Source: OCS116 cluster bacterium AG-390-I16 (lineage in GTDB: Bacteria > Pseudomonadota > Alphaproteobacteria > MED-G09). Taken from it: a DNA stretch of 64,000 bases. Shown here piece after piece: positions 1-64,000 of this stretch (position 1 is its first letter; each line of letters starts with the position of its first letter). Where the stretch lies: contig QCGZ01000003.1 in NCBI GenBank assembly GCA_003279705.1, positions 6,932-70,931 of the forward strand, given 5' to 3'. The translations under genes were made by a program, and so were the position numbers. Below the pieces are notes generated by a model that had not been told where the DNA came from, ran no database searches, and saw nothing but the letters and a program-made list of their open reading frames with translations.

Positions 1-771
1 AGAAAATTTGGTATACCTCTAATAGTTGATAATACAGCCGCACCAGTTTTATGTAAGCCTTTTGAACAAGGTGCAGCCGTTATTGTATACTCTTCAACTA
101 AATATATTGGTGGACATGGTACTTCTATCGGAGGACTTATTGTTGATGGTGGAAACTTTGATTGGGCAGGTGCTGGTGATAGACAACCTGCATTAAATAC
201 ACCTGATCCATCTTATCATGGAGCAGTATTTACAGTTGCAGCAGAGCCATTAGGACCGATTGCTTATATCCTAAAAGCAAGGACAACTATTCTTAGAGAC
301 TTAGGCGGTGCTATGAGTCCTATGAATGCTTTTCAATTTTTACAAGGTTTGGAAACACTACCATTAAGAATAAGAGAACATTCAAGAAATGGTCAAAGTG
401 TTGCCGAATTTTTAGAAAAGCACGATAAAGTGAGCAAGGTCATATATCCAGGATTACAAACCGGTGAAGCCAGAAAAAGAGCTGATGCTTGTTTAAAAGG
501 TGGTTATAGTGGATTAGTTGGCTTTGAATTATCGGGCGGTGTTGATGCAGGTAAAAAATTCATTGATGGTCTTGAGCTACATTATCATGTTGCTAATATT
601 GGTGATGCTAGAAGCTTAGCAATACACCCTTCTAGTACAACACACAGTCAACTAACCGAAGATGAGCAAATAGCATCAGGTGTTACCCCTGGCTATGTTC
701 GTTTATCAGTTGGTATTGAGCATATTGATGACATATTAGCAGATTTATCTAATGCATTAGATAACGTTTAA
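1..771 (+). CDS. metY: PLP-dependent O-acetylhomoserine/O-acetylserine sulfhydrylase family enzyme (Cys/Met metabolism PLP family), C-terminal part; 5-prime truncated at window edge
   Basis: Frame-1 translation is open from base 1 into the listed ORF 313..771. Residues such as STKYIGGHGTSIGG and the C-terminal GYVRLSVGIEHIDDILADL are typical of the trans-sulfuration PLP family. No start codon inside the window. Confidence 0.8.
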   Translation, partial: RKFGIPLIVDNTAAPVLCKPFEQGAAVIVYSSTKYIGGHGTSIGGLIVDGGNFDWAGAGDRQPALNTPDPSYHGAVFTVAAEPLGPIAYILKARTTILRDLGGAMSPMNAFQFLQGLETLPLRIREHSRNGQSVAEFLEKHDKVSKVIYPGLQTGEARKRADACLKGGYSGLVGFELSGGVDAGKKFIDGLELHYHVANIGDARSLAIHPSSTTHSQLTEDEQIASGVTPGYVRLSVGIEHIDDILADLSNALDNV

Positions 772-794
772 AATAAAAAAATCGTTATATTTTT

Positions 795-827
795 AGCCAC
801 CTAGCTGAGGTTAGGTGGCTTTTTTTA
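795..827 (+). terminator. Rho-independent terminator after the metY-like gene
   Basis: Perfect 9-bp stem AGCCACCTA (795-803) / TAGGTGGCT (812-820) followed by a T7 run at 821-827, 24 bp after the stop codon. Confidence 0.6.
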
Positions 828-857
828 TTTTTCATGTTAATTTTAAATGGGTATAAA

Positions 858-1652
858 ATGAAAAAAATTATCAATAAAGAAATTCTTCCTAATGGTGTTG
901 TTGTTTTAACGATGAATAATCCTGAAGTTAATAATAATATTACTTGGAAAGCTGCTGAAGATTTATTTCTTGAAATAAAAAGCTCAAGAGAAAGTGGTAG
1001 TAATATTTTTATTTTAGCATCTGCATTAAGCGATCATTGGTTTGAACATGCTTGGCTTGAAGATATATTAGCAATCTACGAAGGAAGAGAAACTACTGCA
1101 CCCGGTGTTTCTTGGTTTTATTTAATGAGAGAGCTCACTCATCCTGATATTATCACTATTGCAAGTATCAATGGTAGAGCATCAGGAGGAGGCGCAGAAA
1201 TTGGCTGGGCTTGTGACTTAAGAATTGCGGAAGAGGGCGTAAAGTTCTGTCAACCAGAAGTTGATTTAAATTTAACTACTGGTTTAGGAGGAACAAGTAG
1301 AGTTGCTCGACTTATTGGACCAACAAAAGCAGCAGAATTGGTTTTCTTGGGCAATGAGTTTTCTGCAGAAGAAATGTTGGATTTGAAAGCAATTAATCGT
1401 CTTGTAAAAAAAGGAGATTCACTAAAATCTTCAAAAGATTTGGCTGATGAATTATCAAAAAAACCCAAAGATGCCCTCGTATTGTTAAAAAAAATTTTAA
1501 ATGATAGTCTGGAACTTCCGCTTTCGGAAGCCTTAAGGAGTGAGCAAGATTTATTTCAATCGATTGTTAATTCTGATGGTGCAACAAAAAAAATGAGAGA
1601 TGTACAAGATATGTATTTTAAGGGTATTAAACCAAAAGATATTATTTATTAA
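858..1652 (+). CDS. enoyl-CoA hydratase/isomerase (crotonase) family protein
   Basis: The translation contains GGGAEIGWACDLRIA and downstream Gly-rich crotonase-fold motifs. The ATG at 858 (MKKIINK) is preferred over 834 because 834 sits only 7 nt after the terminator. Confidence 0.8.
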   Translation: MKKIINKEILPNGVVVLTMNNPEVNNNITWKAAEDLFLEIKSSRESGSNIFILASALSDHWFEHAWLEDILAIYEGRETTAPGVSWFYLMRELTHPDIITIASINGRASGGGAEIGWACDLRIAEEGVKFCQPEVDLNLTTGLGGTSRVARLIGPTKAAELVFLGNEFSAEEMLDLKAINRLVKKGDSLKSSKDLADELSKKPKDALVLLKKILNDSLELPLSEALRSEQDLFQSIVNSDGATKKMRDVQDMYFKGIKPKDIIY

Positions 1653-1665
1653 AAAAGGGAATGAT

Positions 1666-2667
1666 ATGAAAAGAAATGTATGGAAATTAATTGCTCGTCC
1701 AGATGGAATAAATTTTGAAGAAGCTCTGGAATTAGTTGAAGAAGATATTTCTGATCCTGAAAATGGACAAATACAAATTAAATTAAAAATTATTTCTATG
1801 GATGCTGGAACCAGAATGTGGATGAGTGATCGACAAGACTCATACCAACCTCCTATTGAATTGGGATCATCCATGGTAGGTGTTTGCCTAGCTGAAGTAG
1901 TTAAGTCTTCAAATCCAGCATTTAGCGAGGGTGATCTAGTTAGAGGATTTGGCGAATGGGCAGATTTCGCAAATGTTGATGCAGAATCTTTTTTAGTTCT
2001 TGAGAAAGGACTTGATTGTGATGAGGCATATCTCTCAGCTTTAGGACTTAATGGTTGGACAGCATATGTAGGTGTAATGGAAGTTGGAAAACCTAAGCCG
2101 GGTGAAAATTTTCTTGTTTCTGCAGCAGCTGGAGCCACTGGCTCATTAGCTGGCCAAATTGCAAAAAAAGCAGGTTGTAGAGTTATTGGACTTGCTGGCA
2201 GCAGTGAAAAGTGTGATTGGTTGATAAATGATTTAGGCTTTGATGTGGCTATAAACTATAAACAAGAGAATCTTGATGAAGCATTAAAAAAGCATTGCCC
2301 TGAAGGTATTGATATATACTTTGATAATGTTGCAGGTGATATTCTTGATACTGTTATGCAGAATTTAGCTTTGAATGCTCGTATTCCTTTATGTGGTCTT
2401 CTAGCTCAGTATAATAAAGAAGGAGCCAGACTTCCTGGGCCTGATAATTTTGATCAATTATTGATGAAAAGAGCAACTATTACAGGTTTTTTCTGTCCAG
2501 ATTTTTTAGAAGATGGCCCCAGAATTGAGTCATTGCTGGTAGAATGGTATAAAGAGGGTTCACTGAAGTTTAAGGCAGATATCACCAACGGTCTTGAAAA
2601 TGTTTTAGTATCATACAAAAAGATTTTTACGGGTGAGAATATTGGTAAAACTTTAGTAAAACTTTAA
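1666..2667 (+). CDS. NADP-dependent oxidoreductase, medium-chain dehydrogenase/reductase family (YncB/CurA/alkenal reductase-like)
   Basis: Rossmann motif AAAGATGSLAGQIAKKAGCRVIGLAGS and the MDR layout. ATG at 1666 (MKRNVWKL) has an AAAGGGA Shine-Dalgarno 6 nt upstream. Confidence 0.8.
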   Translation: MKRNVWKLIARPDGINFEEALELVEEDISDPENGQIQIKLKIISMDAGTRMWMSDRQDSYQPPIELGSSMVGVCLAEVVKSSNPAFSEGDLVRGFGEWADFANVDAESFLVLEKGLDCDEAYLSALGLNGWTAYVGVMEVGKPKPGENFLVSAAAGATGSLAGQIAKKAGCRVIGLAGSSEKCDWLINDLGFDVAINYKQENLDEALKKHCPEGIDIYFDNVAGDILDTVMQNLALNARIPLCGLLAQYNKEGARLPGPDNFDQLLMKRATITGFFCPDFLEDGPRIESLLVEWYKEGSLKFKADITNGLENVLVSYKKIFTGENIGKTLVKL

Positions 2668-2683
2668 CCTAAAAGGATTTTTA

Positions 2684-3031
2684 ATGAAGCTTAATGGTAA
2701 GTTTGATGTCGGTGGAATAATAGCCAAAGAGGATGAACGATATAAGGTCTTTGATAACTCTTCATTAAATAATTTAGTCCTCAGTAGTACTAGCCTTAAT
2801 CCAGGGCATTCAACCAGCGGTCACAAGCATGCTGGCCAAGAGGAAATATATTTATTTGTAAGAGGCTCTGGTGATATGACACTTATTTACCCTGATAATA
2901 GAGAAGACAGCTTTTCTGTAACTGAGGGTGACATTGTTTTAATTGAAGACGATGTTCACCATAGGGTTTTTAATAATAGCAGTGAAGAGCTATATTTTGT
3001 TTGCGTTTTTGATGGAAAAAGATCTCATTAA
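2684..3031 (+). CDS. cupin-domain small protein
   Basis: 115 aa with a His-containing cupin-like motif (GHKHAGQEEIYLFVRGSG ... H). Confidence 0.55.
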   Translation: MKLNGKFDVGGIIAKEDERYKVFDNSSLNNLVLSSTSLNPGHSTSGHKHAGQEEIYLFVRGSGDMTLIYPDNREDSFSVTEGDIVLIEDDVHHRVFNNSSEELYFVCVFDGKRSH

Positions 3032-3035
3032 TCAT

Positions 3036-4010
3036 TTACGTTCCAAAAGCTTCTTCAAATGTCTTTGACCAACTACCTGTAGTTGCAGCTCTTGAATATT
3101 CTGTTGCTCTACCCTCAAAAAAGTTTGTATGTTCTACTGCATTTAACATTTCATCCATCCAAGGAAGTGGATTTTTTTCAATCTTGTATAATTCCGGTAA
3201 ACCAAGCTGAGTTAATCTCCTATCGGCAATATATCTAATATATTGTTTAACTTCACTTGCTTCCATGCCTTCTACACCACCTAATTCAAATGCCAAATCA
3301 ATAAAAGCATCCTCGTGCTCAATAACTGTTGCACATGCTTTTATAATTTCCTCCTGTACTTTGCTATTCCACACTGAGGGATTTTCTTCAACGAATGTTC
3401 TAAATAACCTTATAGCAGACTCAGTATGAAGTGTTTCATCTCTAACTGACCAAGTTACTATCTGGCCCATACCTTTCATTCTATTTTGTCTTGGAAAATT
3501 CATTAAAACTGCAAAAGAAGCAAAAAGTTGAACACCTTCGGTAAATGCCCCAAAGACTGCAAGAGTTTTTGCTATATCTTCATTTGTATCAACACCCCAT
3601 AGCCTCATATAATCAAATTTATTTTTCATTGCTTCATATTCAAGGAAAGCACTATACTCAACCTCTGCCATTCCTATAGTATCTAAAAGATGGCTGTAGG
3701 CAGCAATATGAATAGTTTCTGTATTTGAGAAAGCACCAAGCATCATTTGGATCTCTGTTGGTTTAAAGACCCTTGAATAATGTTTCATATAGCAATTATT
3801 TACCTCAACATCAGCCTGTACAAAAAACCTAAAAATTTGAGTAAGGAGATTTTTCTCTGGTGCCGTAAGATTTTTCTCCCAATCCTTAACATCCTCTGCT
3901 AAAGGAACTTCCTCTGGTAGCCAATGAATTCTTTGTTGTTTAAGCCAAGCTTCATAAGCCCAGGGGTATTTAAACGGTTTGTATACTAATCTTTCTTCAA
4001 GAAGGGACAT
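3036..4010 (-). CDS. nrdB: class I ribonucleoside-diphosphate reductase beta (R2) subunit
   Basis: Ferritin-like R2 signatures: TETIHIAAYSHLL (E-x-x-H-x-x-x-Y, iron ligands plus the radical Tyr) and a second VRDETLH E-x-x-H. It lies adjacent to nrdA. Confidence 0.9.
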   Translation of the reverse strand: MSLLEERLVYKPFKYPWAYEAWLKQQRIHWLPEEVPLAEDVKDWEKNLTAPEKNLLTQIFRFFVQADVEVNNCYMKHYSRVFKPTEIQMMLGAFSNTETIHIAAYSHLLDTIGMAEVEYSAFLEYEAMKNKFDYMRLWGVDTNEDIAKTLAVFGAFTEGVQLFASFAVLMNFPRQNRMKGMGQIVTWSVRDETLHTESAIRLFRTFVEENPSVWNSKVQEEIIKACATVIEHEDAFIDLAFELGGVEGMEASEVKQYIRYIADRRLTQLGLPELYKIEKNPLPWMDEMLNAVEHTNFFEGRATEYSRAATTGSWSKTFEEAFGT

Positions 4011-4039
4011 AACTTTCTCTCTATTTTATTTTATTATAT

Positions 4040-6046
4040 TTATTGACAGGCTAGGCATTCGTCATAATCATTTGGATTAGACTCTGCTGCAACCTCATCA
4101 AGAGTTTTAACATCAATTTTAGTTGGTTGGTTAGAAGAATTTTCAGCTCTCTGTAAAGAGAGTGAACGACAATAATAAAGGCTTTTAACACCTTTTTTCC
4201 ATGCTGAAAAATGAACTTCATGTAGATATGCTTTATCACTATCAGCTGGTAAAAAGACATTTAATGACTGAGCTTGATCAATCATTTCAGACCTATCACC
4301 AGCAAGATCTATTAACCATCTTTGATCAATTTCAAATGCAGTTTTATAGACATCTTTTTCGTGCTCAGATAGGAAATCAAGATGCTGAACTGATCCACCA
4401 TTTGATAGGATTGAAAGCCATACCTCATCATTATCTTGATTTTTTTCTTGTAAAAGAATTTTAAGGTGACGATTTCTAACAGTAAATGTCCCTGACAATG
4501 TTTTATGGGCATAGACATTCGCAGCTATTGGTTCAATACCTGGACTTGATCCACCACAAATAATTGAGATTGATGCAGTTGGAGCAACGGCAGTTTTATT
4601 TGAGAAACGTTCCATAATTCCATATTCTTCAGCATCAGGGCAAGGTCCCTTTTCTTTAGCAAGGTCTATTGATGCTTGGTCGGCCCCGTCTTTTATATGA
4701 TTGAATATTTTTTTATTCCATGACTTTGCTACCGCGCTTTCCCAAGGAACATTATTTTCCTGGAAAAAAGAATGAAGCCCCATTACGCCTAAGCCAACAG
4801 ATCTTTCTCGTGTCGCTGCATAAGCTGCACTCTTCATTGTTTCAGGAGCGTTATCGATAAAATCTTGAAGTACGTTATCTAAAAAACGCATAATATCAGG
4901 TATGAAATCTTTTTCATTTTCCCATTCAAAAAACTTTTCAATATTTACTGAGGATAAGCAGCATACCGCTGTTCTATTTTCACCATGGTGATCAATGCCT
5001 GTCGGTAAGGTTATTTCACTGCATAGATTTGATGTTTTAATTTCTAACCCAGCAAGTTTTTGTTGCTCTGGCCTTAGATTATTAACTGTATCTTTATAAA
5101 CCAAATAAGGTTCACCTGTTTCGATTCTTGCAGTAAGCATCCTTATCCACAAAGAACGAGCTGAAACAGTTTTTTGCACAGATTGATCATGAGGACTCCT
5201 TAAATCCCAGTCAGCATTTTCTTCAACCGCACGCATAAATGCATCTGTAAGTTGTATTCCATGGTGAAGGTTGAGGGCTTTTCTATTCGGATCTCCTCCT
5301 GTAGGTCTTCTTATTTCAATAAATTCTTCAATTTCAGGATGATCAATAGGTAAATAAACTGCTGCAGAGCCTCTTCTTAACGAACCTTGACTAATTGCTA
5401 ATGTTAAAGAATCCATAACTCTAATAAAGGGGACAATTCCACTTGTTTTCCCAACTCCACCAATTGGTTCACCAATTGATCTTAGATTACCCCAATAAGA
5501 TCCAATTCCTCCACCTTTTGATGCAAGCCAAACATTTTCAGTCCAGAGGTCAACTATTCCTCCAAGACTATCGCTAGCCTCATTTAAAAAACAAGATATT
5601 GGAAGTCCTCTTCCAGTTCCTCCATTGGAAAGAACTGGGGTTGATGGCATGAACCATAACTGAGAAATATAATCATAAAGTCGTTGAGAGTGTTCTTGAT
5701 TGTCACCATAATATGATGCTACTCGAGCAAATAAGTCTTGAAAGGATTCACCAGGTATTAAATATCTATCTTCAAGGGTTTCTCTTCCAAAATCAGTTAG
5801 TAGCGAGTCTCTTGATGGATCGATTTTAACTCTAAAACCCTTACCTTTATGCTGGACTGCTCGGTCATTAATTTTAAAATCAATTCGCGGTTGTTCAGAT
5901 AGCTCGGTTGATGGTTTTTCACCAATTTTTGATTGCGCAAATGAATAAATTTCTTCCATCTCTTCTTTAGTATAACCAGAAATCACAGGAGTAGGAGTCT
6001 TCTTTTCTTTATTTTTGTTGATTTTTTCTGGTTTATTCATCAGCAT
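4040..6046 (-). CDS. nrdA: class I ribonucleoside-diphosphate reductase alpha subunit, lacking an N-terminal ATP-cone
   Basis: 668 aa with catalytic-core motifs (PISCF, NLCSEI, CCLSSVN) and the C-terminal redox Cys pair (YDECLACQ). No VxKRDG-type ATP-cone at the N-terminus. Confidence 0.9.
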   Translation of the reverse strand: MLMNKPEKINKNKEKKTPTPVISGYTKEEMEEIYSFAQSKIGEKPSTELSEQPRIDFKINDRAVQHKGKGFRVKIDPSRDSLLTDFGRETLEDRYLIPGESFQDLFARVASYYGDNQEHSQRLYDYISQLWFMPSTPVLSNGGTGRGLPISCFLNEASDSLGGIVDLWTENVWLASKGGGIGSYWGNLRSIGEPIGGVGKTSGIVPFIRVMDSLTLAISQGSLRRGSAAVYLPIDHPEIEEFIEIRRPTGGDPNRKALNLHHGIQLTDAFMRAVEENADWDLRSPHDQSVQKTVSARSLWIRMLTARIETGEPYLVYKDTVNNLRPEQQKLAGLEIKTSNLCSEITLPTGIDHHGENRTAVCCLSSVNIEKFFEWENEKDFIPDIMRFLDNVLQDFIDNAPETMKSAAYAATRERSVGLGVMGLHSFFQENNVPWESAVAKSWNKKIFNHIKDGADQASIDLAKEKGPCPDAEEYGIMERFSNKTAVAPTASISIICGGSSPGIEPIAANVYAHKTLSGTFTVRNRHLKILLQEKNQDNDEVWLSILSNGGSVQHLDFLSEHEKDVYKTAFEIDQRWLIDLAGDRSEMIDQAQSLNVFLPADSDKAYLHEVHFSAWKKGVKSLYYCRSLSLQRAENSSNQPTKIDVKTLDEVAAESNPNDYDECLACQ

Positions 6047-6214
6047 TTGTTTTCCCTTCTTTTTTTTGAGAGAGTCGTCTTCTCTCTACAACAACTGTTG
6101 TATTATTGCTTCTAACGGCAATTTAAAATAATAGTTAGGGCGAAATATACATTTAATTTTGGCTTCCTATTTTTAAGTAAATTTTACTACAAATAGAGTA
6201 TATAACGTTACCTA

Positions 6215-6230
6215 ACACAAAATATAGTAT
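6215..6230. promoter_or_regulatory. possible NrdR-box-like site upstream of nrdA
   Basis: ACACAAAATATAGTAT matches 14/16 positions of the published NrdR box consensus acaCwAtATaTwGtgt, about 170 bp upstream of the nrdA start. Only one box is found, whereas two are expected, so support is weak. Confidence 0.2.
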
Positions 6231-6352
6231 CCTGTTCGTTCTGTAGGTCAATAAAGAAAAAACAAAAAAGTTATTTTTTTTTGTTTTTTTTGACATTTTA
6301 TAAAAAAAAACACAAAAATTATATCCGTTAAATAATTTTTAGGAGTTCTCTT

Positions 6353-7384
6353 TTGTCAAATTTAAATCATACATATAAGTCGTGGCGTCTTAACAAGAGG
6401 CCGGTTGGTGAAATAAAAAATAGCGACCTTAGTCTTGTTGAAGAAAATATTCCTGAAATTAATGATAATGAAGTCCTTGCTAGGACAATATATTTTTCAT
6501 TAGATCCCACGAATCGAATTTGGATGTCAGATGTTGATCAATATATGGAGCCAGTTGAGATAGGTGACATTATGAGAGCCGGAGGATCTATTGCTGTCGT
6601 AGAAGAATCTAAGGTAAATGATGTTTCTGTTGGCGATATTATTCAAGGCGGAATGCACGGAGGATGGCAAGATTATTTTACCGTCCCTGGTAATGATATC
6701 ATAAAACTTCCAAAAGAAACTGGGTTACCTCTTACAGCCTTTATCTCTGTGCTTGGCTTTACTGGGCCAACAGCATATTTTGGTTTGCTTGATATTGGAA
6801 AGCCTAAGAAAGGAGAAACCGTTGTTGTCTCGGCAGCTGCTGGAGCAGTTGGTTCAATAGTTTGCCAAATTGCAAAAATAAAAGAATGTAATGTTGTTGC
6901 TATAGCAGGTTCAGATGAAAAGTGTAACTGGCTCAAAAATGAGTTAGGGGTTGATACAGCAATTAACTATAAGAAACAAAATATCTTAGAAGCACTAAGG
7001 TTAGCATGCCCTAATGGTATTGATGTATATTTTGATAATGTTGGCGGTGATACTCTTGATGCAGCATTAACACTTATGAATAAATTTGGAAGAATTCCTG
7101 TCTGTGGATTAATTTCAATGTACAATGATTGGTCGTCTACTGGACCAAAAATGTATAGAAATATTTTAATGAAGACCCTAACTGTTACTGGCTTTTTAGT
7201 TTCAGATTTTACCGATCAATTTGAAGAATGCCTTCAAACACTTGGGCAATGGGTCGCTGAAGAGAAAATTAAATATAAGGTCGATGTTGTAGAGGGCATT
7301 GAGAATGCCCCCACAGCAGTAAACAAATTATTTACAGGAGAAAATCAAGGTAAGCTTGTTATTCAAACCTCAAGAGAGCCTTAA
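6353..7384 (+). CDS. NADP-dependent oxidoreductase, MDR family (paralogue of the 1666..2667 gene)
   Basis: About 60% identity by eye to the 1666..2667 product across the Rossmann region ([18 protein letters not shown]...[11 protein letters not shown]). TTG start at 6353 with an AGGAG Shine-Dalgarno upstream. Confidence 0.8.
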
Positions 7385-8571
7385 TTAAAAACTTCAAATA
7401 AACCGGCAGCTCCCATTCCACCACCAATACACATTGTTACAACAACATTTTTTGCCTTTCTTCTTTTGCCCTCAAGTAAGATGTGGCCAACTAATCTAGC
7501 GCCAGTCATACCAAAAGGATGCCCAATAGCTATTGAACCACCATTAACATTTAATTTTTCATTATCAATACCCAGCTTGTCTCGACAATAGAGAGTCTGA
7601 CTTGCAAAAGCTTCATTAAGCTCCCATAAATCTATATCATCTACAGTAAGATTATTTCTTTCCAAAAGTCTTGGTATCGCAAACACTGGACCTATGCCCA
7701 TTTCATCTGGCTCACAACCAGCAACAGCAAAACCTCTGAAGGCTCCTAAAGGTTCAAGCCCTTTTTGTTCTGCAAGTTTTGAGTCCATTACTACCACAGA
7801 AGCAGCCCCATCTGATAGCTGAGAGGCATTTCCAGCAGTAATGAAATGTTCATCACCACGAACAGGCTTTAGCTGAGAAAGACCTTCTAAAGTAGTTGAA
7901 GGCCTGTTACATTCATCTTTGTCGACTGTATAATCGACAACACTTTCTTCACCACTTTCCTTATCAACAACTTTCATTTTTGTATCCATTGCAACTATCT
8001 CATCTTTATACAAGTCCGCCTCTTGAGCAGCAGCTGTTCTATGTTGACTCTGAAGAGAATATTCATCCTGTGCTTCACGAGAAATATTGTATCTTTTTGC
8101 AACAATATCTGCAGTCTCAATCATAGGCATCCATAATGCTGGATAACTCTCCATAAGTTTTTCTTCTGTAATGTTATTGAAATTGATACCCTGCATTGGT
8201 ACTAGAGAGATAGACTCAACACCTGCCCCAACAACAGCACTAGCACCTTCATTTATGACTCTCCCAGCAGCCATTGCTATAGTCTGTAAACCTGAAGAAC
8301 AAAACCTATTTACTGTTACACCAGATGTTGTTACTGGACATCCTGCCCAAATTGCAGCAAGTCTTCCAACATTTTGTCCTGTCGCGCCTTCTGGGGTGCC
8401 ACAACCCATAATCACATCTTCAATCTCATTTGGGTCTAATTTAGCTCTCTCAATTGAGTGTTTAACTGCATGTCCAGCCATAGCAGCTCCATGCGTTATA
8501 TTAAATCCACCTCTCCCAGATTTTGCGAGACCTGTTCTTGCTGTTGAGACTATTACCGCTTCTCTTGTCAT
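7381..8571 (-). CDS. acetyl-CoA C-acyltransferase (3-ketoacyl-CoA thiolase)
   Basis: Thiolase N- and C-terminal signatures: [17 protein letters not shown], active-site Cys region NRFCSSGLQ, and C-terminal [19 protein letters not shown] ... CIGGGMG. Confidence 0.9.
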
Positions 8572-8985
8572 TATTAGCTCCTTATGAGTTTAAATTAGTA
8601 AGAATTTATTTTTTCAATCAAGAAAATATAATTACTTAATATTATCTAAAATTTATTATATTTCTCTTTTTTATTTTTTAAAATTAAATTAAGTCATAAG
8701 TATAAGGAGTTTTTTTGTCAAATCATCATACACAACATAATTACTATCAAGCTATTGTAGACAATAAAGAGGCTATAGCAACTAATGAATTCAGCGTTAA
8801 ACCAAAACTGTTAACTATAAATATTGATGTAGGAAGTTTAGAGAAAAATTTAATAATTGATAATTCGAATATAAAATCATCTATTGAAAAAAAAAGTAAA
8901 GATACACTTTTTATTAAGACCTATATTATTGTTGATGGTGAAATTATTATTTCATCTTCTAGTGTTTGGACTAACAAATATTAAT

Positions 8986-11478
8986 ATGAGTATTGAAGTG
9001 TCTTATAAATATTTTTCTATTTTTTTAGTTTTAACTTTATTAAATAGTTGTGGGGGTGGAAATAAAAATGCTCCTGACTTAATGTCCACGACTCCAATTG
9101 AAGAGAATAATTCTTCGGAAACACCTGACACTAATAATATAATATTTATTCCAAAGGAAACATTTGAAACCCAGGAGTATAATAATCAATGGGGTTTAGA
9201 ATTTATAAATGCAGCAGATGCATATTCATTTGGTGCTTCTGGAAAAGGGGTTGTCGTTGGTGTTGTTGATGAGGCTTTAGATTGGAGCCATCATGAATTT
9301 CTTAAGGAAAATATTCTACATCCGGATAGTATTCTTACATACAGAGGCAAGAGAGAGCCTACTCCTTTAGAAAAATTTCATGGTACAGCCACAAGTGCGA
9401 TAATTGCTGGAAGAAAAGATGATGAACCTATTGAAAGAAATATGCATGGTATTGCTTATAATGCGCAGATTCTTTTTGTTGCTGTAGAGTTAGGGTCTCC
9501 ACCTGTTGATTTTGAATATAAACCTTTGGATATTGAAGCTTTTAGTTGGGAAAGGTTTGATGAGGAGGAGTCTTTATTTTATAAAGAATTATCATCAAAG
9601 ACAGATGTTATTAATAATAGCTTTGGATTTACTGGACAGATTACAGATTATAGTAAAGAAATTCTTGAGAATACTTTTCCAAAATTAATTGAAACTTTTG
9701 CCACTGAACAAGATACTATTTTCGTTTGGTCTGCAGGTAATTATAATGGGATTATTGATACTGAGGGTAGTGAGGTAAAAGCCTCAGATCCAGGAGTTTT
9801 AGCTGGCTTAAGTTATTATTTCCCAGAATTAAAGAAAAATAATGTAGCTGTCGTTGCTGTTGATAGAGAGGGTGATATTGCAGACTTTTCAAATCGCTGC
9901 GGTGTTGCAAGTGAATTCTGTATTGCTGCACCAGGTGTAAGAGTGCCGTTAGCAATTCCTAATAATTTATTTAATTCACTAACTGAAGACCAAAAAGCTA
10001 GTTTTAATCAGAATGTTTTAGACTATTTAGAAAGTCATCCTACGGAAGCATATTTATTAGGTTCTGGAACATCTTTTTCTGCTCCTCATGTAACAGGCGC
10101 AATAGCTGTTTTAAAAGAGCTTTTTAATGACAACTTGTCGAGTATTCAGATATTAGAGCGCTTATTTAATACCGCAAATAAAGAAGGAAAATATTCTAAT
10201 AAAGAAATTTATGGACAAGGACTTCTAAATTTAAAGACAGCATCTTCACCATTTGGCTCAACTCTTTTCTATACTGGATCAAATATTTATTCAGAGAGCT
10301 TAACAACAATAAGTTCACATACGTCTATATCAAAGTCTTTTGGCGATGGACTGAAAAATAGTTTGGGTAAAACTAAATTATCAGTTTTTGATGCATTAGG
10401 CGCTCCTTTCTCTATGCAGGTAAGCTCTTTTATAAAAAACAAAATTCCATCGTCAAATACAATGGAAAGATTATTTAATTTTAAAGAAAAGAAATATGGT
10501 TTTATCTCTTCAAACGGTTTTGAATTTTATTCTTCTTGGAAAAGATTTCTTACTTCAACTGGTGTGGAGATGAACAAAATTGATTTTGCAGAAATAAATT
10601 TCCATAAAAAAAATTCCTCATTATCATTTTCATATGGAAAAAACCCATCAGCATTTTTTCTTGATACTTCTGAAGAGTTATTAATTTATAAAAGCTTTTA
10701 TGATAAAGGGGCTTTTATAAATCCATGGCTAAATTTAGTTGAAGAAGGTTATAGCCTAGGCTTTTCTAATAAATTAAATATCTTTTATTTTGATTTAAAT
10801 ATTTTTTCAGGTTTTAAGAGAGAAGAGGATTGGTTTTTAAGACAAAGCTTTTATTTTGATAAAAGTAAAAATGAGAACAAAGGTTTTTCCCTGACGCTTA
10901 GAAATAATAATTTATCAAATTTCATGTTTGGTTATACTTTAGGTTTTTTGGAAACTAATAATGGAGTTTTTGATAATAACTTTAATGGTGCTTTTAGTAT
11001 AATTGAAGACTCGAAAAGTTTTTTTTCCTCAATTTCTTTTAAATCAGATTTGGCAAAAGAATGGAGTTTTATCGGTAGCTTAAATCTTGCCGATATTTCC
11101 AATATTAATTCAGATAAATTTATAAGAAATATTTCAGGTATAGAAGAGTTCAGTTTTGATATTGCTTTAATAAAAAAATCTTTTTTTAAAAAAAATGATT
11201 TATTGTCATTTAGAATAAAGCAAGATCCTAGAGTTGAGGATGCAAGAATATCTTTTTATTTACCAGAAGGAAGAGACCCAAGTGGGTCTATTAATTTTAA
11301 GTCAGTAAATTTACCTATAAGACCCTCTGGGCGTGAAATAAATTTAGAAACATCATGGTCATTTCAAAACGATAATAAAAAATCCTATATTAATTTAAAC
11401 TTAATAAGGGACAAAGGTCATATTAAAACAAACAATACTGAGTTAAATATTATATTTGCACATCAAAGATTTTTTTAA
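8986..11478 (+). CDS. subtilisin-like (S8) serine peptidase lipoprotein with a C-terminal beta-barrel (autotransporter-like) region
   Basis: Lipoprotein signal MSIEVSYKYFSIFLVLTLLNSC at the 8986 ATG. The catalytic triad is present: Asp (VVGVVDEAL), His (HGTATSAIIAG) and Ser (GTSFSAPHVTGA). The C-terminal ~400 aa is F/S/N-rich and ends in a terminal Phe (HQRFF), typical of outer-membrane barrels. Confidence 0.75.
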   Translation: MSIEVSYKYFSIFLVLTLLNSCGGGNKNAPDLMSTTPIEENNSSETPDTNNIIFIPKETFETQEYNNQWGLEFINAADAYSFGASGKGVVVGVVDEALDWSHHEFLKENILHPDSILTYRGKREPTPLEKFHGTATSAIIAGRKDDEPIERNMHGIAYNAQILFVAVELGSPPVDFEYKPLDIEAFSWERFDEEESLFYKELSSKTDVINNSFGFTGQITDYSKEILENTFPKLIETFATEQDTIFVWSAGNYNGIIDTEGSEVKASDPGVLAGLSYYFPELKKNNVAVVAVDREGDIADFSNRCGVASEFCIAAPGVRVPLAIPNNLFNSLTEDQKASFNQNVLDYLESHPTEAYLLGSGTSFSAPHVTGAIAVLKELFNDNLSSIQILERLFNTANKEGKYSNKEIYGQGLLNLKTASSPFGSTLFYTGSNIYSESLTTISSHTSISKSFGDGLKNSLGKTKLSVFDALGAPFSMQVSSFIKNKIPSSNTMERLFNFKEKKYGFISSNGFEFYSSWKRFLTSTGVEMNKIDFAEINFHKKNSSLSFSYGKNPSAFFLDTSEELLIYKSFYDKGAFINPWLNLVEEGYSLGFSNKLNIFYFDLNIFSGFKREEDWFLRQSFYFDKSKNENKGFSLTLRNNNLSNFMFGYTLGFLETNNGVFDNNFNGAFSIIEDSKSFFSSISFKSDLAKEWSFIGSLNLADISNINSDKFIRNISGIEEFSFDIALIKKSFFKKNDLLSFRIKQDPRVEDARISFYLPEGRDPSGSINFKSVNLPIRPSGREINLETSWSFQNDNKKSYINLNLIRDKGHIKTNNTELNIIFAHQRFF

Positions 11479-12354
11479 TTAAAGCAATCCAAAACCTTTT
11501 TTAATAGGATATAGATCCTCAAACTCAGGGTCTTTTTTCTCTATTTGAGCACCCAGCGCTTCCTTCATATCTACCTGTGGGTTATACATACCTGCTTGCC
11601 ACATAGCTATTTGATTAAGTCCTTCTTCAATGGTTCTGCCACGAGTATAATTAATGGCTTCTTTTGACCCCCAAATAGCAAGAGGAGATTTTTTTGAAAT
11701 TTCTTTTGCTATTTTCATTACTTCTTTCATCATATCATCGTAGTTTGGAAAAACATTATTCACTAGTCCGCAATCTTTGGCTTCATTTGAAAACATTCTT
11801 CTACCGGTGAATGCAAGCTCTTTTACTAAGCCCATTGGCAGTAAGTGAGGAAGCCTTGGGAAAGTCCCAACATCAGCAGTCATGCCTATATTAATTTCCT
11901 GGATACAGAAAAAAGCATCTTCAGTACAATATCTCATATCACTGGCTGATGCAAAATCTACTGCTCCACCAATACAACCGCCTTGTATAGCCATAAGAAC
12001 AGGAATCCTTGAGTTATCAATACAATTAAATGTTTCTTGAAGTTTAAGAAGACCTTTATAAAAACTACCTTTTTTTCTTCCTGGGTCAGTTTTTGGATTT
12101 TCCTCATTTCGAGCATTTTCTGCATCACTAAATACTGATAAATCCATTCCAGCACTAAAATGTTTACCAGTGGATGATATAACAATTACTCTTGCTAAGG
12201 CATCATGATCAATTTCATTAATAATCCTTGGTAAGTCTGACCAAAAAGATATTGGTAGACTGTTCATTTTTTCTGGTCTGTTAAGTATTATATGCGCAAT
12301 TTTATCTTGAATATCTATTTTAAAACATTCAAATTTTTCATCTGTAAGTGACAT
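11479..12354 (-). CDS. enoyl-CoA hydratase/isomerase family protein (dienoyl-CoA isomerase-like)
   Basis: Crotonase fold motifs (VIVISSTGKHFSAGMDL, QGGCIGGAVDFASASDMRY). Confidence 0.8.
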   Translation of the reverse strand: MSLTDEKFECFKIDIQDKIAHIILNRPEKMNSLPISFWSDLPRIINEIDHDALARVIVISSTGKHFSAGMDLSVFSDAENARNEENPKTDPGRKKGSFYKGLLKLQETFNCIDNSRIPVLMAIQGGCIGGAVDFASASDMRYCTEDAFFCIQEINIGMTADVGTFPRLPHLLPMGLVKELAFTGRRMFSNEAKDCGLVNNVFPNYDDMMKEVMKIAKEISKKSPLAIWGSKEAINYTRGRTIEEGLNQIAMWQAGMYNPQVDMKEALGAQIEKKDPEFEDLYPIKKGFGLL

Positions 12355-12441
12355 TTTTAATTCCTTTATCTAAAAATTATAAAATACTATCTTGATAGTT
12401 AATTTCTAGCATGTTTTTGTATGTTTTTTTAGGAGAAAATT

Positions 12442-13296
12442 ATGACAATTGATTATGATAAAATTATGTCAATGAAAACCAATGATGTTGAGTACTCATA
12501 TACTGATAATGATACAATGCTTTATGCTCTTGGGGTTGGTTTTGGAAGAGATCCTCTAAATAGAGAAGAATTAGATTTTGTCTATGAAAAAAATTTGAAA
12601 ACTATACCTTCAATGGCAACGGTAATAGCCTGGGGTGCAGGACATATGCGAGAAAGTGGAATTAATTATCTCATGGTCGTGCATGGCGAGCAAAGATTAA
12701 AAATTCATCAACCACTCCCAGTTGCTGCAAATATTTTGGTAGACTCTAAAGTAACTGATATTATTGACAAAGGAGAAGATAAGGGTGCTTTATTAATTAC
12801 CGAAGTGAACATTAAGGATAAAGAAACCGGAAGTCTTTTATGTACATTAGGTGGAACAACTTTTGCTAGAGGTGATGGAGGTTTTGGTGGACCAAAAGAG
12901 GGTGGACCAAAACCGCATGCTATTCCAGATAGAGATCCAGATATTATAAGCGAATTAAATACATCACCTGATCAAGCCCTTTTATATAGATTATCAGGTG
13001 ATAGAAATCCGCTTCACTCAGATCCAGATGTTGCAGAGGCAGCAGGGTTTCCAAAACCAATACTTCATGGACTATGCTCTTATGGAACTGCTTGCAAATC
13101 AATTATTCAAGATGTGTGTGATTATGACAGTTCATTGATTGAGCAACTTGACGTTAGATTTTCATCACCCGTATTTCCAGGTGAAAAAATTTCAACTGAA
13201 ATTTGGGTTGATGATAAAGAAATTTCATTTAGATCTTGGGTTAAAGAAAGAAATGTTATGGTAATAAATAACGGAAAGTGTGTTCTAAAAAGTTAA
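12442..13296 (+). CDS. MaoC-like (R)-specific enoyl-CoA hydratase / hot-dog fold dehydratase
   Basis: Hot-dog/MaoC signature LYRLSGDRNPLHSDPDVAEAAGFPKPILHG. Confidence 0.8.
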   Translation: MTIDYDKIMSMKTNDVEYSYTDNDTMLYALGVGFGRDPLNREELDFVYEKNLKTIPSMATVIAWGAGHMRESGINYLMVVHGEQRLKIHQPLPVAANILVDSKVTDIIDKGEDKGALLITEVNIKDKETGSLLCTLGGTTFARGDGGFGGPKEGGPKPHAIPDRDPDIISELNTSPDQALLYRLSGDRNPLHSDPDVAEAAGFPKPILHGLCSYGTACKSIIQDVCDYDSSLIEQLDVRFSSPVFPGEKISTEIWVDDKEISFRSWVKERNVMVINNGKCVLKS

Positions 13297-13586
13297 AACT
13301 TTCTGAACCTTTCTGATAAGCCTAACGCAATCATGCAAATTAGGATTAGTACTATCAGACCGTTTAATGCATCAATAAAATTAATATCTTTTGATGAATT
13401 ATTATTTTTGTTTGTATTACTAATTAAAATTTCTTTATTTGTTTGAGGCATATCAATTCCGATAATTTTTTCTGAAATTTTTACCTCATCCCCAGCTTTT
13501 TGATTATTTTTTTCGACTTCATTTAAAGAGTTATTCTCTATAGCCATATTATTTTTATTATTTATAGAGTTATTTTCCTCATCCAT
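13293..13586 (-). CDS. hypothetical small Asn-rich protein with a C-terminal hydrophobic segment
   Basis: Its composition (N/I/K-rich) is what AT-rich noncoding DNA would give in frame. It has one TM-like stretch (LIVLILICMIALGL) and sits in a 360-bp gap downstream of the hydrolase gene. It may be spurious. Confidence 0.25.
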   Translation of the reverse strand: MDEENNSINNKNNMAIENNSLNEVEKNNQKAGDEVKISEKIIGIDMPQTNKEILISNTNKNNNSSKDINFIDALNGLIVLILICMIALGLSERFRKF

Positions 13587-13657
13587 AATATTCTCCCAAG
13601 TTAACCTTAGCTCAATAACTTTAGATTCAGAAACAAATTCGAAAACTTTAGCATTAC

Positions 13658-14572
13658 TCAGACTCTATTTTTGATTTTTTTTATTTCTTTTTGAACTATT
13701 TCTGGATATTCCATTGGTAAAAAATGAGAGGAATTTTCTATTATTTTAAATGTTCCACTTGGATCTTGTTTTTTTAATAATTTAATAGCGGGTTCTTGTG
13801 TTGTAGAACCTACTTCACCTTGTAAAAGGGTAATTGGACAATGTATCTTTTTTATTGCCTCCATGGCATTATGTTTCCAAGATGAAAAAGTTGCCGCTTC
13901 CCATTCAGGATGACAAGTAAGAATATGATAATCATCTTCTGTTTTAGTTCCACCATCTATATAATCATCTAAAAAACCATCTACCCAAGTAGTAAAAGCA
14001 CCTCTTCCCTTATATGACTTTTTAATCATCTCTTTGTTAGGAAATTCTCGTCGTCGTTTTAAAGTACTATCAGCTCTTGATAGAGCTTCTTTAATAAATG
14101 GTAAGAATTTGAAGATAGGAAATTTTCTCCCAAATTTTATCAAGTTTAAATTTTTCTTTGGAATTAAAACTGGTTCAATCAAAACTAATCCTGATACAAG
14201 TTCTGGTCTAGATGCAGCCACTTGCATAATTGTTGCACCACCCATAGAGTGTCCACCTAAAATGATTGGTTTACCTTTTCTCTCAACAAAATTTTCTACT
14301 GAACGTATTAAATCATCTCTATATACTACCCAATCATACATTTTTTTTGGTATAGCCTCAGTTTCTGTAAAACCGTGACCTCTCGCATCAATTGCCCTTA
14401 TGTGAAACTCATTTGAGAGGGGTTCCAACAATTTTCTATATGCCAGAGAATTAAAACCAGTAGCATGCGAAAATTGAAAACCTGGCAATCCTTGATCATT
14501 ATTCCATTCAATGTATGAAACATTTCCATCACCAAAATTGTGAAATTTTTTTGTAAACTGTTCTTTTTTCAT
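13658..14572 (-). CDS. alpha/beta-fold hydrolase
   Basis: Nucleophile elbow GGHSMGG and the overall alpha/beta hydrolase layout. Confidence 0.75.
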   Translation of the reverse strand: MKKEQFTKKFHNFGDGNVSYIEWNNDQGLPGFQFSHATGFNSLAYRKLLEPLSNEFHIRAIDARGHGFTETEAIPKKMYDWVVYRDDLIRSVENFVERKGKPIILGGHSMGGATIMQVAASRPELVSGLVLIEPVLIPKKNLNLIKFGRKFPIFKFLPFIKEALSRADSTLKRRREFPNKEMIKKSYKGRGAFTTWVDGFLDDYIDGGTKTEDDYHILTCHPEWEAATFSSWKHNAMEAIKKIHCPITLLQGEVGSTTQEPAIKLLKKQDPSGTFKIIENSSHFLPMEYPEIVQKEIKKIKNRV

Positions 14573-15451
14573 TTAGAGATTTCTGTACCAATTTGATATT
14601 GCCTCGCCAATTTCTTTTGGCGAGTCTTCTTGAATAAAATGGTTTCCCTTAACAGTCAATTCTTGTTGATTTTTCCATTTTCTACAAAATTCTCTTTGTT
14701 TTCCTATTAAAATAGATCCAGGATCAGCATTTATAAATAATTTAGGTATATCATTAATAGACATCCACGATGAATAATCTTCTACAATTTTACATACATC
14801 CTCTGGTTCATTGTTTATTGGAATTTGTCTTGGCCAATCCAATGTAGGTCGTCTATCAATTTCTTCTAAAAAGGGTCTTCGATAAACATCCATTTCTATT
14901 TCTGTTAAATTTCGAATAATTGCATTTGGAAGAATCCCCTCAATAAATAAATTCTTTTTCAAAATTAAATTCTCCCCTGCATCTGACCTAAATCCTTGAA
15001 AAATTGATTTTGCATCTTTGGGCCAATCATCCCAGGTGATATTTTTTACAATTGCCTCCATATAGCATATTCCTTTGATATCTTGTTGATGCTCATAAGC
15101 CCAATTAAAACCTAAAGCAGAACCCCAATCATGAATAACAAAAGTAATATTTTTATTTATTTCTAACTCTTCCATGCATGCATCAAAATATTTTTTTTGA
15201 ACATTGTAGGAATAGGTATTGTTGCCCTCATCAGTAAGTTTATCACTATCCCCCATACCAATTAAATCAATTGCTATGCATCTACCTTGATTTTCCAAAT
15301 ATGGAATAATATTTCTCCAAAGATATGAAGATGTAGGATTACCATGTTGAAAAATGATTGGATCACCTTCACCATTTTCAACATATGACATATTTTTTCC
15401 AAGAACCTTGATATTCTTTTTTTCAAGTTCCTGATCAGATATTTCTATCAT
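14573..15451 (-). CDS. haloalkane dehalogenase (alpha/beta hydrolase, DhaA/DhmA-like)
   Basis: Hallmark FQHGNPTSSYLWRN N-terminal motif and the VIHDWGSALG nucleophile elbow with Asp. The ATG at 15451 (MIEISDQ) has an AAAGGA Shine-Dalgarno and abuts the stop of the upstream gene. Confidence 0.85.
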   Translation of the reverse strand: MIEISDQELEKKNIKVLGKNMSYVENGEGDPIIFQHGNPTSSYLWRNIIPYLENQGRCIAIDLIGMGDSDKLTDEGNNTYSYNVQKKYFDACMEELEINKNITFVIHDWGSALGFNWAYEHQQDIKGICYMEAIVKNITWDDWPKDAKSIFQGFRSDAGENLILKKNLFIEGILPNAIIRNLTEIEMDVYRRPFLEEIDRRPTLDWPRQIPINNEPEDVCKIVEDYSSWMSINDIPKLFINADPGSILIGKQREFCRKWKNQQELTVKGNHFIQEDSPKEIGEAISNWYRNL

Positions 15452-15452
15452 T

Positions 15453-16238
15453 TTATTTTCCTTTAAATTCAGGTTTTCTTTTTGAGGTAAAGGCTTCAAT
15501 TCCTTCCGGACCATCCACACCCTTTAATTGTTCAGAGAAGATCTGAGATTCCAGTTCCATTTGCGTTTCTAAGCCATTAGAAAAACTTTGTCTTAGCATT
15601 TCTTTAACACCGCCGAACGCTTTAGTAGGTCCTTTCGCAATCTTTATGGCAAGTTTGTTTGTTTCACTAATTACATCTTCATCATTCACAACTTTATTTA
15701 TCAATCCCCAGTCAAGTGCTTCTTTGGAAGATAAAACTCTATTAGTTAACATTAATTCCATTGTTCTCTTTTTCCCAATAGATCTTGGAAGGTGGAATGT
15801 TGAACTTCCGTCCGGAGTAAGGCCTGCTGCGGTATATGCAGACGAAAATTTTACATTTTCTCCGGCTATTGCCATATCACAAGCTGAAACAAGAGATAAA
15901 CCAGCACCAGCAGCTGTCCCCGTAATAGCCCCTATCATTGGTGCATCTAAATGATCAATTTTTGAAAGTGCTATATGAAGTATACCTATCATTTCAGAAA
16001 TTGCTGCCCGAAGATTTTTTTGCTCAGTCATGAATTTTAAGTCACCACCTGCACAAAATATAGGTCCTTCTCCTTGAAGAATAAGTACTCTTAATTTTTC
16101 TCCAGACTCACATCTAATAGCTACATCTAAAAGTTCTTTAACGAGAGGTATAGTAATAGCATTAGCCGAATTTGGTCTATTGAGAGTTATCCTTCCAATA
16201 TTATCTTCAACATCAAACTTTAAGTTTTCATACTTCAT
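15453..16238 (-). CDS. enoyl-CoA hydratase (crotonase family)
   Basis: ILQGEGPIFCAGGDLKFM oxyanion-hole motif and GAITGTAAGAGLSLVSACDMAIA. Confidence 0.85.
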   Translation of the reverse strand: MKYENLKFDVEDNIGRITLNRPNSANAITIPLVKELLDVAIRCESGEKLRVLILQGEGPIFCAGGDLKFMTEQKNLRAAISEMIGILHIALSKIDHLDAPMIGAITGTAAGAGLSLVSACDMAIAGENVKFSSAYTAAGLTPDGSSTFHLPRSIGKKRTMELMLTNRVLSSKEALDWGLINKVVNDEDVISETNKLAIKIAKGPTKAFGGVKEMLRQSFSNGLETQMELESQIFSEQLKGVDGPEGIEAFTSKRKPEFKGK

Positions 16239-16311
16239 AATTATTCCTTAAAAAGATTATTTTTATAAATCATTTTATAGAGGTCAATTAATTAATTTAT
16301 TTATTTATGTA

Positions 16312-17613
16312 TTATCTAGCTTCAGCTTCAAGAGGTAAGAATAATTTTGAGGCATTATAAAAACATAAAGCAGCTATTGGATATAAAATTATACCTAAGC
16401 TTAAAAGTGAATATCTTATCCCCGCCTGATCATAACCATTTACTTCATTAAAAATATAATCATTGAAGAATCCTAAGGCAAAAGGTCCAAGAGCAAATCC
16501 TACAACATTAGCGCTGATATAATAGATAGCTGCTGTTCTTCCTCTGAGGTTAATTGGGGAGGCATTCTGAAATGCTGCTCCATATAAACCTGGACCACAA
16601 GACATAAAGAAAATCATTCCTGCTAAACCAACTTGCGAGTAGAAGGATGAAGTTGAGAGGGTGAAAAGTAAAAGTGAAACCCATATAAGAATTACAAAAA
16701 TACCTGCAATTCTTAGGTGAGCATTAATAATGCCTCTTTCAATCATTTTACTAGCTATAATACCAGCTCCAATACTCCCTCCAATACCAAGAAAAATATT
16801 AAAGATACCAAAATTTTGACCAGCAATTGTTTTAGGAATATCGTGAACCCTTACTAGCATTTCTATTCCCCATGCTAAAACTGAGTAGCCCACTAAACCA
16901 GTTATAGTAACTCCAACAAACATTAGAAGAAAAAATTTCCATGCTTTTTTGAAAAAAGGCATAAATTCTACTTTCTCTTTTTTTTCAAGAGCAATTTGAG
17001 GGAATGGTAAAAATTTTAAAAGCAGCGCAAATATTAAACCAGGAATAGCAAATAAGAAAAAAGTTAATCTCCAATCAGAAAATTCTGACAAAAAACCCAA
17101 ATATGGTTTAATTGCATCCATATTAGTTATCATTGCAGCTCCGCCCCAGCCAGCAAGCGCAGATCCTAAAAATGGCCCAGCCCCCCAAATACCAAGGGCT
17201 AAAGGAAGTTTTTCTCTTGTAAAATATGCTGATAAAACAACCAAGGCAATTGGTCCTAATGCTGCTTCTCCAACACCAACTCCAATTCTAAAAATTATTA
17301 AATCCCAAAATTGTTGGGCTATCCCGCAGAGACCTGTTAAGAGACTCCACATTAATATTGCAAAAATAAGAACATTTTTTCGATATGGCGTATCCGCTAA
17401 TCTTCCAAAAATCAAAGTTGCTATTCCAAAAAATATTGCAAAAACTGTTCCAAATAGAAATCCTATTTGTGCATCCGTTAATAATAGCTCAGCTTTTAAT
17501 TCTGGTATCATTATGGAAGGAAGTTGCCTATCAGCAAATGAATAGGTATTAATTGCTGTAAGTAAAAAAGCTGCGGTCCATGCTAAGGTTGATGATAATT
17601 TCTGTAATGGCAT
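16312..17613 (-). CDS. MFS transporter
   Basis: About 12 predicted TM helices and an MFS-like loop motif (GRLADTPYRKNV). Confidence 0.8.
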   Translation of the reverse strand: MPLQKLSSTLAWTAAFLLTAINTYSFADRQLPSIMIPELKAELLLTDAQIGFLFGTVFAIFFGIATLIFGRLADTPYRKNVLIFAILMWSLLTGLCGIAQQFWDLIIFRIGVGVGEAALGPIALVVLSAYFTREKLPLALGIWGAGPFLGSALAGWGGAAMITNMDAIKPYLGFLSEFSDWRLTFFLFAIPGLIFALLLKFLPFPQIALEKKEKVEFMPFFKKAWKFFLLMFVGVTITGLVGYSVLAWGIEMLVRVHDIPKTIAGQNFGIFNIFLGIGGSIGAGIIASKMIERGIINAHLRIAGIFVILIWVSLLLFTLSTSSFYSQVGLAGMIFFMSCGPGLYGAAFQNASPINLRGRTAAIYYISANVVGFALGPFALGFFNDYIFNEVNGYDQAGIRYSLLSLGIILYPIAALCFYNASKLFLPLEAEAR

Positions 17614-17624
17614 TATTGCTATTT

Positions 17625-18206
17625 TTAATGCTTATAAATTGAATTTTTTGGTTTACTTAGAACTCTATGAACCATTGGCTCAAAATCATCTAATGACATT
17701 GATTCATAGTTTGGATCAAAGGCACATTGATCATATAAGTGGCAGAATTGAGCTGTATATTCAAAGTAATCATGTCCTTTAAATTGATCGCGCATATTCT
17801 TATCCAAACCTAGGTGATCAAAAAAGTAATAGCCTTGAAAAATTCCATGATGATTTAGCATCCAATGATTTTTCTCAGATACAAAAGGCTTTAAAATTGC
17901 TGCGCCTATTTCAGCATGGTTATGCGATCCAAGCATATCTCCAATATCATGCATTAGGGCGCATATAACATATTCATCATCCCTATTATCTTTATAAGCG
18001 CGAGTAGCGGTTTGTAAACTATGCTCAAGTCTGTCGACTGAAAAGCCACCATGATCATCTTTGAGTAATCTAAGGTGGTCAAGAATTCTGTATGAAAGGT
18101 TTTGATTAAATTCTCTTGCATATCCAGAGATTATACTCCAGTCCTCCTGTGTTGATGAGGCCATATCTTTGTAAGTAGCTCTATCTTTTTTAATATTTTC
18201 AGTCAT
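17625..18206 (-). CDS. HD-domain metal-dependent phosphohydrolase/oxygenase family protein
   Basis: H...HD...H...H...D ladder (LMHDIGD, SHNHAEIG, LNHHG). It could be a PhnZ/MIOX-like HD oxygenase, but this cannot be resolved by eye. Confidence 0.6.
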   Translation of the reverse strand: MTENIKKDRATYKDMASSTQEDWSIISGYAREFNQNLSYRILDHLRLLKDDHGGFSVDRLEHSLQTATRAYKDNRDDEYVICALMHDIGDMLGSHNHAEIGAAILKPFVSEKNHWMLNHHGIFQGYYFFDHLGLDKNMRDQFKGHDYFEYTAQFCHLYDQCAFDPNYESMSLDDFEPMVHRVLSKPKNSIYKH

Positions 18207-18310
18207 GATTATCCCCTAATTCAACAATATTAAATTATTTTATTATTAATTCAAACATTTATAAAAATTAAAATGTTTTTTATTCTTTTTTTTTATAGTA
18301 GATATTTCAA

Positions 18311-20128
18311 ATGAAAAAAATAATAACAAAATTTTATATTATTCTTTTATTAGTAACTATTTCAGGTTGTGAAACATCTAAATCAATTAATTATGATTTA
18401 AATGTAAATAAAGCATCAACTGAAACTTATAGAGTTACAAATAATGCTGAAATTATAGGCTCAATTGACTCTTCAGGAATATACAAGTGGTTAGGAATTC
18501 CCTATGCTAAAAAACCAATTAATGATCTTAGGTGGAGAGCGCCCCGTGAAATAGAAAATTACAGCAAAAAATATGAAGCTATTTCTTTTAAAAAACCTTG
18601 TGTTCAGTTTCAGTCTTCTCTTACCAATAATGGTCTAGTAAAACCTGGGGCGATTGTTGGTTCAGAAGATTGTTTATATTTAAATATTTACTCTCCAGCC
18701 TTATCCAAAGATCAAATATCTAAAGATAATATTAATTTACCTGTAATGGTTTGGATACATGGGGGTGGTAATACAACCGGGATGCCTTCGGAGTATAACC
18801 CTGAAATATTTGTTAAATCAGAAAATATAATTTTTGTAAGTATTGCATATAGATTAGGAATTTTTGGCTGGTTATCTCATCCTGAATTAAGGGAGCAAAA
18901 TGGTATAGACTCTTCTTCTAATTTTGGACTGTTGGATCAAATAATGGCCTTAAAATGGATAAAAGAAAATATCCAATTTTTTGGAGGTAATCCAAACAAT
19001 ATAACTATTTTTGGTGAAAGTGCTGGTGGTCAAAATGTGATAGCCCTTTATTCATCGCCTTTAGCAAAAGGTTTGTTCGATAGAGCAATTTCTCAATCTG
19101 GCGGAACATCAGTAACATCAATTAAAGATGCTGAAAAAATTAATCGTTCTGATCCTAGGTATATAAGTAGTTATAAGAATAGGCATGTAACAACAGAAGA
19201 ATGGGTAAATATTTTAAATAAAAAAGGCTTAGTCCCATCAAAATTTGGTGAGAAAAATAATTTATTTGATCTGAGGTCTCTTGACTCTTTATCTCTTATG
19301 AGTGGAATTGATAAAGGAGAATTTTGGAGTTCGCAAAGAGATTTAGCCAGAATAATTAGCGATAATGTTGTAATTCCAGAAGAAGGCATTTTAGAAACAC
19401 TAAAGGATGCAAGCAAGCACGCAAATGTCCCAATTATTCTTGGAATTAATAAAGACGAAAATAAGTTATTTAATTTTTTTAATAAAGATTTAGTTAGAAA
19501 TTTATTTAACAGATTTTTTTTAGTAAAGGATCCTTTTTACTATGATATTTTATCTGATTATCAAAGTCTTGCATGGCGATCTAATGGTTTAGATACACCT
19601 GCTGATATAATTCATCAGAGCGGACAAAATAATATTTATACATACAGATTTGATTGGGATGAAGAACCAAAAATTTTAGGAATGGATTTCTCTCTGTTAT
19701 TAGGTGCAGCCCATGCCTTTGAGATACCATTTATAATGGGAGATTTTGACTTAGGTGGCCAAACATCATTTATTTACGATAAAGATAAGATAAAAGAACG
19801 AAATATTTTATCTGCTAGCATGATGCAGTATTGGTCAGAGTTTGCAAAAAATGGTAATCCAGATAGAGGCGGTAATAAAAATTTAGCACGTTGGGAAAAA
19901 TGGAAAACATTTGAAGGAGACTCCAAAATAATGATTTTGGATACAATCTCTTCTGGAGGAAGTAGAATTATAAATAGTCATGTTCCAATTGATGCTCTTG
20001 TTGAGGCTTTTAATAACGATCCAAGATCAAAAAACATAGAGGATAAATGTGCCTTCCTAGAGGTAGTTTTTTCATGGGTTGACAATTGGAAAGAAAAGAA
20101 TAATTCGTGTATCAATTATGAGAGTTAA
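18311..20128 (+). CDS. carboxylesterase type B family lipoprotein
   Basis: Lipobox LLLVTISGC. Type-B carboxylesterase motifs EDCLYLNIY and the catalytic Ser in FGESAGG. Confidence 0.8.
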   Translation: MKKIITKFYIILLLVTISGCETSKSINYDLNVNKASTETYRVTNNAEIIGSIDSSGIYKWLGIPYAKKPINDLRWRAPREIENYSKKYEAISFKKPCVQFQSSLTNNGLVKPGAIVGSEDCLYLNIYSPALSKDQISKDNINLPVMVWIHGGGNTTGMPSEYNPEIFVKSENIIFVSIAYRLGIFGWLSHPELREQNGIDSSSNFGLLDQIMALKWIKENIQFFGGNPNNITIFGESAGGQNVIALYSSPLAKGLFDRAISQSGGTSVTSIKDAEKINRSDPRYISSYKNRHVTTEEWVNILNKKGLVPSKFGEKNNLFDLRSLDSLSLMSGIDKGEFWSSQRDLARIISDNVVIPEEGILETLKDASKHANVPIILGINKDENKLFNFFNKDLVRNLFNRFFLVKDPFYYDILSDYQSLAWRSNGLDTPADIIHQSGQNNIYTYRFDWDEEPKILGMDFSLLLGAAHAFEIPFIMGDFDLGGQTSFIYDKDKIKERNILSASMMQYWSEFAKNGNPDRGGNKNLARWEKWKTFEGDSKIMILDTISSGGSRIINSHVPIDALVEAFNNDPRSKNIEDKCAFLEVVFSWVDNWKEKNNSCINYES

Positions 20129-21116
20129 TAAAAAATATAATTGTTTGTTTATTGGAAATGCAATTATCGATGTTGTTTCTGAAGTTTCATTCAATTTTTT
20201 AGAAGAACAAAAAATTGATGTTGGGTCTTGGAGACCAGTTTCAGTTAATGAAATTAATGAATTACAAGAAAAAATGGATAATATTATTATTGCTTCAGGA
20301 GGATCAGCTGCCAATTCTGCAGTTGGCTTTTCATTATTGGGGGGTAGCAGTGCTTTTATAGGAAGAGTTAAGAACGATGATTTTGGTTCCCTTTATATTA
20401 ATGATCTTAAAGAGGCTAACGTTGACTTTATATCCAATCCTGTAGATTTGGGTGACGAAACAGGAAGATGTCTTGTTTATGTATCGCCTGATGCACAAAG
20501 ATCTATGAGAACATATTTAGGTGCAGCATCAAACTTATCCCCGGAAAATCTTAATATTGATGCATTCGAAAACTCAGAAATAGTATATATGGAAGGTTAT
20601 CTATGGGATGAGCCGGTCGCAAAAGAGGCTTATAAAAAAGCTTTTGCAATATCCAAAGATTTAGAGATTAAATCTGCTTTAAGTTTATCTGATAAATTCT
20701 GTGTGGAAAAATGGAGAGAGGAATTTAGAGGTCTTACCGAAAATACAGATATTGTATTTGGTAATGAAGAAGAAATAATGACTTTGTACGATACTAATAT
20801 TTTATCCAATGCTATTTCTGCAGCATCAAATGAATTAAATTTATGTATAATTACTCGAGGGGAAAAGGGATCTATCATTATTTCATCAGATGGTGTTGAG
20901 GAAATTCCATCATATCCATGTGAAAATGTAATTGATACAACTGGAGCTGGAGATTTATTTGCCGCAGGTTTTTTATATGGATTAAGTATTAACTTAAGAC
21001 TTTACGAATGCGCAAAACTTGGATCTTTTTGTGCATCTAATGTGATTAATATTTTTGGACCTAGACCAAACAACAATTTACTTCAGCTCGTTAAAAAAGA
21101 AGGCTTGTTGACATAG
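20118..21116 (+). CDS. PfkB-family carbohydrate/nucleoside kinase
   Basis: C-terminal PfkB signature [16 protein letters not shown]. The ATG at 20118 overlaps the esterase 3-prime end by 11 nt. Confidence 0.8.
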
Positions 21117-21141
21117 GTTCTTTTGCTATTATGAGTTTATT

Positions 21142-21768
21142 ATGAATATAAAATCACTTTTAATAGATAAAGATAGATCTCTTCCAGGAAGAGAAGAAGT
21201 AATCAAAATTTCTCCAAATCATTTTGTGAATGATAATAGGATTTTAGAACCCTTTCCAGATGGTATTATCTTTGCAGACTTTGGCTTGGGATGTTTTTGG
21301 GGAGCAGAAAGAATTTTTTGGACTCAAGACGGTATTTATTCAACTGCTGTTGGTTATATGGGCGGTTATACAAAGAATCCGACCTATGAGGAGGTTTGTT
21401 CTGGGTTAACAGCCCACACTGAAGTTGTAAGAGTTTTTTTCAATCCCTCGACTATTTCGTATAAGGCTTTATTAGAAGTCTTTTGGGAGTCTCATAATCC
21501 TACACAAGGGATGCGCCAAGGTAATGATATGGGAACACAATATCGCTCTGCTATATATACTCACAATGATTTACAGAGAGAGTTGGCATTAGAGAGTAAA
21601 GAAATCTTTCAAAAAAGTCTTTTAGACAATTCTTATGGTGCGATAACAACTGAAATTAGAAATGAAGAAAATTTCTATTATGCTGAAGAATATCATCAAC
21701 AGTACTTAGCAAAAAATCCAAATGGTTACTGTGGAATTGGTGGATTAGGCATATCATGTAAAATTTAG
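21142..21768 (+). CDS. msrA: peptide-methionine (S)-S-oxide reductase
   Basis: Canonical MsrA active site GLGCFWGAE and a 208-aa length. Confidence 0.9.
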
Positions 21769-22145
21769 TCTTTATGATGATGTGATTTAAGATCCTTTTC
21801 AATATCTTCATGGTCTCCAATTACGACGTGATATTTACTTTTAACAACTACTTTCTCTAAAAAAGGCACCAGAAGAAGCGGCAAAAGTCCTCCAATAACA
21901 ATTCCTAATGTGGCTGGTCGCATACTTGGGTCTATTAGGGCTGCAATTAGGTCAGCTAAGACATGGGCAATTCCAGCTCCTATAATCCCAGCAATATAAC
22001 CATTTGAGAGGATTTTAAGTAATCTATTTATGCTAAATCCAGAATAGTAACCAAGCAACATAATGCTTACATGGACAATACCGAAAACAAATCCTCTGGA
22101 TATTTGATTATCCACTCCAAAGAAACTAATGATTATATCATCCAT
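21765..22145 (-). CDS. small hypothetical membrane protein with His-rich C-terminus
   Basis: 126 aa with 3 hydrophobic helices and an HHHKD tail. Its stop overlaps the msrA stop (convergent). Confidence 0.4.
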
Positions 22146-22166
22146 ATTTATTCCTATTGAGCAGTC

Positions 22167-24206
22167 TTAGAATTCTCTCTCTAAAGAAAAATAAAACTCT
22201 CTCTCATTACCTACAAAATACCTGTAACTTCCAAATGCATAATCTGCTCTTGTAGCATAACGCTCATCTGTTAGATTTCTTACAGTTAATCCAATTGAAG
22301 TCTTACTCATAAGATCTCTTTTTAATCTTAAATTAAAAATATCATGACCTTCATAATTGTGGGCATTGCTTTCATTAATTGGGTAGTCTCCAACTCTAAT
22401 CCACTCTAGTTCAAATTTTCCACCCATACTTGGAAGATAGGTAAATCTTGTATTAGCCAGCTCTTTGGGTGCTGAGTCAATTGTATTACCTTTCACTATT
22501 TTATTAGGAGTATGATTAAAATCATATTCGTGATCCGCAAAACTTAATGAACCAGAAATTTCAAAATTATCGCCAAAGGTTTTAAAATAATTAAATTCAA
22601 TTCCGTTATGTTTTGTTACTCCATTTTCGACATTAAAACCTTGTGAGTCTCTAAAGAAATAGTCTTCTTTTTTCATTGTATAACCAACAATTTCATATTC
22701 CAATCCACCAATTGATATACCTCTGAAACCAATTTCAAAACTTTCCAATTTTTCAGAGTCGGCTCCACCAGGGACTTGTTTGCTCTGAATTCTATATAGA
22801 TCAGTAACCTGAGGCGCTCTGTTTCCAATTGATAGGTTGGTGAATAAAAAATTATTCTCTTTTAGCATATAAGAAAAAGAAGTTTTTAAAGAAATATCAG
22901 TAAAATCATCACTTCTATTTGGGCTAACTTGAATTCTTCCTTTTGTACCGCTTGGAATATTTGTTTTGTAATCATATTCTACATTTTCTGCCCTAACACC
23001 TGTTGTAAAGACAGCTCTATCGTTTAATAACCATTCAGTATTAAAATACAGTGAAAGTATTTTACTATCGATAGAGAAATCATAATGTGGTCCTTGTGGA
23101 TAGGCTAATCTTGGACCAAAAGATACGTCTTTTGAATCCTGAAATTCTGATAATTTACCCTCAGTAAATTCTATATCACTTCCAATAAACCATGTAAGAT
23201 TTTGAATTTTTTTACTATAAATACTTTGAATTCCAATACTTTTATGTGAGTTAGTTTCTAATGGTTTGCCCGGTAAGAAATGCATTTTAAAATCCATCTC
23301 ATTATAACGGATGTAAGGTGTAATCGATAATTTAGAGTTCAAATAGTTTTTTATAATCTTAAAGGATGATCTAATACTATAGGTATCTCTAAATGCCTCA
23401 GGGTCAGGATTAATTTTACTTATATTTTTATTATTATAAATTTTATATCCTTTTACATATCCCTTTGTTTCTTGATTAAGATTTGTTCCTATTAAGGTAA
23501 AAATATAATCATTAATTCCTTCAGAGTTATCCCATTTGAATAGAAATTTTTGTTGACCATAATGCGGTTGATCAATTGATTCATTATGACTGTAGCCATT
23601 ATCCTCTCTCCAAAAAAGATTAAGAACAACACCACCTTTTTGAGTAGGCCCAGAGTAACTCCCATCAATTGTAAATTCTTGATCTGAAAATTGAGTTCTT
23701 ATAATTTGTTTTTTCTCTTCGCTGGGGGTAGGTGTAATAACATTTATTAATCCATGAACAGCATTTGAACCATAAAGAGCAGAGCCTGGTCCTCGAACAA
23801 CTTCAGTTCTGTCTCCAATTTCTATAATAGACTCCATTAACCCATTTACATTTCCAAAGCCAGGTGATCTCAGCGGAATACCATCTTCTAGATATAAAAA
23901 ACTTCCAGCACCAGCACCCCCTGATAATACTGGAGATCTGATAGAGGTTAAATGTTCTTGCCCGCTACCTTGGCTAATATAAACAGCTGGAAGTCTATTT
24001 AAAATTTCACTTGGATTTATTGCATTAATGAATTTTATTTCATCTGTATTAATTGAAGAAATATTACCTCCAACTTTTAAAATTTGAGTATCTTCTTTTG
24101 ACGCAGTTACAACAATTTCATCAACAAGGCTTGCACTAGCTTTTTGGTTAAATTGCATTAATGGAATAAAAAATAAAATTAAAAAGTATATTGCTATCTT
24201 AGTCAT
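22167..24206 (-). CDS. TonB-dependent outer-membrane receptor
   Basis: Signal peptide, an N-terminal plug-like region (IVVTASK... TonB-box-like), a long beta-barrel and a terminal aromatic residue (LEREF). Confidence 0.8.
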   Translation of the reverse strand: MTKIAIYFLILFFIPLMQFNQKASASLVDEIVVTASKEDTQILKVGGNISSINTDEIKFINAINPSEILNRLPAVYISQGSGQEHLTSIRSPVLSGGAGAGSFLYLEDGIPLRSPGFGNVNGLMESIIEIGDRTEVVRGPGSALYGSNAVHGLINVITPTPSEEKKQIIRTQFSDQEFTIDGSYSGPTQKGGVVLNLFWREDNGYSHNESIDQPHYGQQKFLFKWDNSEGINDYIFTLIGTNLNQETKGYVKGYKIYNNKNISKINPDPEAFRDTYSIRSSFKIIKNYLNSKLSITPYIRYNEMDFKMHFLPGKPLETNSHKSIGIQSIYSKKIQNLTWFIGSDIEFTEGKLSEFQDSKDVSFGPRLAYPQGPHYDFSIDSKILSLYFNTEWLLNDRAVFTTGVRAENVEYDYKTNIPSGTKGRIQVSPNRSDDFTDISLKTSFSYMLKENNFLFTNLSIGNRAPQVTDLYRIQSKQVPGGADSEKLESFEIGFRGISIGGLEYEIVGYTMKKEDYFFRDSQGFNVENGVTKHNGIEFNYFKTFGDNFEISGSLSFADHEYDFNHTPNKIVKGNTIDSAPKELANTRFTYLPSMGGKFELEWIRVGDYPINESNAHNYEGHDIFNLRLKRDLMSKTSIGLTVRNLTDERYATRADYAFGSYRYFVGNEREFYFSLEREF

Positions 24207-24241
24207 TTTCTCGCTTTCTATATTGGTAGTTTCAAAATTGA

Positions 24242-25192
24242 TTAGTCTTTTAGCACTTTAATTAGATCATGGAAATGGACAAAACCTATTGGTGTTTGAC
24301 TTTTGTTAGTGATAAATAACCCTTGAACACTTTGATTATTTATAAGTTTTAATGCCTCTGATACTAAAAGTTCTTCAGATATGCTTAATGGGTCTTTAGT
24401 CATAATTTCTTCAACATTTTTTTCTAACATCTCAGGCCCCATATGCCTTCTTAAATCCCCGTCAGTGATAATTCCTATGAGCTTATCATCAGAAGTTATA
24501 CCTATACAACCAAAACCCTTTTCGGATATCTTAATTATAGCTTCTGACATTTTGCACCCCTTTTTTAGTAGAGGAATTTCCTCTCCAACATGCATTATAT
24601 CTCTAACTTTAGCTAGTATTGCCCCTAATCTTCCTCCTGGATGAAGTGAACGAAAATTATCTTTATCAAAGTCTCTCATATTTAAGAGAGAAATTGCAAT
24701 GGCATCGCCAACAATAAGTTGCATTGTAGTTGAAGTAGTCGGTGCAAGACCATTTGGACAAGCCTCTTTTGCATTTGGAAGATTGAGAGCAATATTTGAT
24801 GACTTAGCCAAATGACTGTTTTTATTTGAGGATAATCCTATTAATTTATTATTATTTTCATGAGCAAATCTTACAATATCACCTAACTCAGTTGTTTCCC
24901 CTGACCATGAAATAGCAAAAATTACATCATTTTTTTCAATCATTCCCATATCGCCATGACTTGCTTCTGTTGGATGAATAAAAAAAGATGGTGTGCCAGT
25001 AGAGGATAATGTTGCAGAAATTTTTCTTCCTATATGGCCAGATTTTCCAACACCGGTAACAATAACTTTACCTTTTGACTTAAAAATTATATTAACAGCT
25101 TCTTCAAAATTTGAATCAAAGAATTTTTTTAGTAGATTTATTCCATCAATTTCATCATTTAATACTTGAAGGGCTGTTTCAATAATTTTCAT
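24242..25192 (-). CDS. kdsD: arabinose-5-phosphate isomerase (KpsF/GutQ/KdsD family; SIS + tandem CBS domains)
   Basis: SIS motif VTGVGKSGHIGRKISATLSSTGTPSFF, then two CBS-like segments. ATGA overlap with the upstream ugd. Confidence 0.85.
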   Translation of the reverse strand: MKIIETALQVLNDEIDGINLLKKFFDSNFEEAVNIIFKSKGKVIVTGVGKSGHIGRKISATLSSTGTPSFFIHPTEASHGDMGMIEKNDVIFAISWSGETTELGDIVRFAHENNNKLIGLSSNKNSHLAKSSNIALNLPNAKEACPNGLAPTTSTTMQLIVGDAIAISLLNMRDFDKDNFRSLHPGGRLGAILAKVRDIMHVGEEIPLLKKGCKMSEAIIKISEKGFGCIGITSDDKLIGIITDGDLRRHMGPEMLEKNVEEIMTKDPLSISEELLVSEALKLINNQSVQGLFITNKSQTPIGFVHFHDLIKVLKD

Positions 25193-26511
25193 TTTGTTTC
25201 CTTGTTGAAATTTACGGCCTCTCTACCTATGGAATGATATTCAATTTTAAGTTTTTCCATTTCATCAAGAGAAAAAAGATTCCTAAAATCTATTATAATT
25301 GGTTTGTTCATAATATCGCTTATTTTTTTTAAATCCATACTTTTAAATTCATTCCATTCTGTAAGTATAACCAAACAATCTGAATTTTTTACAACTGAAT
25401 AAATATCATTTTCCCAATTAACATTTTCAAACTCTTTAATACCTACCTTGTTTGCTTGCGGGTCATAAATGGAAATATTAAAACCTTTATCGATTAAATC
25501 AGGAATAATTGATAAACTAGGCGCCTCTCTCATATCATCGGTATTGGCTTTATATGTTACACCAAGTACTCCAATATTTTTTTTATCTTTTGTTATTGAA
25601 ATTATTTTTTTTGATAAACTCTCTTTTCTTTTCTCGTTTCCATCAATTACAGCCTTAAGTAAGTTTTGAGGTGCATTATAATTTTCTCCAGACTCAACTA
25701 AGGCTCTAGCATCTTTTGGGAAACATGAGCCACCAAATCCAGGACCAGCATTTAAAAAATCAGGGCCTATCCTCTTATCTAAACCTATTCCAAGAGCAAT
25801 ATCCTCAACATCTGCTCCCACTTTTTCACAAAGGTCTGCTATTTCATTTATGAAAATTATTCTCATCGCTAACATTGAGTTACTCGCATATTTAATTAAT
25901 TCAGATGATCGCCTAGTTGTAAAAATTATTGGGAAATTATTGTCTAAATGTTTTTTATATATTGAGTTTAAGGTTGATATTGAGTTTTTATTTTTTGTGC
26001 CCACAATTATTCTATCTGGGTTTTCAAAATCAAAAATCGCTGAACCTTCTCTTAAAAATTCTGGGTTTGAAACAACATCAAAATCAATGGATGGGTTTAC
26101 TAAATTAATTATTTCTTCTACTTTATCGCATGTACCCACTGGTACTGTTGATTTTAAAATCACAACAGTATTACTTTTTATATTTTTTCCTATTGCTTCT
26201 GCGCATGCGAAAACTTGAGATAAATCTGCACCATCATTCTCAATATTTGTAGGTGTTCCAACAGCAATAAAAATAGCATCTGCATTTTTTATTGTTTGAT
26301 CTATATTGCTCGAAAACGAAAGTAAATTATTTTCTACTTTCTCTTTAATTAAGTCTTCTAGCCCTGGTTCATAGATCGGTATTTTTCCACTTTCTAAATC
26401 TTGAATTTTTTTTTCATCTATATCCAGGCAAGTCACATTCTGATCAGCTCTTGCTAAACATGCTCCTGTGACAAGCCCTACATAACCAGATCCAATAATA
26501 CTTATTTTCAT
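25189..26511 (-). CDS. ugd: UDP-glucose 6-dehydrogenase / nucleotide-sugar dehydrogenase
   Basis: MKISIIGSGYVGLVTGACLA N-terminal Rossmann and catalytic Cys region GFGGSCFPKD. The ATG at 26511 has a GGTGA Shine-Dalgarno. Confidence 0.85.
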   Translation of the reverse strand: MKISIIGSGYVGLVTGACLARADQNVTCLDIDEKKIQDLESGKIPIYEPGLEDLIKEKVENNLLSFSSNIDQTIKNADAIFIAVGTPTNIENDGADLSQVFACAEAIGKNIKSNTVVILKSTVPVGTCDKVEEIINLVNPSIDFDVVSNPEFLREGSAIFDFENPDRIIVGTKNKNSISTLNSIYKKHLDNNFPIIFTTRRSSELIKYASNSMLAMRIIFINEIADLCEKVGADVEDIALGIGLDKRIGPDFLNAGPGFGGSCFPKDARALVESGENYNAPQNLLKAVIDGNEKRKESLSKKIISITKDKKNIGVLGVTYKANTDDMREAPSLSIIPDLIDKGFNISIYDPQANKVGIKEFENVNWENDIYSVVKNSDCLVILTEWNEFKSMDLKKISDIMNKPIIIDFRNLFSLDEMEKLKIEYHSIGREAVNFNKETK

Positions 26512-26575
26512 ATTTTCACCCAATTAAGCAATTTTAAAGAAAAGTAAAATAATTATGACAAAAAATTCTTGATAA

Positions 26576-28648
26576 TTAACTAAAAATATTTATTTTTTCT
26601 CCAACAACTTTTTCTAAATATGGAGATGGAGAAAAATCACTCCCATGCTCTTTTTCCATTTCTTGAAGCCATGATAATATTTTGTCATATCCAATTAGAT
26701 TGCCATAAAACATTGGCCCCCCCTCATAAATCGGCCATCCATAACCATTAATCCAAATTATATCTATATCGCTTGCCCTTATAGCCATACCTTCATCAAG
26801 AATTTTAAATCCTTCATTTATCATTGGATATAAACATCTTTTAAGGATTTCATCTTTTTCTATTTCCCTTCTTTTAATTTGTTTATTTTCTGCAAATTCC
26901 TGAATAATTTTTTCTACATCATTATCAGGTAGCTTATTTCTATTTTCATCATAAATATAAAAGCCTTTTCCAGATTTTTGTCCAAATCTTTCATTCTCAC
27001 AAAGTATTTCTCTAATAGTTTCTCCTCTTGAGGTTTCTTTATCCCAGCCTATATCTAGGCCTGCTAAGTCTGACATTGCAAATGGTCCCATTGGAAAACC
27101 GAACTCAAATAAGGCATCATCAATTTCCCAAGGTAATGCACCTTCTAAAATAAGTTTATTAGCTTCTCTTTGTCTTTGAGCTAAAATTCTATTTCCAACA
27201 AAGCCTGGACAAACACCAACAAGAGCTGCTGTCTTCCCAATATTTTTTGCTAAAACCATAGATGTAGCGATGATTTGTTTAGACGTCTTCTCACCTCTTA
27301 CAATTTCTAAAAGTCTCATAACGTTCGCGGGACTAAAGAAGTGAAGTCCAATAACATTTTCGGGTCTTTTAGTTGTTTCGGCAATTTCATTTATATCAAG
27401 TGCTGATGTATTAGTTGCGAGTATTGCATTGTCTTTAGCAATTAAATCTAGTTTAGAAAAAATTTCTTTCTTTAAATCCATATTCTCAAAAACAGCCTCA
27501 ATAATCAAATCTGTATCTGAGAGAGAGTCAATAGATATGTTACCACTAATGCACTGCATTCTTTTTTCAACTTCCTCAAGAGTGATCCTACCTTTTGCAG
27601 CTGTATTCTCATAATTTTTTCTTATTATACCTATTCCTTTATCAAGTCTTTCTTGGCTTCGTTCAACAAGAGTTACAGGGATTCCAACATTTGCAAAATT
27701 CATTGCAATACCCCCTCCCATGGTTCCAGCACCAATTATACCAACTTTTTTAATATCCAATAATTCAGTTTCTTTTGGTATGTCAGGTATTTTTGCAACT
27801 TGTCTTTGGGCAAAGAAAAAATATCTTTGTGCAGCTGATTGATTACCACTTATAAGTTTAATAAATAAATCCCTTTCAACTTTAATGCCTTCATCAAAAG
27901 GTTTATTTACTGCAGCTTCAATGCATTGAATATTATATTCTGGCGCTAAAAAACCTCTAGTTTTTCTCTCAATTGATTTTCTGAAGTTTTTAAAAAGTTC
28001 ATCATTTCCTTTAGCCGCCTCTACCTTTTCATTTATATCTCGCACTTTTTTTAGGGGTTGATTTTCTGAGATAATTTCTTTTGCAAAGGATACTGAATCA
28101 TTCAAAAGATCATCACTAGATAATTTATCAATAAGACCACTTTTAAGACATTGTTCAGCAGGCAGATGAATACCTGAGGTAACCATTTTTAAAGCTTGTT
28201 CTACACCAACTAATCTAGGAAGTCTTTGTGTGCCACCAGCACCAGGTAATAAACCAAGATTTACTTCAGGAAGACCACATTTTGCTGATTTTACAGCTAT
28301 TCTATAATGACAAGTCAAAGCAACTTCAAGTCCACCACCTAATGCTGTTCCATGTATAGCTGCAATTATTGGCTTTGGAGAGTTTTCCATTACATCTTGA
28401 ACTTCAAATAATGAAGGACCTTTTGGTTCTTTTCCAAATTCTGAGATATCAGCCCCTGCTATAAAGGTTCTTCCTTCGCAAATAATGACTATTGCTTGAA
28501 CATCATTGTTTTCTATAGCCTTTTTAACACCAATATCTAAACCTTCTCTCACGTTTGCAGATAAAGCATTAACAGGAGGCGAGTTTAAAGTAATAACTCC
28601 AACATTCTCAATTATATCTAATTTTGTCACATCATTGATAGCAGTCAT
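26576..28648 (-). CDS. fatty-acid oxidation multifunctional enzyme alpha subunit (enoyl-CoA hydratase + 3-hydroxyacyl-CoA dehydrogenase; FadB/FadJ type)
   Basis: N-terminal crotonase domain (ICEGRTFIAGADISEF), central NAD Rossmann (VGIIGAGTMGGGIA) and a 3HCDH C-terminal domain. Confidence 0.85.
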   Translation of the reverse strand: MTAINDVTKLDIIENVGVITLNSPPVNALSANVREGLDIGVKKAIENNDVQAIVIICEGRTFIAGADISEFGKEPKGPSLFEVQDVMENSPKPIIAAIHGTALGGGLEVALTCHYRIAVKSAKCGLPEVNLGLLPGAGGTQRLPRLVGVEQALKMVTSGIHLPAEQCLKSGLIDKLSSDDLLNDSVSFAKEIISENQPLKKVRDINEKVEAAKGNDELFKNFRKSIERKTRGFLAPEYNIQCIEAAVNKPFDEGIKVERDLFIKLISGNQSAAQRYFFFAQRQVAKIPDIPKETELLDIKKVGIIGAGTMGGGIAMNFANVGIPVTLVERSQERLDKGIGIIRKNYENTAAKGRITLEEVEKRMQCISGNISIDSLSDTDLIIEAVFENMDLKKEIFSKLDLIAKDNAILATNTSALDINEIAETTKRPENVIGLHFFSPANVMRLLEIVRGEKTSKQIIATSMVLAKNIGKTAALVGVCPGFVGNRILAQRQREANKLILEGALPWEIDDALFEFGFPMGPFAMSDLAGLDIGWDKETSRGETIREILCENERFGQKSGKGFYIYDENRNKLPDNDVEKIIQEFAENKQIKRREIEKDEILKRCLYPMINEGFKILDEGMAIRASDIDIIWINGYGWPIYEGGPMFYGNLIGYDKILSWLQEMEKEHGSDFSPSPYLEKVVGEKINIFS

Positions 28649-28723
28649 ATTTTTTCCTTTCACGTTAGGTAAATAAGTATATTCTACCTTAAATTTAAAC
28701 GAAACTTAATTAAGGAGATTTTA

Positions 28724-29674
28724 TTGTCTAATAATAAAACATCATCCAATGGTTCAGCAAAAGACTTAATAGAGAATATTCAGTCTAATTTTGAAAAACA
28801 AGGGTATATTTGTAATACTCATATTGCTACAGCAATATTTTTAAGCCAATCATTAGGTAAACCTATTTTAGTAGAAGGCCCTCCAGGAGTTGGTAAAACA
28901 GAATTAGCAAAAGCAACAGCTGAATGGATGAAAAAACCTCTTATAAGGCTACAGTGTTACGAAGGGCTTGATGAGGCAAAAGCATTATATGAGTGGAAAT
29001 ATGGTAAGCAATTACTTTATACTCAAGTTCTAAAGGATAAGTTGAATCAAATTGTTTCAAAATCTGATAGTCTTGAGTCTTCAATTAATAATCTAAATAA
29101 CTTTGATGACATATTTTTTTCTGAAAAATTTTTAGAGCCTAGACCACTTTTAAAAGCTATAGAGAGTGAAAATGGCTCAGTTTTATTGATTGATGAAATT
29201 GATAAATCCGATGATGAATTTGAAGCATTTCTTCTTGAAATTTTATCAGAATATCAAGTATCAATTCCTGAAATTGGAACAATAAAAGGAAATGTAAAAC
29301 CAATTGTGTTTTTAACATCAAATAACACAAGAGAAATAGGTGATGCCTTAAAAAGGCGTTGTCTGCATTTATATATTCCTTTTCCTGATCCTTTTTTAGA
29401 AGAGAAAATCATTAGCTCAAGAGTTCCAGAAATTGATAAAAATTTAAAAATTCAATTAGTTAATTTTGTTCAAGGATTAAGAAATTTAGATTTAAAGAAA
29501 CTTCCTTCTGTCTCTGAGACAATTGACTGGGCAAGATCACTTGTATTATTAAATGTAAAAAATCTTGAACCAAATTTAGTAAGAGAAACTCTAAATATTT
29601 TATTAAAATTTCAAACAGATATTGATGTTTCTGATCCTGAAATAGATAACCTTATTGAACAATCAAAAAAGTAG
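28724..29674 (+). CDS. MoxR-family AAA+ ATPase
   Basis: Walker A GPPGVGKTELAK, Walker B LLIDEIDK and MoxR-like length. TTG start with an AAGGAG Shine-Dalgarno. Confidence 0.8.
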   Translation: MSNNKTSSNGSAKDLIENIQSNFEKQGYICNTHIATAIFLSQSLGKPILVEGPPGVGKTELAKATAEWMKKPLIRLQCYEGLDEAKALYEWKYGKQLLYTQVLKDKLNQIVSKSDSLESSINNLNNFDDIFFSEKFLEPRPLLKAIESENGSVLLIDEIDKSDDEFEAFLLEILSEYQVSIPEIGTIKGNVKPIVFLTSNNTREIGDALKRRCLHLYIPFPDPFLEEKIISSRVPEIDKNLKIQLVNFVQGLRNLDLKKLPSVSETIDWARSLVLLNVKNLEPNLVRETLNILLKFQTDIDVSDPEIDNLIEQSKK

Positions 29675-31027
29675 ATGGTCGATTTTCTTAGAGATTTTAT
29701 ACATATTCTTAGGTCATCTGATTTAAGAGTATCAACATCAGAAAGTATAGATGCAATGAATGTTGTATCAGAGGTTGGACTCGATGATAAATCTTTACTG
29801 AAAGACTCTTTATCATTTTCATTAGCGAAAACTCTAAGAGAGAAAGAAATTTTCAACAAATGTTTTGATAATTTTTTTGAAGAAAATTATATGAATCTCA
29901 AAGGTGAGAAACTATCGAAAGAAAATCATGAAGAGGATATCGAGTTCGACGAACTTAATAATATAGAAAATACTGAGAAAAATTTAGAAGAACTATATAA
30001 AAGCTCTGATAAAACATCATTAATGACAGTTATGGCTTTAGCAGCAAGAGATGCAAATCTTCAGGATATTAAACTTTTTACTCAAGTAGGAATGTTTACT
30101 CGTAAAATATTTGATGAGATGGGTCTTGAAAAATTAAATAATGATATTTTTCAAGCTGCAAGAGAAGGTGATGGGAAAAGAGAGGGTGAGTTAAAAAATA
30201 TAAGAGAAAATCTTCGTTTAGAAATTAGGGATTATGTTGAAAATCAAGTAAAACTTAGAACAACAAATGCAGGTAAACAATTAAGAGAGGATGCATTATC
30301 TCAAATGCGTCTAACGCAAGCAGATAAATCTGATTATCAAATTATGTCAGGTATTATTAAAAAAATGGCTAGACGATTAATATCTGTCCACTCTAGGAGA
30401 AAAAGAAAATCACAGCGAGGTGTACTTGATATTCGTTCAACGATAAGAGCAAATCAGGAGTATGATGGAATTTTATTTGAAACAGTTTGGAAAAAAACAA
30501 AAGTTGATAGACCAAAAATTGTTGCCCTTTGTGATGTTTCAGGTTCTGTAGCAAATGTTTCTAGGTTTTTTTTAATGTTTCTTCACAGCCTTACAGAGAT
30601 ACTTCCAAATGTAAGGACATTTGCATTTTCAAATAAGGCAGGTGAAGTTACGGATCTTTTTGAGAATAAAGATATAGAAGTAGCTGCGGCGGAGACATTA
30701 TTATTAAATGGAGGAGGGTCCACAGACTATGGACAGGCTTTTGTTGATCTTGAGGGATTTTTAGAAAATAATATTGATAGAAAGACGACGGTTATAATTT
30801 TAGGAGATGCTCGATCTAATTATGGTGATCCAAGGTGTGATGTTTTAAAGACAATTCAAGAAAAGTCTAAGAGAATTTTATTTTTGAATCCTGAACCAAA
30901 ATCTGTATGGGGTACTGGTGACTCTGAAATGTTAAGGTTTGTTCCATATTGTTCAAAATCAAAAGTATGCAGTTCATTATTTGATCTTGAAAGAGTTGTT
31001 GATGATATGCTTAGGTCTAGTATTTAA
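29675..31027 (+). CDS. VWA-domain protein (CoxE-like partner of MoxR ATPase)
   Basis: MIDAS-like motif CDVSGSV in the C-terminal half. It is immediately adjacent to the MoxR gene, a typical pairing. Confidence 0.75.
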
Positions 31028-32445
31028 ACTGGAAGATTTCTTTGACCAGTTAAGAAGTGATCTACTGAACTTGCGCATTGCCTGCCTTCTCTAATAGCCC
31101 AAACTACTAAGGATTGTCCTCGTCTCATATCGCCTGCAGTAAAAATTTTACCTGCAGATGTTTTATAGTCTTCAGTATTAGCCTTTACATTTCCTCTTTC
31201 ATCAAGCTCTGTTTTAGAGTGCTCAATTAATCCTTCATGTATTGGATGAACAAAGCCCATTGCTAATAAAATAAGATCTGCCTTTAAACTAAATTCAGTT
31301 TTTGGAATTGGTTTCATTTTTTCATCGACTTTCACACAATTAATGCCGGTAACTTTTCCATTTTCCCCTGAGACACTCTGGGTCATAACTGAGAAATCCC
31401 TTAACGCCCCTTCGGACTGGCTAGAAGATGTTCTTAATTTAAGAGGCCAATTTGGCCATGTTAATGATTTATTCTCTTGTTCTGGAGGAATAGACATGAT
31501 TTCAAGTTGTGTAACAGTCTCTGCACCTTGTCTTATAGAGGTCCCTATACAATCTGAACCAGTATCACCACCACCTATTACTATTACATTTTTGTTTGTA
31601 GCAAGTATTTCTTTTATTTTTGATGGAACACCTTCATTGGATACTCTTTTATTTTGCTGTGGTAAAAATTCCATTGCAAAATGAATACCGTCTAAATCTC
31701 TCCCTTCAACAGGTAAATCTCTTGGATGTTCTGATCCACCGGATAAAACAATTGCATCATATTCATTTTCTAATTCATCAATTGAAACATCAACACCTAC
31801 ATTAATTCCATATTTAAAGACTGTTCCTTCATCTTCTAACTGATTAATACGTCTATCAATTATATGTTTTTCCATTTTGAAATCTGGAATACCATACCTT
31901 AATAAACCGCCGGCTTTATTGTTTTTTTCATAAACTGTTACCTCATGCCCAGCTCTTGTAAGCTGTTGTGCACATGCAAGACCAGCAGGGCCAGCTCCAA
32001 TTACTGAAACTTTTTTTCCTGTTTTTTCTTTAGCTATTTTTGGTTTAATCCAACCTTCATCAAAACCTCTATCAATAATTGCACATTCAATTGACTTAAT
32101 TGAGACAGGCTCTTCGTATAAGTTTAAGGTGCATGCCGCCTCACAAGGAGCGGGACAAATCCTTCCTGTAAATTCTGGAAAGTTATTCGTTGAATGTAAA
32201 TTCTCGAGTGCATTTTTCCAATCATCTGAATAAACTAAATCATTCCAATCAGGAATTTGATTATTAACAGGGCACCCATTATGGCAATAGGGTACACCAC
32301 AATCCATGCATCTTGCGGCTTGATTTATTGTTTCTTCTTTTGTTAGAGGAATAACAAACTCTTTATAGTTTGATATCCTTTCAGATACTGGTTTATAACC
32401 TCTATCAAATTTTTCTATATCCATAAATCCTGTTGGCTTACCCAT
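31024..32445 (-). CDS. gltD: glutamate synthase (NADPH) small subunit
   Basis: Fe-S Cys cluster near the N-terminus ([14 protein letters not shown]), FAD/NAD Rossmann [14 protein letters not shown], directly downstream of gltB. Confidence 0.9.
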
Positions 32446-32448
32446 TGT

Positions 32449-35400
32449 CTATCCTTTTGCTGAGTCTTTTGAGCTCTCTTTGGCTGAATAAATATCCATG
32501 AGAACTCTTTTATATTCTGTTGGCATTACCTTAATAAATTTTGGAAGATAATTTTCAAAATTTTCTAAAATTCTTTTTGCTTTGGGGCTATTAGTATAGC
32601 GATGATGATTTTCTATTAGATTTTTCAATCTTTCTTTATCATGAATTAAAAGATTATCAGTAAATATTTTTTCGTCAGAATTATTAATTTTTTCTAGCTC
32701 AATCATTTCTGAATTATAAAGATCTTTGAATCTATCATCTTCATCTAAAACATAAGCTATACCACCAGACATTCCTGCACCAAAATTTCTACCCACTTTT
32801 CCCAAAACTACAACAATTCCTCCAGTCATGTATTCACAGCAATGATCACCAGAACCCTCTACAACAGCAGTGGCACCTGAATTTCTAACGGCAAATCTTT
32901 CTCCAGCAATACCATTAAAGTAACATTCTCCAGTAATACCTCCATATAAAACAGTATTACCAACAATGATATTTTCTTCAGGAACTATTTTTGAATTTTT
33001 AGGTGGATATATTGCTATACGTCCACCAGAAATACCTTTACCAACATAGTCATTCCCTTCACCTTCAAGATCTAGAGATACGCCCTTAGCAAGAAAAACC
33101 CCAAAACTCTGTCCAGCTGTACCTTTTAATTTAATATTAATAGTGTCATCCGCTAAGCCTTTATGTCCATGTGCTTTAGCGATTTCTCCAGAAAGCATTG
33201 CCCCTGTTGAACGATCAGTATTTTTTATCTCTGACGAAATTTGAACTGGTTCCAATTCCTTTATTGCTTTTTCTGACTCTTGTATAAATTTTCTATCTAA
33301 AATTTCATATATATCATGATCCTGAACTTGACTTCTATATATTGAATCACCATCCCACGGATCAGGTTTAAAGAATAATTTTTCAAAATCCATACCCTTG
33401 TTTTTCCAATGTTTTATAGCTTCATCAGTATCTAAGAATTGTGTTTGACCAATCATTTCATCAAAAGTTTTAAAGCCCATCTTACTCATATAGGACCTTG
33501 CCTCTTCAGCAACAAAGAAAAAGAAGTTGATTACATGCTCTGGTTGTCCGTTAAAAAGTTTTCTAAGCTCTGGGTCTTGAGTTGCTATTCCTACCGGGCA
33601 AGTATTTAAATGACATTTTCTCATCATTATACACCCAGATGCTATAAGAGGGGCAGTAGAAAACCCAAATTCATCTGCGCCTAAAAGAGCTGCTATAACA
33701 ACATCACGTCCAGTTTTTAATCCACCATCTGCTTGAACAGTTATTCTTGAACGAAGACCGTTTATGACTAGTGTTTGATGAGTTTCAGCTAATCCAAGCT
33801 CCCAAGGGCTACCCGCATGTTTAATTGATGTAAGTGGGCTAGCTCCAGTTCCACCTTCAAAACCTGAAATAGTAACATGATCAGCTTTAGCTTTTGATAC
33901 TCCTGCTGCTACCGTTCCTACACCAACCTCAGAAACTAGCTTAACAGATATATCAGCCGAAGGGTTAGTATTTTTGAGATCATAAATTAACTGAGCTAAA
34001 TCTTCGATAGAGTAAATATCATGATGAGGGGGAGGGGAAATTAAACCAACACCAGGTGTTGAAAATCTAACATTTGCTATAGTCTGATCAACTTTGTGAC
34101 CTGGAAGTTGTCCACCTTCTCCAGGCTTAGCGCCTTGGGCCATTTTAATCTGTATCATATCTGAGTTTGCTAAATATTCAGCTGTAACACCAAACCTTCC
34201 TGATGCAACTTGTTTAATTGATGAGCGCATCGAGTCACCATTTTCCATAGTCAGAAAACGATCTGCTTCTTCTCCACCTTCTCCAGTATTAGATCGACCT
34301 CCAATTCTATTCATTGCAATAGCCAAATTGGTATGTGCTTCTCTACTAATTGATCCAAAAGACATAGCGCCTGTAGCAAAACGTTTAACAATTTCTTTTG
34401 CTTCCTCGACTTCTTCAATTGAAACAGGCTTTCTTGAAAAATCTTCTGCCTTTTTAATTTTAAAAAGCCCTCTAAGCGTCATTAATTTCTCGTTCTGTAT
34501 ATTTAAAGAATCTGCATATTTTTTATAGGTTTCAGGACTATTTGAACGAACAGCGTGTTGAAGATCTCTCACAGTGTCGCTTTCCCAAGAATGTTTCTCT
34601 CCTCTAAGTCGAACAGCATATTCACCCCCAACATCAAGTAAATTCTCAAGACCAGAGACTTTAGCGAAAGCATCCTTATGTCTTGAAATTGTTTCTTTCT
34701 CAATCTCATTAATACCAAGGCCTTCAACTAAACTTGAAGTACCAGTGAAAAATTCATCAATAAATTTAGTTGAAAGACCAATTGCATCAAATATTTGAGC
34801 ACCACAATAAGATTGATATGTACATATTCCCATTTTAGACATAACTTTTTTAATCCCTTTTCCAAGGGCTTTAATAAAGTTTTGAATGGCTTTATCTTGA
34901 TCGGAATCTATTGAAAGATTTTTAACAACTTTAATTGCTAACCATGGATGAACAGCATCAGCACCATAGCCTGCTAAACAGCAGAAATGATGAACTTCTC
35001 TTGCTTCACCAGTTTCTATTATTAAACCAGCTGAGGTTCTCAAGCCTTTCTCTATTAGGTATTGGTGAACTTTAGATGTAGCTAAGAGAGATGGAATAGG
35101 AATATTTTTTTCTGTAATAAATTTATCAGATAAAATAATAATTTTTTTCCCGTTATTAATAGCCTTTTCTGCCTTTTCACAAATATTTTTTAAAACATTT
35201 TTTATATTTTCATTATCCGCATTAAAAGTAATATCGATTACTTCCGATGAGATAAAAGAATTATTATCATTTGATAAACTTTTGATTTTATTAGCGTCAT
35301 TTTCATTTAAAACTGGACTATCAATTTTTATAAATTTTGATACTTCTTTTTGATCTAAATTTAATACATTCGGCCTAGGTCCAATATAATTGTTTAAAGC

Positions 35401-37089
35401 CATGACCATTTCTTCCCTAATAGGATCGATAGGTGGATTTGTTACTTGGGCGAATTTCTGTTTGAAATAAGTAAACATTGGTTTTGATTTTAATGAAAGA
35501 GGTGCAATTGGTGTATCCGTTCCCATCGAACCAGTTGCTTCCATGCCATTAACTATCATCGGATTTATTAGAAATTTTTCATCTTCTTGAGAGTATCCAA
35601 AAGCTTTTTGAAGCTCTTTTATAGATAATTCACTTTCAAATTTTTCATCTGAATTTGGAATATCACTAATATTTAATTGATTTAATTTTAGAAGTTTTTC
35701 CCAGGGTCTTTTATTAGCAACATTATTTTTAATTTCTTCATCATTAATCATAGCTCCTTTTTCTAGGTCAATAAGAAGCATCTTTCCTGGTTCTAATCTC
35801 CACTTAGATTTAACCTTTGATTCATCAATAGGAATTAAACCCATTTCAGAAGCGAAGATAACTCTATCATCTTCAGTTATTAAATATCTAGCGGGCCTAA
35901 GACCATTTCTATCAAGTAAAGCACCAATTTGCTTACCATCTGTAAAAGCAATATTAGCAGGACCATCCCAAGGCTCCATAATAGGGGCATGATACTCATA
36001 AAAACTTTTCAGATTTTTGTCCATTATATCATTACTTTGCCATGCCTCAGGTATCATAATTAACATTGCTTCAGAAATAGAGTATCCCCCTCGAACAAGA
36101 AGCTCTAATGCATTATCAAATGATGCACTATCAGATTGTCCTTCTTCAATTATTGGCCAAATTTTATCTAGGTCATTTTCTGAAAAAGATGGTGATGCTA
36201 AATTTTTATGACGAGCATTCATCCAATTTATATTACCTCTAACAGTATTTATTTCACCATTATGACATAGCATTCTGAATGGTTGAGCTAGACTCCAAGT
36301 TGGAAATGTATTAGTTGAAAACCTCTGATGAATTAAAGCAAAAGAGGATTCAATATCGGTGTCTGTTAAGTCCTCATAAAAACCTAACTTCTCTCCCATA
36401 CCACCAACTTGATCAGCTAAAACCATTCCTTTGTATAAAATTGTTCTTGATGATAGTGATGGAATATAAAAGCCATCCTTAATTTGATTTGAAATTTCTA
36501 ATACTTCTTTTTCAATGCAACGCCTTAAGATATATAATTTTTTTTCAAAATCATCCTGAGATTTTTCATTTTCAGATTTTTCTAAAAATAGCTGATACAC
36601 AATCGGTGTTGAAGGTAAAACGGACCAACCAAGTTCCTCAGTATACGTTGGACATAATCTCCACCCAAGGATTTTAATTTTTTCTTTCAAACAAACTTTT
36701 TCAATTAATGTTTTAATTTCCTTTTCATCATTTTCATTATTCGGCATAAAAATTACGCCTACAGCGTATTCACCTGGCTTTGGAATAGAAAAGTTATTTG
36801 AAACTTTTTTCTCTAAAAACTTATGAGGAATTTGAATTAATAATCCTGATCCATCTCCAGCTTTTGGGTCAGCGCCAACTGCTCCTCTATGCTCAAGATT
36901 ACAAAGCATAGCAAGGCCCTTTTCAACAATATCAAATGAGGGTCTGTTTTTTATATCTAGAACTAGACCAACCCCGCAGGCATCATGTTCATTTACTGGA
37001 TTATAGAGGCCTTGGGCCTTAGGTAGTCCAGCTATTTTAAATTTTGTTTTTTTAGACATAAAATTATTCGCCGTTGCTTGCTCTTTCAT
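32449..37089 (-). CDS. gltB: glutamate synthase large subunit
   Basis: 1546 aa. Ntn amidotransferase start (CGVGLV), FMN and 3Fe-4S domain motifs, and the C-terminal GXGXG region. Confidence 0.95.
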   Translation of the reverse strand: MKEQATANNFMSKKTKFKIAGLPKAQGLYNPVNEHDACGVGLVLDIKNRPSFDIVEKGLAMLCNLEHRGAVGADPKAGDGSGLLIQIPHKFLEKKVSNNFSIPKPGEYAVGVIFMPNNENDEKEIKTLIEKVCLKEKIKILGWRLCPTYTEELGWSVLPSTPIVYQLFLEKSENEKSQDDFEKKLYILRRCIEKEVLEISNQIKDGFYIPSLSSRTILYKGMVLADQVGGMGEKLGFYEDLTDTDIESSFALIHQRFSTNTFPTWSLAQPFRMLCHNGEINTVRGNINWMNARHKNLASPSFSENDLDKIWPIIEEGQSDSASFDNALELLVRGGYSISEAMLIMIPEAWQSNDIMDKNLKSFYEYHAPIMEPWDGPANIAFTDGKQIGALLDRNGLRPARYLITEDDRVIFASEMGLIPIDESKVKSKWRLEPGKMLLIDLEKGAMINDEEIKNNVANKRPWEKLLKLNQLNISDIPNSDEKFESELSIKELQKAFGYSQEDEKFLINPMIVNGMEATGSMGTDTPIAPLSLKSKPMFTYFKQKFAQVTNPPIDPIREEMVMALNNYIGPRPNVLNLDQKEVSKFIKIDSPVLNENDANKIKSLSNDNNSFISSEVIDITFNADNENIKNVLKNICEKAEKAINNGKKIIILSDKFITEKNIPIPSLLATSKVHQYLIEKGLRTSAGLIIETGEAREVHHFCCLAGYGADAVHPWLAIKVVKNLSIDSDQDKAIQNFIKALGKGIKKVMSKMGICTYQSYCGAQIFDAIGLSTKFIDEFFTGTSSLVEGLGINEIEKETISRHKDAFAKVSGLENLLDVGGEYAVRLRGEKHSWESDTVRDLQHAVRSNSPETYKKYADSLNIQNEKLMTLRGLFKIKKAEDFSRKPVSIEEVEEAKEIVKRFATGAMSFGSISREAHTNLAIAMNRIGGRSNTGEGGEEADRFLTMENGDSMRSSIKQVASGRFGVTAEYLANSDMIQIKMAQGAKPGEGGQLPGHKVDQTIANVRFSTPGVGLISPPPHHDIYSIEDLAQLIYDLKNTNPSADISVKLVSEVGVGTVAAGVSKAKADHVTISGFEGGTGASPLTSIKHAGSPWELGLAETHQTLVINGLRSRITVQADGGLKTGRDVVIAALLGADEFGFSTAPLIASGCIMMRKCHLNTCPVGIATQDPELRKLFNGQPEHVINFFFFVAEEARSYMSKMGFKTFDEMIGQTQFLDTDEAIKHWKNKGMDFEKLFFKPDPWDGDSIYRSQVQDHDIYEILDRKFIQESEKAIKELEPVQISSEIKNTDRSTGAMLSGEIAKAHGHKGLADDTINIKLKGTAGQSFGVFLAKGVSLDLEGEGNDYVGKGISGGRIAIYPPKNSKIVPEENIIVGNTVLYGGITGECYFNGIAGERFAVRNSGATAVVEGSGDHCCEYMTGGIVVVLGKVGRNFGAGMSGGIAYVLDEDDRFKDLYNSEMIELEKINNSDEKIFTDNLLIHDKERLKNLIENHHRYTNSPKAKRILENFENYLPKFIKVMPTEYKRVLMDIYSAKESSKDSAKG

Positions 37090-37255
37090 AAAATAAAATT
37101 GTTAATTATTATTATTTAGATAAAGAAATTAAATTTCTAAGGTGTACGTATATACATAAAACTTTTAAAGAATGCAACCTAGTGTTGTAATAATACAACA
37201 ATTGATAATCATTCTCAACTTAACTTATTGAATTTATTAGATCAAATTATTTTTT

Positions 37256-38803
37256 TTAAGGTCTTAATCCAAATTTTGTTTTACCAGATTTTCTAAGCTT
37301 CGAAGTTAAATTTACAAACTCTGATAAGTATTTTCTGGTGTCTCGTGGATCAATTATTTCTTCTGCGATAAATGATTCTGCGGTTCTAAATGGTGATCTG
37401 ACTTTTTCCATTTTTTCTTCTATTTGTTTGATAAGCAATTCTGGATTATTAGATTTTTCTAGGTCAGATTTATATGCTGCTTCAATTCCTCCCTCAACTG
37501 GTAATGATCCCCAGTCACCAGATGGCCAAGCAAATCTATAGTGATACCTAGAAGCATTCATGTGTGCAGCTCCTGCAACACCAAAAACTTTTCTAATTAT
37601 TACTGAGCACCAAGGAACAGTAGCTTGATAAACCGCCGCTAATGCTCTTGCACCATGACGAATTGTTGCCTGTTTTTCTGATTGAAGGCCAATTAGAAAG
37701 CCAGGATTATCAACTAAATTAATTACTGGGAGATGGAAGGTTTCCGCAATGTCAATAAAGCGGGTTACTTTATTCGAAGAGTCGGCTGTCCAGCCACCAC
37801 CATAGTAATATGGATCCCCTGCCAATAGTGCTACTGGCCAGCCATCAATTCTAGCTAAACCTGTAATAATAGATTGACCATAATTCTCTCCTACTTCAAG
37901 AAAACTTTTTTTGTCGACCAGGGTATTTATTATTTTACGCATTTTATAAATTTTTCTTCTGTCTTTTGGTATTGCTTCTAAAAGCCAATCATCTTTTCTT
38001 TTTGGGTCATCAGTTATTTTTCCTCTTGGCGGAAGTTCGTAAACAGATTGCGGTAGGTATGATAAAATTTTCCTAGCTACCTCAAATGCCTCTTCTTCGC
38101 TTTCCACAAAAATATCAACCGCTCCATTCTTTGAATGAATTTCTGATCCACCTAACTCCTCTTTTGTAAGATCTTGGCCAAGTCTTTTTACAACCGGAGG
38201 ACCTGCAACAAATAACTGAGATATATTTTTAACCATAATAGAGAAGTGACTTGTAACTAATCTTGCCGCCCCTAATCCAGCAACCGGGCCCAAACCTAGA
38301 GCAATAACAGGTATTTTAGAGAGATTGTCAACAACCCATTCCCAACCTGGATTAGCAGGAATATAAGTTCTAGATTCGGTATCAATAGATTTAACCGATC
38401 CACCCCCTCCAGTGCCTTCGATTAATCTAATTAGAGGAATTTGAAGTTCATTGGCCATTTGCTCTGCCATAATCTGTTTTTCTCTGATAGATGCATCAGC
38501 CGCACCTCCACGAACAGTAAAATCATCACCGCCGATTACAATATTTTTCTCATTAATAGTACCTCTTCCAACAATAAAGTTAGCAGGTGTGAAGTGCTCC
38601 AAATCACCACTTGCGGTGTATTGAGATTTACCAGCAATTTTTCCTATTTCATGAAAACTATCATCATCTAAAAGCTTCTCAATTCTTTCTCTAATATTTA
38701 AGCGGTTATTTTGTTTCTGTTTTTTTAATTTTTCAGAACCACCCATTTCTTCTGCTAGCTTTTCTCTTTTTTTTAATTCATCTATTTCTTTTTTCCAGCT
38801 CAT
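37256..38803 (-). CDS. acyl-CoA carboxylase carboxyltransferase (beta) subunit (propionyl-/methylcrotonyl-CoA carboxylase beta-like)
   Basis: 515 aa carboxyltransferase with two crotonase-like halves. The N-terminus is typical of PccB-type subunits. Confidence 0.8.
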   Translation of the reverse strand: MSWKKEIDELKKREKLAEEMGGSEKLKKQKQNNRLNIRERIEKLLDDDSFHEIGKIAGKSQYTASGDLEHFTPANFIVGRGTINEKNIVIGGDDFTVRGGAADASIREKQIMAEQMANELQIPLIRLIEGTGGGGSVKSIDTESRTYIPANPGWEWVVDNLSKIPVIALGLGPVAGLGAARLVTSHFSIMVKNISQLFVAGPPVVKRLGQDLTKEELGGSEIHSKNGAVDIFVESEEEAFEVARKILSYLPQSVYELPPRGKITDDPKRKDDWLLEAIPKDRRKIYKMRKIINTLVDKKSFLEVGENYGQSIITGLARIDGWPVALLAGDPYYYGGGWTADSSNKVTRFIDIAETFHLPVINLVDNPGFLIGLQSEKQATIRHGARALAAVYQATVPWCSVIIRKVFGVAGAAHMNASRYHYRFAWPSGDWGSLPVEGGIEAAYKSDLEKSNNPELLIKQIEEKMEKVRSPFRTAESFIAEEIIDPRDTRKYLSEFVNLTSKLRKSGKTKFGLRP

Positions 38804-40263
38804 AATTCACTCTTTTTAAAAACCCACCTTTGAAGAGGTTTTGCAATTAGTATTAAAATGAGACCTGCTATAGTAGATATTATAGCTATTTGATTAAACA
38901 AATCAGGCATTGAAGAGAGACCCTCGTTGGTTGCTTGACCAGATATTAGACCAGCCAATATCGCGCCTAAAGAAGAGGCTAGGAACCAAATACCCATCAT
39001 TTGACCAATATATCTTTTTGGTGATAATGATGAAATTGCTGATAGGCCTATAGGACTTAATATTAATTCTCCAATAGTGTGGAATAAATAAGTCAATAAT
39101 AGCCATTTGGCGCTAGCTAATCCCTCACTTATAGCTATTTGAGCTCCCACAGCTATTATAATAAAACCTATAGCCATAAAAATTAAACCCATTCCAAATT
39201 TAAAAGGCAAAGATGGGTCAAGCATTTTCCTTCCAAGGTATATCCATAAATAAGAAATAAAAGGGGCTAAAATTACTACAAATAGAGGATTTAAAATTTG
39301 TAACCAGCTTGCTGGGTATTCCCAACCAAAAATCATTCTATCAGTATACTCTTTGGCGAAGATATTAAAGGAGCTTCCCCCTTGATCAAAACCAGACCAA
39401 AATAATGCAGCTCCAATAAATAGAATGAAAATCATTATAATTTTCTTTTTTTCATCCTTATTTAAATTACCAAGAAAATAAATATAGAAAAAATATGCCA
39501 GACTAATGGATGCAATTACAATAGTTGTGATATTGGCTAGCGGTAAAGGATCAATACTCCAGAAACCCATCAATCCCGATATAATTAATAATGATATGAA
39601 TAAGCTAATCACTAAAATAATTCTTTCGTATTTATTTTTAACCTCTAAATTAATTGAGTTACTAGGTGATAATCCAGTTTTTCCCAACGATTTCATATTT
39701 AATTTATATTGAATTACACCAAATAACATCCCAATTCCTGCAGCTCCAAATCCGTAATGCCACCCAATATTTTCACCAAGATAACCACAAATAAAAAAGC
39801 CTAAGATGCTTCCTAAATTTATTGACATATAAAATATTGTAAAACCGGACTCTCTCATATCAGTTTTATTTTCATATAGCCCACCAACCAATGCAGAAAT
39901 ATTTGGTTTAAGTAATCCAGTTCCAATAACAACTAGCGTTAAGCCAATATAAAATAGAGACATATTAGGGATAGCTAAAATTAAATGGCCAAACATTATT
40001 ACAATCCCTCCATAAAGAACTGTTTTTTGTTGACCATAAAGATTGTCGGCTATCCATCCCCCAGGCAAGGTTGCAAGATAAACTGCAGCTGCATATATTC
40101 CGTAAATCGCACTCGCAGATGAATTGCTAAAATCTAGACCTCCATTTTGAATTGAAGCAGTCATAAAAAGTACGAGTATTCCTCGCATTCCATAATAGGA
40201 CATTCTTTCCCACATCTCTGTGAAGAACAATACTTTTAATGCTTTTGGATGATTATTAATCAT
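38800..40263 (-). CDS. POT/PTR2 family proton-dependent oligopeptide transporter
   Basis: PTR2 signature region FFTEMWERMSYYGMRGILVLFMT. Multi-TM. ATGA overlap with the upstream gene. Confidence 0.85.
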   Translation of the reverse strand: MINNHPKALKVLFFTEMWERMSYYGMRGILVLFMTASIQNGGLDFSNSSASAIYGIYAAAVYLATLPGGWIADNLYGQQKTVLYGGIVIMFGHLILAIPNMSLFYIGLTLVVIGTGLLKPNISALVGGLYENKTDMRESGFTIFYMSINLGSILGFFICGYLGENIGWHYGFGAAGIGMLFGVIQYKLNMKSLGKTGLSPSNSINLEVKNKYERIILVISLFISLLIISGLMGFWSIDPLPLANITTIVIASISLAYFFYIYFLGNLNKDEKKKIIMIFILFIGAALFWSGFDQGGSSFNIFAKEYTDRMIFGWEYPASWLQILNPLFVVILAPFISYLWIYLGRKMLDPSLPFKFGMGLIFMAIGFIIIAVGAQIAISEGLASAKWLLLTYLFHTIGELILSPIGLSAISSLSPKRYIGQMMGIWFLASSLGAILAGLISGQATNEGLSSMPDLFNQIAIISTIAGLILILIAKPLQRWVFKKSEL

Positions 40264-40373
40264 TAAATTAAACCTTGCTCTTACAATTAATACATTTATA
40301 TAGATTGCATTATAAAATAGAATTAATTTATAAATTGAATTTTTTCAACTTACCAGAGGGATAAGTAATTAAA

Positions 40374-41306
40374 ATGACAAAGTATACAAAAAGTAAAACA
40401 TCTTTAATTATTGGACGATGGCAACCTTGGCATGAGGGGCATAGAGGTTTATTTGAGGCTGCTTTAGAAAGAGCTGAGAAAGTCGCTATTGGTGTAAGGC
40501 ATACCTACGCAACTGATGGAAAAAATCCATTCACTTTTGATGAGGTAAAAGAATTTATTGATAAAGATTTATCAGAAAAGTTTAGTGGAAAATATGATGT
40601 TATTGAACTACCAAACATTACAAATGTCATTTACGGAAGGGATGTTGGATATAAGGTCGAAAAAATTTCTCTTGGCGAAGATATAGAAAAAATTTCGGCA
40701 ACTGAAGTTAGAAAGTCAATGAATCTTACCCCTGTTAGTCATAGCGTTGAAGTAAGTGAGCGTTCAAAAAGATTTGGTCATGAGGGTGGTATTATATGGT
40801 TTACAGGTTTATCTGGATCAGGAAAATCAACTCTTGCAAAAGCATTAGAAAGAAAGCTTTTTGATAAAGGTTATAATGTTTATATGCTTGATGCAGACAA
40901 TATTAGAGATGGATTAAACTCAAATTTAGGATTTTCCAATGAAGATAGAAATGAGAATATTCGTAGGGTTGGAGAAGTTGCTGCATTATTTGCGAATGCG
41001 GGTTTTATTGTTTTATCAGCCTTTATTTCACCTTTTAATTCTGACAGGAAAAAAGCTTTAAATGCACATCCAAAGAATTTTCATGAGATATACTTATCAG
41101 CAGATATCAATGTATGTGAGGGAAGAGATATAAAAGGTCTATATAAAAAAGCAAGGGCTGGAGAAATTAAAGAATTTACTGGAATAGACTCTCCTTACGA
41201 AGTTCCTAAGTCACCATCATTAGAAATTGATACTGAAAATTTAACTGTAGACCAGTCTATTGATGAATTATTTAGTTTTATTCTTAACAAAATTCCATTA
41301 AAGTAA
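40374..41306 (+). CDS. cysC: two-domain protein: N-terminal class-I nucleotidyltransferase (HxGH / ISxTxxR) fused to C-terminal adenylyl-sulfate (APS) kinase
   Basis: Residues 1-125 carry GRWQPWHEGH (HxGH) and ISATEVRK (ISxTxxR), as in TagD/CCT/NadD-type nucleotidyltransferases. Residues ~135-310 are a full APS kinase (P-loop GLSGSGKST, LDADNIR, FISPF). Confidence 0.8.
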   Translation: MTKYTKSKTSLIIGRWQPWHEGHRGLFEAALERAEKVAIGVRHTYATDGKNPFTFDEVKEFIDKDLSEKFSGKYDVIELPNITNVIYGRDVGYKVEKISLGEDIEKISATEVRKSMNLTPVSHSVEVSERSKRFGHEGGIIWFTGLSGSGKSTLAKALERKLFDKGYNVYMLDADNIRDGLNSNLGFSNEDRNENIRRVGEVAALFANAGFIVLSAFISPFNSDRKKALNAHPKNFHEIYLSADINVCEGRDIKGLYKKARAGEIKEFTGIDSPYEVPKSPSLEIDTENLTVDQSIDELFSFILNKIPLK

Positions 41307-41346
41307 TATAAAGTATGTATAAAATATTTAATTAATTATTTATTCT

Positions 41347-41367
41347 TTGTAACATTATGTTACAATT
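41347..41367. promoter_or_regulatory. perfect palindrome TTGTAACAT-T-ATGTTACAA containing a 12-mer shared with the giant-protein upstream region
   Basis: 9-bp arms with a 1-nt centre at 41347-41365. The 12-mer TATGTTACAATT (41356-41367) recurs exactly at 43555-43566. Confidence 0.3.
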
Positions 41368-41524
41368 ATGATATTTAAGGGTTGACTATTAAATAACAAA
41401 ACTAAATAAATACACTTGCACTTTTACATCATTACGCTGTAAAAGAGAATTTGAGATTCATTGCCATGATTTATACTCATAAATTATGTTTTGAATTTGG
41501 GAATAACTAATCGGAGCTGAAGAC

Positions 41525-43483
41525 ATGAAACTACTACCTGAACAAAATAGTTTTGAAACTAATGATTTGAATGAAAAAAAACTCCCTCCTATTTTTACAG
41601 TTAAGAAAAAAGATACTGGAATATTTTCCGCTGTTACACTATCACTTATTCTTGCTGCTTGTGGCGGAGGCGGAGGCGGCGGATATGACGCTGTAAGCCC
41701 AACTCCTGATTCAGGCTCAGGTGGTGATTCAGGCTCAGGTGGTGATTCAGGCTCAGGTGGTGATTCAAGCTCAGGTGGTGATTCAGGTTCAGGTGATAAT
41801 ACCACAACCGCTGACGGTGTTAATTTAAATAGTGGTTCTGTTGCTGCAACTGCAGGTGCAGATGTCTTTATATATGATGTACAATTTAGTGGTACAGATG
41901 TTGTTGGTGTTGATGGTAATGTAACTATTACTGATTTTGATCCTAGCCAAGACAGTATTCAATTAAGAGGAACTGGTGCTCCAGGATCATTTACTTCAGC
42001 TGATCTTGCTGCGGCAACAAATATCGATATTTCATCACAAACAATTGACAATCAAACAGTGATATTCTTTTCTCCTGACTCATCAGGAAATTCATCATCC
42101 CTTACAATTAAAGGAATTACTGATGATGATTTATCTTCTATAACTATTTCAGCTTTAGAAGGCGAAGCTGATGCAGATACTTCTGGTACAACCTCAGGAA
42201 CAGGAATTGATTTATCTTCAGGAACAGTAGACGCATCATCTGCTAGTGAGAATTTTGTTTATAGCGTTTCATTTGTTGATGGAAGTCCAGTTGCTTTAGA
42301 TGGTAACATCGTTATTAAAGGTTTTGATGTTACTAATGATACTTTAACATTAGCTGCTGAATCAGTTCCAGCTGGATTTACGAAGAGTTCATTGTTAAGT
42401 GCTGCAAATGTTGACGTTGTTGCTGAGACAATAGACAATAAAACAACAATTTATTTTGCACCTGACTCAGCAGGAAAATCTTTTTCTATTACTTTAGAGG
42501 GAGTTGTTGATGCAGACTTATCTTCTATCAGTCTTTCAATTGAATCAGGAGGAGTTTCTGCAGATACTCAGGCTATAGTTGGTGGTACAAATGTTGATAT
42601 TACCTCCGGTGATGTTACAGCAACTGATGATGCTGAAAATTTTGTTATTGATGCAACCTATTCTGGCAATACTATAATTGCTGATGATGGCCCAGTGACA
42701 ATTAATGGTTTTGATCAAACGAATGATAAGCTAGTCATTTTAGCTTCTGATATGCCAATCGGATATGGCCTTTCAAACTTTAAGTCAGCCGCTGGAATAG
42801 ATATTTCAAGTCAGACTATTGATAATCAAACTGTGATTTATTTTGCACCTGATGCAACCGGTGCTTCTAGCTCAGTTACTTTACCTGGTATTGTTGACGC
42901 AGATTTAAGTAGTATAACAATTGTATTTACATCTTCATTAACAACTGTCGCAGCTTCGACTGACTCTGGTTCTGATGCTACAGCTACAGAAATAGTTGAA
43001 GAAACTACTACAGAAGAAACTACTACAGAAGAAACTACTACAGAAGAAACTACTTCGGAGGACTCTGCAGTGACATATAATATAGTAGATATCCCTTCAG
43101 CAACTGAAGCAACTTCAATTAGTGCTACTGATGGTGCTGATGAATTCCGTTACGAATTTAATGTATCGTCCGGTAATGGTCTATCTTCAGAAGGAAATGT
43201 TGAAATAACAATAAATAATTTTGATGCTGCTAACGATAAAATTGTTTTTGTTAATGTTGGAGGAACTGATTTAACTGTTGACGAGTTTAAAGCTTTAGGT
43301 GGTTTAGAGATTTCAGGTAACTCTTTTGATAATGTTACAGGTTTTTATTTTGCACCAGATAGCGCAGGCGCATCTGGTACATTAAATGTGGAAGGTGTTT
43401 ATGATGCTGACCTCACAACGATTACAGTTGAGATTTTATCTGATACTAACCTATCAGCTTCATCAAGTGGGGATCTTGGTTAA
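41525..43483 (+). CDS. surface lipoprotein with Gly/Ser/Asp linker and ~5 tandem ~110-aa modules (adhesin/S-layer-associated-like)
   Basis: Lipobox LILAACGGGGGG, then (DSGSGG)x5. Modules repeat around the motif [IV]T[IV]xxFDxxxDxL ... IDxxT[IV]x[FY]F[AS]PD. An (EETTT)x4 spacer lies near the C-terminus. No Cys after the lipobox. Confidence 0.7.
   Translation: MKLLPEQNSFETNDLNEKKLPPIFTVKKKDTGIFSAVTLSLILAACGGGGGGGYDAVSPTPDSGSGGDSGSGGDSGSGGDSSSGGDSGSGDNTTTADGVNLNSGSVAATAGADVFIYDVQFSGTDVVGVDGNVTITDFDPSQDSIQLRGTGAPGSFTSADLAAATNIDISSQTIDNQTVIFFSPDSSGNSSSLTIKGITDDDLSSITISALEGEADADTSGTTSGTGIDLSSGTVDASSASENFVYSVSFVDGSPVALDGNIVIKGFDVTNDTLTLAAESVPAGFTKSSLLSAANVDVVAETIDNKTTIYFAPDSAGKSFSITLEGVVDADLSSISLSIESGGVSADTQAIVGGTNVDITSGDVTATDDAENFVIDATYSGNTIIADDGPVTINGFDQTNDKLVILASDMPIGYGLSNFKSAAGIDISSQTIDNQTVIYFAPDATGASSSVTLPGIVDADLSSITIVFTSSLTTVAASTDSGSDATATEIVEETTTEETTTEETTTEETTSEDSAVTYNIVDIPSATEATSISATDGADEFRYEFNVSSGNGLSSEGNVEITINNFDAANDKIVFVNVGGTDLTVDEFKALGGLEISGNSFDNVTGFYFAPDSAGASGTLNVEGVYDADLTTITVEILSDTNLSASSSGDLG
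41708..41797 (+). repeat. 18-bp tandem repeat x5 (GATTCAGGCTCAGGTGGT), in-frame, encoding (DSGSGG)5
   Basis: Five head-to-tail copies, with 1-2 substitutions in copies 4 and 5. Confidence 0.9.
42998..43057 (+). repeat. 15-bp tandem repeat x4 (GAAGAAACTACTACA), in-frame, encoding (EETTT)3-EETTS
   Basis: Four head-to-tail copies. The last has 2 substitutions. Confidence 0.9.
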
Positions 43484-43557
43484 CTGTAAAAAATAAATTA
43501 ATATGTGGTCATAATTCTGCCATTATTAATTTATAAACAAAGACTGTAGACAAATAT

Positions 43558-43583
43558 GTTACAATTTGTTACATAAGTTTACA
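43558..43583. promoter_or_regulatory. three direct GTTACA/GTTTACA repeats at ~10-bp phasing upstream of the giant-protein gene
   Basis: GTTACA at 43558 and 43568, and GTTTACA at 43577. The helical-turn spacing is typical of response-regulator-type sites. The first copy overlaps the shared 12-mer. Confidence 0.3.
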
Positions 43584-43644
43584 TAAAAAAAGGAAATAAA
43601 GTTTTTGACAAATTTGGTTAAAACGTGTTTTTTAAATAGTGATT

Positions 43645-43665
43645 CGCAATTTATTTTAAATTGCG
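43645..43665. promoter_or_regulatory. perfect inverted repeat CGCAATTTA-TTT-TAAATTGCG 30 bp upstream of the giant-protein start
   Basis: 9-bp arms with a 3-bp spacer, followed by CTTTTATT. It is either an operator in the 5-prime UTR/promoter or a weak terminator hairpin for the upstream gene. Confidence 0.3.
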
Positions 43666-43695
43666 CTTTTATTAACGTCCAAAAGGGAGAGTAAC

Positions 43696-46600
43696 ATGGC
43701 TACGTTAAATGCAACAACATCGAGTGATATTTTAATTCCAACTAATAATGGAGTGACCTATAGAGGTCTTGCAGGAGATGATACTTATATATTATCAAAT
43801 GCTATAACAGCTAATTCTAAAATTAGTATTGTTGATACTTCTGGTTCTAATAAGATTCAGTTAGTAGATGGATTATCAATTGCATCTTCAAAATTTGCAG
43901 CTGATGCCGTTCAACTAACACTTTCAAATGGAGCCGTTGTTACAGTCAATGGTGCTGATAAGTTTTCATTTGATGTAGGTGGCAACGCAACCTCAGGAAC
44001 AATTGGTGCGGTTAGCACTTTTACAGAATTTGCTTCAGCAATGGGCGTAGCATCTCTTCCTACAGGTACAACTCTTACTGACGGTTCAGCTGATGTTTCT
44101 ATTTCAGGTACATCTGTTGGCGCAGCAGGAGCTAACGTAAGCTATACAATTACAACAGATATAACTACTGTTGGTGAAGGTGAAGCTGCTACAGTTACAG
44201 TTACTCCAAGCGCAGCACCTAGTTCTGCACAAACAGTAACAGTTTCAGTTTCTGGTAGTGATAATGGTGGTGCTTTAACAGCAGCATCTATTGGTGATTA
44301 TGAAGTGAGCACTGGTTCACTTACTTTCGCTGCTGGTTCATCTGCAGCTCAAACATTTACTGTTACAGCATCTTCTGATGTTACAGCAGAACCACTTGAA
44401 GGATTAAAAGTTTCATTATTAGACGATTCCCTTAACGTCTTAGGAACAAAAATTCTCGGTATTTCTGATAACAGTGCAACTGCAGCTCAAACATTCACAC
44501 TAAGCTCAACAACTAATACAGTAACTGGTGGTGTTGATAATATGACTGGTGCTGGTGGTGACGATACATTTAACGCAACAATTGCTGCATCGTTAACGTC
44601 TGCTGATATTATTGATGGTGGCGCAGGTACAGATACATTAAACGCACGTTATTCTGTCACAGCTGCTTCAACTCAAACTGCTACAGTTTCAAATGTTGAG
44701 ATTGTTTATGTTGATACAGATGATGGTGATACAACTGCCGCTCATACAACAACATTTGATTTGGCAACTTTCACAGGTGTTGATCAAGCATGGGCCTACA
44801 ACAATGACTCAAATGCTACTAATCAGGATATTTTAAATATTACAAATATTCCATTAGGAACTACTGTTGGTGTTAAAGGTGGTGATGCAAATGCAAATAA
44901 TACATTTACTTATCTTTTAACAACAGCGTTAACTGATACAGCAACTCTAGCCTTAGATACTGCAAAATCTGATTTGATTACTATTGCTGGTATTGAAGCG
45001 CTAACAATTTCTGCAAGTGGTAAAAGTACAATTGACCAAATTGCAACTACTTCAGCTTTAACTCTTACTGTTAATGCAAGTGGTAAAACAGTGTTAACTG
45101 ACATTGATGATGTTACAAGAACCGTTGATGCGTCAGGATCAACTGGCGATGTAACAATAGCTGGTGTAGGTTCATATTCAAAAGGTACATCCATTACAGG
45201 TGGTTCAGGTAATGACACAATTAATATGGGTGGTAATCTTAACTCATTAGATACAGTTGTTGGTGGTGATGGTATTGACACACTTCTAGTTACAGGTAAT
45301 GCTAACACTCTTGGTATGGGTGCTGGAGTTTCTGGTGTTGAAGTATTTGGTGGTAGTACCGCTAATGCTGATCAAACATTAAGAATGGATACGGTTGCTG
45401 AAGCTTCTAGTTTCTATGTAGTAAATGCCGATGGTAATGATAATGGTACTGCATTCACAACAACTTTATCAAAATCAGAAAATGGTGATGTTATTAATAT
45501 CTATGCTGGTTCATCTGAATCAGACGCAACGGATGATGGTACAGCAGTTACTGTTACTGCTGCTGTTGATAGTACAACAGATGACATTACTTTTGTTCTT
45601 GCTGGTATTGGTGCTGCTGCTAAAACATCTGGCAATGATGCTTATGCAGCTACATCAGGTATACAAACAATTACAGCTTCATCACACGAAACTGTAAATA
45701 TTACATCAAATGCAAACGCTACGAACGCTGCTATTACTAAAAATGCGATCGAGAGTTTGGTTACTACAGTTGGTAAAGCTGTTAATATTGATGGTACAAC
45801 AAACTTAAGAGTAAATATGGGTTCTTCACCTACAACTCTTCTAAGTATTGATGCTTCTGAACTTGATGCTAAATTAGAGCTTTATGGTGTTGATGCCTCA
45901 GGTAGTGCTTTAGGTCAAAATACAATTAAAATGGCTATGAAAAACTCTACTGTTGATATGGCTGGCCTAAATGTTTATGACACAATTGTTGGTGGTGCTG
46001 GTACAGCTGACTATCTTTTAGCTACAGCTATAACTGGCTTAACTACAGCTTCAGGTGCTCTTAATATTTCAGATGTTGAAACAGTTGCTCTATTATTAAC
46101 TGGTGCTAATACAAGTATTTCAGTGGCCGGTGTAACTGGAATGAATACTCTTGAATTAGGTCACGTTTCAGGCACAGGTACTGCCCAAAAAATTGTTGGA
46201 CTTGATGCAGATACAACTGTTCAATTAGGTGTAAATAATTCTGACACTGATGGTACTGATCAAGTATTTGATGGTGGTGGTACACTTACATTAGCACTTG
46301 CTGATGAAACAGGTGCTGATGATACACTTAAATTAGCTGTATTCTCTGCTGCTGCTACAACAGATGTTGCAATTAAAACAACAGCAATTGAGAATATTAA
46401 CGTCGCTGTTAGTGCCTTAAAAGCGGGTGATGCAACTGTTAATTTAGCCGCTGCTTTAGCTAAGACTGTTACTGTTTCAGGTGGTGACGGTGCTGCTGTT
46501 GATGACCTTGCATTAGGAACATTCTATAAAACTGTTGATACTCTAACTAGTACTTTTGTTGGTAATATCACAGCTAACCTATCTGCATATTCATCTCCAG

Positions 46601-48513
46601 ATGGTATTACAGGTGTTACTGCATCTGCATTAGGTATGTATGATGCAACATTTAGCCTCGTATTATCTGGTTATAATGATACTGTTACTATTGGTAAATC
46701 TTCAACAACTGCTGGTCCAACTGTTACAGGTGGTGCTGGTACTGCTGACGTATTAAACCTTACTGTTGCAGCTGGTTTCCAAGACTTTGATGATATCACT
46801 GGTTTTGAAACAATTAACTTAGCCGTTAATGCCGGTGACTCAATCACAGTAGGTGCTAGCGCTGACGAACTAGACGGTATTGTTGGTGCTAAAAGCCTTG
46901 TTGTTACTGGTGGTAATGCTGTTAGTGTTTTAACACTTGGTGGAACTAACGATAAACTTGATGGAATAACATTGAATAACATCGATGCATCAGGTTTCGG
47001 TGGTTATATTTCACTAGTTTATGATACAGATGACTGGACAAATTCATTAAGAGCTCAAGCAATTATTGGTGGTGGAACTATATACGATAAAGTAACTGCT
47101 ACTTATGATGCTGCTGTTACTGCGAATGCTGCTTACAAAGTTAATACAACAGCTGTTGAAACAATTTTAGCAACATTTGATAGTGGAAATGATGGTTCTG
47201 AAACATATTACTTTGATGTTCTTAAATCAGACGCAGGCACAATTCAGTTAAATACTAGTACTAGTGGTAATACTGTTGTTAATGTTGTGAATATTGCTAC
47301 TAATGATGGTTCACAAACATTCCAGTTAGGTGGTACTGCTGGTGATGGTTTTGCTAATAGTTCAACTGCTAATTTCTCCTTAACATCAACAATTGCTACT
47401 GATACAGCTCTAACAGTTGGTCTTAAAGACACAGATGCAGCTTCTGGAACAATTCAGATTGACGCTGCTGGTGTTGAGAACTTAACACTTGATTTATTTG
47501 CAAATGCTGAAAATCACCAAGTTGATTTAGCAGGTGTTACTCCTACATCAGGTTCTGTTGGTTCAGTAACTGTTAAAGGTGGTCTTACTGGTACTCTTAC
47601 AGTTACTAACATGGGTGCTTCTCAAACTACACTTGACGGTACAGCATCCAATTCAGCAATTACACTTGCTGCGGCTTCAAGAACAGATAGTGCTATGACT
47701 ATTACTGGTTCACTTGTAAATGACTCACTAGCTATGGAAAACGTAGCTGACGTTATGGATGGTAGTACTGGTACAGGTGATACATTAGTTGTTGCTTATA
47801 CTGGTATTATTGGCGGTATTGTTATTGATCTAAGTGCCGATGACCAAGTCACTAATATGGACGGTGCATCTAATAGTGCTATCCAGAAGAACTTTGAAAA
47901 TGTAAACGTTAACGCTTACACTAATTTTGGTGCTTCAGTAACTGGTACATCTAAGGCTAATACAATTACAGGTACACCACTTAATGATACTATTACTGGT
48001 GGAAATGGTGCTGATACTATAATTGGTAATGGTGGTGATGATATTGTTAGACTTGCAGAAACTGTTTCTGCTGCTGATACTGTTACACTTGCCGTAGCTT
48101 CCAGTGATACTGCAACAATTAGTGGTTTTACTATGAATACTGATATTATTGACGGTGATGCTTCAGCTGCTACTGGTAATGGAACTCCTGCAAATACTAT
48201 TATGCAAGCTGCTACTAATGCCGCTGGTGCTGTTGCTGCTGATATTGGTACAAATTCATTAGTTGTTATTGCAACGGATGATACTTCAACTGCTGCAGTC
48301 CTAACCGCATTGAATGCTGGTACTTTTGACACCACTGTAATGACAAGATGGTTCCTATATGATACTGGTTCTCAGCTTGTTCTTGCAAAAGGTGCGAGTG
48401 CTGATGCTATTGATAATGGTAATGTAACTCTAACTGAGTTTGCAACATTTAGTGATATTACTGATATTACATCAACTACATTAACTACTGCTTCAACTAT
48501 CGACTTTATCTAA
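43696..48513 (+). CDS. giant (1605 aa) Thr/Gly/Ala/Ser-rich secreted repeat protein with RTX-like Ca-binding motifs; T1SS-substrate / S-layer (RsaA)-like
   Basis: No N-terminal signal peptide and no Cys. Strong Shine-Dalgarno (AAAGGGAGAG-N5-ATG). Multiple GGxGxDxUx nonapeptides (DGGAGTDTL, GGSGNDTIN, GGDGIDTLL, GGNGADTII, GNGGDDIVR). Calx-beta-like segment TFAAGSSAAQTFTVTA...EPLEGL. Confidence 0.8.
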   Translation: MATLNATTSSDILIPTNNGVTYRGLAGDDTYILSNAITANSKISIVDTSGSNKIQLVDGLSIASSKFAADAVQLTLSNGAVVTVNGADKFSFDVGGNATSGTIGAVSTFTEFASAMGVASLPTGTTLTDGSADVSISGTSVGAAGANVSYTITTDITTVGEGEAATVTVTPSAAPSSAQTVTVSVSGSDNGGALTAASIGDYEVSTGSLTFAAGSSAAQTFTVTASSDVTAEPLEGLKVSLLDDSLNVLGTKILGISDNSATAAQTFTLSSTTNTVTGGVDNMTGAGGDDTFNATIAASLTSADIIDGGAGTDTLNARYSVTAASTQTATVSNVEIVYVDTDDGDTTAAHTTTFDLATFTGVDQAWAYNNDSNATNQDILNITNIPLGTTVGVKGGDANANNTFTYLLTTALTDTATLALDTAKSDLITIAGIEALTISASGKSTIDQIATTSALTLTVNASGKTVLTDIDDVTRTVDASGSTGDVTIAGVGSYSKGTSITGGSGNDTINMGGNLNSLDTVVGGDGIDTLLVTGNANTLGMGAGVSGVEVFGGSTANADQTLRMDTVAEASSFYVVNADGNDNGTAFTTTLSKSENGDVINIYAGSSESDATDDGTAVTVTAAVDSTTDDITFVLAGIGAAAKTSGNDAYAATSGIQTITASSHETVNITSNANATNAAITKNAIESLVTTVGKAVNIDGTTNLRVNMGSSPTTLLSIDASELDAKLELYGVDASGSALGQNTIKMAMKNSTVDMAGLNVYDTIVGGAGTADYLLATAITGLTTASGALNISDVETVALLLTGANTSISVAGVTGMNTLELGHVSGTGTAQKIVGLDADTTVQLGVNNSDTDGTDQVFDGGGTLTLALADETGADDTLKLAVFSAAATTDVAIKTTAIENINVAVSALKAGDATVNLAAALAKTVTVSGGDGAAVDDLALGTFYKTVDTLTSTFVGNITANLSAYSSPDGITGVTASALGMYDATFSLVLSGYNDTVTIGKSSTTAGPTVTGGAGTADVLNLTVAAGFQDFDDITGFETINLAVNAGDSITVGASADELDGIVGAKSLVVTGGNAVSVLTLGGTNDKLDGITLNNIDASGFGGYISLVYDTDDWTNSLRAQAIIGGGTIYDKVTATYDAAVTANAAYKVNTTAVETILATFDSGNDGSETYYFDVLKSDAGTIQLNTSTSGNTVVNVVNIATNDGSQTFQLGGTAGDGFANSSTANFSLTSTIATDTALTVGLKDTDAASGTIQIDAAGVENLTLDLFANAENHQVDLAGVTPTSGSVGSVTVKGGLTGTLTVTNMGASQTTLDGTASNSAITLAAASRTDSAMTITGSLVNDSLAMENVADVMDGSTGTGDTLVVAYTGIIGGIVIDLSADDQVTNMDGASNSAIQKNFENVNVNAYTNFGASVTGTSKANTITGTPLNDTITGGNGADTIIGNGGDDIVRLAETVSAADTVTLAVASSDTATISGFTMNTDIIDGDASAATGNGTPANTIMQAATNAAGAVAADIGTNSLVVIATDDTSTAAVLTALNAGTFDTTVMTRWFLYDTGSQLVLAKGASADAIDNGNVTLTEFATFSDITDITSTTLTTASTIDFI

Positions 48514-48540
48514 TAGTTAGCTAGATATTAATTTAATTAA

Positions 48541-48567
48541 AGGGTCTCTCATGAGACCCTTTTTTTA
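48541..48567. terminator. bidirectional Rho-independent terminator between convergent giant-protein gene and sulfotransferase operon
   Basis: AGGGTCTC-tcat-GAGACCCT hairpin, then a T7 run on the plus strand. The minus-strand side is A/T-rich. Confidence 0.7.
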
Positions 48568-48574
48568 TTGATTA

Positions 48575-50224
48575 TTAGTTAAAAAGTTCTGGGAGATATT
48601 TGATATAGTTTTTATATTTATCTATACCCTTTGTGTTTAATTTCATTCTTACTTGCGCATTGCTTGCTGTATTGGTTGATTTCTTATTTAAATGGAAGTC
48701 TTCCATTTCTTTCGTATAATTAATTTCAAGCCATTCTGTTAGTTTTGAGATTGTATGATTAAATTCGTGTATAATACTTTCATAAGATATCTTATAAATA
48801 TCCTTTTTATATTCTAAGTTCCAAAAATCCATTAATTCTGTATATTCATTGTAGTAGGTTTTTAAGGACTCAATATCATGTGTATATGCATTACCCTCAT
48901 CAAATCTCTGTTGATAAAGCGATAATAAATTATCATTTTTGTTTCTATATATATGAATTATTTTTGATTGAGGTAAAGCCCGTTGAATAATACCAATATT
49001 TAAAAAATTATAAGGCATTTTATCGATAAAATATTTAGACTCACCAAAACTATTTTTAATTTGATTAATATAATTTTCTCCTATTTTTGGCCAAATATCT
49101 TTATATGATGATATTAATACAGACTTAATATTACTTTTTTTTACTTCCTGTTGAGTCGCTCGTTCTAAATATTTTAATTCACCATATCCTTTTATACTAC
49201 TATGCATTGTTAAGATCTGTTCAAGTAGAGTTGAGCCTGTTCTTGGCATACCTATTATAAAAATTGGTTTCATTTTTATATTTTTAGTGTTTGTTATACT
49301 TTTGTAATTATCATTTACATATATTTTTTTTATCGATCTTATTAGTCTAATCTCTTTAGGAATTTCACTATTGAAATTTATAAATTTTGATCTATTTGCA
49401 ACTTTAAGGAATTTGGAGGCTTTTTTAAAATCATTCTCAGTATCATAAATTTTTGATAATCCAAAAGCATACTCATGCAAATCTTTATTAATTTTATTAT
49501 TAGCTATAAGATTTTCAATATTTTGAGTTATCTTATTTTTAGAACTAATTCCATTAATAAAGGCCAGAGACCTAAAAGCTTCTTTATTTGTTTTATTTAT
49601 TTTCAAAGCTTTTATATAATTTTCTTTAGATTTCTTTAAATCGCCTAGTGATTGATAAATTAGAGCAATATTTGTATACACATTTGAATTTTTGTTGCCT
49701 AATTTTATTGAAAGCTGATAATTTTTTTTTGCATCATCAAATAAATTTAACTCATGATAAATTGTTCCAATAATTGAATATGTATTAAAATTAAGTTTTA
49801 TTTTTTTATTTTTCTTAATCTTATTAATGTATTTAATAGCATCATGATTTTTATTGGTGATTCTTTGTAATTCAAGTTTTGTATTTATTGTCTCCAAATC
49901 CTCAGGATTTTTTGTTAAAATTTCATTAATTTTTAATTCAACATATTCATAATCTTTAATATGATTATTTTTTAATTTTATTAAATTTTTTTTTATATCT
50001 ATATTTTCATCAAATAGATTATCAACTTCTTCATAAAATTTTATCCCTTGATCGACTTGATTAAGATCAATATATAGCTCTGTAAGTAAATTCAATACCT
50101 CCAGGTTAACTTGTTTTTTTAGTAATACTTTACCAATCTTAATTGCTTCAGTTTTATTATTTTTTTTTATAAGTTTTTTAAATTCTTTAAAAGCTTCATC
50201 TTTTGTATATTTTCTTATCATCAA
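48575..50224 (-). CDS. TPR-repeat / sulfotransferase-domain protein (paralogue 3 of 3)
   Basis: N-terminal TPR-like Lys/Asn-rich helical repeats. The C-terminal domain has the PAPS 5-prime-phosphosulfate loop IFIIGMPRTGSTLLEQIL and the 3-prime-phosphate motif (R...S: IYRNKNDNLLSLYQQRF). Confidence 0.8.
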   Translation of the reverse strand: MMIRKYTKDEAFKEFKKLIKKNNKTEAIKIGKVLLKKQVNLEVLNLLTELYIDLNQVDQGIKFYEEVDNLFDENIDIKKNLIKLKNNHIKDYEYVELKINEILTKNPEDLETINTKLELQRITNKNHDAIKYINKIKKNKKIKLNFNTYSIIGTIYHELNLFDDAKKNYQLSIKLGNKNSNVYTNIALIYQSLGDLKKSKENYIKALKINKTNKEAFRSLAFINGISSKNKITQNIENLIANNKINKDLHEYAFGLSKIYDTENDFKKASKFLKVANRSKFINFNSEIPKEIRLIRSIKKIYVNDNYKSITNTKNIKMKPIFIIGMPRTGSTLLEQILTMHSSIKGYGELKYLERATQQEVKKSNIKSVLISSYKDIWPKIGENYINQIKNSFGESKYFIDKMPYNFLNIGIIQRALPQSKIIHIYRNKNDNLLSLYQQRFDEGNAYTHDIESLKTYYNEYTELMDFWNLEYKKDIYKISYESIIHEFNHTISKLTEWLEINYTKEMEDFHLNKKSTNTASNAQVRMKLNTKGIDKYKNYIKYLPELFN

Positions 50225-50228
50225 TTTA

Positions 50229-52049
50229 TCATTTAAATAATTCTGGGAGATGCTCTTTATAATTCATCCATTTCTCATTAGATTTTGTATATAATGGATT
50301 TCTTACCTGAATTTTACTTGTAGTTTTTACATTATTACTATTCTTATAAAAATTGATTGTATCGTTTGTAAATTCTAAATCAAGCCAGTCGAAAAGACTT
50401 TTAATTGTTGTATCAAAGTTATTTGTTATTTCTTCATAATTAATTCTGTAAATCTTTTCATTACATAGTTTATTCCATTTTTTCATCATCTTTTCATATT
50501 CCAAATAGTATGCTTTAATATTTTTTGCTTCAAAAGCATAACTCAACCCATCTGTAAAACGCTGTTGAAAGATTGATAAAACATTATCATTTTTATTTCT
50601 CTTTATATCTATGATTTTTGCTTCAGGAAATGCCACATTTATTAACCCAATATTTATAAAGTTTTGTGGTAATTTATCAGTAAGAAATCTTGTTTTGTCT
50701 TTGTTTAATGCTTTAATCATTTTTAGATATTCTTTTCTTATGCTTCTAAGAAAATCATCTGGATTTTTTTTATAATCTATCTCCTTAGTATATTTTTCAA
50801 TTAATTCAGGAAGAAATACAAGTTCTCCTGCAGCTGTGACTTCATTACTAGTATGCAAAACTTGTTCTAGAAGAGTTGATCCTGACCTAGGCATCCCTAC
50901 AATAAATATTGGTTTTATAGTATTTTCTTTAACCTTTATTTTTCGTATGTTTTGATAAAAATAAATTATATCTTCACAATTTTTTTTGAACTTCTCAATA
51001 GGAAAATTTTGATCTAAGTCAATATATTCGTTTGCCTTTTTTAAAAAATAAGCTGCTTTCTTAAAATTTTTTTTTCTGTCATAGACCGTGTAAAGAGCAA
51101 AGCCTAGAGATGCTCTATCTTCATTTTTACTGATTTTTTTAAATTCTTCCTCATAGAAATCAATATATTTTGAGTAATCAGTTAATTTTCCTGTATTTAC
51201 GAGATTTCTAAAAGATTCGTATGAGTCTTTTCTTACTTTAATTGCTTCTTTGTAGGCTTTTATTGCATTGTTGAAATCACCTATATGATCATAACAAATA
51301 CCCATATTGTGAAAGCTTTCTGATGTTTTTTGAATACTATTAGCTTTTTTAAAATTTAAAATAGCTTCTTTATCTTCATTTTGTTTATCAAGGCTTACAC
51401 CAAGATTTATATAAGCTTTATGACATAATTTATTAATCTTAATTGCTTTTTTAAAAATAATTTCTGCCTCATTATTTTTTTTATTTTCTAATAAAACTCT
51501 CCCATAATTTAGATGTAAGTCGTAATCGCTAGGTACTGTTTTTATACATCTTTCATAAAATTGTTCCGCTTTCGTATATTTTTTTTGTATGTAATAAATT
51601 TCTCCTAAATATAATAAAGATGGTATTCCTTTTGGTTGTATTTTTGTTGCTTTAATAAAGTAATTAATAGCTTCATTTAGATTATTTAAGTAAAAATTTA
51701 ATCTTCCTAAATTATGATTTACACCGTATGAATTTGGAAAAGTAGTCTTCGCATGGTTTAGATAATATTCAGATTCATCTAATCTTTTTTCTTCAATTAA
51801 TCGGGTTGATAAATTTATAAAAGATTTCTCATTCACAGAGATTGCTAAGGATTTTTTATAATAATCTATTTCTAAGTCATAATTTTTTTCGTTTTTAGCT
51901 ATTGTTGCTAACATTATAAAAAGATTATCCTCATTTAATCCCTTTTTTAGCAACGCTAATAGAATTTTTTTTGCTTCCTTGTATTCTTTATTATTGAATA
52001 GCTCATTTGCTTTAATTTTTGCCTCTAATGAAGTATATTTTTTTTTCAT
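50229..52049 (-). CDS. TPR-repeat / sulfotransferase-domain protein (paralogue 2 of 3)
   Basis: Same architecture: TPRs, then IFIVGMPRSGSTLLEQVL and IKRNKNDNVLSIFQQRF. 4-bp gap to the downstream paralogue. Confidence 0.8.
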   Translation of the reverse strand: MKKKYTSLEAKIKANELFNNKEYKEAKKILLALLKKGLNEDNLFIMLATIAKNEKNYDLEIDYYKKSLAISVNEKSFINLSTRLIEEKRLDESEYYLNHAKTTFPNSYGVNHNLGRLNFYLNNLNEAINYFIKATKIQPKGIPSLLYLGEIYYIQKKYTKAEQFYERCIKTVPSDYDLHLNYGRVLLENKKNNEAEIIFKKAIKINKLCHKAYINLGVSLDKQNEDKEAILNFKKANSIQKTSESFHNMGICYDHIGDFNNAIKAYKEAIKVRKDSYESFRNLVNTGKLTDYSKYIDFYEEEFKKISKNEDRASLGFALYTVYDRKKNFKKAAYFLKKANEYIDLDQNFPIEKFKKNCEDIIYFYQNIRKIKVKENTIKPIFIVGMPRSGSTLLEQVLHTSNEVTAAGELVFLPELIEKYTKEIDYKKNPDDFLRSIRKEYLKMIKALNKDKTRFLTDKLPQNFINIGLINVAFPEAKIIDIKRNKNDNVLSIFQQRFTDGLSYAFEAKNIKAYYLEYEKMMKKWNKLCNEKIYRINYEEITNNFDTTIKSLFDWLDLEFTNDTINFYKNSNNVKTTSKIQVRNPLYTKSNEKWMNYKEHLPELFK

Positions 52050-54092
52050 TTAATCAAGCTCTGTAAATAAGTCTGGAATAAAATCTTCATAATTTTTCCA
52101 TTTATTGATTGAATTATTAAAAATTTCTTTTCTTACATTAACGTTGCTGGCTGTTTTGACTATTCTTTGATTATTTTCTATTTTTTTCATATCTTCAGAG
52201 TATGATAGGCCTAGCCATTTAATTAAATCACCCAAACTTTCATCTGGATTATGGATAATATCTTCATACGAGATATTAAATATTTTTTTTGCATATTTTT
52301 CATTCCACAGCTGCATCATTTCGCTATATTTCTTATAATAAAATTTAATTTCTTCAGTATTATAAGCATATTGATGAAGACCAATAAATTTAGTTTGAAA
52401 TAAAGATAAGCAATTATCATTTTTATCTCTTTTAATATGTATAATTTTAGCATTATGAAGAGTATTTAAAATGATATGCGCATATATAAAATTTCCCGGT
52501 AGTTTGTCTGTAATAAATGGCTTATTATATTTATTAATTTTTTTTATATTTTCGGTATAGTGGCTATATATTTTATCCCATTGATCTTGATTAATTTTTT
52601 GATCTGTTTTATTTTCGATCAAATTTTCCATTAATCCGCTTAATTCAATTGCTTTAGGCATAAAGGTTAGCTCTCCAGCACCAAAAATATCCTCATGATT
52701 AGATAGTATTTGCTCTAAAAGGGTTGTCCCAGATCTTGGTAGCCCAATAATAAATATAGGGCAGGGGTCGCTGCTGTTTTTTACCAAATTAGGATTTATA
52801 TCATTAAACCCTGACATTATATCGATTATTTTTTTTGTTGTTTGATTGGAGAATTTTATTGTTTTTCTATAATCACTGTTTGCTTGAATTAAATATCTAG
52901 AAGAGTCTTTATATAATTTATTATCACCATAAACTTTTGCAAGCGCAAATGCCATTGATGACTTGTTATCTAAGAGCTTAAGTTTGTCTAGGTTTTTTTC
53001 TGCTTTGATAATTAGCGGGTCATCTATTTTTAATTTCTCTGTATAACTTAGCGCAAGAAGCGAGTCCCCATAATTCGGTTCTAGATTGACGGCTTTTCTA
53101 AATAATTTTTTTGCTTCATCTATAAGACCCATTTGTTGGTATGCAGTTGCTTTATTATGAATGATTTTGACATTTTCAGGAACAATTTTTAATGCCTCAT
53201 CAAATTTTTCAATAGCAGGTTCTCCTTTATTAATCTTCAAAAATAATGTTCCAATATTTGATAATAACTCAGGATTATTACCATTAATTTTTAAAGCTCT
53301 TTGATAGAAGGTAATTGCTTCCTCATAAGCCTCTATTTTTTGAAGGCAATTACCTGTATTTACTAATGAATCAAAAAAGGAAGGATTTATTTTTAATGCT
53401 TTATCAAAATTAATTAATGCTTTACGCAAATTATTCATCTCACTATATGCCATTCCAATTCCATTGTAACCAATTGCATAATCAGGTAGGATTTTTATAG
53501 TTTTATTGTAAAAATTAATTGAATTTTCATAATTTTTATTTTTAAAGTATAAGGAAGCTATTTCAGTTAATAATATTATATCTTCTTGATTATTTTCGAG
53601 ACCTTTTTTCAAATAATTTAACGCTGAATCAAAATTATTAATTTTTGCATATGAATTAGAAATTAAGATTAATACATCTTTTTCAATAGTTTTACTTTTA
53701 TCTATAAATTTTTTTAGATACTTAATAGAATAGTCATACTCATTTAATGAGTGATAAATTATTCCAAGATTTTTATATGGAAATAAATTTTTCTCATCAT
53801 AATTAATTGATTTTTTAAAAGCTATAATAGCTTGTTCATTTTTTTTTGTATTATAGTAAGCACTACCCAATGCATTATATATTTCTGAATTATTGTTTTT
53901 AATGCTAATACCCTTTTTAAATGATTTAATTGCTTCATTATAATTATTTTGAGAACTTTCAATTAGACCTTTTAAGAACCAAATTTCCGAGCTTTTTTTT
54001 GATTTTGAGAAATTTATATGAAGAATTTCCCTTGCCTCAAGGACTCTTCCTTCACCAAAAAAATTTATAGCTTTTTTAATTTCTTTATTCAT
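52050..54092 (-). CDS. TPR-repeat / sulfotransferase-domain protein (paralogue 1 of 3, longest TPR array)
   Basis: TPRs (AYYNTKKNEQAIIAFKKSINYD...), then IFIIGLPRSGTTLLEQIL and IKRDKNDNCLSLFQTKF. Its stop abuts the next paralogue's start codon. Confidence 0.8.
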   Translation of the reverse strand: MNKEIKKAINFFGEGRVLEAREILHINFSKSKKSSEIWFLKGLIESSQNNYNEAIKSFKKGISIKNNNSEIYNALGSAYYNTKKNEQAIIAFKKSINYDEKNLFPYKNLGIIYHSLNEYDYSIKYLKKFIDKSKTIEKDVLILISNSYAKINNFDSALNYLKKGLENNQEDIILLTEIASLYFKNKNYENSINFYNKTIKILPDYAIGYNGIGMAYSEMNNLRKALINFDKALKINPSFFDSLVNTGNCLQKIEAYEEAITFYQRALKINGNNPELLSNIGTLFLKINKGEPAIEKFDEALKIVPENVKIIHNKATAYQQMGLIDEAKKLFRKAVNLEPNYGDSLLALSYTEKLKIDDPLIIKAEKNLDKLKLLDNKSSMAFALAKVYGDNKLYKDSSRYLIQANSDYRKTIKFSNQTTKKIIDIMSGFNDINPNLVKNSSDPCPIFIIGLPRSGTTLLEQILSNHEDIFGAGELTFMPKAIELSGLMENLIENKTDQKINQDQWDKIYSHYTENIKKINKYNKPFITDKLPGNFIYAHIILNTLHNAKIIHIKRDKNDNCLSLFQTKFIGLHQYAYNTEEIKFYYKKYSEMMQLWNEKYAKKIFNISYEDIIHNPDESLGDLIKWLGLSYSEDMKKIENNQRIVKTASNVNVRKEIFNNSINKWKNYEDFIPDLFTELD

Positions 54093-54167
54093 TAAATTAT
54101 TTATTTATCTTTTTTTAAAATAATATCATTATATATGTATCATTGTATTTTAAATAATTAAGAATAT

Positions 54168-55163
54168 CTATTCACGAAAAGCTTTTTGAGATAATTTTGT
54201 TATTGGAGAAAATACATAAGAAATCACAGATCTTTTTTCTCCAAGAATTGAAGCCTCAACCTGCATGCCTGATTGTAAACTAATCTTTTTAAGTCTTTCA
54301 TCATTAATAACTGTTATTCTCGCTATGTATACTGGTGGGTTATTTTCTGATGTTTGTGTTGTAGTTGGAGATATCTTGCCTACTATTCCAGCGTAAGATC
54401 CATATACTGAGGCATCATATGCACTAAAGTATATATTAGCTTTTTGGCCTTCATTAACTGAAGCAATGTCTTTAGTCATTATTCCAACTTCTATTACTAA
54501 TTGATCATCATCTGCAACCATTTGCGCAAGTTGCTCACCTCTCCTTATAACCTGTCCTTCAGTAGTCACATCAACATTATTAATAATTCCATCTACAGGA
54601 GCTTTAATAAGACTTTTTTCATATTTTTGTTTAAATGCATTATATCTTTTTTTTGCATCCCCTAATGAAAGTTTTTCATCTAATAACCTTACCTCAGCTT
54701 CTGAACCGCTTAGTACAAGTTTTTCTAGTATTTCAACTTTTCTTTCTCTTGTTTCAACCTCATTTAATGTTATTTCATAATCTGATTTGGCTTGTTCATG
54801 ATCAATTCCAAATAAAACATCACCTTTTTTAACAACCTGACCTAAATCAGCATTTATATTGTCTACTACCCCATCAAACGCACTCTGAAGTACTTGAATT
54901 TTTGATGATGGTATTACCTCGCCCTGAGCTCTTACCACTTGATTTACTTTTGCTAATGAGCCCCAAATTATTACTGTAAGAAATGCTATCGAAATAAAAT
55001 TCAATAATAATGTTGATCTTTTAAATGATTGAAATTGGCTTAATTTGTAAAGTCCTTCATCTACACTTTCTGAATGAAGTTTTTCAGCAATTTTATCAGG
55101 AAAGAGACGTATTTTTTTAACTATTTCAATGATTATATTTTTTATTTTATTTAAGAATATCAT
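54168..55163 (-). CDS. HlyD-family membrane fusion protein (type I secretion periplasmic adaptor)
   Basis: N-terminal single TM (LLLNFISIAFLTVIIWGSLA), coiled-coil, then a beta-rich C-terminal region. It starts 1 bp after the ABC gene stop. Confidence 0.75.
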   Translation of the reverse strand: MIFLNKIKNIIIEIVKKIRLFPDKIAEKLHSESVDEGLYKLSQFQSFKRSTLLLNFISIAFLTVIIWGSLAKVNQVVRAQGEVIPSSKIQVLQSAFDGVVDNINADLGQVVKKGDVLFGIDHEQAKSDYEITLNEVETRERKVEILEKLVLSGSEAEVRLLDEKLSLGDAKKRYNAFKQKYEKSLIKAPVDGIINNVDVTTEGQVIRRGEQLAQMVADDDQLVIEVGIMTKDIASVNEGQKANIYFSAYDASVYGSYAGIVGKISPTTTQTSENNPPVYIARITVINDERLKKISLQSGMQVEASILGEKRSVISYVFSPITKLSQKAFRE

Positions 55164-55164
55164 T

Positions 55165-56871
55165 TCAGTCTAATTGCCCCTTGTTTGCTCTTTGAACAAC
55201 TTGGTCAATTGGTCCATCAACCATAATGTTACCATTACCTATAACGATTGTTCTATCAGTAAGTCCAAGTAAAGAATTTTTATGTGTTGTTAAAATTAAG
55301 GTCAAATTTTTTGAAAACTCCTTTATATTCATAATAAAGTTCTTTTCGGTTTCTCCATCCATTGAACTTGTTGGCTCATCCATAATTAATATTTTTGGCT
55401 CTCTTATAATTGCCCTAGCAATAGCAATAGTTTGACGTTGACCTTCGGATAGATTCCTACCATGTTCACCTAAAACAAAATCATATCCATTTGGTAGTCT
55501 TCCTATAAATTCATGACAGCCTGAAATTTTTGCAGCAATTTCTACTTTTTCCATTGTTGGATTATCAATACCAGCTGTTATATTCTCAAAAATTGTCCCT
55601 GAAAACAATTGAGTTTTTTGAGGAACATACGCAATTGCTCTTCTTAATTCTTCCCCAGAGATATTGTTGATATCAAAACCATCGATAAAAATCTGGCCAT
55701 TTTCTACCTTATTAAATCCAACTAAACATTTTAATAATGTAGATTTTCCTCCTCCTATTGGTCCTAATATTGATACTTTCTCCCCAGCATTTATTTTTAA
55801 ATTTATATTTTCTAAAATAGATCTTCCATCATTTATAAAATTAAGTTTTTCAAGATTAAAGGATCCATTTGCTATTGCAATAGTATGAGATTCGGCATCA
55901 AATTTTTCATCAATTGATTCCTCTTTCATCAGATGATCGAGCCTTTTATAGGCTGCTAAGGTATTATTTAATCTTGAAAAAACTTGGCCAAGTTGTGCTA
56001 GTGGCGCCATACATCTTCCTGATAAAATAATACAAGCAATTAATGCACCCATGCTTAGGTCTGCGCTAGCAATTAAGAAAACTCCATAAAAGACCATACC
56101 GTTTTGGCTTAGTTGTTGAGAAGTTTGAGAGAAAATAACCGCTATATTAGAAACGGTTTTGTTGATAATTGATACTGAGTTTTGTTCAATAACAGCTTTT
56201 TTCCATCTTTTGCTTAAAAAACTACCACCCGAAGATGTTTTTACTGCTTCTAGATTATTTAGAAGCTCTATTAACGTGTGCATTTTTGTACTTGAAGTTT
56301 TTATATGTTTTTCAGAATAAACCTTTAAAAAAGGAATTACCGTTGCTGAAACAATAAGAACAAGTGGAATTATTAATAGAGGAACAATAACTATATTACC
56401 GCCAATTGACCACAAAACAGCAAGAAAAAGAAACATAAAAGGAACATCAACTAATAAAACCATTGTTTGAGAACCAAAAAAATCTCTTACTCCATCAAAT
56501 TCTCTAACAGTAGAAGTAATATTATTTGCATTTTGGGATAGCTCCCCGGCTTCATGCGAAACAAACTTTTTAAATAATTTATCAGCAATATTATCATCTA
56601 AAAGGCTGCTTCCTACATCAGCAAAATAACCCCTTATAAGTTTTGTAATAAAATCAAAAACAACAATTACAACAATACCTATTGTAAGTGCATATAAAGA
56701 GTCGAATGCATTATTTGGAATGACTCTATCATAAACAGTCATTACATAGAAAGCTCCAAAAAGAGCAAAAATATTTATAACAAAAGAGGCAATGAGAATT
56801 TGGATATATATTTTTTTATTCGATCTCACTGCTCCCCAAAACCAATGCTCTTTATCCTGAATAGATGACAT
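55165..56871 (-). CDS. type I secretion system ABC transporter (PrtD/AprD/RsaD type; no C39 peptidase domain)
   Basis: 568 aa. 6-TM N-terminal domain, then an NBD with Walker A GPIGGGKST, signature LSEGQRQ and Walker B ILIMDE. The length and the absence of a peptidase/CLD domain match PrtD-type exporters. Confidence 0.85.
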   Translation of the reverse strand: MSSIQDKEHWFWGAVRSNKKIYIQILIASFVINIFALFGAFYVMTVYDRVIPNNAFDSLYALTIGIVVIVVFDFITKLIRGYFADVGSSLLDDNIADKLFKKFVSHEAGELSQNANNITSTVREFDGVRDFFGSQTMVLLVDVPFMFLFLAVLWSIGGNIVIVPLLIIPLVLIVSATVIPFLKVYSEKHIKTSSTKMHTLIELLNNLEAVKTSSGGSFLSKRWKKAVIEQNSVSIINKTVSNIAVIFSQTSQQLSQNGMVFYGVFLIASADLSMGALIACIILSGRCMAPLAQLGQVFSRLNNTLAAYKRLDHLMKEESIDEKFDAESHTIAIANGSFNLEKLNFINDGRSILENINLKINAGEKVSILGPIGGGKSTLLKCLVGFNKVENGQIFIDGFDINNISGEELRRAIAYVPQKTQLFSGTIFENITAGIDNPTMEKVEIAAKISGCHEFIGRLPNGYDFVLGEHGRNLSEGQRQTIAIARAIIREPKILIMDEPTSSMDGETEKNFIMNIKEFSKNLTLILTTHKNSLLGLTDRTIVIGNGNIMVDGPIDQVVQRANKGQLD

Positions 56872-56882
56872 AGTTATTTTCC

Positions 56883-58250
56883 TTATAATTTTAACCTAAA
56901 ACGGCTTAGAAGATCTGTTTCAGCATGGCTAATTTGAAGATCTAAATTTAAAATTTGGATTTCAGTATTTAATAGATTTGAGAAAGTTGAACACTCTTGC
57001 GCGATTAATTCACTTAAAGCAACAGCCGAATAATTACTAACTGCCATTCTAGAGTTTAAGATTTCCTCTTGTTTTCTACTATTTTTTAATGATTGAATTA
57101 TATTTGATCGTGCATTAATTAATCCCTCAAGTTGTTTTTTCATTCCAATAGTAAGAGTTGACATTTCAAGTTTAACAGCTTCTTTATCCCATAGAATTTG
57201 ATTTGAGGTAGATCTTGCAGCTGCTACTGCATTTTTTCCTCTACCAAAGGTAAAGATTGGCATATTAAAATATACACCACCTTTTAAATCAAATTCATCG
57301 CCTTCTTTATTTAAATCATATCTTATGTATTTGATATTAAAACCAAAATTAGGCAAATATGGAGAGCGTGCAATTTTAATTTGTTCTTTAGATTCTTTAT
57401 ATTCATAATCTGCAATCATTTCTTGATACGATATACCTCTAATTTCATTAATATTTATATGATTTATTATTGGAATAACTGGAACAATATTTGCATCAAA
57501 AGGTTGTCTAAAGAAAAGTAGATAAGCATTTTGCGATGATAAGAACTCAGCTTTAGTTTGCGCAAGTGTTATTGAAAGATTGTTATATCGCATTTCAACT
57601 AAGGCAAGGTCTTCAGGTTGAGAAATTCCTGCTTGAACTCTAACTTCTACAGATTGGATAATTTCTCTTATTTCCAATAACCTTTTAGTTAAGTAGTCGA
57701 CTAAAATCCCTTGATTCATTGCTTTTAAGAAAATTTCATTTGCTTTTAAAACTAATGTTGATGCATTTTCTGTTAATGCTATTGAGGAGGATTCAAAAAC
57801 ATTCCTTGCAGACCTTACGTTTGCATTAAGTTTACCCCCTGAGTAAATTGCCTGATTTATTTCTACAATTGCATCTAAGCTATCATCTTGAATTTTTCTA
57901 ATAGAATTAATATCTTTAACTCTTCTATCTAAAACATTCTCATTTCTTAAACTACTTACAATATTTGGAAGTCTATCCGAACGTGCATAACCAAGACTAA
58001 ATTTTGAAGATGATTTCCCCGCTACTGATGCTTTAAATTCAGGTTGATTAATAACTGCACTTTTAATTATATCGATATAGTCATTTATTTGAATTTCTAC
58101 ACCATAATCTTTAGTAAAAATAAATGCCTCTATTTCTTTATTATTATCATCTAAAGATAAATTACTATTGTCAGTATAAGCAAAAGATTGAAAATTTATA
58201 AAAAATGATAATACAAAGCAGAACTTAAATATATGAAATTTTTTTATCAT
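56883..58250 (-). CDS. TolC-like outer-membrane efflux protein (T1SS outer-membrane component)
   Basis: Signal peptide MIKKFHIFKFCFVLSFFINFQSFA. 455 aa with two-repeat OEP-like coiled-coil/beta organisation. 11-bp gap to the ABC gene. Confidence 0.75.
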   Translation of the reverse strand: MIKKFHIFKFCFVLSFFINFQSFAYTDNSNLSLDDNNKEIEAFIFTKDYGVEIQINDYIDIIKSAVINQPEFKASVAGKSSSKFSLGYARSDRLPNIVSSLRNENVLDRRVKDINSIRKIQDDSLDAIVEINQAIYSGGKLNANVRSARNVFESSSIALTENASTLVLKANEIFLKAMNQGILVDYLTKRLLEIREIIQSVEVRVQAGISQPEDLALVEMRYNNLSITLAQTKAEFLSSQNAYLLFFRQPFDANIVPVIPIINHININEIRGISYQEMIADYEYKESKEQIKIARSPYLPNFGFNIKYIRYDLNKEGDEFDLKGGVYFNMPIFTFGRGKNAVAAARSTSNQILWDKEAVKLEMSTLTIGMKKQLEGLINARSNIIQSLKNSRKQEEILNSRMAVSNYSAVALSELIAQECSTFSNLLNTEIQILNLDLQISHAETDLLSRFRLKL

Positions 58251-58259
58251 TTTAAAATG

Positions 58260-58550
58260 TTAATCAATAATCTCTATTTCTTCATCGTCCTTTGTTTTTT
58301 TATTTTTGGAAGTTTCTTTTTTTGATTTACCCCCATTTGCTTCACTAGCAGCGGCTTCTTGAGCTTCTTTTACCTTTTCATTTAATTCAGTAACACCAGA
58401 GGCAAGTTTATTAACTATTTCTCCAATCTTTGCAGCAGGAATTTCTATTGTTTCAAGATTTTCCATAACTCCTTCTGGATTCATTTTTTGACCCTGAATT
58501 CTTACTATTCCTAAATTAATTGATATTGATGTTATATCGTCAATAAGCAT
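58260..58550 (-). CDS. hypothetical small charged protein, first gene of the T1SS operon
   Basis: 96 aa, no signal peptide or TM. Coiled-coil-like, Lys-rich middle and acidic C-terminus (DDEEIEIID). GGGAG Shine-Dalgarno 6 nt upstream of the ATG. 9-bp gap to tolC. Confidence 0.5.
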   Translation of the reverse strand: MLIDDITSISINLGIVRIQGQKMNPEGVMENLETIEIPAAKIGEIVNKLASGVTELNEKVKEAQEAAASEANGGKSKKETSKNKKTKDDEEIEIID

Positions 58551-58597
58551 TATTTTCTCCCATTATGATTTAATTAATATTAAAATCTCTAATTCTA

Positions 58598-58732
58598 TAT
58601 GGTTATTAATTATTATGTTTCAAGTATCATTTAATAACTAATAAATTTAATTAGAACATCTACTACAAATATATAATATATATATAATGATTAGCTTATA
58701 ACAGATTCTGGAATCTTATGGTTATTAATTAT
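58598..58732 (+). repeat. 16-bp exact direct repeat TATGGTTATTAATTAT (58598-58613 and 58717-58732), second copy containing the start codon of the TPR-oxygenase gene
   Basis: Two identical 16-mers 119 bp apart. The first copy opens an 11-codon uORF (MVINYYVSSII*) with the same first five codons as the downstream gene (MVINY). Confidence 0.6.
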
Positions 58733-60064
58733 ACAAAAAAAATTAAAGAACTTATTGAAAGCAATAACAAAGATGAGGCAATTATCTTGGTTGAGCATCA
58801 AATAGAATTAGAGCCTCTAAATATAAGGAATTATTTAATATTAGGTCAAATTTTTAATTCCAAAAAAGATTTTTCTAAAGCTGAAATAAATTTTGAAAAA
58901 GCATATAAAATTGATCCTAACAATAAAGAGGTGTTTAGAAATTTAACTTATTTTTACTCATCTTATGCAAGCAATTTAAAGGATAAAGGTGAATTTTTAA
59001 AAGCAATCAAATATCATAAAAAACTAGCAAAAATTGATCAATTAAATAGTGCGGCTCATTTATCAAATATTGGCGCAAATTATAGATATTTGGAGGAATT
59101 AGACAAAGCATTAGAATATTATAATAAATCGCTAAAATTAAATAAATCTTATTTGTTGGGATATCTTAATTTATCTGAAATATATAAACTAAAGAATAAT
59201 CATCAGAAATTTTATGAGACAACCAGGCATATGATTGATGTATTCAAAGAGTCACCAAAATCATTTACTGGGGTATTAGATAAAACAATAATTAAAAAAG
59301 GATATACATCTTATCTTGAAACTTTGTATTTATTAAATAAAAAAGATGAATACCAAAAAGTTTTAAATGAAGTAATTAATTATGATACTTCAATTATAAC
59401 TGTTGCAGCATTAGATACTTTTGTTTCCAATCAATTTGGTATTAAGCCCCAATACCCCTATTGCTATGAGCCAATTTCTTTTATTCATTTTGACAATATA
59501 TACAAAGATAGTTCGTTAAATGAAAATTTATTTATTAAATCTATTAAAGACGATTTATTAAAATTTGAATTTATATACGATAAGACAGGAAAGGCTACAA
59601 AAGGGGGTGAGCAAACTAATTCCAATCTTCTCAAAAATGCCGATGGAAATCTTTTAATTCTTAAAAATATTATTGTTGAGAAGATAAAAGATTATAGAAA
59701 TAAAATTAAAAAAGAAAATTGTCATTTTGCAAAAAAATGGCCTAAACGTTTTACTCTAAAAGCTTGGTGTGTAAAATATGATGGTGGCAAACAAGTAAGT
59801 CATAATCACCCAGACGGATGGTTAAGCGGTGTATTTTATTTAAATGTACCAAAGAATCTGAAAAAAAATGAGGGAGCAATAAAATTTAGTATTCATGGAT
59901 TAAATTATAAAATAATTTCACATAGCTATAGTGAAAAAATTCATAATCCTAGCAATGGAGATATTGTTTTATTTCCTTCTTCCTTATTTCATGAAACATT
60001 TCCTTATAAAGCAGATGATAAAAGAATTGTTATAGCTTTTGATCTTAAGCCATACGAGGTATAG
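58718..60064 (+). CDS. TPR-repeat protein fused to a putative 2OG-Fe(II) oxygenase domain (TIGR02466 / 2OG-FeII_Oxy_5-like)
   Basis: N-terminal TPRs (AEINFEKAYKIDPNNKEVFRNL...). The C-terminus has the HxD...H facial-triad candidates HNHPDGW and LFHETFPY. Confidence 0.7.
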   Translation: MVINYTKKIKELIESNNKDEAIILVEHQIELEPLNIRNYLILGQIFNSKKDFSKAEINFEKAYKIDPNNKEVFRNLTYFYSSYASNLKDKGEFLKAIKYHKKLAKIDQLNSAAHLSNIGANYRYLEELDKALEYYNKSLKLNKSYLLGYLNLSEIYKLKNNHQKFYETTRHMIDVFKESPKSFTGVLDKTIIKKGYTSYLETLYLLNKKDEYQKVLNEVINYDTSIITVAALDTFVSNQFGIKPQYPYCYEPISFIHFDNIYKDSSLNENLFIKSIKDDLLKFEFIYDKTGKATKGGEQTNSNLLKNADGNLLILKNIIVEKIKDYRNKIKKENCHFAKKWPKRFTLKAWCVKYDGGKQVSHNHPDGWLSGVFYLNVPKNLKKNEGAIKFSIHGLNYKIISHSYSEKIHNPSNGDIVLFPSSLFHETFPYKADDKRIVIAFDLKPYEV

Positions 60065-60800
60065 TAAATTGGAAAAACAAAGAAAAGAAATTGTTAAATT
60101 TCTAAAAGCCAATGATATTAATAAACTAATTATTCTTAGTGATAAATATATTGAGAGTTTTCCAGATGATTATTTTGGCTGGAATATATTAGGCTTAATT
60201 AATGAAAAAAAAGAAAATTTTAATGAGGCTCTTAATTATTATACAAAGGCTGAAAAATTAAACAATGATCAATTAAATGTTAAAATTAATATATCACGAG
60301 TTTTTTTAAGGCTATCAGAAATCGATAATGCAATTAATATATTAGGAGATGTTCTTTTGCTGGATAAGAAAAATATCCATGCATATGATTTATTATCGCA
60401 AATTTATTATGTTCAAAAAAATTATAAACAAACGATTAAAGTTTTGTCTAAAGCTATTGAGGTAGAGAAAAATAATACCAGCTTTCTTATAAGAATTGGT
60501 ACTTCTTATCTGGCTTTAAAACAATTTGATAAAGCCAAATCCTGCTTTGAAACCTTAACAAGTCTTCAACCAGATATTTCTAGTAATCATTATTATTTAG
60601 GAGGCGCGAACTATAATCTAGGCAGAATGAAAGATGCAGTTAAGTCTTATGCAAAATCTCTAGAAATTGAATCAGATGCTATTTCTCTCTTTGCCTTGAA
60701 TCAGTCATTTAAAGATTCAAATTTAAAGTATGAAGATTTAAAAAGTGAAATAGATATTTTTAATTCATCAATACAAGATACTGTTATAATTGAAAATTAG
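60039..60800 (+). CDS. TPR-repeat protein
   Basis: Repeated AxxYYxKAxxLxP-type TPR units. The start is uncertain (TTG at 60039 or 60069) and overlaps the upstream gene's end. Confidence 0.6.
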   Translation: MILSHTRYSKLEKQRKEIVKFLKANDINKLIILSDKYIESFPDDYFGWNILGLINEKKENFNEALNYYTKAEKLNNDQLNVKINISRVFLRLSEIDNAINILGDVLLLDKKNIHAYDLLSQIYYVQKNYKQTIKVLSKAIEVEKNNTSFLIRIGTSYLALKQFDKAKSCFETLTSLQPDISSNHYYLGGANYNLGRMKDAVKSYAKSLEIESDAISLFALNQSFKDSNLKYEDLKSEIDIFNSSIQDTVIIEN

Positions 60801-62482
60801 TTTTTAGATAGATTAACTAAAAAATTTTCAATTACTAAGTAATCTGCTTCTGAGTTTAGGGCATAATTAATCGCATCATCTGGCTTTTCACAAATTGGCT
60901 CACCTGGACGATTAAGAGATGTATTTAAACAAACAGGAATTCCTTTTATTTTCTTTATTTTTAAAAGAATGTCATAAACAATTCCATTATCTCTATTTAC
61001 TGTTTGTGGTCTTGATGTTCCGTCAACGTGTGTAATAGCTGGAAGTTTATTATTTAATACTTTTGAATCAAATAGCATAAATGGAGATTTAAATTTCAAA
61101 TCAAAATATTTTTCATAATCATTTTCTAAAACAATAGGAGCATAAGGTCTATAAGGTTCTCTTAATTTAATTTCTGTATCTAATTTAGATTTTGTTAAAG
61201 GATCAAATGCATTGGCTAAAATACTTCTATGTCCTAATGCTCTAGGTCCAAATTCAGATCTACCATAAGATAACATAATAACTTTAGAATTAACTATTTC
61301 ATTAGCTATGAACTCTGATAAATCATCATTATTAAGGACTTTGAAATTTAATTCTTTTTCAATAAGACTTTTTTCTACTTCTTCATAAGTATACTTTTTG
61401 CCGTAATAATCTGTTGGATTTTCAGTTATATTTCTTTTTTGTAATTTTCTAAAAATTGCAGAGGCTGCACCTATTGAAGTCCCATTGTCTTCTGTAGAAC
61501 CATTAATTATGATCTTTTTATTTGGAAAATTTTTAGCAATTTCAGTATTTAATTTAATATTAAGCATTACACCGCCTGATAAATATATGGCTTTATCTTT
61601 CTCAGAAATGAATTTATTTATAAGTGAAATCACATAGTCATTTGTATCTTTTTGGATAATATCAGCTAAAAATGAAATATCAGTTGGTTTATTTTTTTTT
61701 GCTTTAATCTTCTTTATTTCAGTATTTAAAAAATCAACGTTAATAATAGGCTTAAAATCTCTATCAAATTCTAAAAATTTTTTTTCAATTTTTTCTTTAT
61801 TAAAACCAATAAGTCCCATTACTTTTCCAGCTTGATTTCCATTTTGAAATATTAAATTCGATACTATTTCCCATATATGCCCAATTGAATGAAAATAAGA
61901 TCTAATATTATCTGTAAAATCAATAACTTTTGTATTTGAGCTTAGAACTTTGAATTTTGCTGATAATTTGTTTTGCTTATATTTATAGATTGACACTGTT
62001 TCTTTAGTATAACCAAGCTTATGATTATCATTATTTTTATATATATCCTCTAGATCATTATAGTCATTTTTTTTGATCTCATTACCATATGAGCCACTTC
62101 CATCAATAACACAAACCGTACCATTCTCATTATTTCCATAGTGAATTATATATTCAGCATGAGCTAAATGATGTGAAACACTTTTTACAGAAATTCTCTT
62201 TTTAGGGGATATTCCATTTATCCATTCTATGCATTTTTCTTTCAGGTCTTTTAAAGCCCATGGAGTTGAAAATGTTATATAGTCAATATCTTCAATTTTT
62301 ACTTTAGAATATGAAAGACAATAATCTAAACATAAATTTAGTGCAGTCTGATTTTTATCTAAATCAAGTGCCTGCCTTTTTACTCTAGTTAATCTCTCAG
62401 CTTGAATTGCAACAATTACTTTACCATCTTTTAAGAGGCAAACTGATCCATTATGAGAAAATGAAATACCTATAATTATCAT
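60797..62482 (-). CDS. carbamoyltransferase, NodU/CmcH/NovN family
   Basis: N-terminal MIIIGISFSHNGSVCLLKDGKVIVAIQAERLTR (ASKHA-like Carbam_trans_N) and a C-terminal carbamoyltransferase region. 561 aa. Confidence 0.85.
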   Translation of the reverse strand: MIIIGISFSHNGSVCLLKDGKVIVAIQAERLTRVKRQALDLDKNQTALNLCLDYCLSYSKVKIEDIDYITFSTPWALKDLKEKCIEWINGISPKKRISVKSVSHHLAHAEYIIHYGNNENGTVCVIDGSGSYGNEIKKNDYNDLEDIYKNNDNHKLGYTKETVSIYKYKQNKLSAKFKVLSSNTKVIDFTDNIRSYFHSIGHIWEIVSNLIFQNGNQAGKVMGLIGFNKEKIEKKFLEFDRDFKPIINVDFLNTEIKKIKAKKNKPTDISFLADIIQKDTNDYVISLINKFISEKDKAIYLSGGVMLNIKLNTEIAKNFPNKKIIINGSTEDNGTSIGAASAIFRKLQKRNITENPTDYYGKKYTYEEVEKSLIEKELNFKVLNNDDLSEFIANEIVNSKVIMLSYGRSEFGPRALGHRSILANAFDPLTKSKLDTEIKLREPYRPYAPIVLENDYEKYFDLKFKSPFMLFDSKVLNNKLPAITHVDGTSRPQTVNRDNGIVYDILLKIKKIKGIPVCLNTSLNRPGEPICEKPDDAINYALNSEADYLVIENFLVNLSKN

Positions 62483-62545
62483 AAAATTTATTATATAAGA
62501 TAAATAAATTACTAAAATCTATAAAATAAAATATATTCAAAAATA

Positions 62546-64000
62546 ATGAAAAAGCAATTAACCAAATTAGAAGTATATAAAAAAGCTGTAAAGTTTTTTG
62601 AAAATGGGGAGTATGAACAAGCTGAAGATTTGTACAATAAAATCTTAGAAAAAGACCCATCATATGCAAGTGCCTTGCACGGTAAGGGCGTTTTACTAAG
62701 ATCAAGAAATGAATTTCAAAACTCATTAAAATATATAAAAAAAGCCTTAGAAATAAACCCTAGTCATTTGCAATTTTGGATAACCCTTAGTGATACTTAC
62801 TACGGCTTAAATGAATTTGAATTAGCATTAGAAGTTATTGAAAAAGCTAAACTTTTTGGTCATAAAGGTAAAAAAATTGATACTATATTCAATTTAATTA
62901 ATGATAAATTAAATGAAGATCCTCTTAATGAATTTAATTTTAAAATACCCAATGAAAAAAACTTAAAAGTTGAAGAAGCATTTAAAATTGCAAATGATAG
63001 TTATGAAAAAAATCACAATAAAACAATTGCTTATGCAGATTTTGTTTTAAAAAAAGATCCTAATAACTTGATGATGATTAAAGCAAAAACAAATACTTTA
63101 GCTTTTTTAAAACAATATGATCTTGTTATTAAAATTTTATCCAATTTTATTGATAGAGGCTTTGGTGATAATGAAATAATAAATAATCTTGGTTCTTGTT
63201 ATCAACAAAAGGGAAATTATAAAAAGGCTATAGAGCAATTTAAAATATCTCTTGAGATGTTAGAAAATTCAAATGTAAGAGATAATTTGGGTGTATCTTT
63301 AATGGAGATCGGAAATATCGAAGAAGGAATTAATGAAATTAAAAATGCCATTAATTCACAGCCTAGTAATATTGTGTTTCGTCAACATTTGATTGAAGCA
63401 TATATGAGAGATAAAAATTTTCTAGGAGCAATGCAAGAGTGTAAAACAACTTTAAAATACGATATTAATAATAAAACAATATTATCTTATTATAGAAATT
63501 TATTTTCAATAAATAAGACAAATGATAAAAAAAAATATGATGCTTTTGATGAAAAAATTTGTAATTTCTTGCTCGAGGAAGATCCTAATTTTACATCAGT
63601 ACCTTTTGAACTGCTTTTAGCTAAAATTCCGAATGAGTTAAAAAAATTTGAAAAAAGAAATAAAGAAAGAGTTGAAGAAAAAATATATTCTTCAAAAAAA
63701 GTAATTCAATTTTTAAATGACAAAACCTTATTATTACTTCTTAAAAAATCTTTTTGCTCAAATGATAGATTAGAAAAAATTTTGACTATGGTTAGATTTG
63801 ATTTTTTAAACATTGCATTAAAAGGTTACAGCAACCATCTCAATTTTGAAGATTTTAATGATTTAATAAGATCAGTTTCAGTCCAGTGTTACAATAATGA
63901 GTATTTGTGGAATATCTCTGAAAAAGAATATTTGCAAATTGAAGAGTTAAATAAAAAATTTAATGAAAATGACGATAACAAATTTTTTAATCTTTATTTA
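62546..64000 (+). CDS. TPR-repeat protein, 3-prime truncated at window edge
   Basis: ATG at 62546 (MKKQLTKLEVYKKAVKFFENGEYEQAEDLYNKILEKDPSYASALHGKG...). The frame is open for 485 codons to the window end. It is absent from the ORF track only because it has no stop in the window. Confidence 0.65.
   Translation, partial: MKKQLTKLEVYKKAVKFFENGEYEQAEDLYNKILEKDPSYASALHGKGVLLRSRNEFQNSLKYIKKALEINPSHLQFWITLSDTYYGLNEFELALEVIEKAKLFGHKGKKIDTIFNLINDKLNEDPLNEFNFKIPNEKNLKVEEAFKIANDSYEKNHNKTIAYADFVLKKDPNNLMMIKAKTNTLAFLKQYDLVIKILSNFIDRGFGDNEIINNLGSCYQQKGNYKKAIEQFKISLEMLENSNVRDNLGVSLMEIGNIEEGINEIKNAINSQPSNIVFRQHLIEAYMRDKNFLGAMQECKTTLKYDINNKTILSYYRNLFSINKTNDKKKYDAFDEKICNFLLEEDPNFTSVPFELLLAKIPNELKKFEKRNKERVEEKIYSSKKVIQFLNDKTLLLLLKKSFCSNDRLEKILTMVRFDFLNIALKGYSNHLNFEDFNDLIRSVSVQCYNNEYLWNISEKEYLQIEELNKKFNENDDNKFFNLYL

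Follow-up and report, generated by a model that had tools for sequence, protein, structure and literature searches.

The giant gene in this stretch of DNA (the window, 64,000 nucleotides) probably encodes an RsaA-like subunit of a surface coat, which would be exported by the adjoining type I secretion system (T1SS), docked to a lipoprotein, and modified before export; we give this reading a probability of roughly 0.6. The host, a relative of the OCS116 cluster, is a streamlined, small-genome marine alphaproteobacterium. The anatomy and fold class of the protein, the gene content, and the conserved linkage are shown directly, whereas secretion, lattice, docking, and sulfation are inferred from them; a high abundance and a surface location are predictions. 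The original prediction is supported in all its testable parts. The features are collected in Table 1.

Table 1. Positions of the features in the window and the basis of each assignment.
Feature	Positions	Strand	Basis
APS kinase (aa 115-303) with N-terminal NMN-adenylyltransferase-like nucleotidyltransferase (GRWQPWHEGH)	40374..41306	+	Pfam, NCBIfam, PDB
Palindromic TGTAACA-TTA-TGTTACA 5' of the lipoprotein gene, half-site shared with the giant-gene upstream region	41348..41364	.	Pattern search
652-aa lipoprotein, proposed outer-membrane docking partner	41525..43483	+	Lipobox, repeat HMM, synteny
Three tandem TGTTACA-type direct repeats, about one helical turn apart, candidate regulator site	43557..43583	+	Conservation
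5'-leader hairpin, conserved block AGTGATTCG just before	43645..43665	+	Terminator-like scan, conservation
Shine-Dalgarno GGGAGAG, 4 nt 5' of ATG	43685..43691	+	Duplex energy, conservation
Giant RTX-type protein, proposed T1SS cargo and surface-coat subunit	43696..48513	+	ORF, Pfam, motifs, models, Foldseek
N-terminal module, aa 1-131, all-β, proposed docking domain	43696..44088	+	Alignment, model
β-sandwich domain, aa 147-265, sub-threshold Calx-beta-like	44134..44490	+	PF03160, model, Ig-like matches
Repetitive β-roll/β-helix body, aa 279-1490	44530..48165	+	Self profile alignment, motifs, Foldseek
Canonical RTX nonapeptide block, aa 1417-1452, with tandem pair	47944..48051	+	PF00353 above gathering score
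C-terminal region, aa 1514-1605, proposed uncleaved T1SS signal	48235..48510	+	Model, conservation, family C-termini
10-bp-stem hairpin between A and T runs, bidirectional terminator	48539..48562	.	Terminator-like scan
TPR-sulfotransferase 1, 549 aa, cytoplasmic	48575..50224	-	Pfam Sulfotransfer_3 (E 2e-31), TPR
TPR-sulfotransferase 2, 606 aa, cytoplasmic	50229..52049	-	Pfam, sequence
TPR-sulfotransferase 3, 680 aa, cytoplasmic	52050..54092	-	Pfam, sequence, structure-chain match
Membrane fusion protein (MFP), HlyD family, unusually short (331 aa)	54168..55163	-	TIGR01843, 214.7 bits (cut-off 208.65); Pfam HlyD_3
ABC transporter	55165..56871	-	TIGR03375, 623.8 bits; Pfam ABC_membrane and ABC_tran
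TolC-type outer-membrane channel (OEP)	56883..58250	-	Pfam OEP (E 1e-22); TIGR01844 weak
Conserved 96-aa protein, first in the T1SS gene string	58260..58550	-	Homologues in related loci
TPR-2OG-Fe(II) oxygenase, another modifying-enzyme candidate	58718..60064	+	Pfam 2OG-FeII_Oxy_5, TPR

The open reading frame, counted from the first start codon that follows a stop, encodes 1605 residues. The product is rich in Thr (16.3%), Ala (13.5%), Gly (11.1%), Ser (9.1%), and Val (8.3%), lacks Cys, and is acidic (169 Asp and Glu vs 44 Lys and Arg). The first 75 residues contain no hydrophobic segment (19-residue Kyte-Doolittle mean of at most 0.9), and no signal peptide was found there. The start codon is correct, because M1-A2-T3 is invariant in all eight aligned homologues of the N-terminal domain. 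Strict GGxGxDxUx motifs are located at residues 308, 502, 523, and 1435 (four vs 0.077 expected; maximum of two in 1000 shuffles), and looser copies at 285 and 1444. With only about six nonapeptides, the RTX content is therefore sparse. The tandem pair GGNGADTII-GNGGDDIVR begins at residue 1435, 170 residues before the end, and its region is the only part of the protein that passes Pfam RTX PF00353 (26.6 bits for residues 1417-1451, gathering cut-off 23; 30.3 bits when the C-terminal 189 residues were scanned alone). The original prediction of a Cys-free, Thr/Ala/Gly/Ser/Val-rich RTX protein, with dispersed nonapeptides, a tandem pair about 170 residues from the C-terminus, and no signal peptide, thus agrees with these results. 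The Calx-beta-like segment that it placed near the N-terminus is sub-threshold: PF03160 on residues 146-265 scanned alone stays below its cut-off (E = 1.7e-4; 22 vs 27 bits). The modelled strands of residues 150-257 form a β-sandwich. NCX1 CBD12 is one of many Ig-like structure matches to this domain (E = 7e-3).

The body consists of five or six degenerate modules of about 215-245 residues, several of which start with Gly/Asp-rich calcium-type turns (TGGxGNDT...GGxGxDTL). These repeats were detected by self profile alignment, repeat detection having been proposed earlier as a check (off-diagonal E = 5e-46; shifts of about 215-245, 460-490, and 820 residues). The C-terminal region is modelled as a small α/β domain ending in ASTIDFI, and is the least conserved part of the family (conservation profile 0.13-0.19). 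In most of the aligned family members, the last residues are an acidic one and then a hydrophobic tail, for example DFI, DFILA, or FEIIA, an ending shared with T1SS substrates of the protease/lipase/S-layer class. Judged from these sequences, the secretion signal seems to lie where it had been expected.

AlphaFold models of the two halves of the protein (pLDDT 83.4 and 81.4) are almost all-β. In Foldseek searches, RsaA, the S-layer protein of Caulobacter, was the top PDB match for both halves (E = 3e-6 and 1e-4; alignments of about 780 and 900 columns), followed for the C-terminal half by CyaA-RTX, serralysins, and T1SS lipases. The TM-scores to RsaA are low (0.24-0.34) and no PDB chain was matched by sequence; the resemblance may reflect only a common β-roll/β-helix architecture. 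The N-terminal anchor of RsaA is reported to be helical and to bind LPS, whereas the N-terminal module in this protein is all-β and unrelated to it. Of the proposal of an RsaA-like S-layer cargo, the choice of nearest solved structure has stood. The S-layer label is based on this fold resemblance, with its low TM-scores, and on gene context, and we see an even chance that the protein forms a lattice.

As had been predicted, the giant gene is convergent with an adjoining T1SS, which is complete (OEP, ABC transporter, and MFP) and separated from it by three sulfotransferase genes. A complete T1SS also adjoins the homologues in divergent loci. Neither the ABC transporter nor TolC reaches its NCBIfam cut-off. 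A T1SS is present in all related loci that reach that far, namely L001, L003, L073, and L074, and in 10 of 32 metagenomic loci. The 96-residue protein has a 57% identical copy in L001, and 91-residue ORFs take its place in L003 and L074. From this arrangement and the C-terminal features, secretion of the giant protein is very probable.

The sulfotransferase genes continue the T1SS gene string on its strand, with intergenic gaps of 0-75 nt, and appear to be co-operonic with it. None of the three enzymes has a signal peptide or transmembrane segment. The first contains a PRTGST PAPS-binding loop. The catalytic domains of the sulfotransferases are closest to human tyrosylprotein sulfotransferases (for the third, TPST1 5wrj, E = 2.5e-7, 204 residues), and the TPR array of the third is similar to the one in O-GlcNAc transferase (OGT). 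The sulfate donor PAPS is probably supplied by the APS-kinase fusion (Pfam APS_kinase, E = 3e-64; NCBIfam CysC, 254 bits), residues 10-82 of which match NMNAT models; in PDB, NadM 2qjt was matched (E = 8e-8). This fusion is present in 12 of the 18 related loci with sufficient upstream sequence. Where at least 8 kb of downstream sequence was available (32 loci), a modification cassette and/or a T1SS is always present, and in related loci a glycosylation cassette stands in place of the sulfation cassette. In L076, an OGT-type TPR-GT41 lies directly 3' of the giant-gene homologue. TPR-2OG oxygenases also recur beside such homologues. It should be mentioned that the lipoprotein partner, the sulfation genes with the APS-kinase fusion, the gene string common to the sulfotransferases and the T1SS, and this exchange of cassettes had all escaped the original prediction.

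Sulfation of the giant protein itself is a tentative proposal, at somewhat less than even odds. The sulfotransferases could instead act on a glycan or lipid: the protein would still be a surface coat, while these enzymes, the 2OG oxygenase, and a carbamoyltransferase would target a polysaccharide or lipid (O-antigen, capsule, or Nod-factor-like) that has no more in common with the coat gene than a hypervariable surface island. The GC content of the modification genes (about 0.25, vs 0.38 in the giant gene) fits an exchangeable island, and the window contains a NodU-like carbamoyltransferase, a weak NoeE match, and a UDP-glucose dehydrogenase. Neither the Tyr content nor the acidic-Tyr contexts of the giant protein give a clear tyrosine-sulfation signal. 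The rml genes of L073 are of a classic polysaccharide type, but among the called genes up to 10 kb on each side of the giant gene its glycosylation cassette is accompanied by no flippase, polymerase, or initiating transferase; L076, on the other hand, carries a Polysacc_synt flippase-type gene and a Poly_export gene 5' of its giant gene. TPR arms on three to four catalytic classes (sulfotransferase, 2OG oxygenase, methyltransferase, and GT41), the nearness of the catalytic domain to protein tyrosine sulfotransferases, and the gene string shared with the T1SS all point to a protein substrate, and the glycan or lipid alternative seems rather unlikely.

The N-terminal module is 52-92% identical among homologues, vs about 35% for the body, and is modelled with pLDDT 80-90. 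It matches nothing in Pfam or, by sequence, in PDB, and was found in 687 clusters. Elsewhere it occurs at either end, or in two to five copies, of other secreted-type or signal-less proteins, including enzymes. The lipoprotein has the lipobox LILAAC, a Gly/Ser/Asp linker, and four repeats of about 117 residues, which were recognized by HMM here and in four homologues. No Pfam or NCBIfam family was matched; a weak profile match to AlgE R-modules was observed (E = 0.0018). Its gene co-occurs with the conserved 130-residue N-terminal module: it lies immediately 5' of the giant gene, and is co-oriented with it, in 50 of 50 related metagenomic loci, which are not independent events because all come from one clade, and also in six of six earlier-examined loci whose giant protein carries the module. 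Three loci whose giant protein has a different N-terminus lack the lipoprotein gene. Argued thus from linkage and conservation, docking of the giant protein to the lipoprotein has nearly an even chance.

The large size, the repetitive body, the RTX block near the C-terminus, the adjoining T1SS, and a conserved, folded N-terminal module as the last part to be exported might also suit an adhesin of the LapA or ice-binding type, a long fibre that an N-terminal retention plug would keep in the TolC channel and that would stick to particles or other cells. However, neither a LapG-type protease nor a LapD-type regulator was found among the Pfam-scanned ORFs, and the ABC transporter has no N-terminal C39 or C39-like domain by its NCBIfam profile match, which covers positions 135-695 of TIGR03375. 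The body is composed of β-roll modules with RsaA as the best structural match, not of a string of Ig-like extenders. Because the N-terminal module is also C-terminal, internal, or multi-copy elsewhere, it looks more like a binding module than a dedicated plug. In addition, we know of no counterpart in Lap systems to the strict lipoprotein linkage. Such an adhesin is improbable. Still less probable is a freely released RTX exoprotein, not retained on the cell and calcium- or substrate-binding or toxin-like, such as the abundant ones of roseobacters: release is the default for T1SS substrates, the RTX block and C-terminal signal are generic, and no catalytic or receptor-binding domain was found in the protein, but retention is favoured because the N-terminal module is far better conserved than the exposed body and is tied to a membrane-anchored lipoprotein in all 50 loci, the fold is nearest to a lattice protein, and a modification cassette that varies between strains is what cell-surface structures typically have.

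The surface-coat reading is accompanied by expression signals. The "decorated" upstream DNA and strong Shine-Dalgarno sequence noted earlier were both recovered. The 212-nt intergenic region 5' of the giant gene contains blocks conserved across divergent loci: TGTTACA-N3-TGTTACA, TTGAC, AGTGATTCG, the hairpin, for which no Rfam family was found, and the Shine-Dalgarno sequence. The last has a duplex energy of -8.2 kcal/mol with the anti-SD, second among 43 ORFs, and AAGGAGAGAG at this site is conserved in homologous loci. TGTTACA-type sites precede both the lipoprotein gene and the giant gene (four matches in the window vs 0.11 expected), and the block ATGTTACAnTnTGTTACA at the direct repeats is kept across divergent loci. 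These repeats are a candidate regulator binding site 5' of the promoter. The hairpin downstream of the giant gene separates it from the convergent sulfotransferase/T1SS gene string.

In the proposed mechanism, the giant protein would be synthesized in the cytoplasm without a signal peptide. While still unfolded, it might be modified by cytoplasmic enzymes with a common TPR substrate-binding arm, here the three tyrosylprotein-sulfotransferase-like enzymes, with PAPS from the APS-kinase fusion, and the 2OG oxygenase; in sister lineages, the corresponding position is taken by genes for glycosyltransferases, rhamnose synthesis, and methyltransferases. The ABC/MFP/TolC system would recognize the poorly conserved C-terminal domain ending in Asp-Phe-Ile and export the chain C-terminus first, so that it folds outside on calcium. 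The N-terminal module would exit last and dock to the four-repeat outer-membrane lipoprotein.

Parts of this model have precedents. RTX S-layer genes adjoining their T1SS, and glycosylation of SwmA, are established (PMC3034196; PMC13274458), and in RaxST-RaxA-RaxB a sulfotransferase is encoded together with a T1SS (PMC4646787). The TPR-fused modifying enzymes follow the pattern of protein-directed OGT and of FlmG, which uses its TPR arms to bind, in the cytoplasm, the secreted protein that it modifies (PMC7591256). A coat-protein gene found together with genes for its export pump, a likely lipoprotein anchor, and possible sulfation enzymes is a combination that has not been described before.

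The giant gene is the longest ORF in the region and opens at the first possible start codon past a stop. The contents of Thr, Ala, Gly, Ser, Asp, and Val among the 1605 residues of its product are 16.3, 13.5, 11.1, 9.1, 8.7, and 8.3%, respectively. Cys is absent, in agreement with the Thr/Ala/Gly/Ser/Val-rich, Cys-free composition of the original prediction, and 169 acidic residues stand against 44 basic ones. The N-terminus is polar: the maximum hydropathy of a 19-residue window within the first 75 residues is 0.9. The first three residues, Met1, Ala2, and Thr3, are invariant in eight of eight aligned homologues of the N-terminal domain. This means that the start codon was assigned correctly and that no signal peptide is hidden upstream; together with the low hydropathy, it bears out the predicted lack of a Sec or Tat signal.

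Four strict GGxGxDxUx nonapeptides are dispersed along the protein as had been claimed, compared with a mean of 0.077 in 1000 shuffled sequences (maximum, 2), and two looser copies are present. The tandem pair begins 170 residues before the C-terminus, where it had been placed. It is the sole stretch that passes the Pfam RTX model (PF00353), with a score of 26.6 bits against the gathering cut-off of 23, or 30.3 bits when the C-terminal fragment was scanned alone. Since the nonapeptides total only about six, the giant protein is a sparse RTX protein. Taken as a whole, the ORF and its RTX character were confirmed. A scan against NCBIfam gave no family, including no curated match for a C-terminal secretion signal. 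The C-terminal 150 residues are the least conserved stretch of the family. The protein ends in STIDFI, and in most aligned members the chain closes with Asp or Glu and then two to four hydrophobic residues (examples are DFI, DLV, DFILA, FEIIA, and DFVLA). Such an acidic-then-hydrophobic ending at the extreme C-terminus characterizes type I substrates of the protease/lipase/S-layer class, and the tail of the giant protein fits this class.

Positions of the features discussed (nucleotides of the window, or residues, aa, of the giant protein unless another protein is named)
Feature	Position	Strand	Remarks
Subtilase gene	8884-11478	+	864 aa; Peptidase_S8 domain at aa 120-446 of the subtilase
APS kinase fusion gene	40374-41306	+	NMNAT-like nucleotidyltransferase domain fused to APS kinase
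TGTTACA/TGTAACA heptamers before the lipoprotein gene	41348-41364		palindrome
Lipoprotein gene	41525-43483	+	652 aa
TGTTACA/TGTAACA heptamers before the giant gene	43557-43583		three direct repeats, spacing about 10-11 bp
Conserved block, then hairpin, in the 5' leader	43636-43665		block AGTGATTCG; 9-bp stem; about 30 nt before the start codon
Giant gene	43696-48513	+	1605 aa
Seven-gene string	58550-48575	-	gaps of 0-75 nt
Membrane-fusion protein gene	54168-55163	-	331 aa
ABC transporter gene	55165-56871	-	
TolC-type channel gene	56883-58250	-	
Gene for the 96-aa protein	58260-58550	-	first gene of the string
TPR-2OG-Fe(II) oxygenase, TPR-only protein, and NodU-like carbamoyltransferase genes	58718-62482		candidate modification genes
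Low-GC segment, sulfotransferases	48000-54000		GC 0.24-0.27
Low-GC segment, TPR-oxygenase/carbamoyltransferase	58000-64000		GC 0.24-0.27
N-terminal all-beta module	aa 1-131		then disordered linker
Beta-sandwich	aa 147-265		from the model
Long body	aa 279 to about 1490		five to six degenerate repeats, each 215-245 residues long
Strict nonapeptides	aa 308, 502, 523, 1435		
Looser nonapeptides	aa 285, 1444		
Canonical RTX block	aa 1417-1452		then low-confidence linker
PF00353 match	aa 1417-1451		
Small alpha/beta C-terminal domain			ends ...ASTIDFI

AlphaFold2 models built from family alignments had pLDDT values of 83.4 (aa 1-900) and 81.4 (aa 801-1605), and both were almost wholly beta. The division of the protein in the table was derived from these models, from the family alignments, and from a profile-profile comparison of the protein with itself. 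This comparison detected the degenerate repeats of the body (off-diagonal E of 5e-46), several of which begin with Gly/Asp turn pairs (TGGxGNDT...GGxGxDTL); plain self-BLAST found no internal repeats. Near the N-terminus, a Calx-beta-like segment had been proposed. A beta-sandwich fold is indeed predicted there, but the gathering threshold of PF03160 was not reached: aa 146-265 alone scored 22 bits (E 1.7e-4; cut-off, 27), and a Pfam scan of the full-length protein gave no Calx-beta match.

When the models were compared with the PDB by Foldseek, RsaA ranked first for both halves (6p5t, 6z7p, 5n8p), with E values of 3e-6 and 1e-4, a probability of 1.00, and about 780 and 900 alignment columns; the TM-scores were 0.24-0.34 and the rmsd values 14-19 Å. 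For the aa 801-1605 model, RsaA was followed by the RTX domain of CyaA and the beta-roll domains of serralysins and T1SS lipases, and the repeat region of this model is predicted to adopt the RTX beta-roll fold. A phmmer search against all PDB chains, RsaA included, gave nothing at E up to 1. In view of the low TM-scores and the lack of sequence similarity, the match is read as placing the giant protein in the architectural class of RsaA, not in the RsaA family. It lies outside that family by sequence and by its N-terminal domain, though it probably works like RsaA. From these features, we infer a T1SS-exported, calcium-stabilized, RsaA-like subunit of a surface coat.

The convergent T1SS that had been predicted to adjoin the gene is present, with the ABC transporter, the membrane-fusion protein, and the TolC-type channel all within 10 kb. 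These genes belong to a string of seven on the minus strand, convergent with and downstream of the giant gene, from which they are separated by a clean hairpin terminator. In the direction of transcription, the string encodes a 96-aa protein, the channel, the ABC transporter, the HlyD-family adaptor, and three TPR-sulfotransferases. The best model for the ABC transporter is of the LssB-type T1SS, and the first 134 model positions, corresponding to the C39-like domain, are missing. The membrane-fusion protein scores above the TIGR01843 cut-off and is unusually short (318-328 aa in the related loci L073 and L001); two separate parts of it match the HlyD model, which would fit a shortened helical hairpin. 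Linkage of the T1SS to the giant gene is kept in L001, L003, L073, L074, and 10 metagenomic loci. The 96-aa protein has a Lys/Glu-rich tail and no family. A copy 57% identical is found in L001, and 91-aa ORFs take the same position in L003 and L074.

The three TPR-sulfotransferases contain Sulfotransfer_3 domains with the PAPS-binding loop PR(S/T)G(S/T)T, including PRSGTT, and no signal peptide or membrane segment was found in them. Among solved structures, the catalytic domain is nearest to human TPST1/2 (E 2.5e-7 over 204 residues), and the TPR arrays resemble that of O-GlcNAc transferase. The giant gene has a GC content of 0.38, compared with about 0.25 for the modification and T1SS genes. 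Outside the two low-GC segments of the table it is 0.30-0.38. The low values there are consistent with an exchangeable surface-modification island.

An APS kinase is encoded upstream of the giant gene on the same strand. The N-terminal domain fused to it is NadM/NMNAT-like, with the sequence GRWQPWHEGH, and matches PDB 2qjt at E 8e-8. The fusion is present in 12 of 18 loci. Among the six others, the downstream cassette could be classified in three: one is of the glycosylation type, and two (L091 and L077) have a canonical ATP sulfurylase. In such loci (compare L077, 11851-13274), a short APS kinase and a canonical ATP sulfurylase adjoin the giant gene instead of the fusion. This replacement suggests that the fused domain might be a non-canonical sulfate adenylyltransferase.

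The giant protein has 303 relatives, all without a name or with a generic one and nearly all from marine metagenomes, and the lipoprotein has 259. Among named genomes, the closest is a single-cell genome of the OCS116 cluster (45% identity over aa 1-532). Some relatives of the lipoprotein were located on contigs of 1.44-1.53 Mb, an indication that the genomes are small. A locus search with a smaller alignment mostly yielded generic RTX proteins. In L001 (71% protein identity), the genes come in the same order: POT transporter, APS kinase, lipoprotein, giant protein, then the modification genes and the T1SS. L003 (32-38% identity) has the same genes, those downstream being rearranged and on the other strand.

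Searching with a profile of the N-terminal module brought up 80 metagenomic loci, whose gene content was surveyed by tblastn. All 32 loci with at least 8 kb of downstream sequence carry a modification cassette, a T1SS, or both. Thirteen are of the glycosyltransferase/methyltransferase type and two more combine this type with a 2OG oxygenase; eight have a 2OG oxygenase and the T1SS, eight are of the sulfation type, and one has a 2OG oxygenase alone. It should be mentioned that these loci form one clade, so that the events are not independent, but the linkage spans proteins diverged to about 35% identity. In L073, a Hyphomicrobiales MAG, the interval from the giant gene to the T1SS encodes a methyltransferase, two glycosyltransferases, and four proteins with domains for dTDP-sugar (rhamnose-type) synthesis; neither a flippase nor a polymerase was seen in it. 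Genes for a TPR-methyltransferase and a TPR-2OG oxygenase are in its vicinity. In L076, a TPR-GT41 (OGT-type) enzyme is encoded directly 3' of the homologue.

The giant proteins of sulfation and 2OG loci have 1392-1750 residues, with one exception of 2047, and those of glycosylation loci have 2044-2272. These size classes track the adjacent cassette: L073 and L099-L151 are of the glycosylation type, and the window, L001, L003, L074, L077, and L078-L098 are of the sulfation/2OG type. The Tyr content is about 1.8% in the sulfation-type proteins compared with about 1.35%, and Tyr in acidic contexts was also checked. This slight difference was rejected as evidence of sulfation, because it is confounded by phylogeny and size class.

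The modification enzymes might act on a polysaccharide instead of the giant protein. Four observations speak for such a target: the region has the character of a low-GC island, it encodes a NodU-like carbamoyltransferase, sister loci have rml genes, and no clear tyrosine signal was seen. Modification of the protein itself is favored because TPR arms are fused to several unrelated catalytic classes in these loci. Two precedents argue in the same direction: the TPR arm of FlmG binds a secreted substrate (PMC7591256), and the Rax system has a TPST-like sulfotransferase together with a membrane-fusion protein and an ABC transporter (PMC4646787). A polysaccharide target is considered less likely, though with a real chance of being correct.

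Identity is 52-92% in the N-terminal module and about 35% in the bodies of the same proteins. In an exhaustive HMMER search, the module turned up in 687 clusters, and a copy is present even in a betaproteobacterium, Candidatus Accumulibacter. In many of these clusters, it is found in two to five copies, either inside the protein or at its C-terminal end. Its fusion partners include beta-lactamase-fold, metalloprotease, Big_5/PPC, RTX/Calx-beta, and RCC1/Lcl_C/BACON domains. This varied placement and copy number indicate a portable binding module, not a dedicated N-terminal plug. It has no sequence match in the PDB; a profile search there gave only designed TIM barrels (E 0.025), which were dismissed. 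One metagenomic protein of 629 aa, P0136, consists of a beta-lactamase-fold enzyme with the module at the N-terminus and again near the C-terminus. It has no signal peptide and ends in FAEFDIVIVSSDFG, an acidic-hydrophobic tail. To judge from this protein, the module may display enzymes besides the coat protein.

The module seems to be tied to the lipoprotein. The gene of the latter lies directly upstream of the giant gene, on the same strand, in 50 of 50 loci for which the upstream sequence covers at least 700 nt, and it co-occurred with the module in six of six earlier loci. In three loci where the giant protein has another kind of N-terminus (DUF4214-type or other), the lipoprotein gene is missing. 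The lipoprotein has the lipobox LILAAC, a Gly/Ser/Asp linker, and four 117-residue repeats, and matches no NCBIfam family. From this linkage, we infer that it would serve as the surface receptor for the module. Homology of its repeats to the module was rejected, because an HMM of the repeats found nothing significant in giant proteins. Similarity between the two proteins obtained without composition correction was compositional only.

LapA-type adhesins are likewise very large T1SS substrates with a repetitive body, a folded domain at the N-terminus, and an RTX block at the C-terminus. However, no LapG or LapD genes were found among the window ORFs scanned, the ABC transporter is without the C39-like domain, and the body is not composed of Ig-like repeats. 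Furthermore, the N-terminal module is mobile and also occurs at C-termini, so that this assignment is unlikely. Free release of the giant protein as an exoprotein, which would share the export route, is quite improbable in view of the conserved anchor-like module and its linkage to the lipoprotein.

In the mechanism favored here, the giant protein would be exported by the T1SS as a calcium-stabilized, RsaA-like coat subunit, and its N-terminal module would dock it to the co-encoded lipoprotein. Before export, TPR-tethered cytoplasmic enzymes would modify it, here by sulfation and probably by hydroxylation. The full combination has three elements: T1SS proteins bearing a mobile 130-aa module that docks on an outer-membrane lipoprotein scaffold in a cohesin/dockerin-like manner, cytoplasmic sulfation of the coat protein by TPR-tethered, TPST-like enzymes co-transcribed with the exporter, and swapping of sulfation and glycosylation cassettes among populations. 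We give this combination a probability of roughly one in four.

The upstream DNA of the giant gene, described as decorated in the original prediction, comprises a 212-nt region with blocks conserved among loci whose proteins are only about 35% identical. The predicted strong Shine-Dalgarno sequence ranks second of 43 ORFs. For the putative lattice assembly and high abundance of the giant protein, this sequence and the conserved promoter region are indirect signs only. The TGTTACA-type pattern has four matches in the window, compared with 0.11 expected, and is conserved in divergent loci. These sites look like a shared operator of a regulator, with a spacing like that of OmpR/PhoB-type sites. 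An Rfam scan of the 5' leader gave no family; its hairpin could stabilize the mRNA or regulate translation. Many metagenome contigs (L084, L094-L096, L098, L105, L106, L121, L124, L140, L141, L144, L147, L149, L152, and L154) start within about 60 nt upstream of the giant-gene start codon. The repeated assembly breaks seem to fall in the lipoprotein gene or the intergenic region, perhaps caused by low-complexity Gly/Ser/Asp coding repeats or by population-level variation. Elsewhere in the window, the subtilase gene has a TTG start and no Shine-Dalgarno-like sequence, and its product carries a long extension past the Peptidase_S8 domain.

To our knowledge, no sulfated bacterial S-layer protein is known, and the giant protein would be the first if the proposal is correct. 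The proposal would then describe a new way to build and decorate the Gram-negative cell surface, and sulfation followed by export, which in Rax concerns a small peptide, would apply to a structural protein of 1605 aa as well. Members of the family occur widely in ocean metagenomes. If the 1.44-1.53 Mb contigs are near-complete genomes, the roughly 20 kb devoted to a single surface protein are a considerable outlay. The surface of abundant planktonic bacteria governs phage adsorption, grazing, and contact with dissolved and particulate matter, and switching between sulfated and glycosylated coats among close relatives, if true, would be a molecular basis of strain-level variation. Three biochemical leads also come from the locus: a lipoprotein as putative receptor of a mobile docking domain, candidate protein sulfotransferases of bacteria that are tethered by TPR arms, and the APS kinase-NMNAT-like fusion.

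RTX S-layer proteins encoded beside their T1SS (RsaA, SapA, SlaA, and the methanotroph S-layer), as well as glycosylated SwmA, are established (PMC3034196; PMC13274458). The core of the giant protein is therefore a further uncharacterized member of a well-known type, and the interest lies in its setting and accessories. In the literature searched, outside of which most subscription journals lie, we found no description of the sulfotransferase, T1SS, and RTX/TPR combination, of TPST-like TPR-sulfotransferases in a T1SS gene string, of an obligate lipoprotein partner, of a portable docking module, or of alternating sulfation and glycosylation cassettes; searches for an OCS116 S-layer or a Pelagibacter TPR-sulfotransferase gave nothing relevant.

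Among the closest known systems is RsaA of Caulobacter crescentus (with RsaD/RsaE/RsaF), whose ABC and membrane-fusion protein genes adjoin the structural gene as they do here (PMC3034196). Both proteins have no signal peptide, an uncleaved C-terminal signal (predicted for the giant protein), RTX calcium motifs near the C-terminus, and an acidic, beta-rich body. They differ in that there is no detectable sequence homology, and the giant protein is about 60% longer and built of repeats. The N-terminal domain of RsaA is reported to be helical and to bind the LPS O-antigen. No such helical domain was seen in the giant protein: its module is all-beta in the model, unrelated, and tied to the lipoprotein gene. 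The locus also bears sulfation genes.

SwmA of marine Synechococcus, an RTX-type S-layer protein, is reported to be glycosylated (PMC3034196). Like SwmA and Sll1951 of Synechocystis, the giant protein comes from an aquatic bacterium and is of the RTX type, with a predicted outer-layer location and a predicted dependence on a T1SS. The glycosylation of SwmA parallels the modification cassettes of the giant-gene loci; for the two cyanobacterial proteins, glycosylation rather than sulfation is the known modification, and SwmA is linked with swimming motility. We know of no lipoprotein partner described for either of them.

In flagellin glycosylation islands, modification genes adjoin the structural gene and vary between strains. 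In the Rax system of Xanthomonas oryzae, a PAPS-dependent TPST-like sulfotransferase is encoded with a membrane-fusion protein and an ABC exporter, PAPS-synthesis genes are needed, and the exported product is sulfated before secretion (PMC4646787). The present locus likewise combines TPST-like sulfotransferases, a membrane-fusion protein, and an ABC transporter in one gene string, with PAPS-synthesis potential in the adjacent APS kinase. RaxX, however, is a small peptide whose leader is cleaved off and whose ABC exporter contains a peptidase. In the present locus, a peptidase domain is missing from the ABC transporter, the only linked candidate for secretion without a signal peptide is an RTX protein of 1605 aa, and the sulfotransferases are in three copies with long TPR arms. 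In FlmG, a TPR arm binds flagellin and the fused catalytic domain modifies it in the cytoplasm before export (PMC7591256). The same pairing of TPR arm and catalytic domain is predicted here from the genes, but the catalytic domains are a sulfotransferase and a 2OG oxygenase, and the export would be of type I, not flagellar type III.
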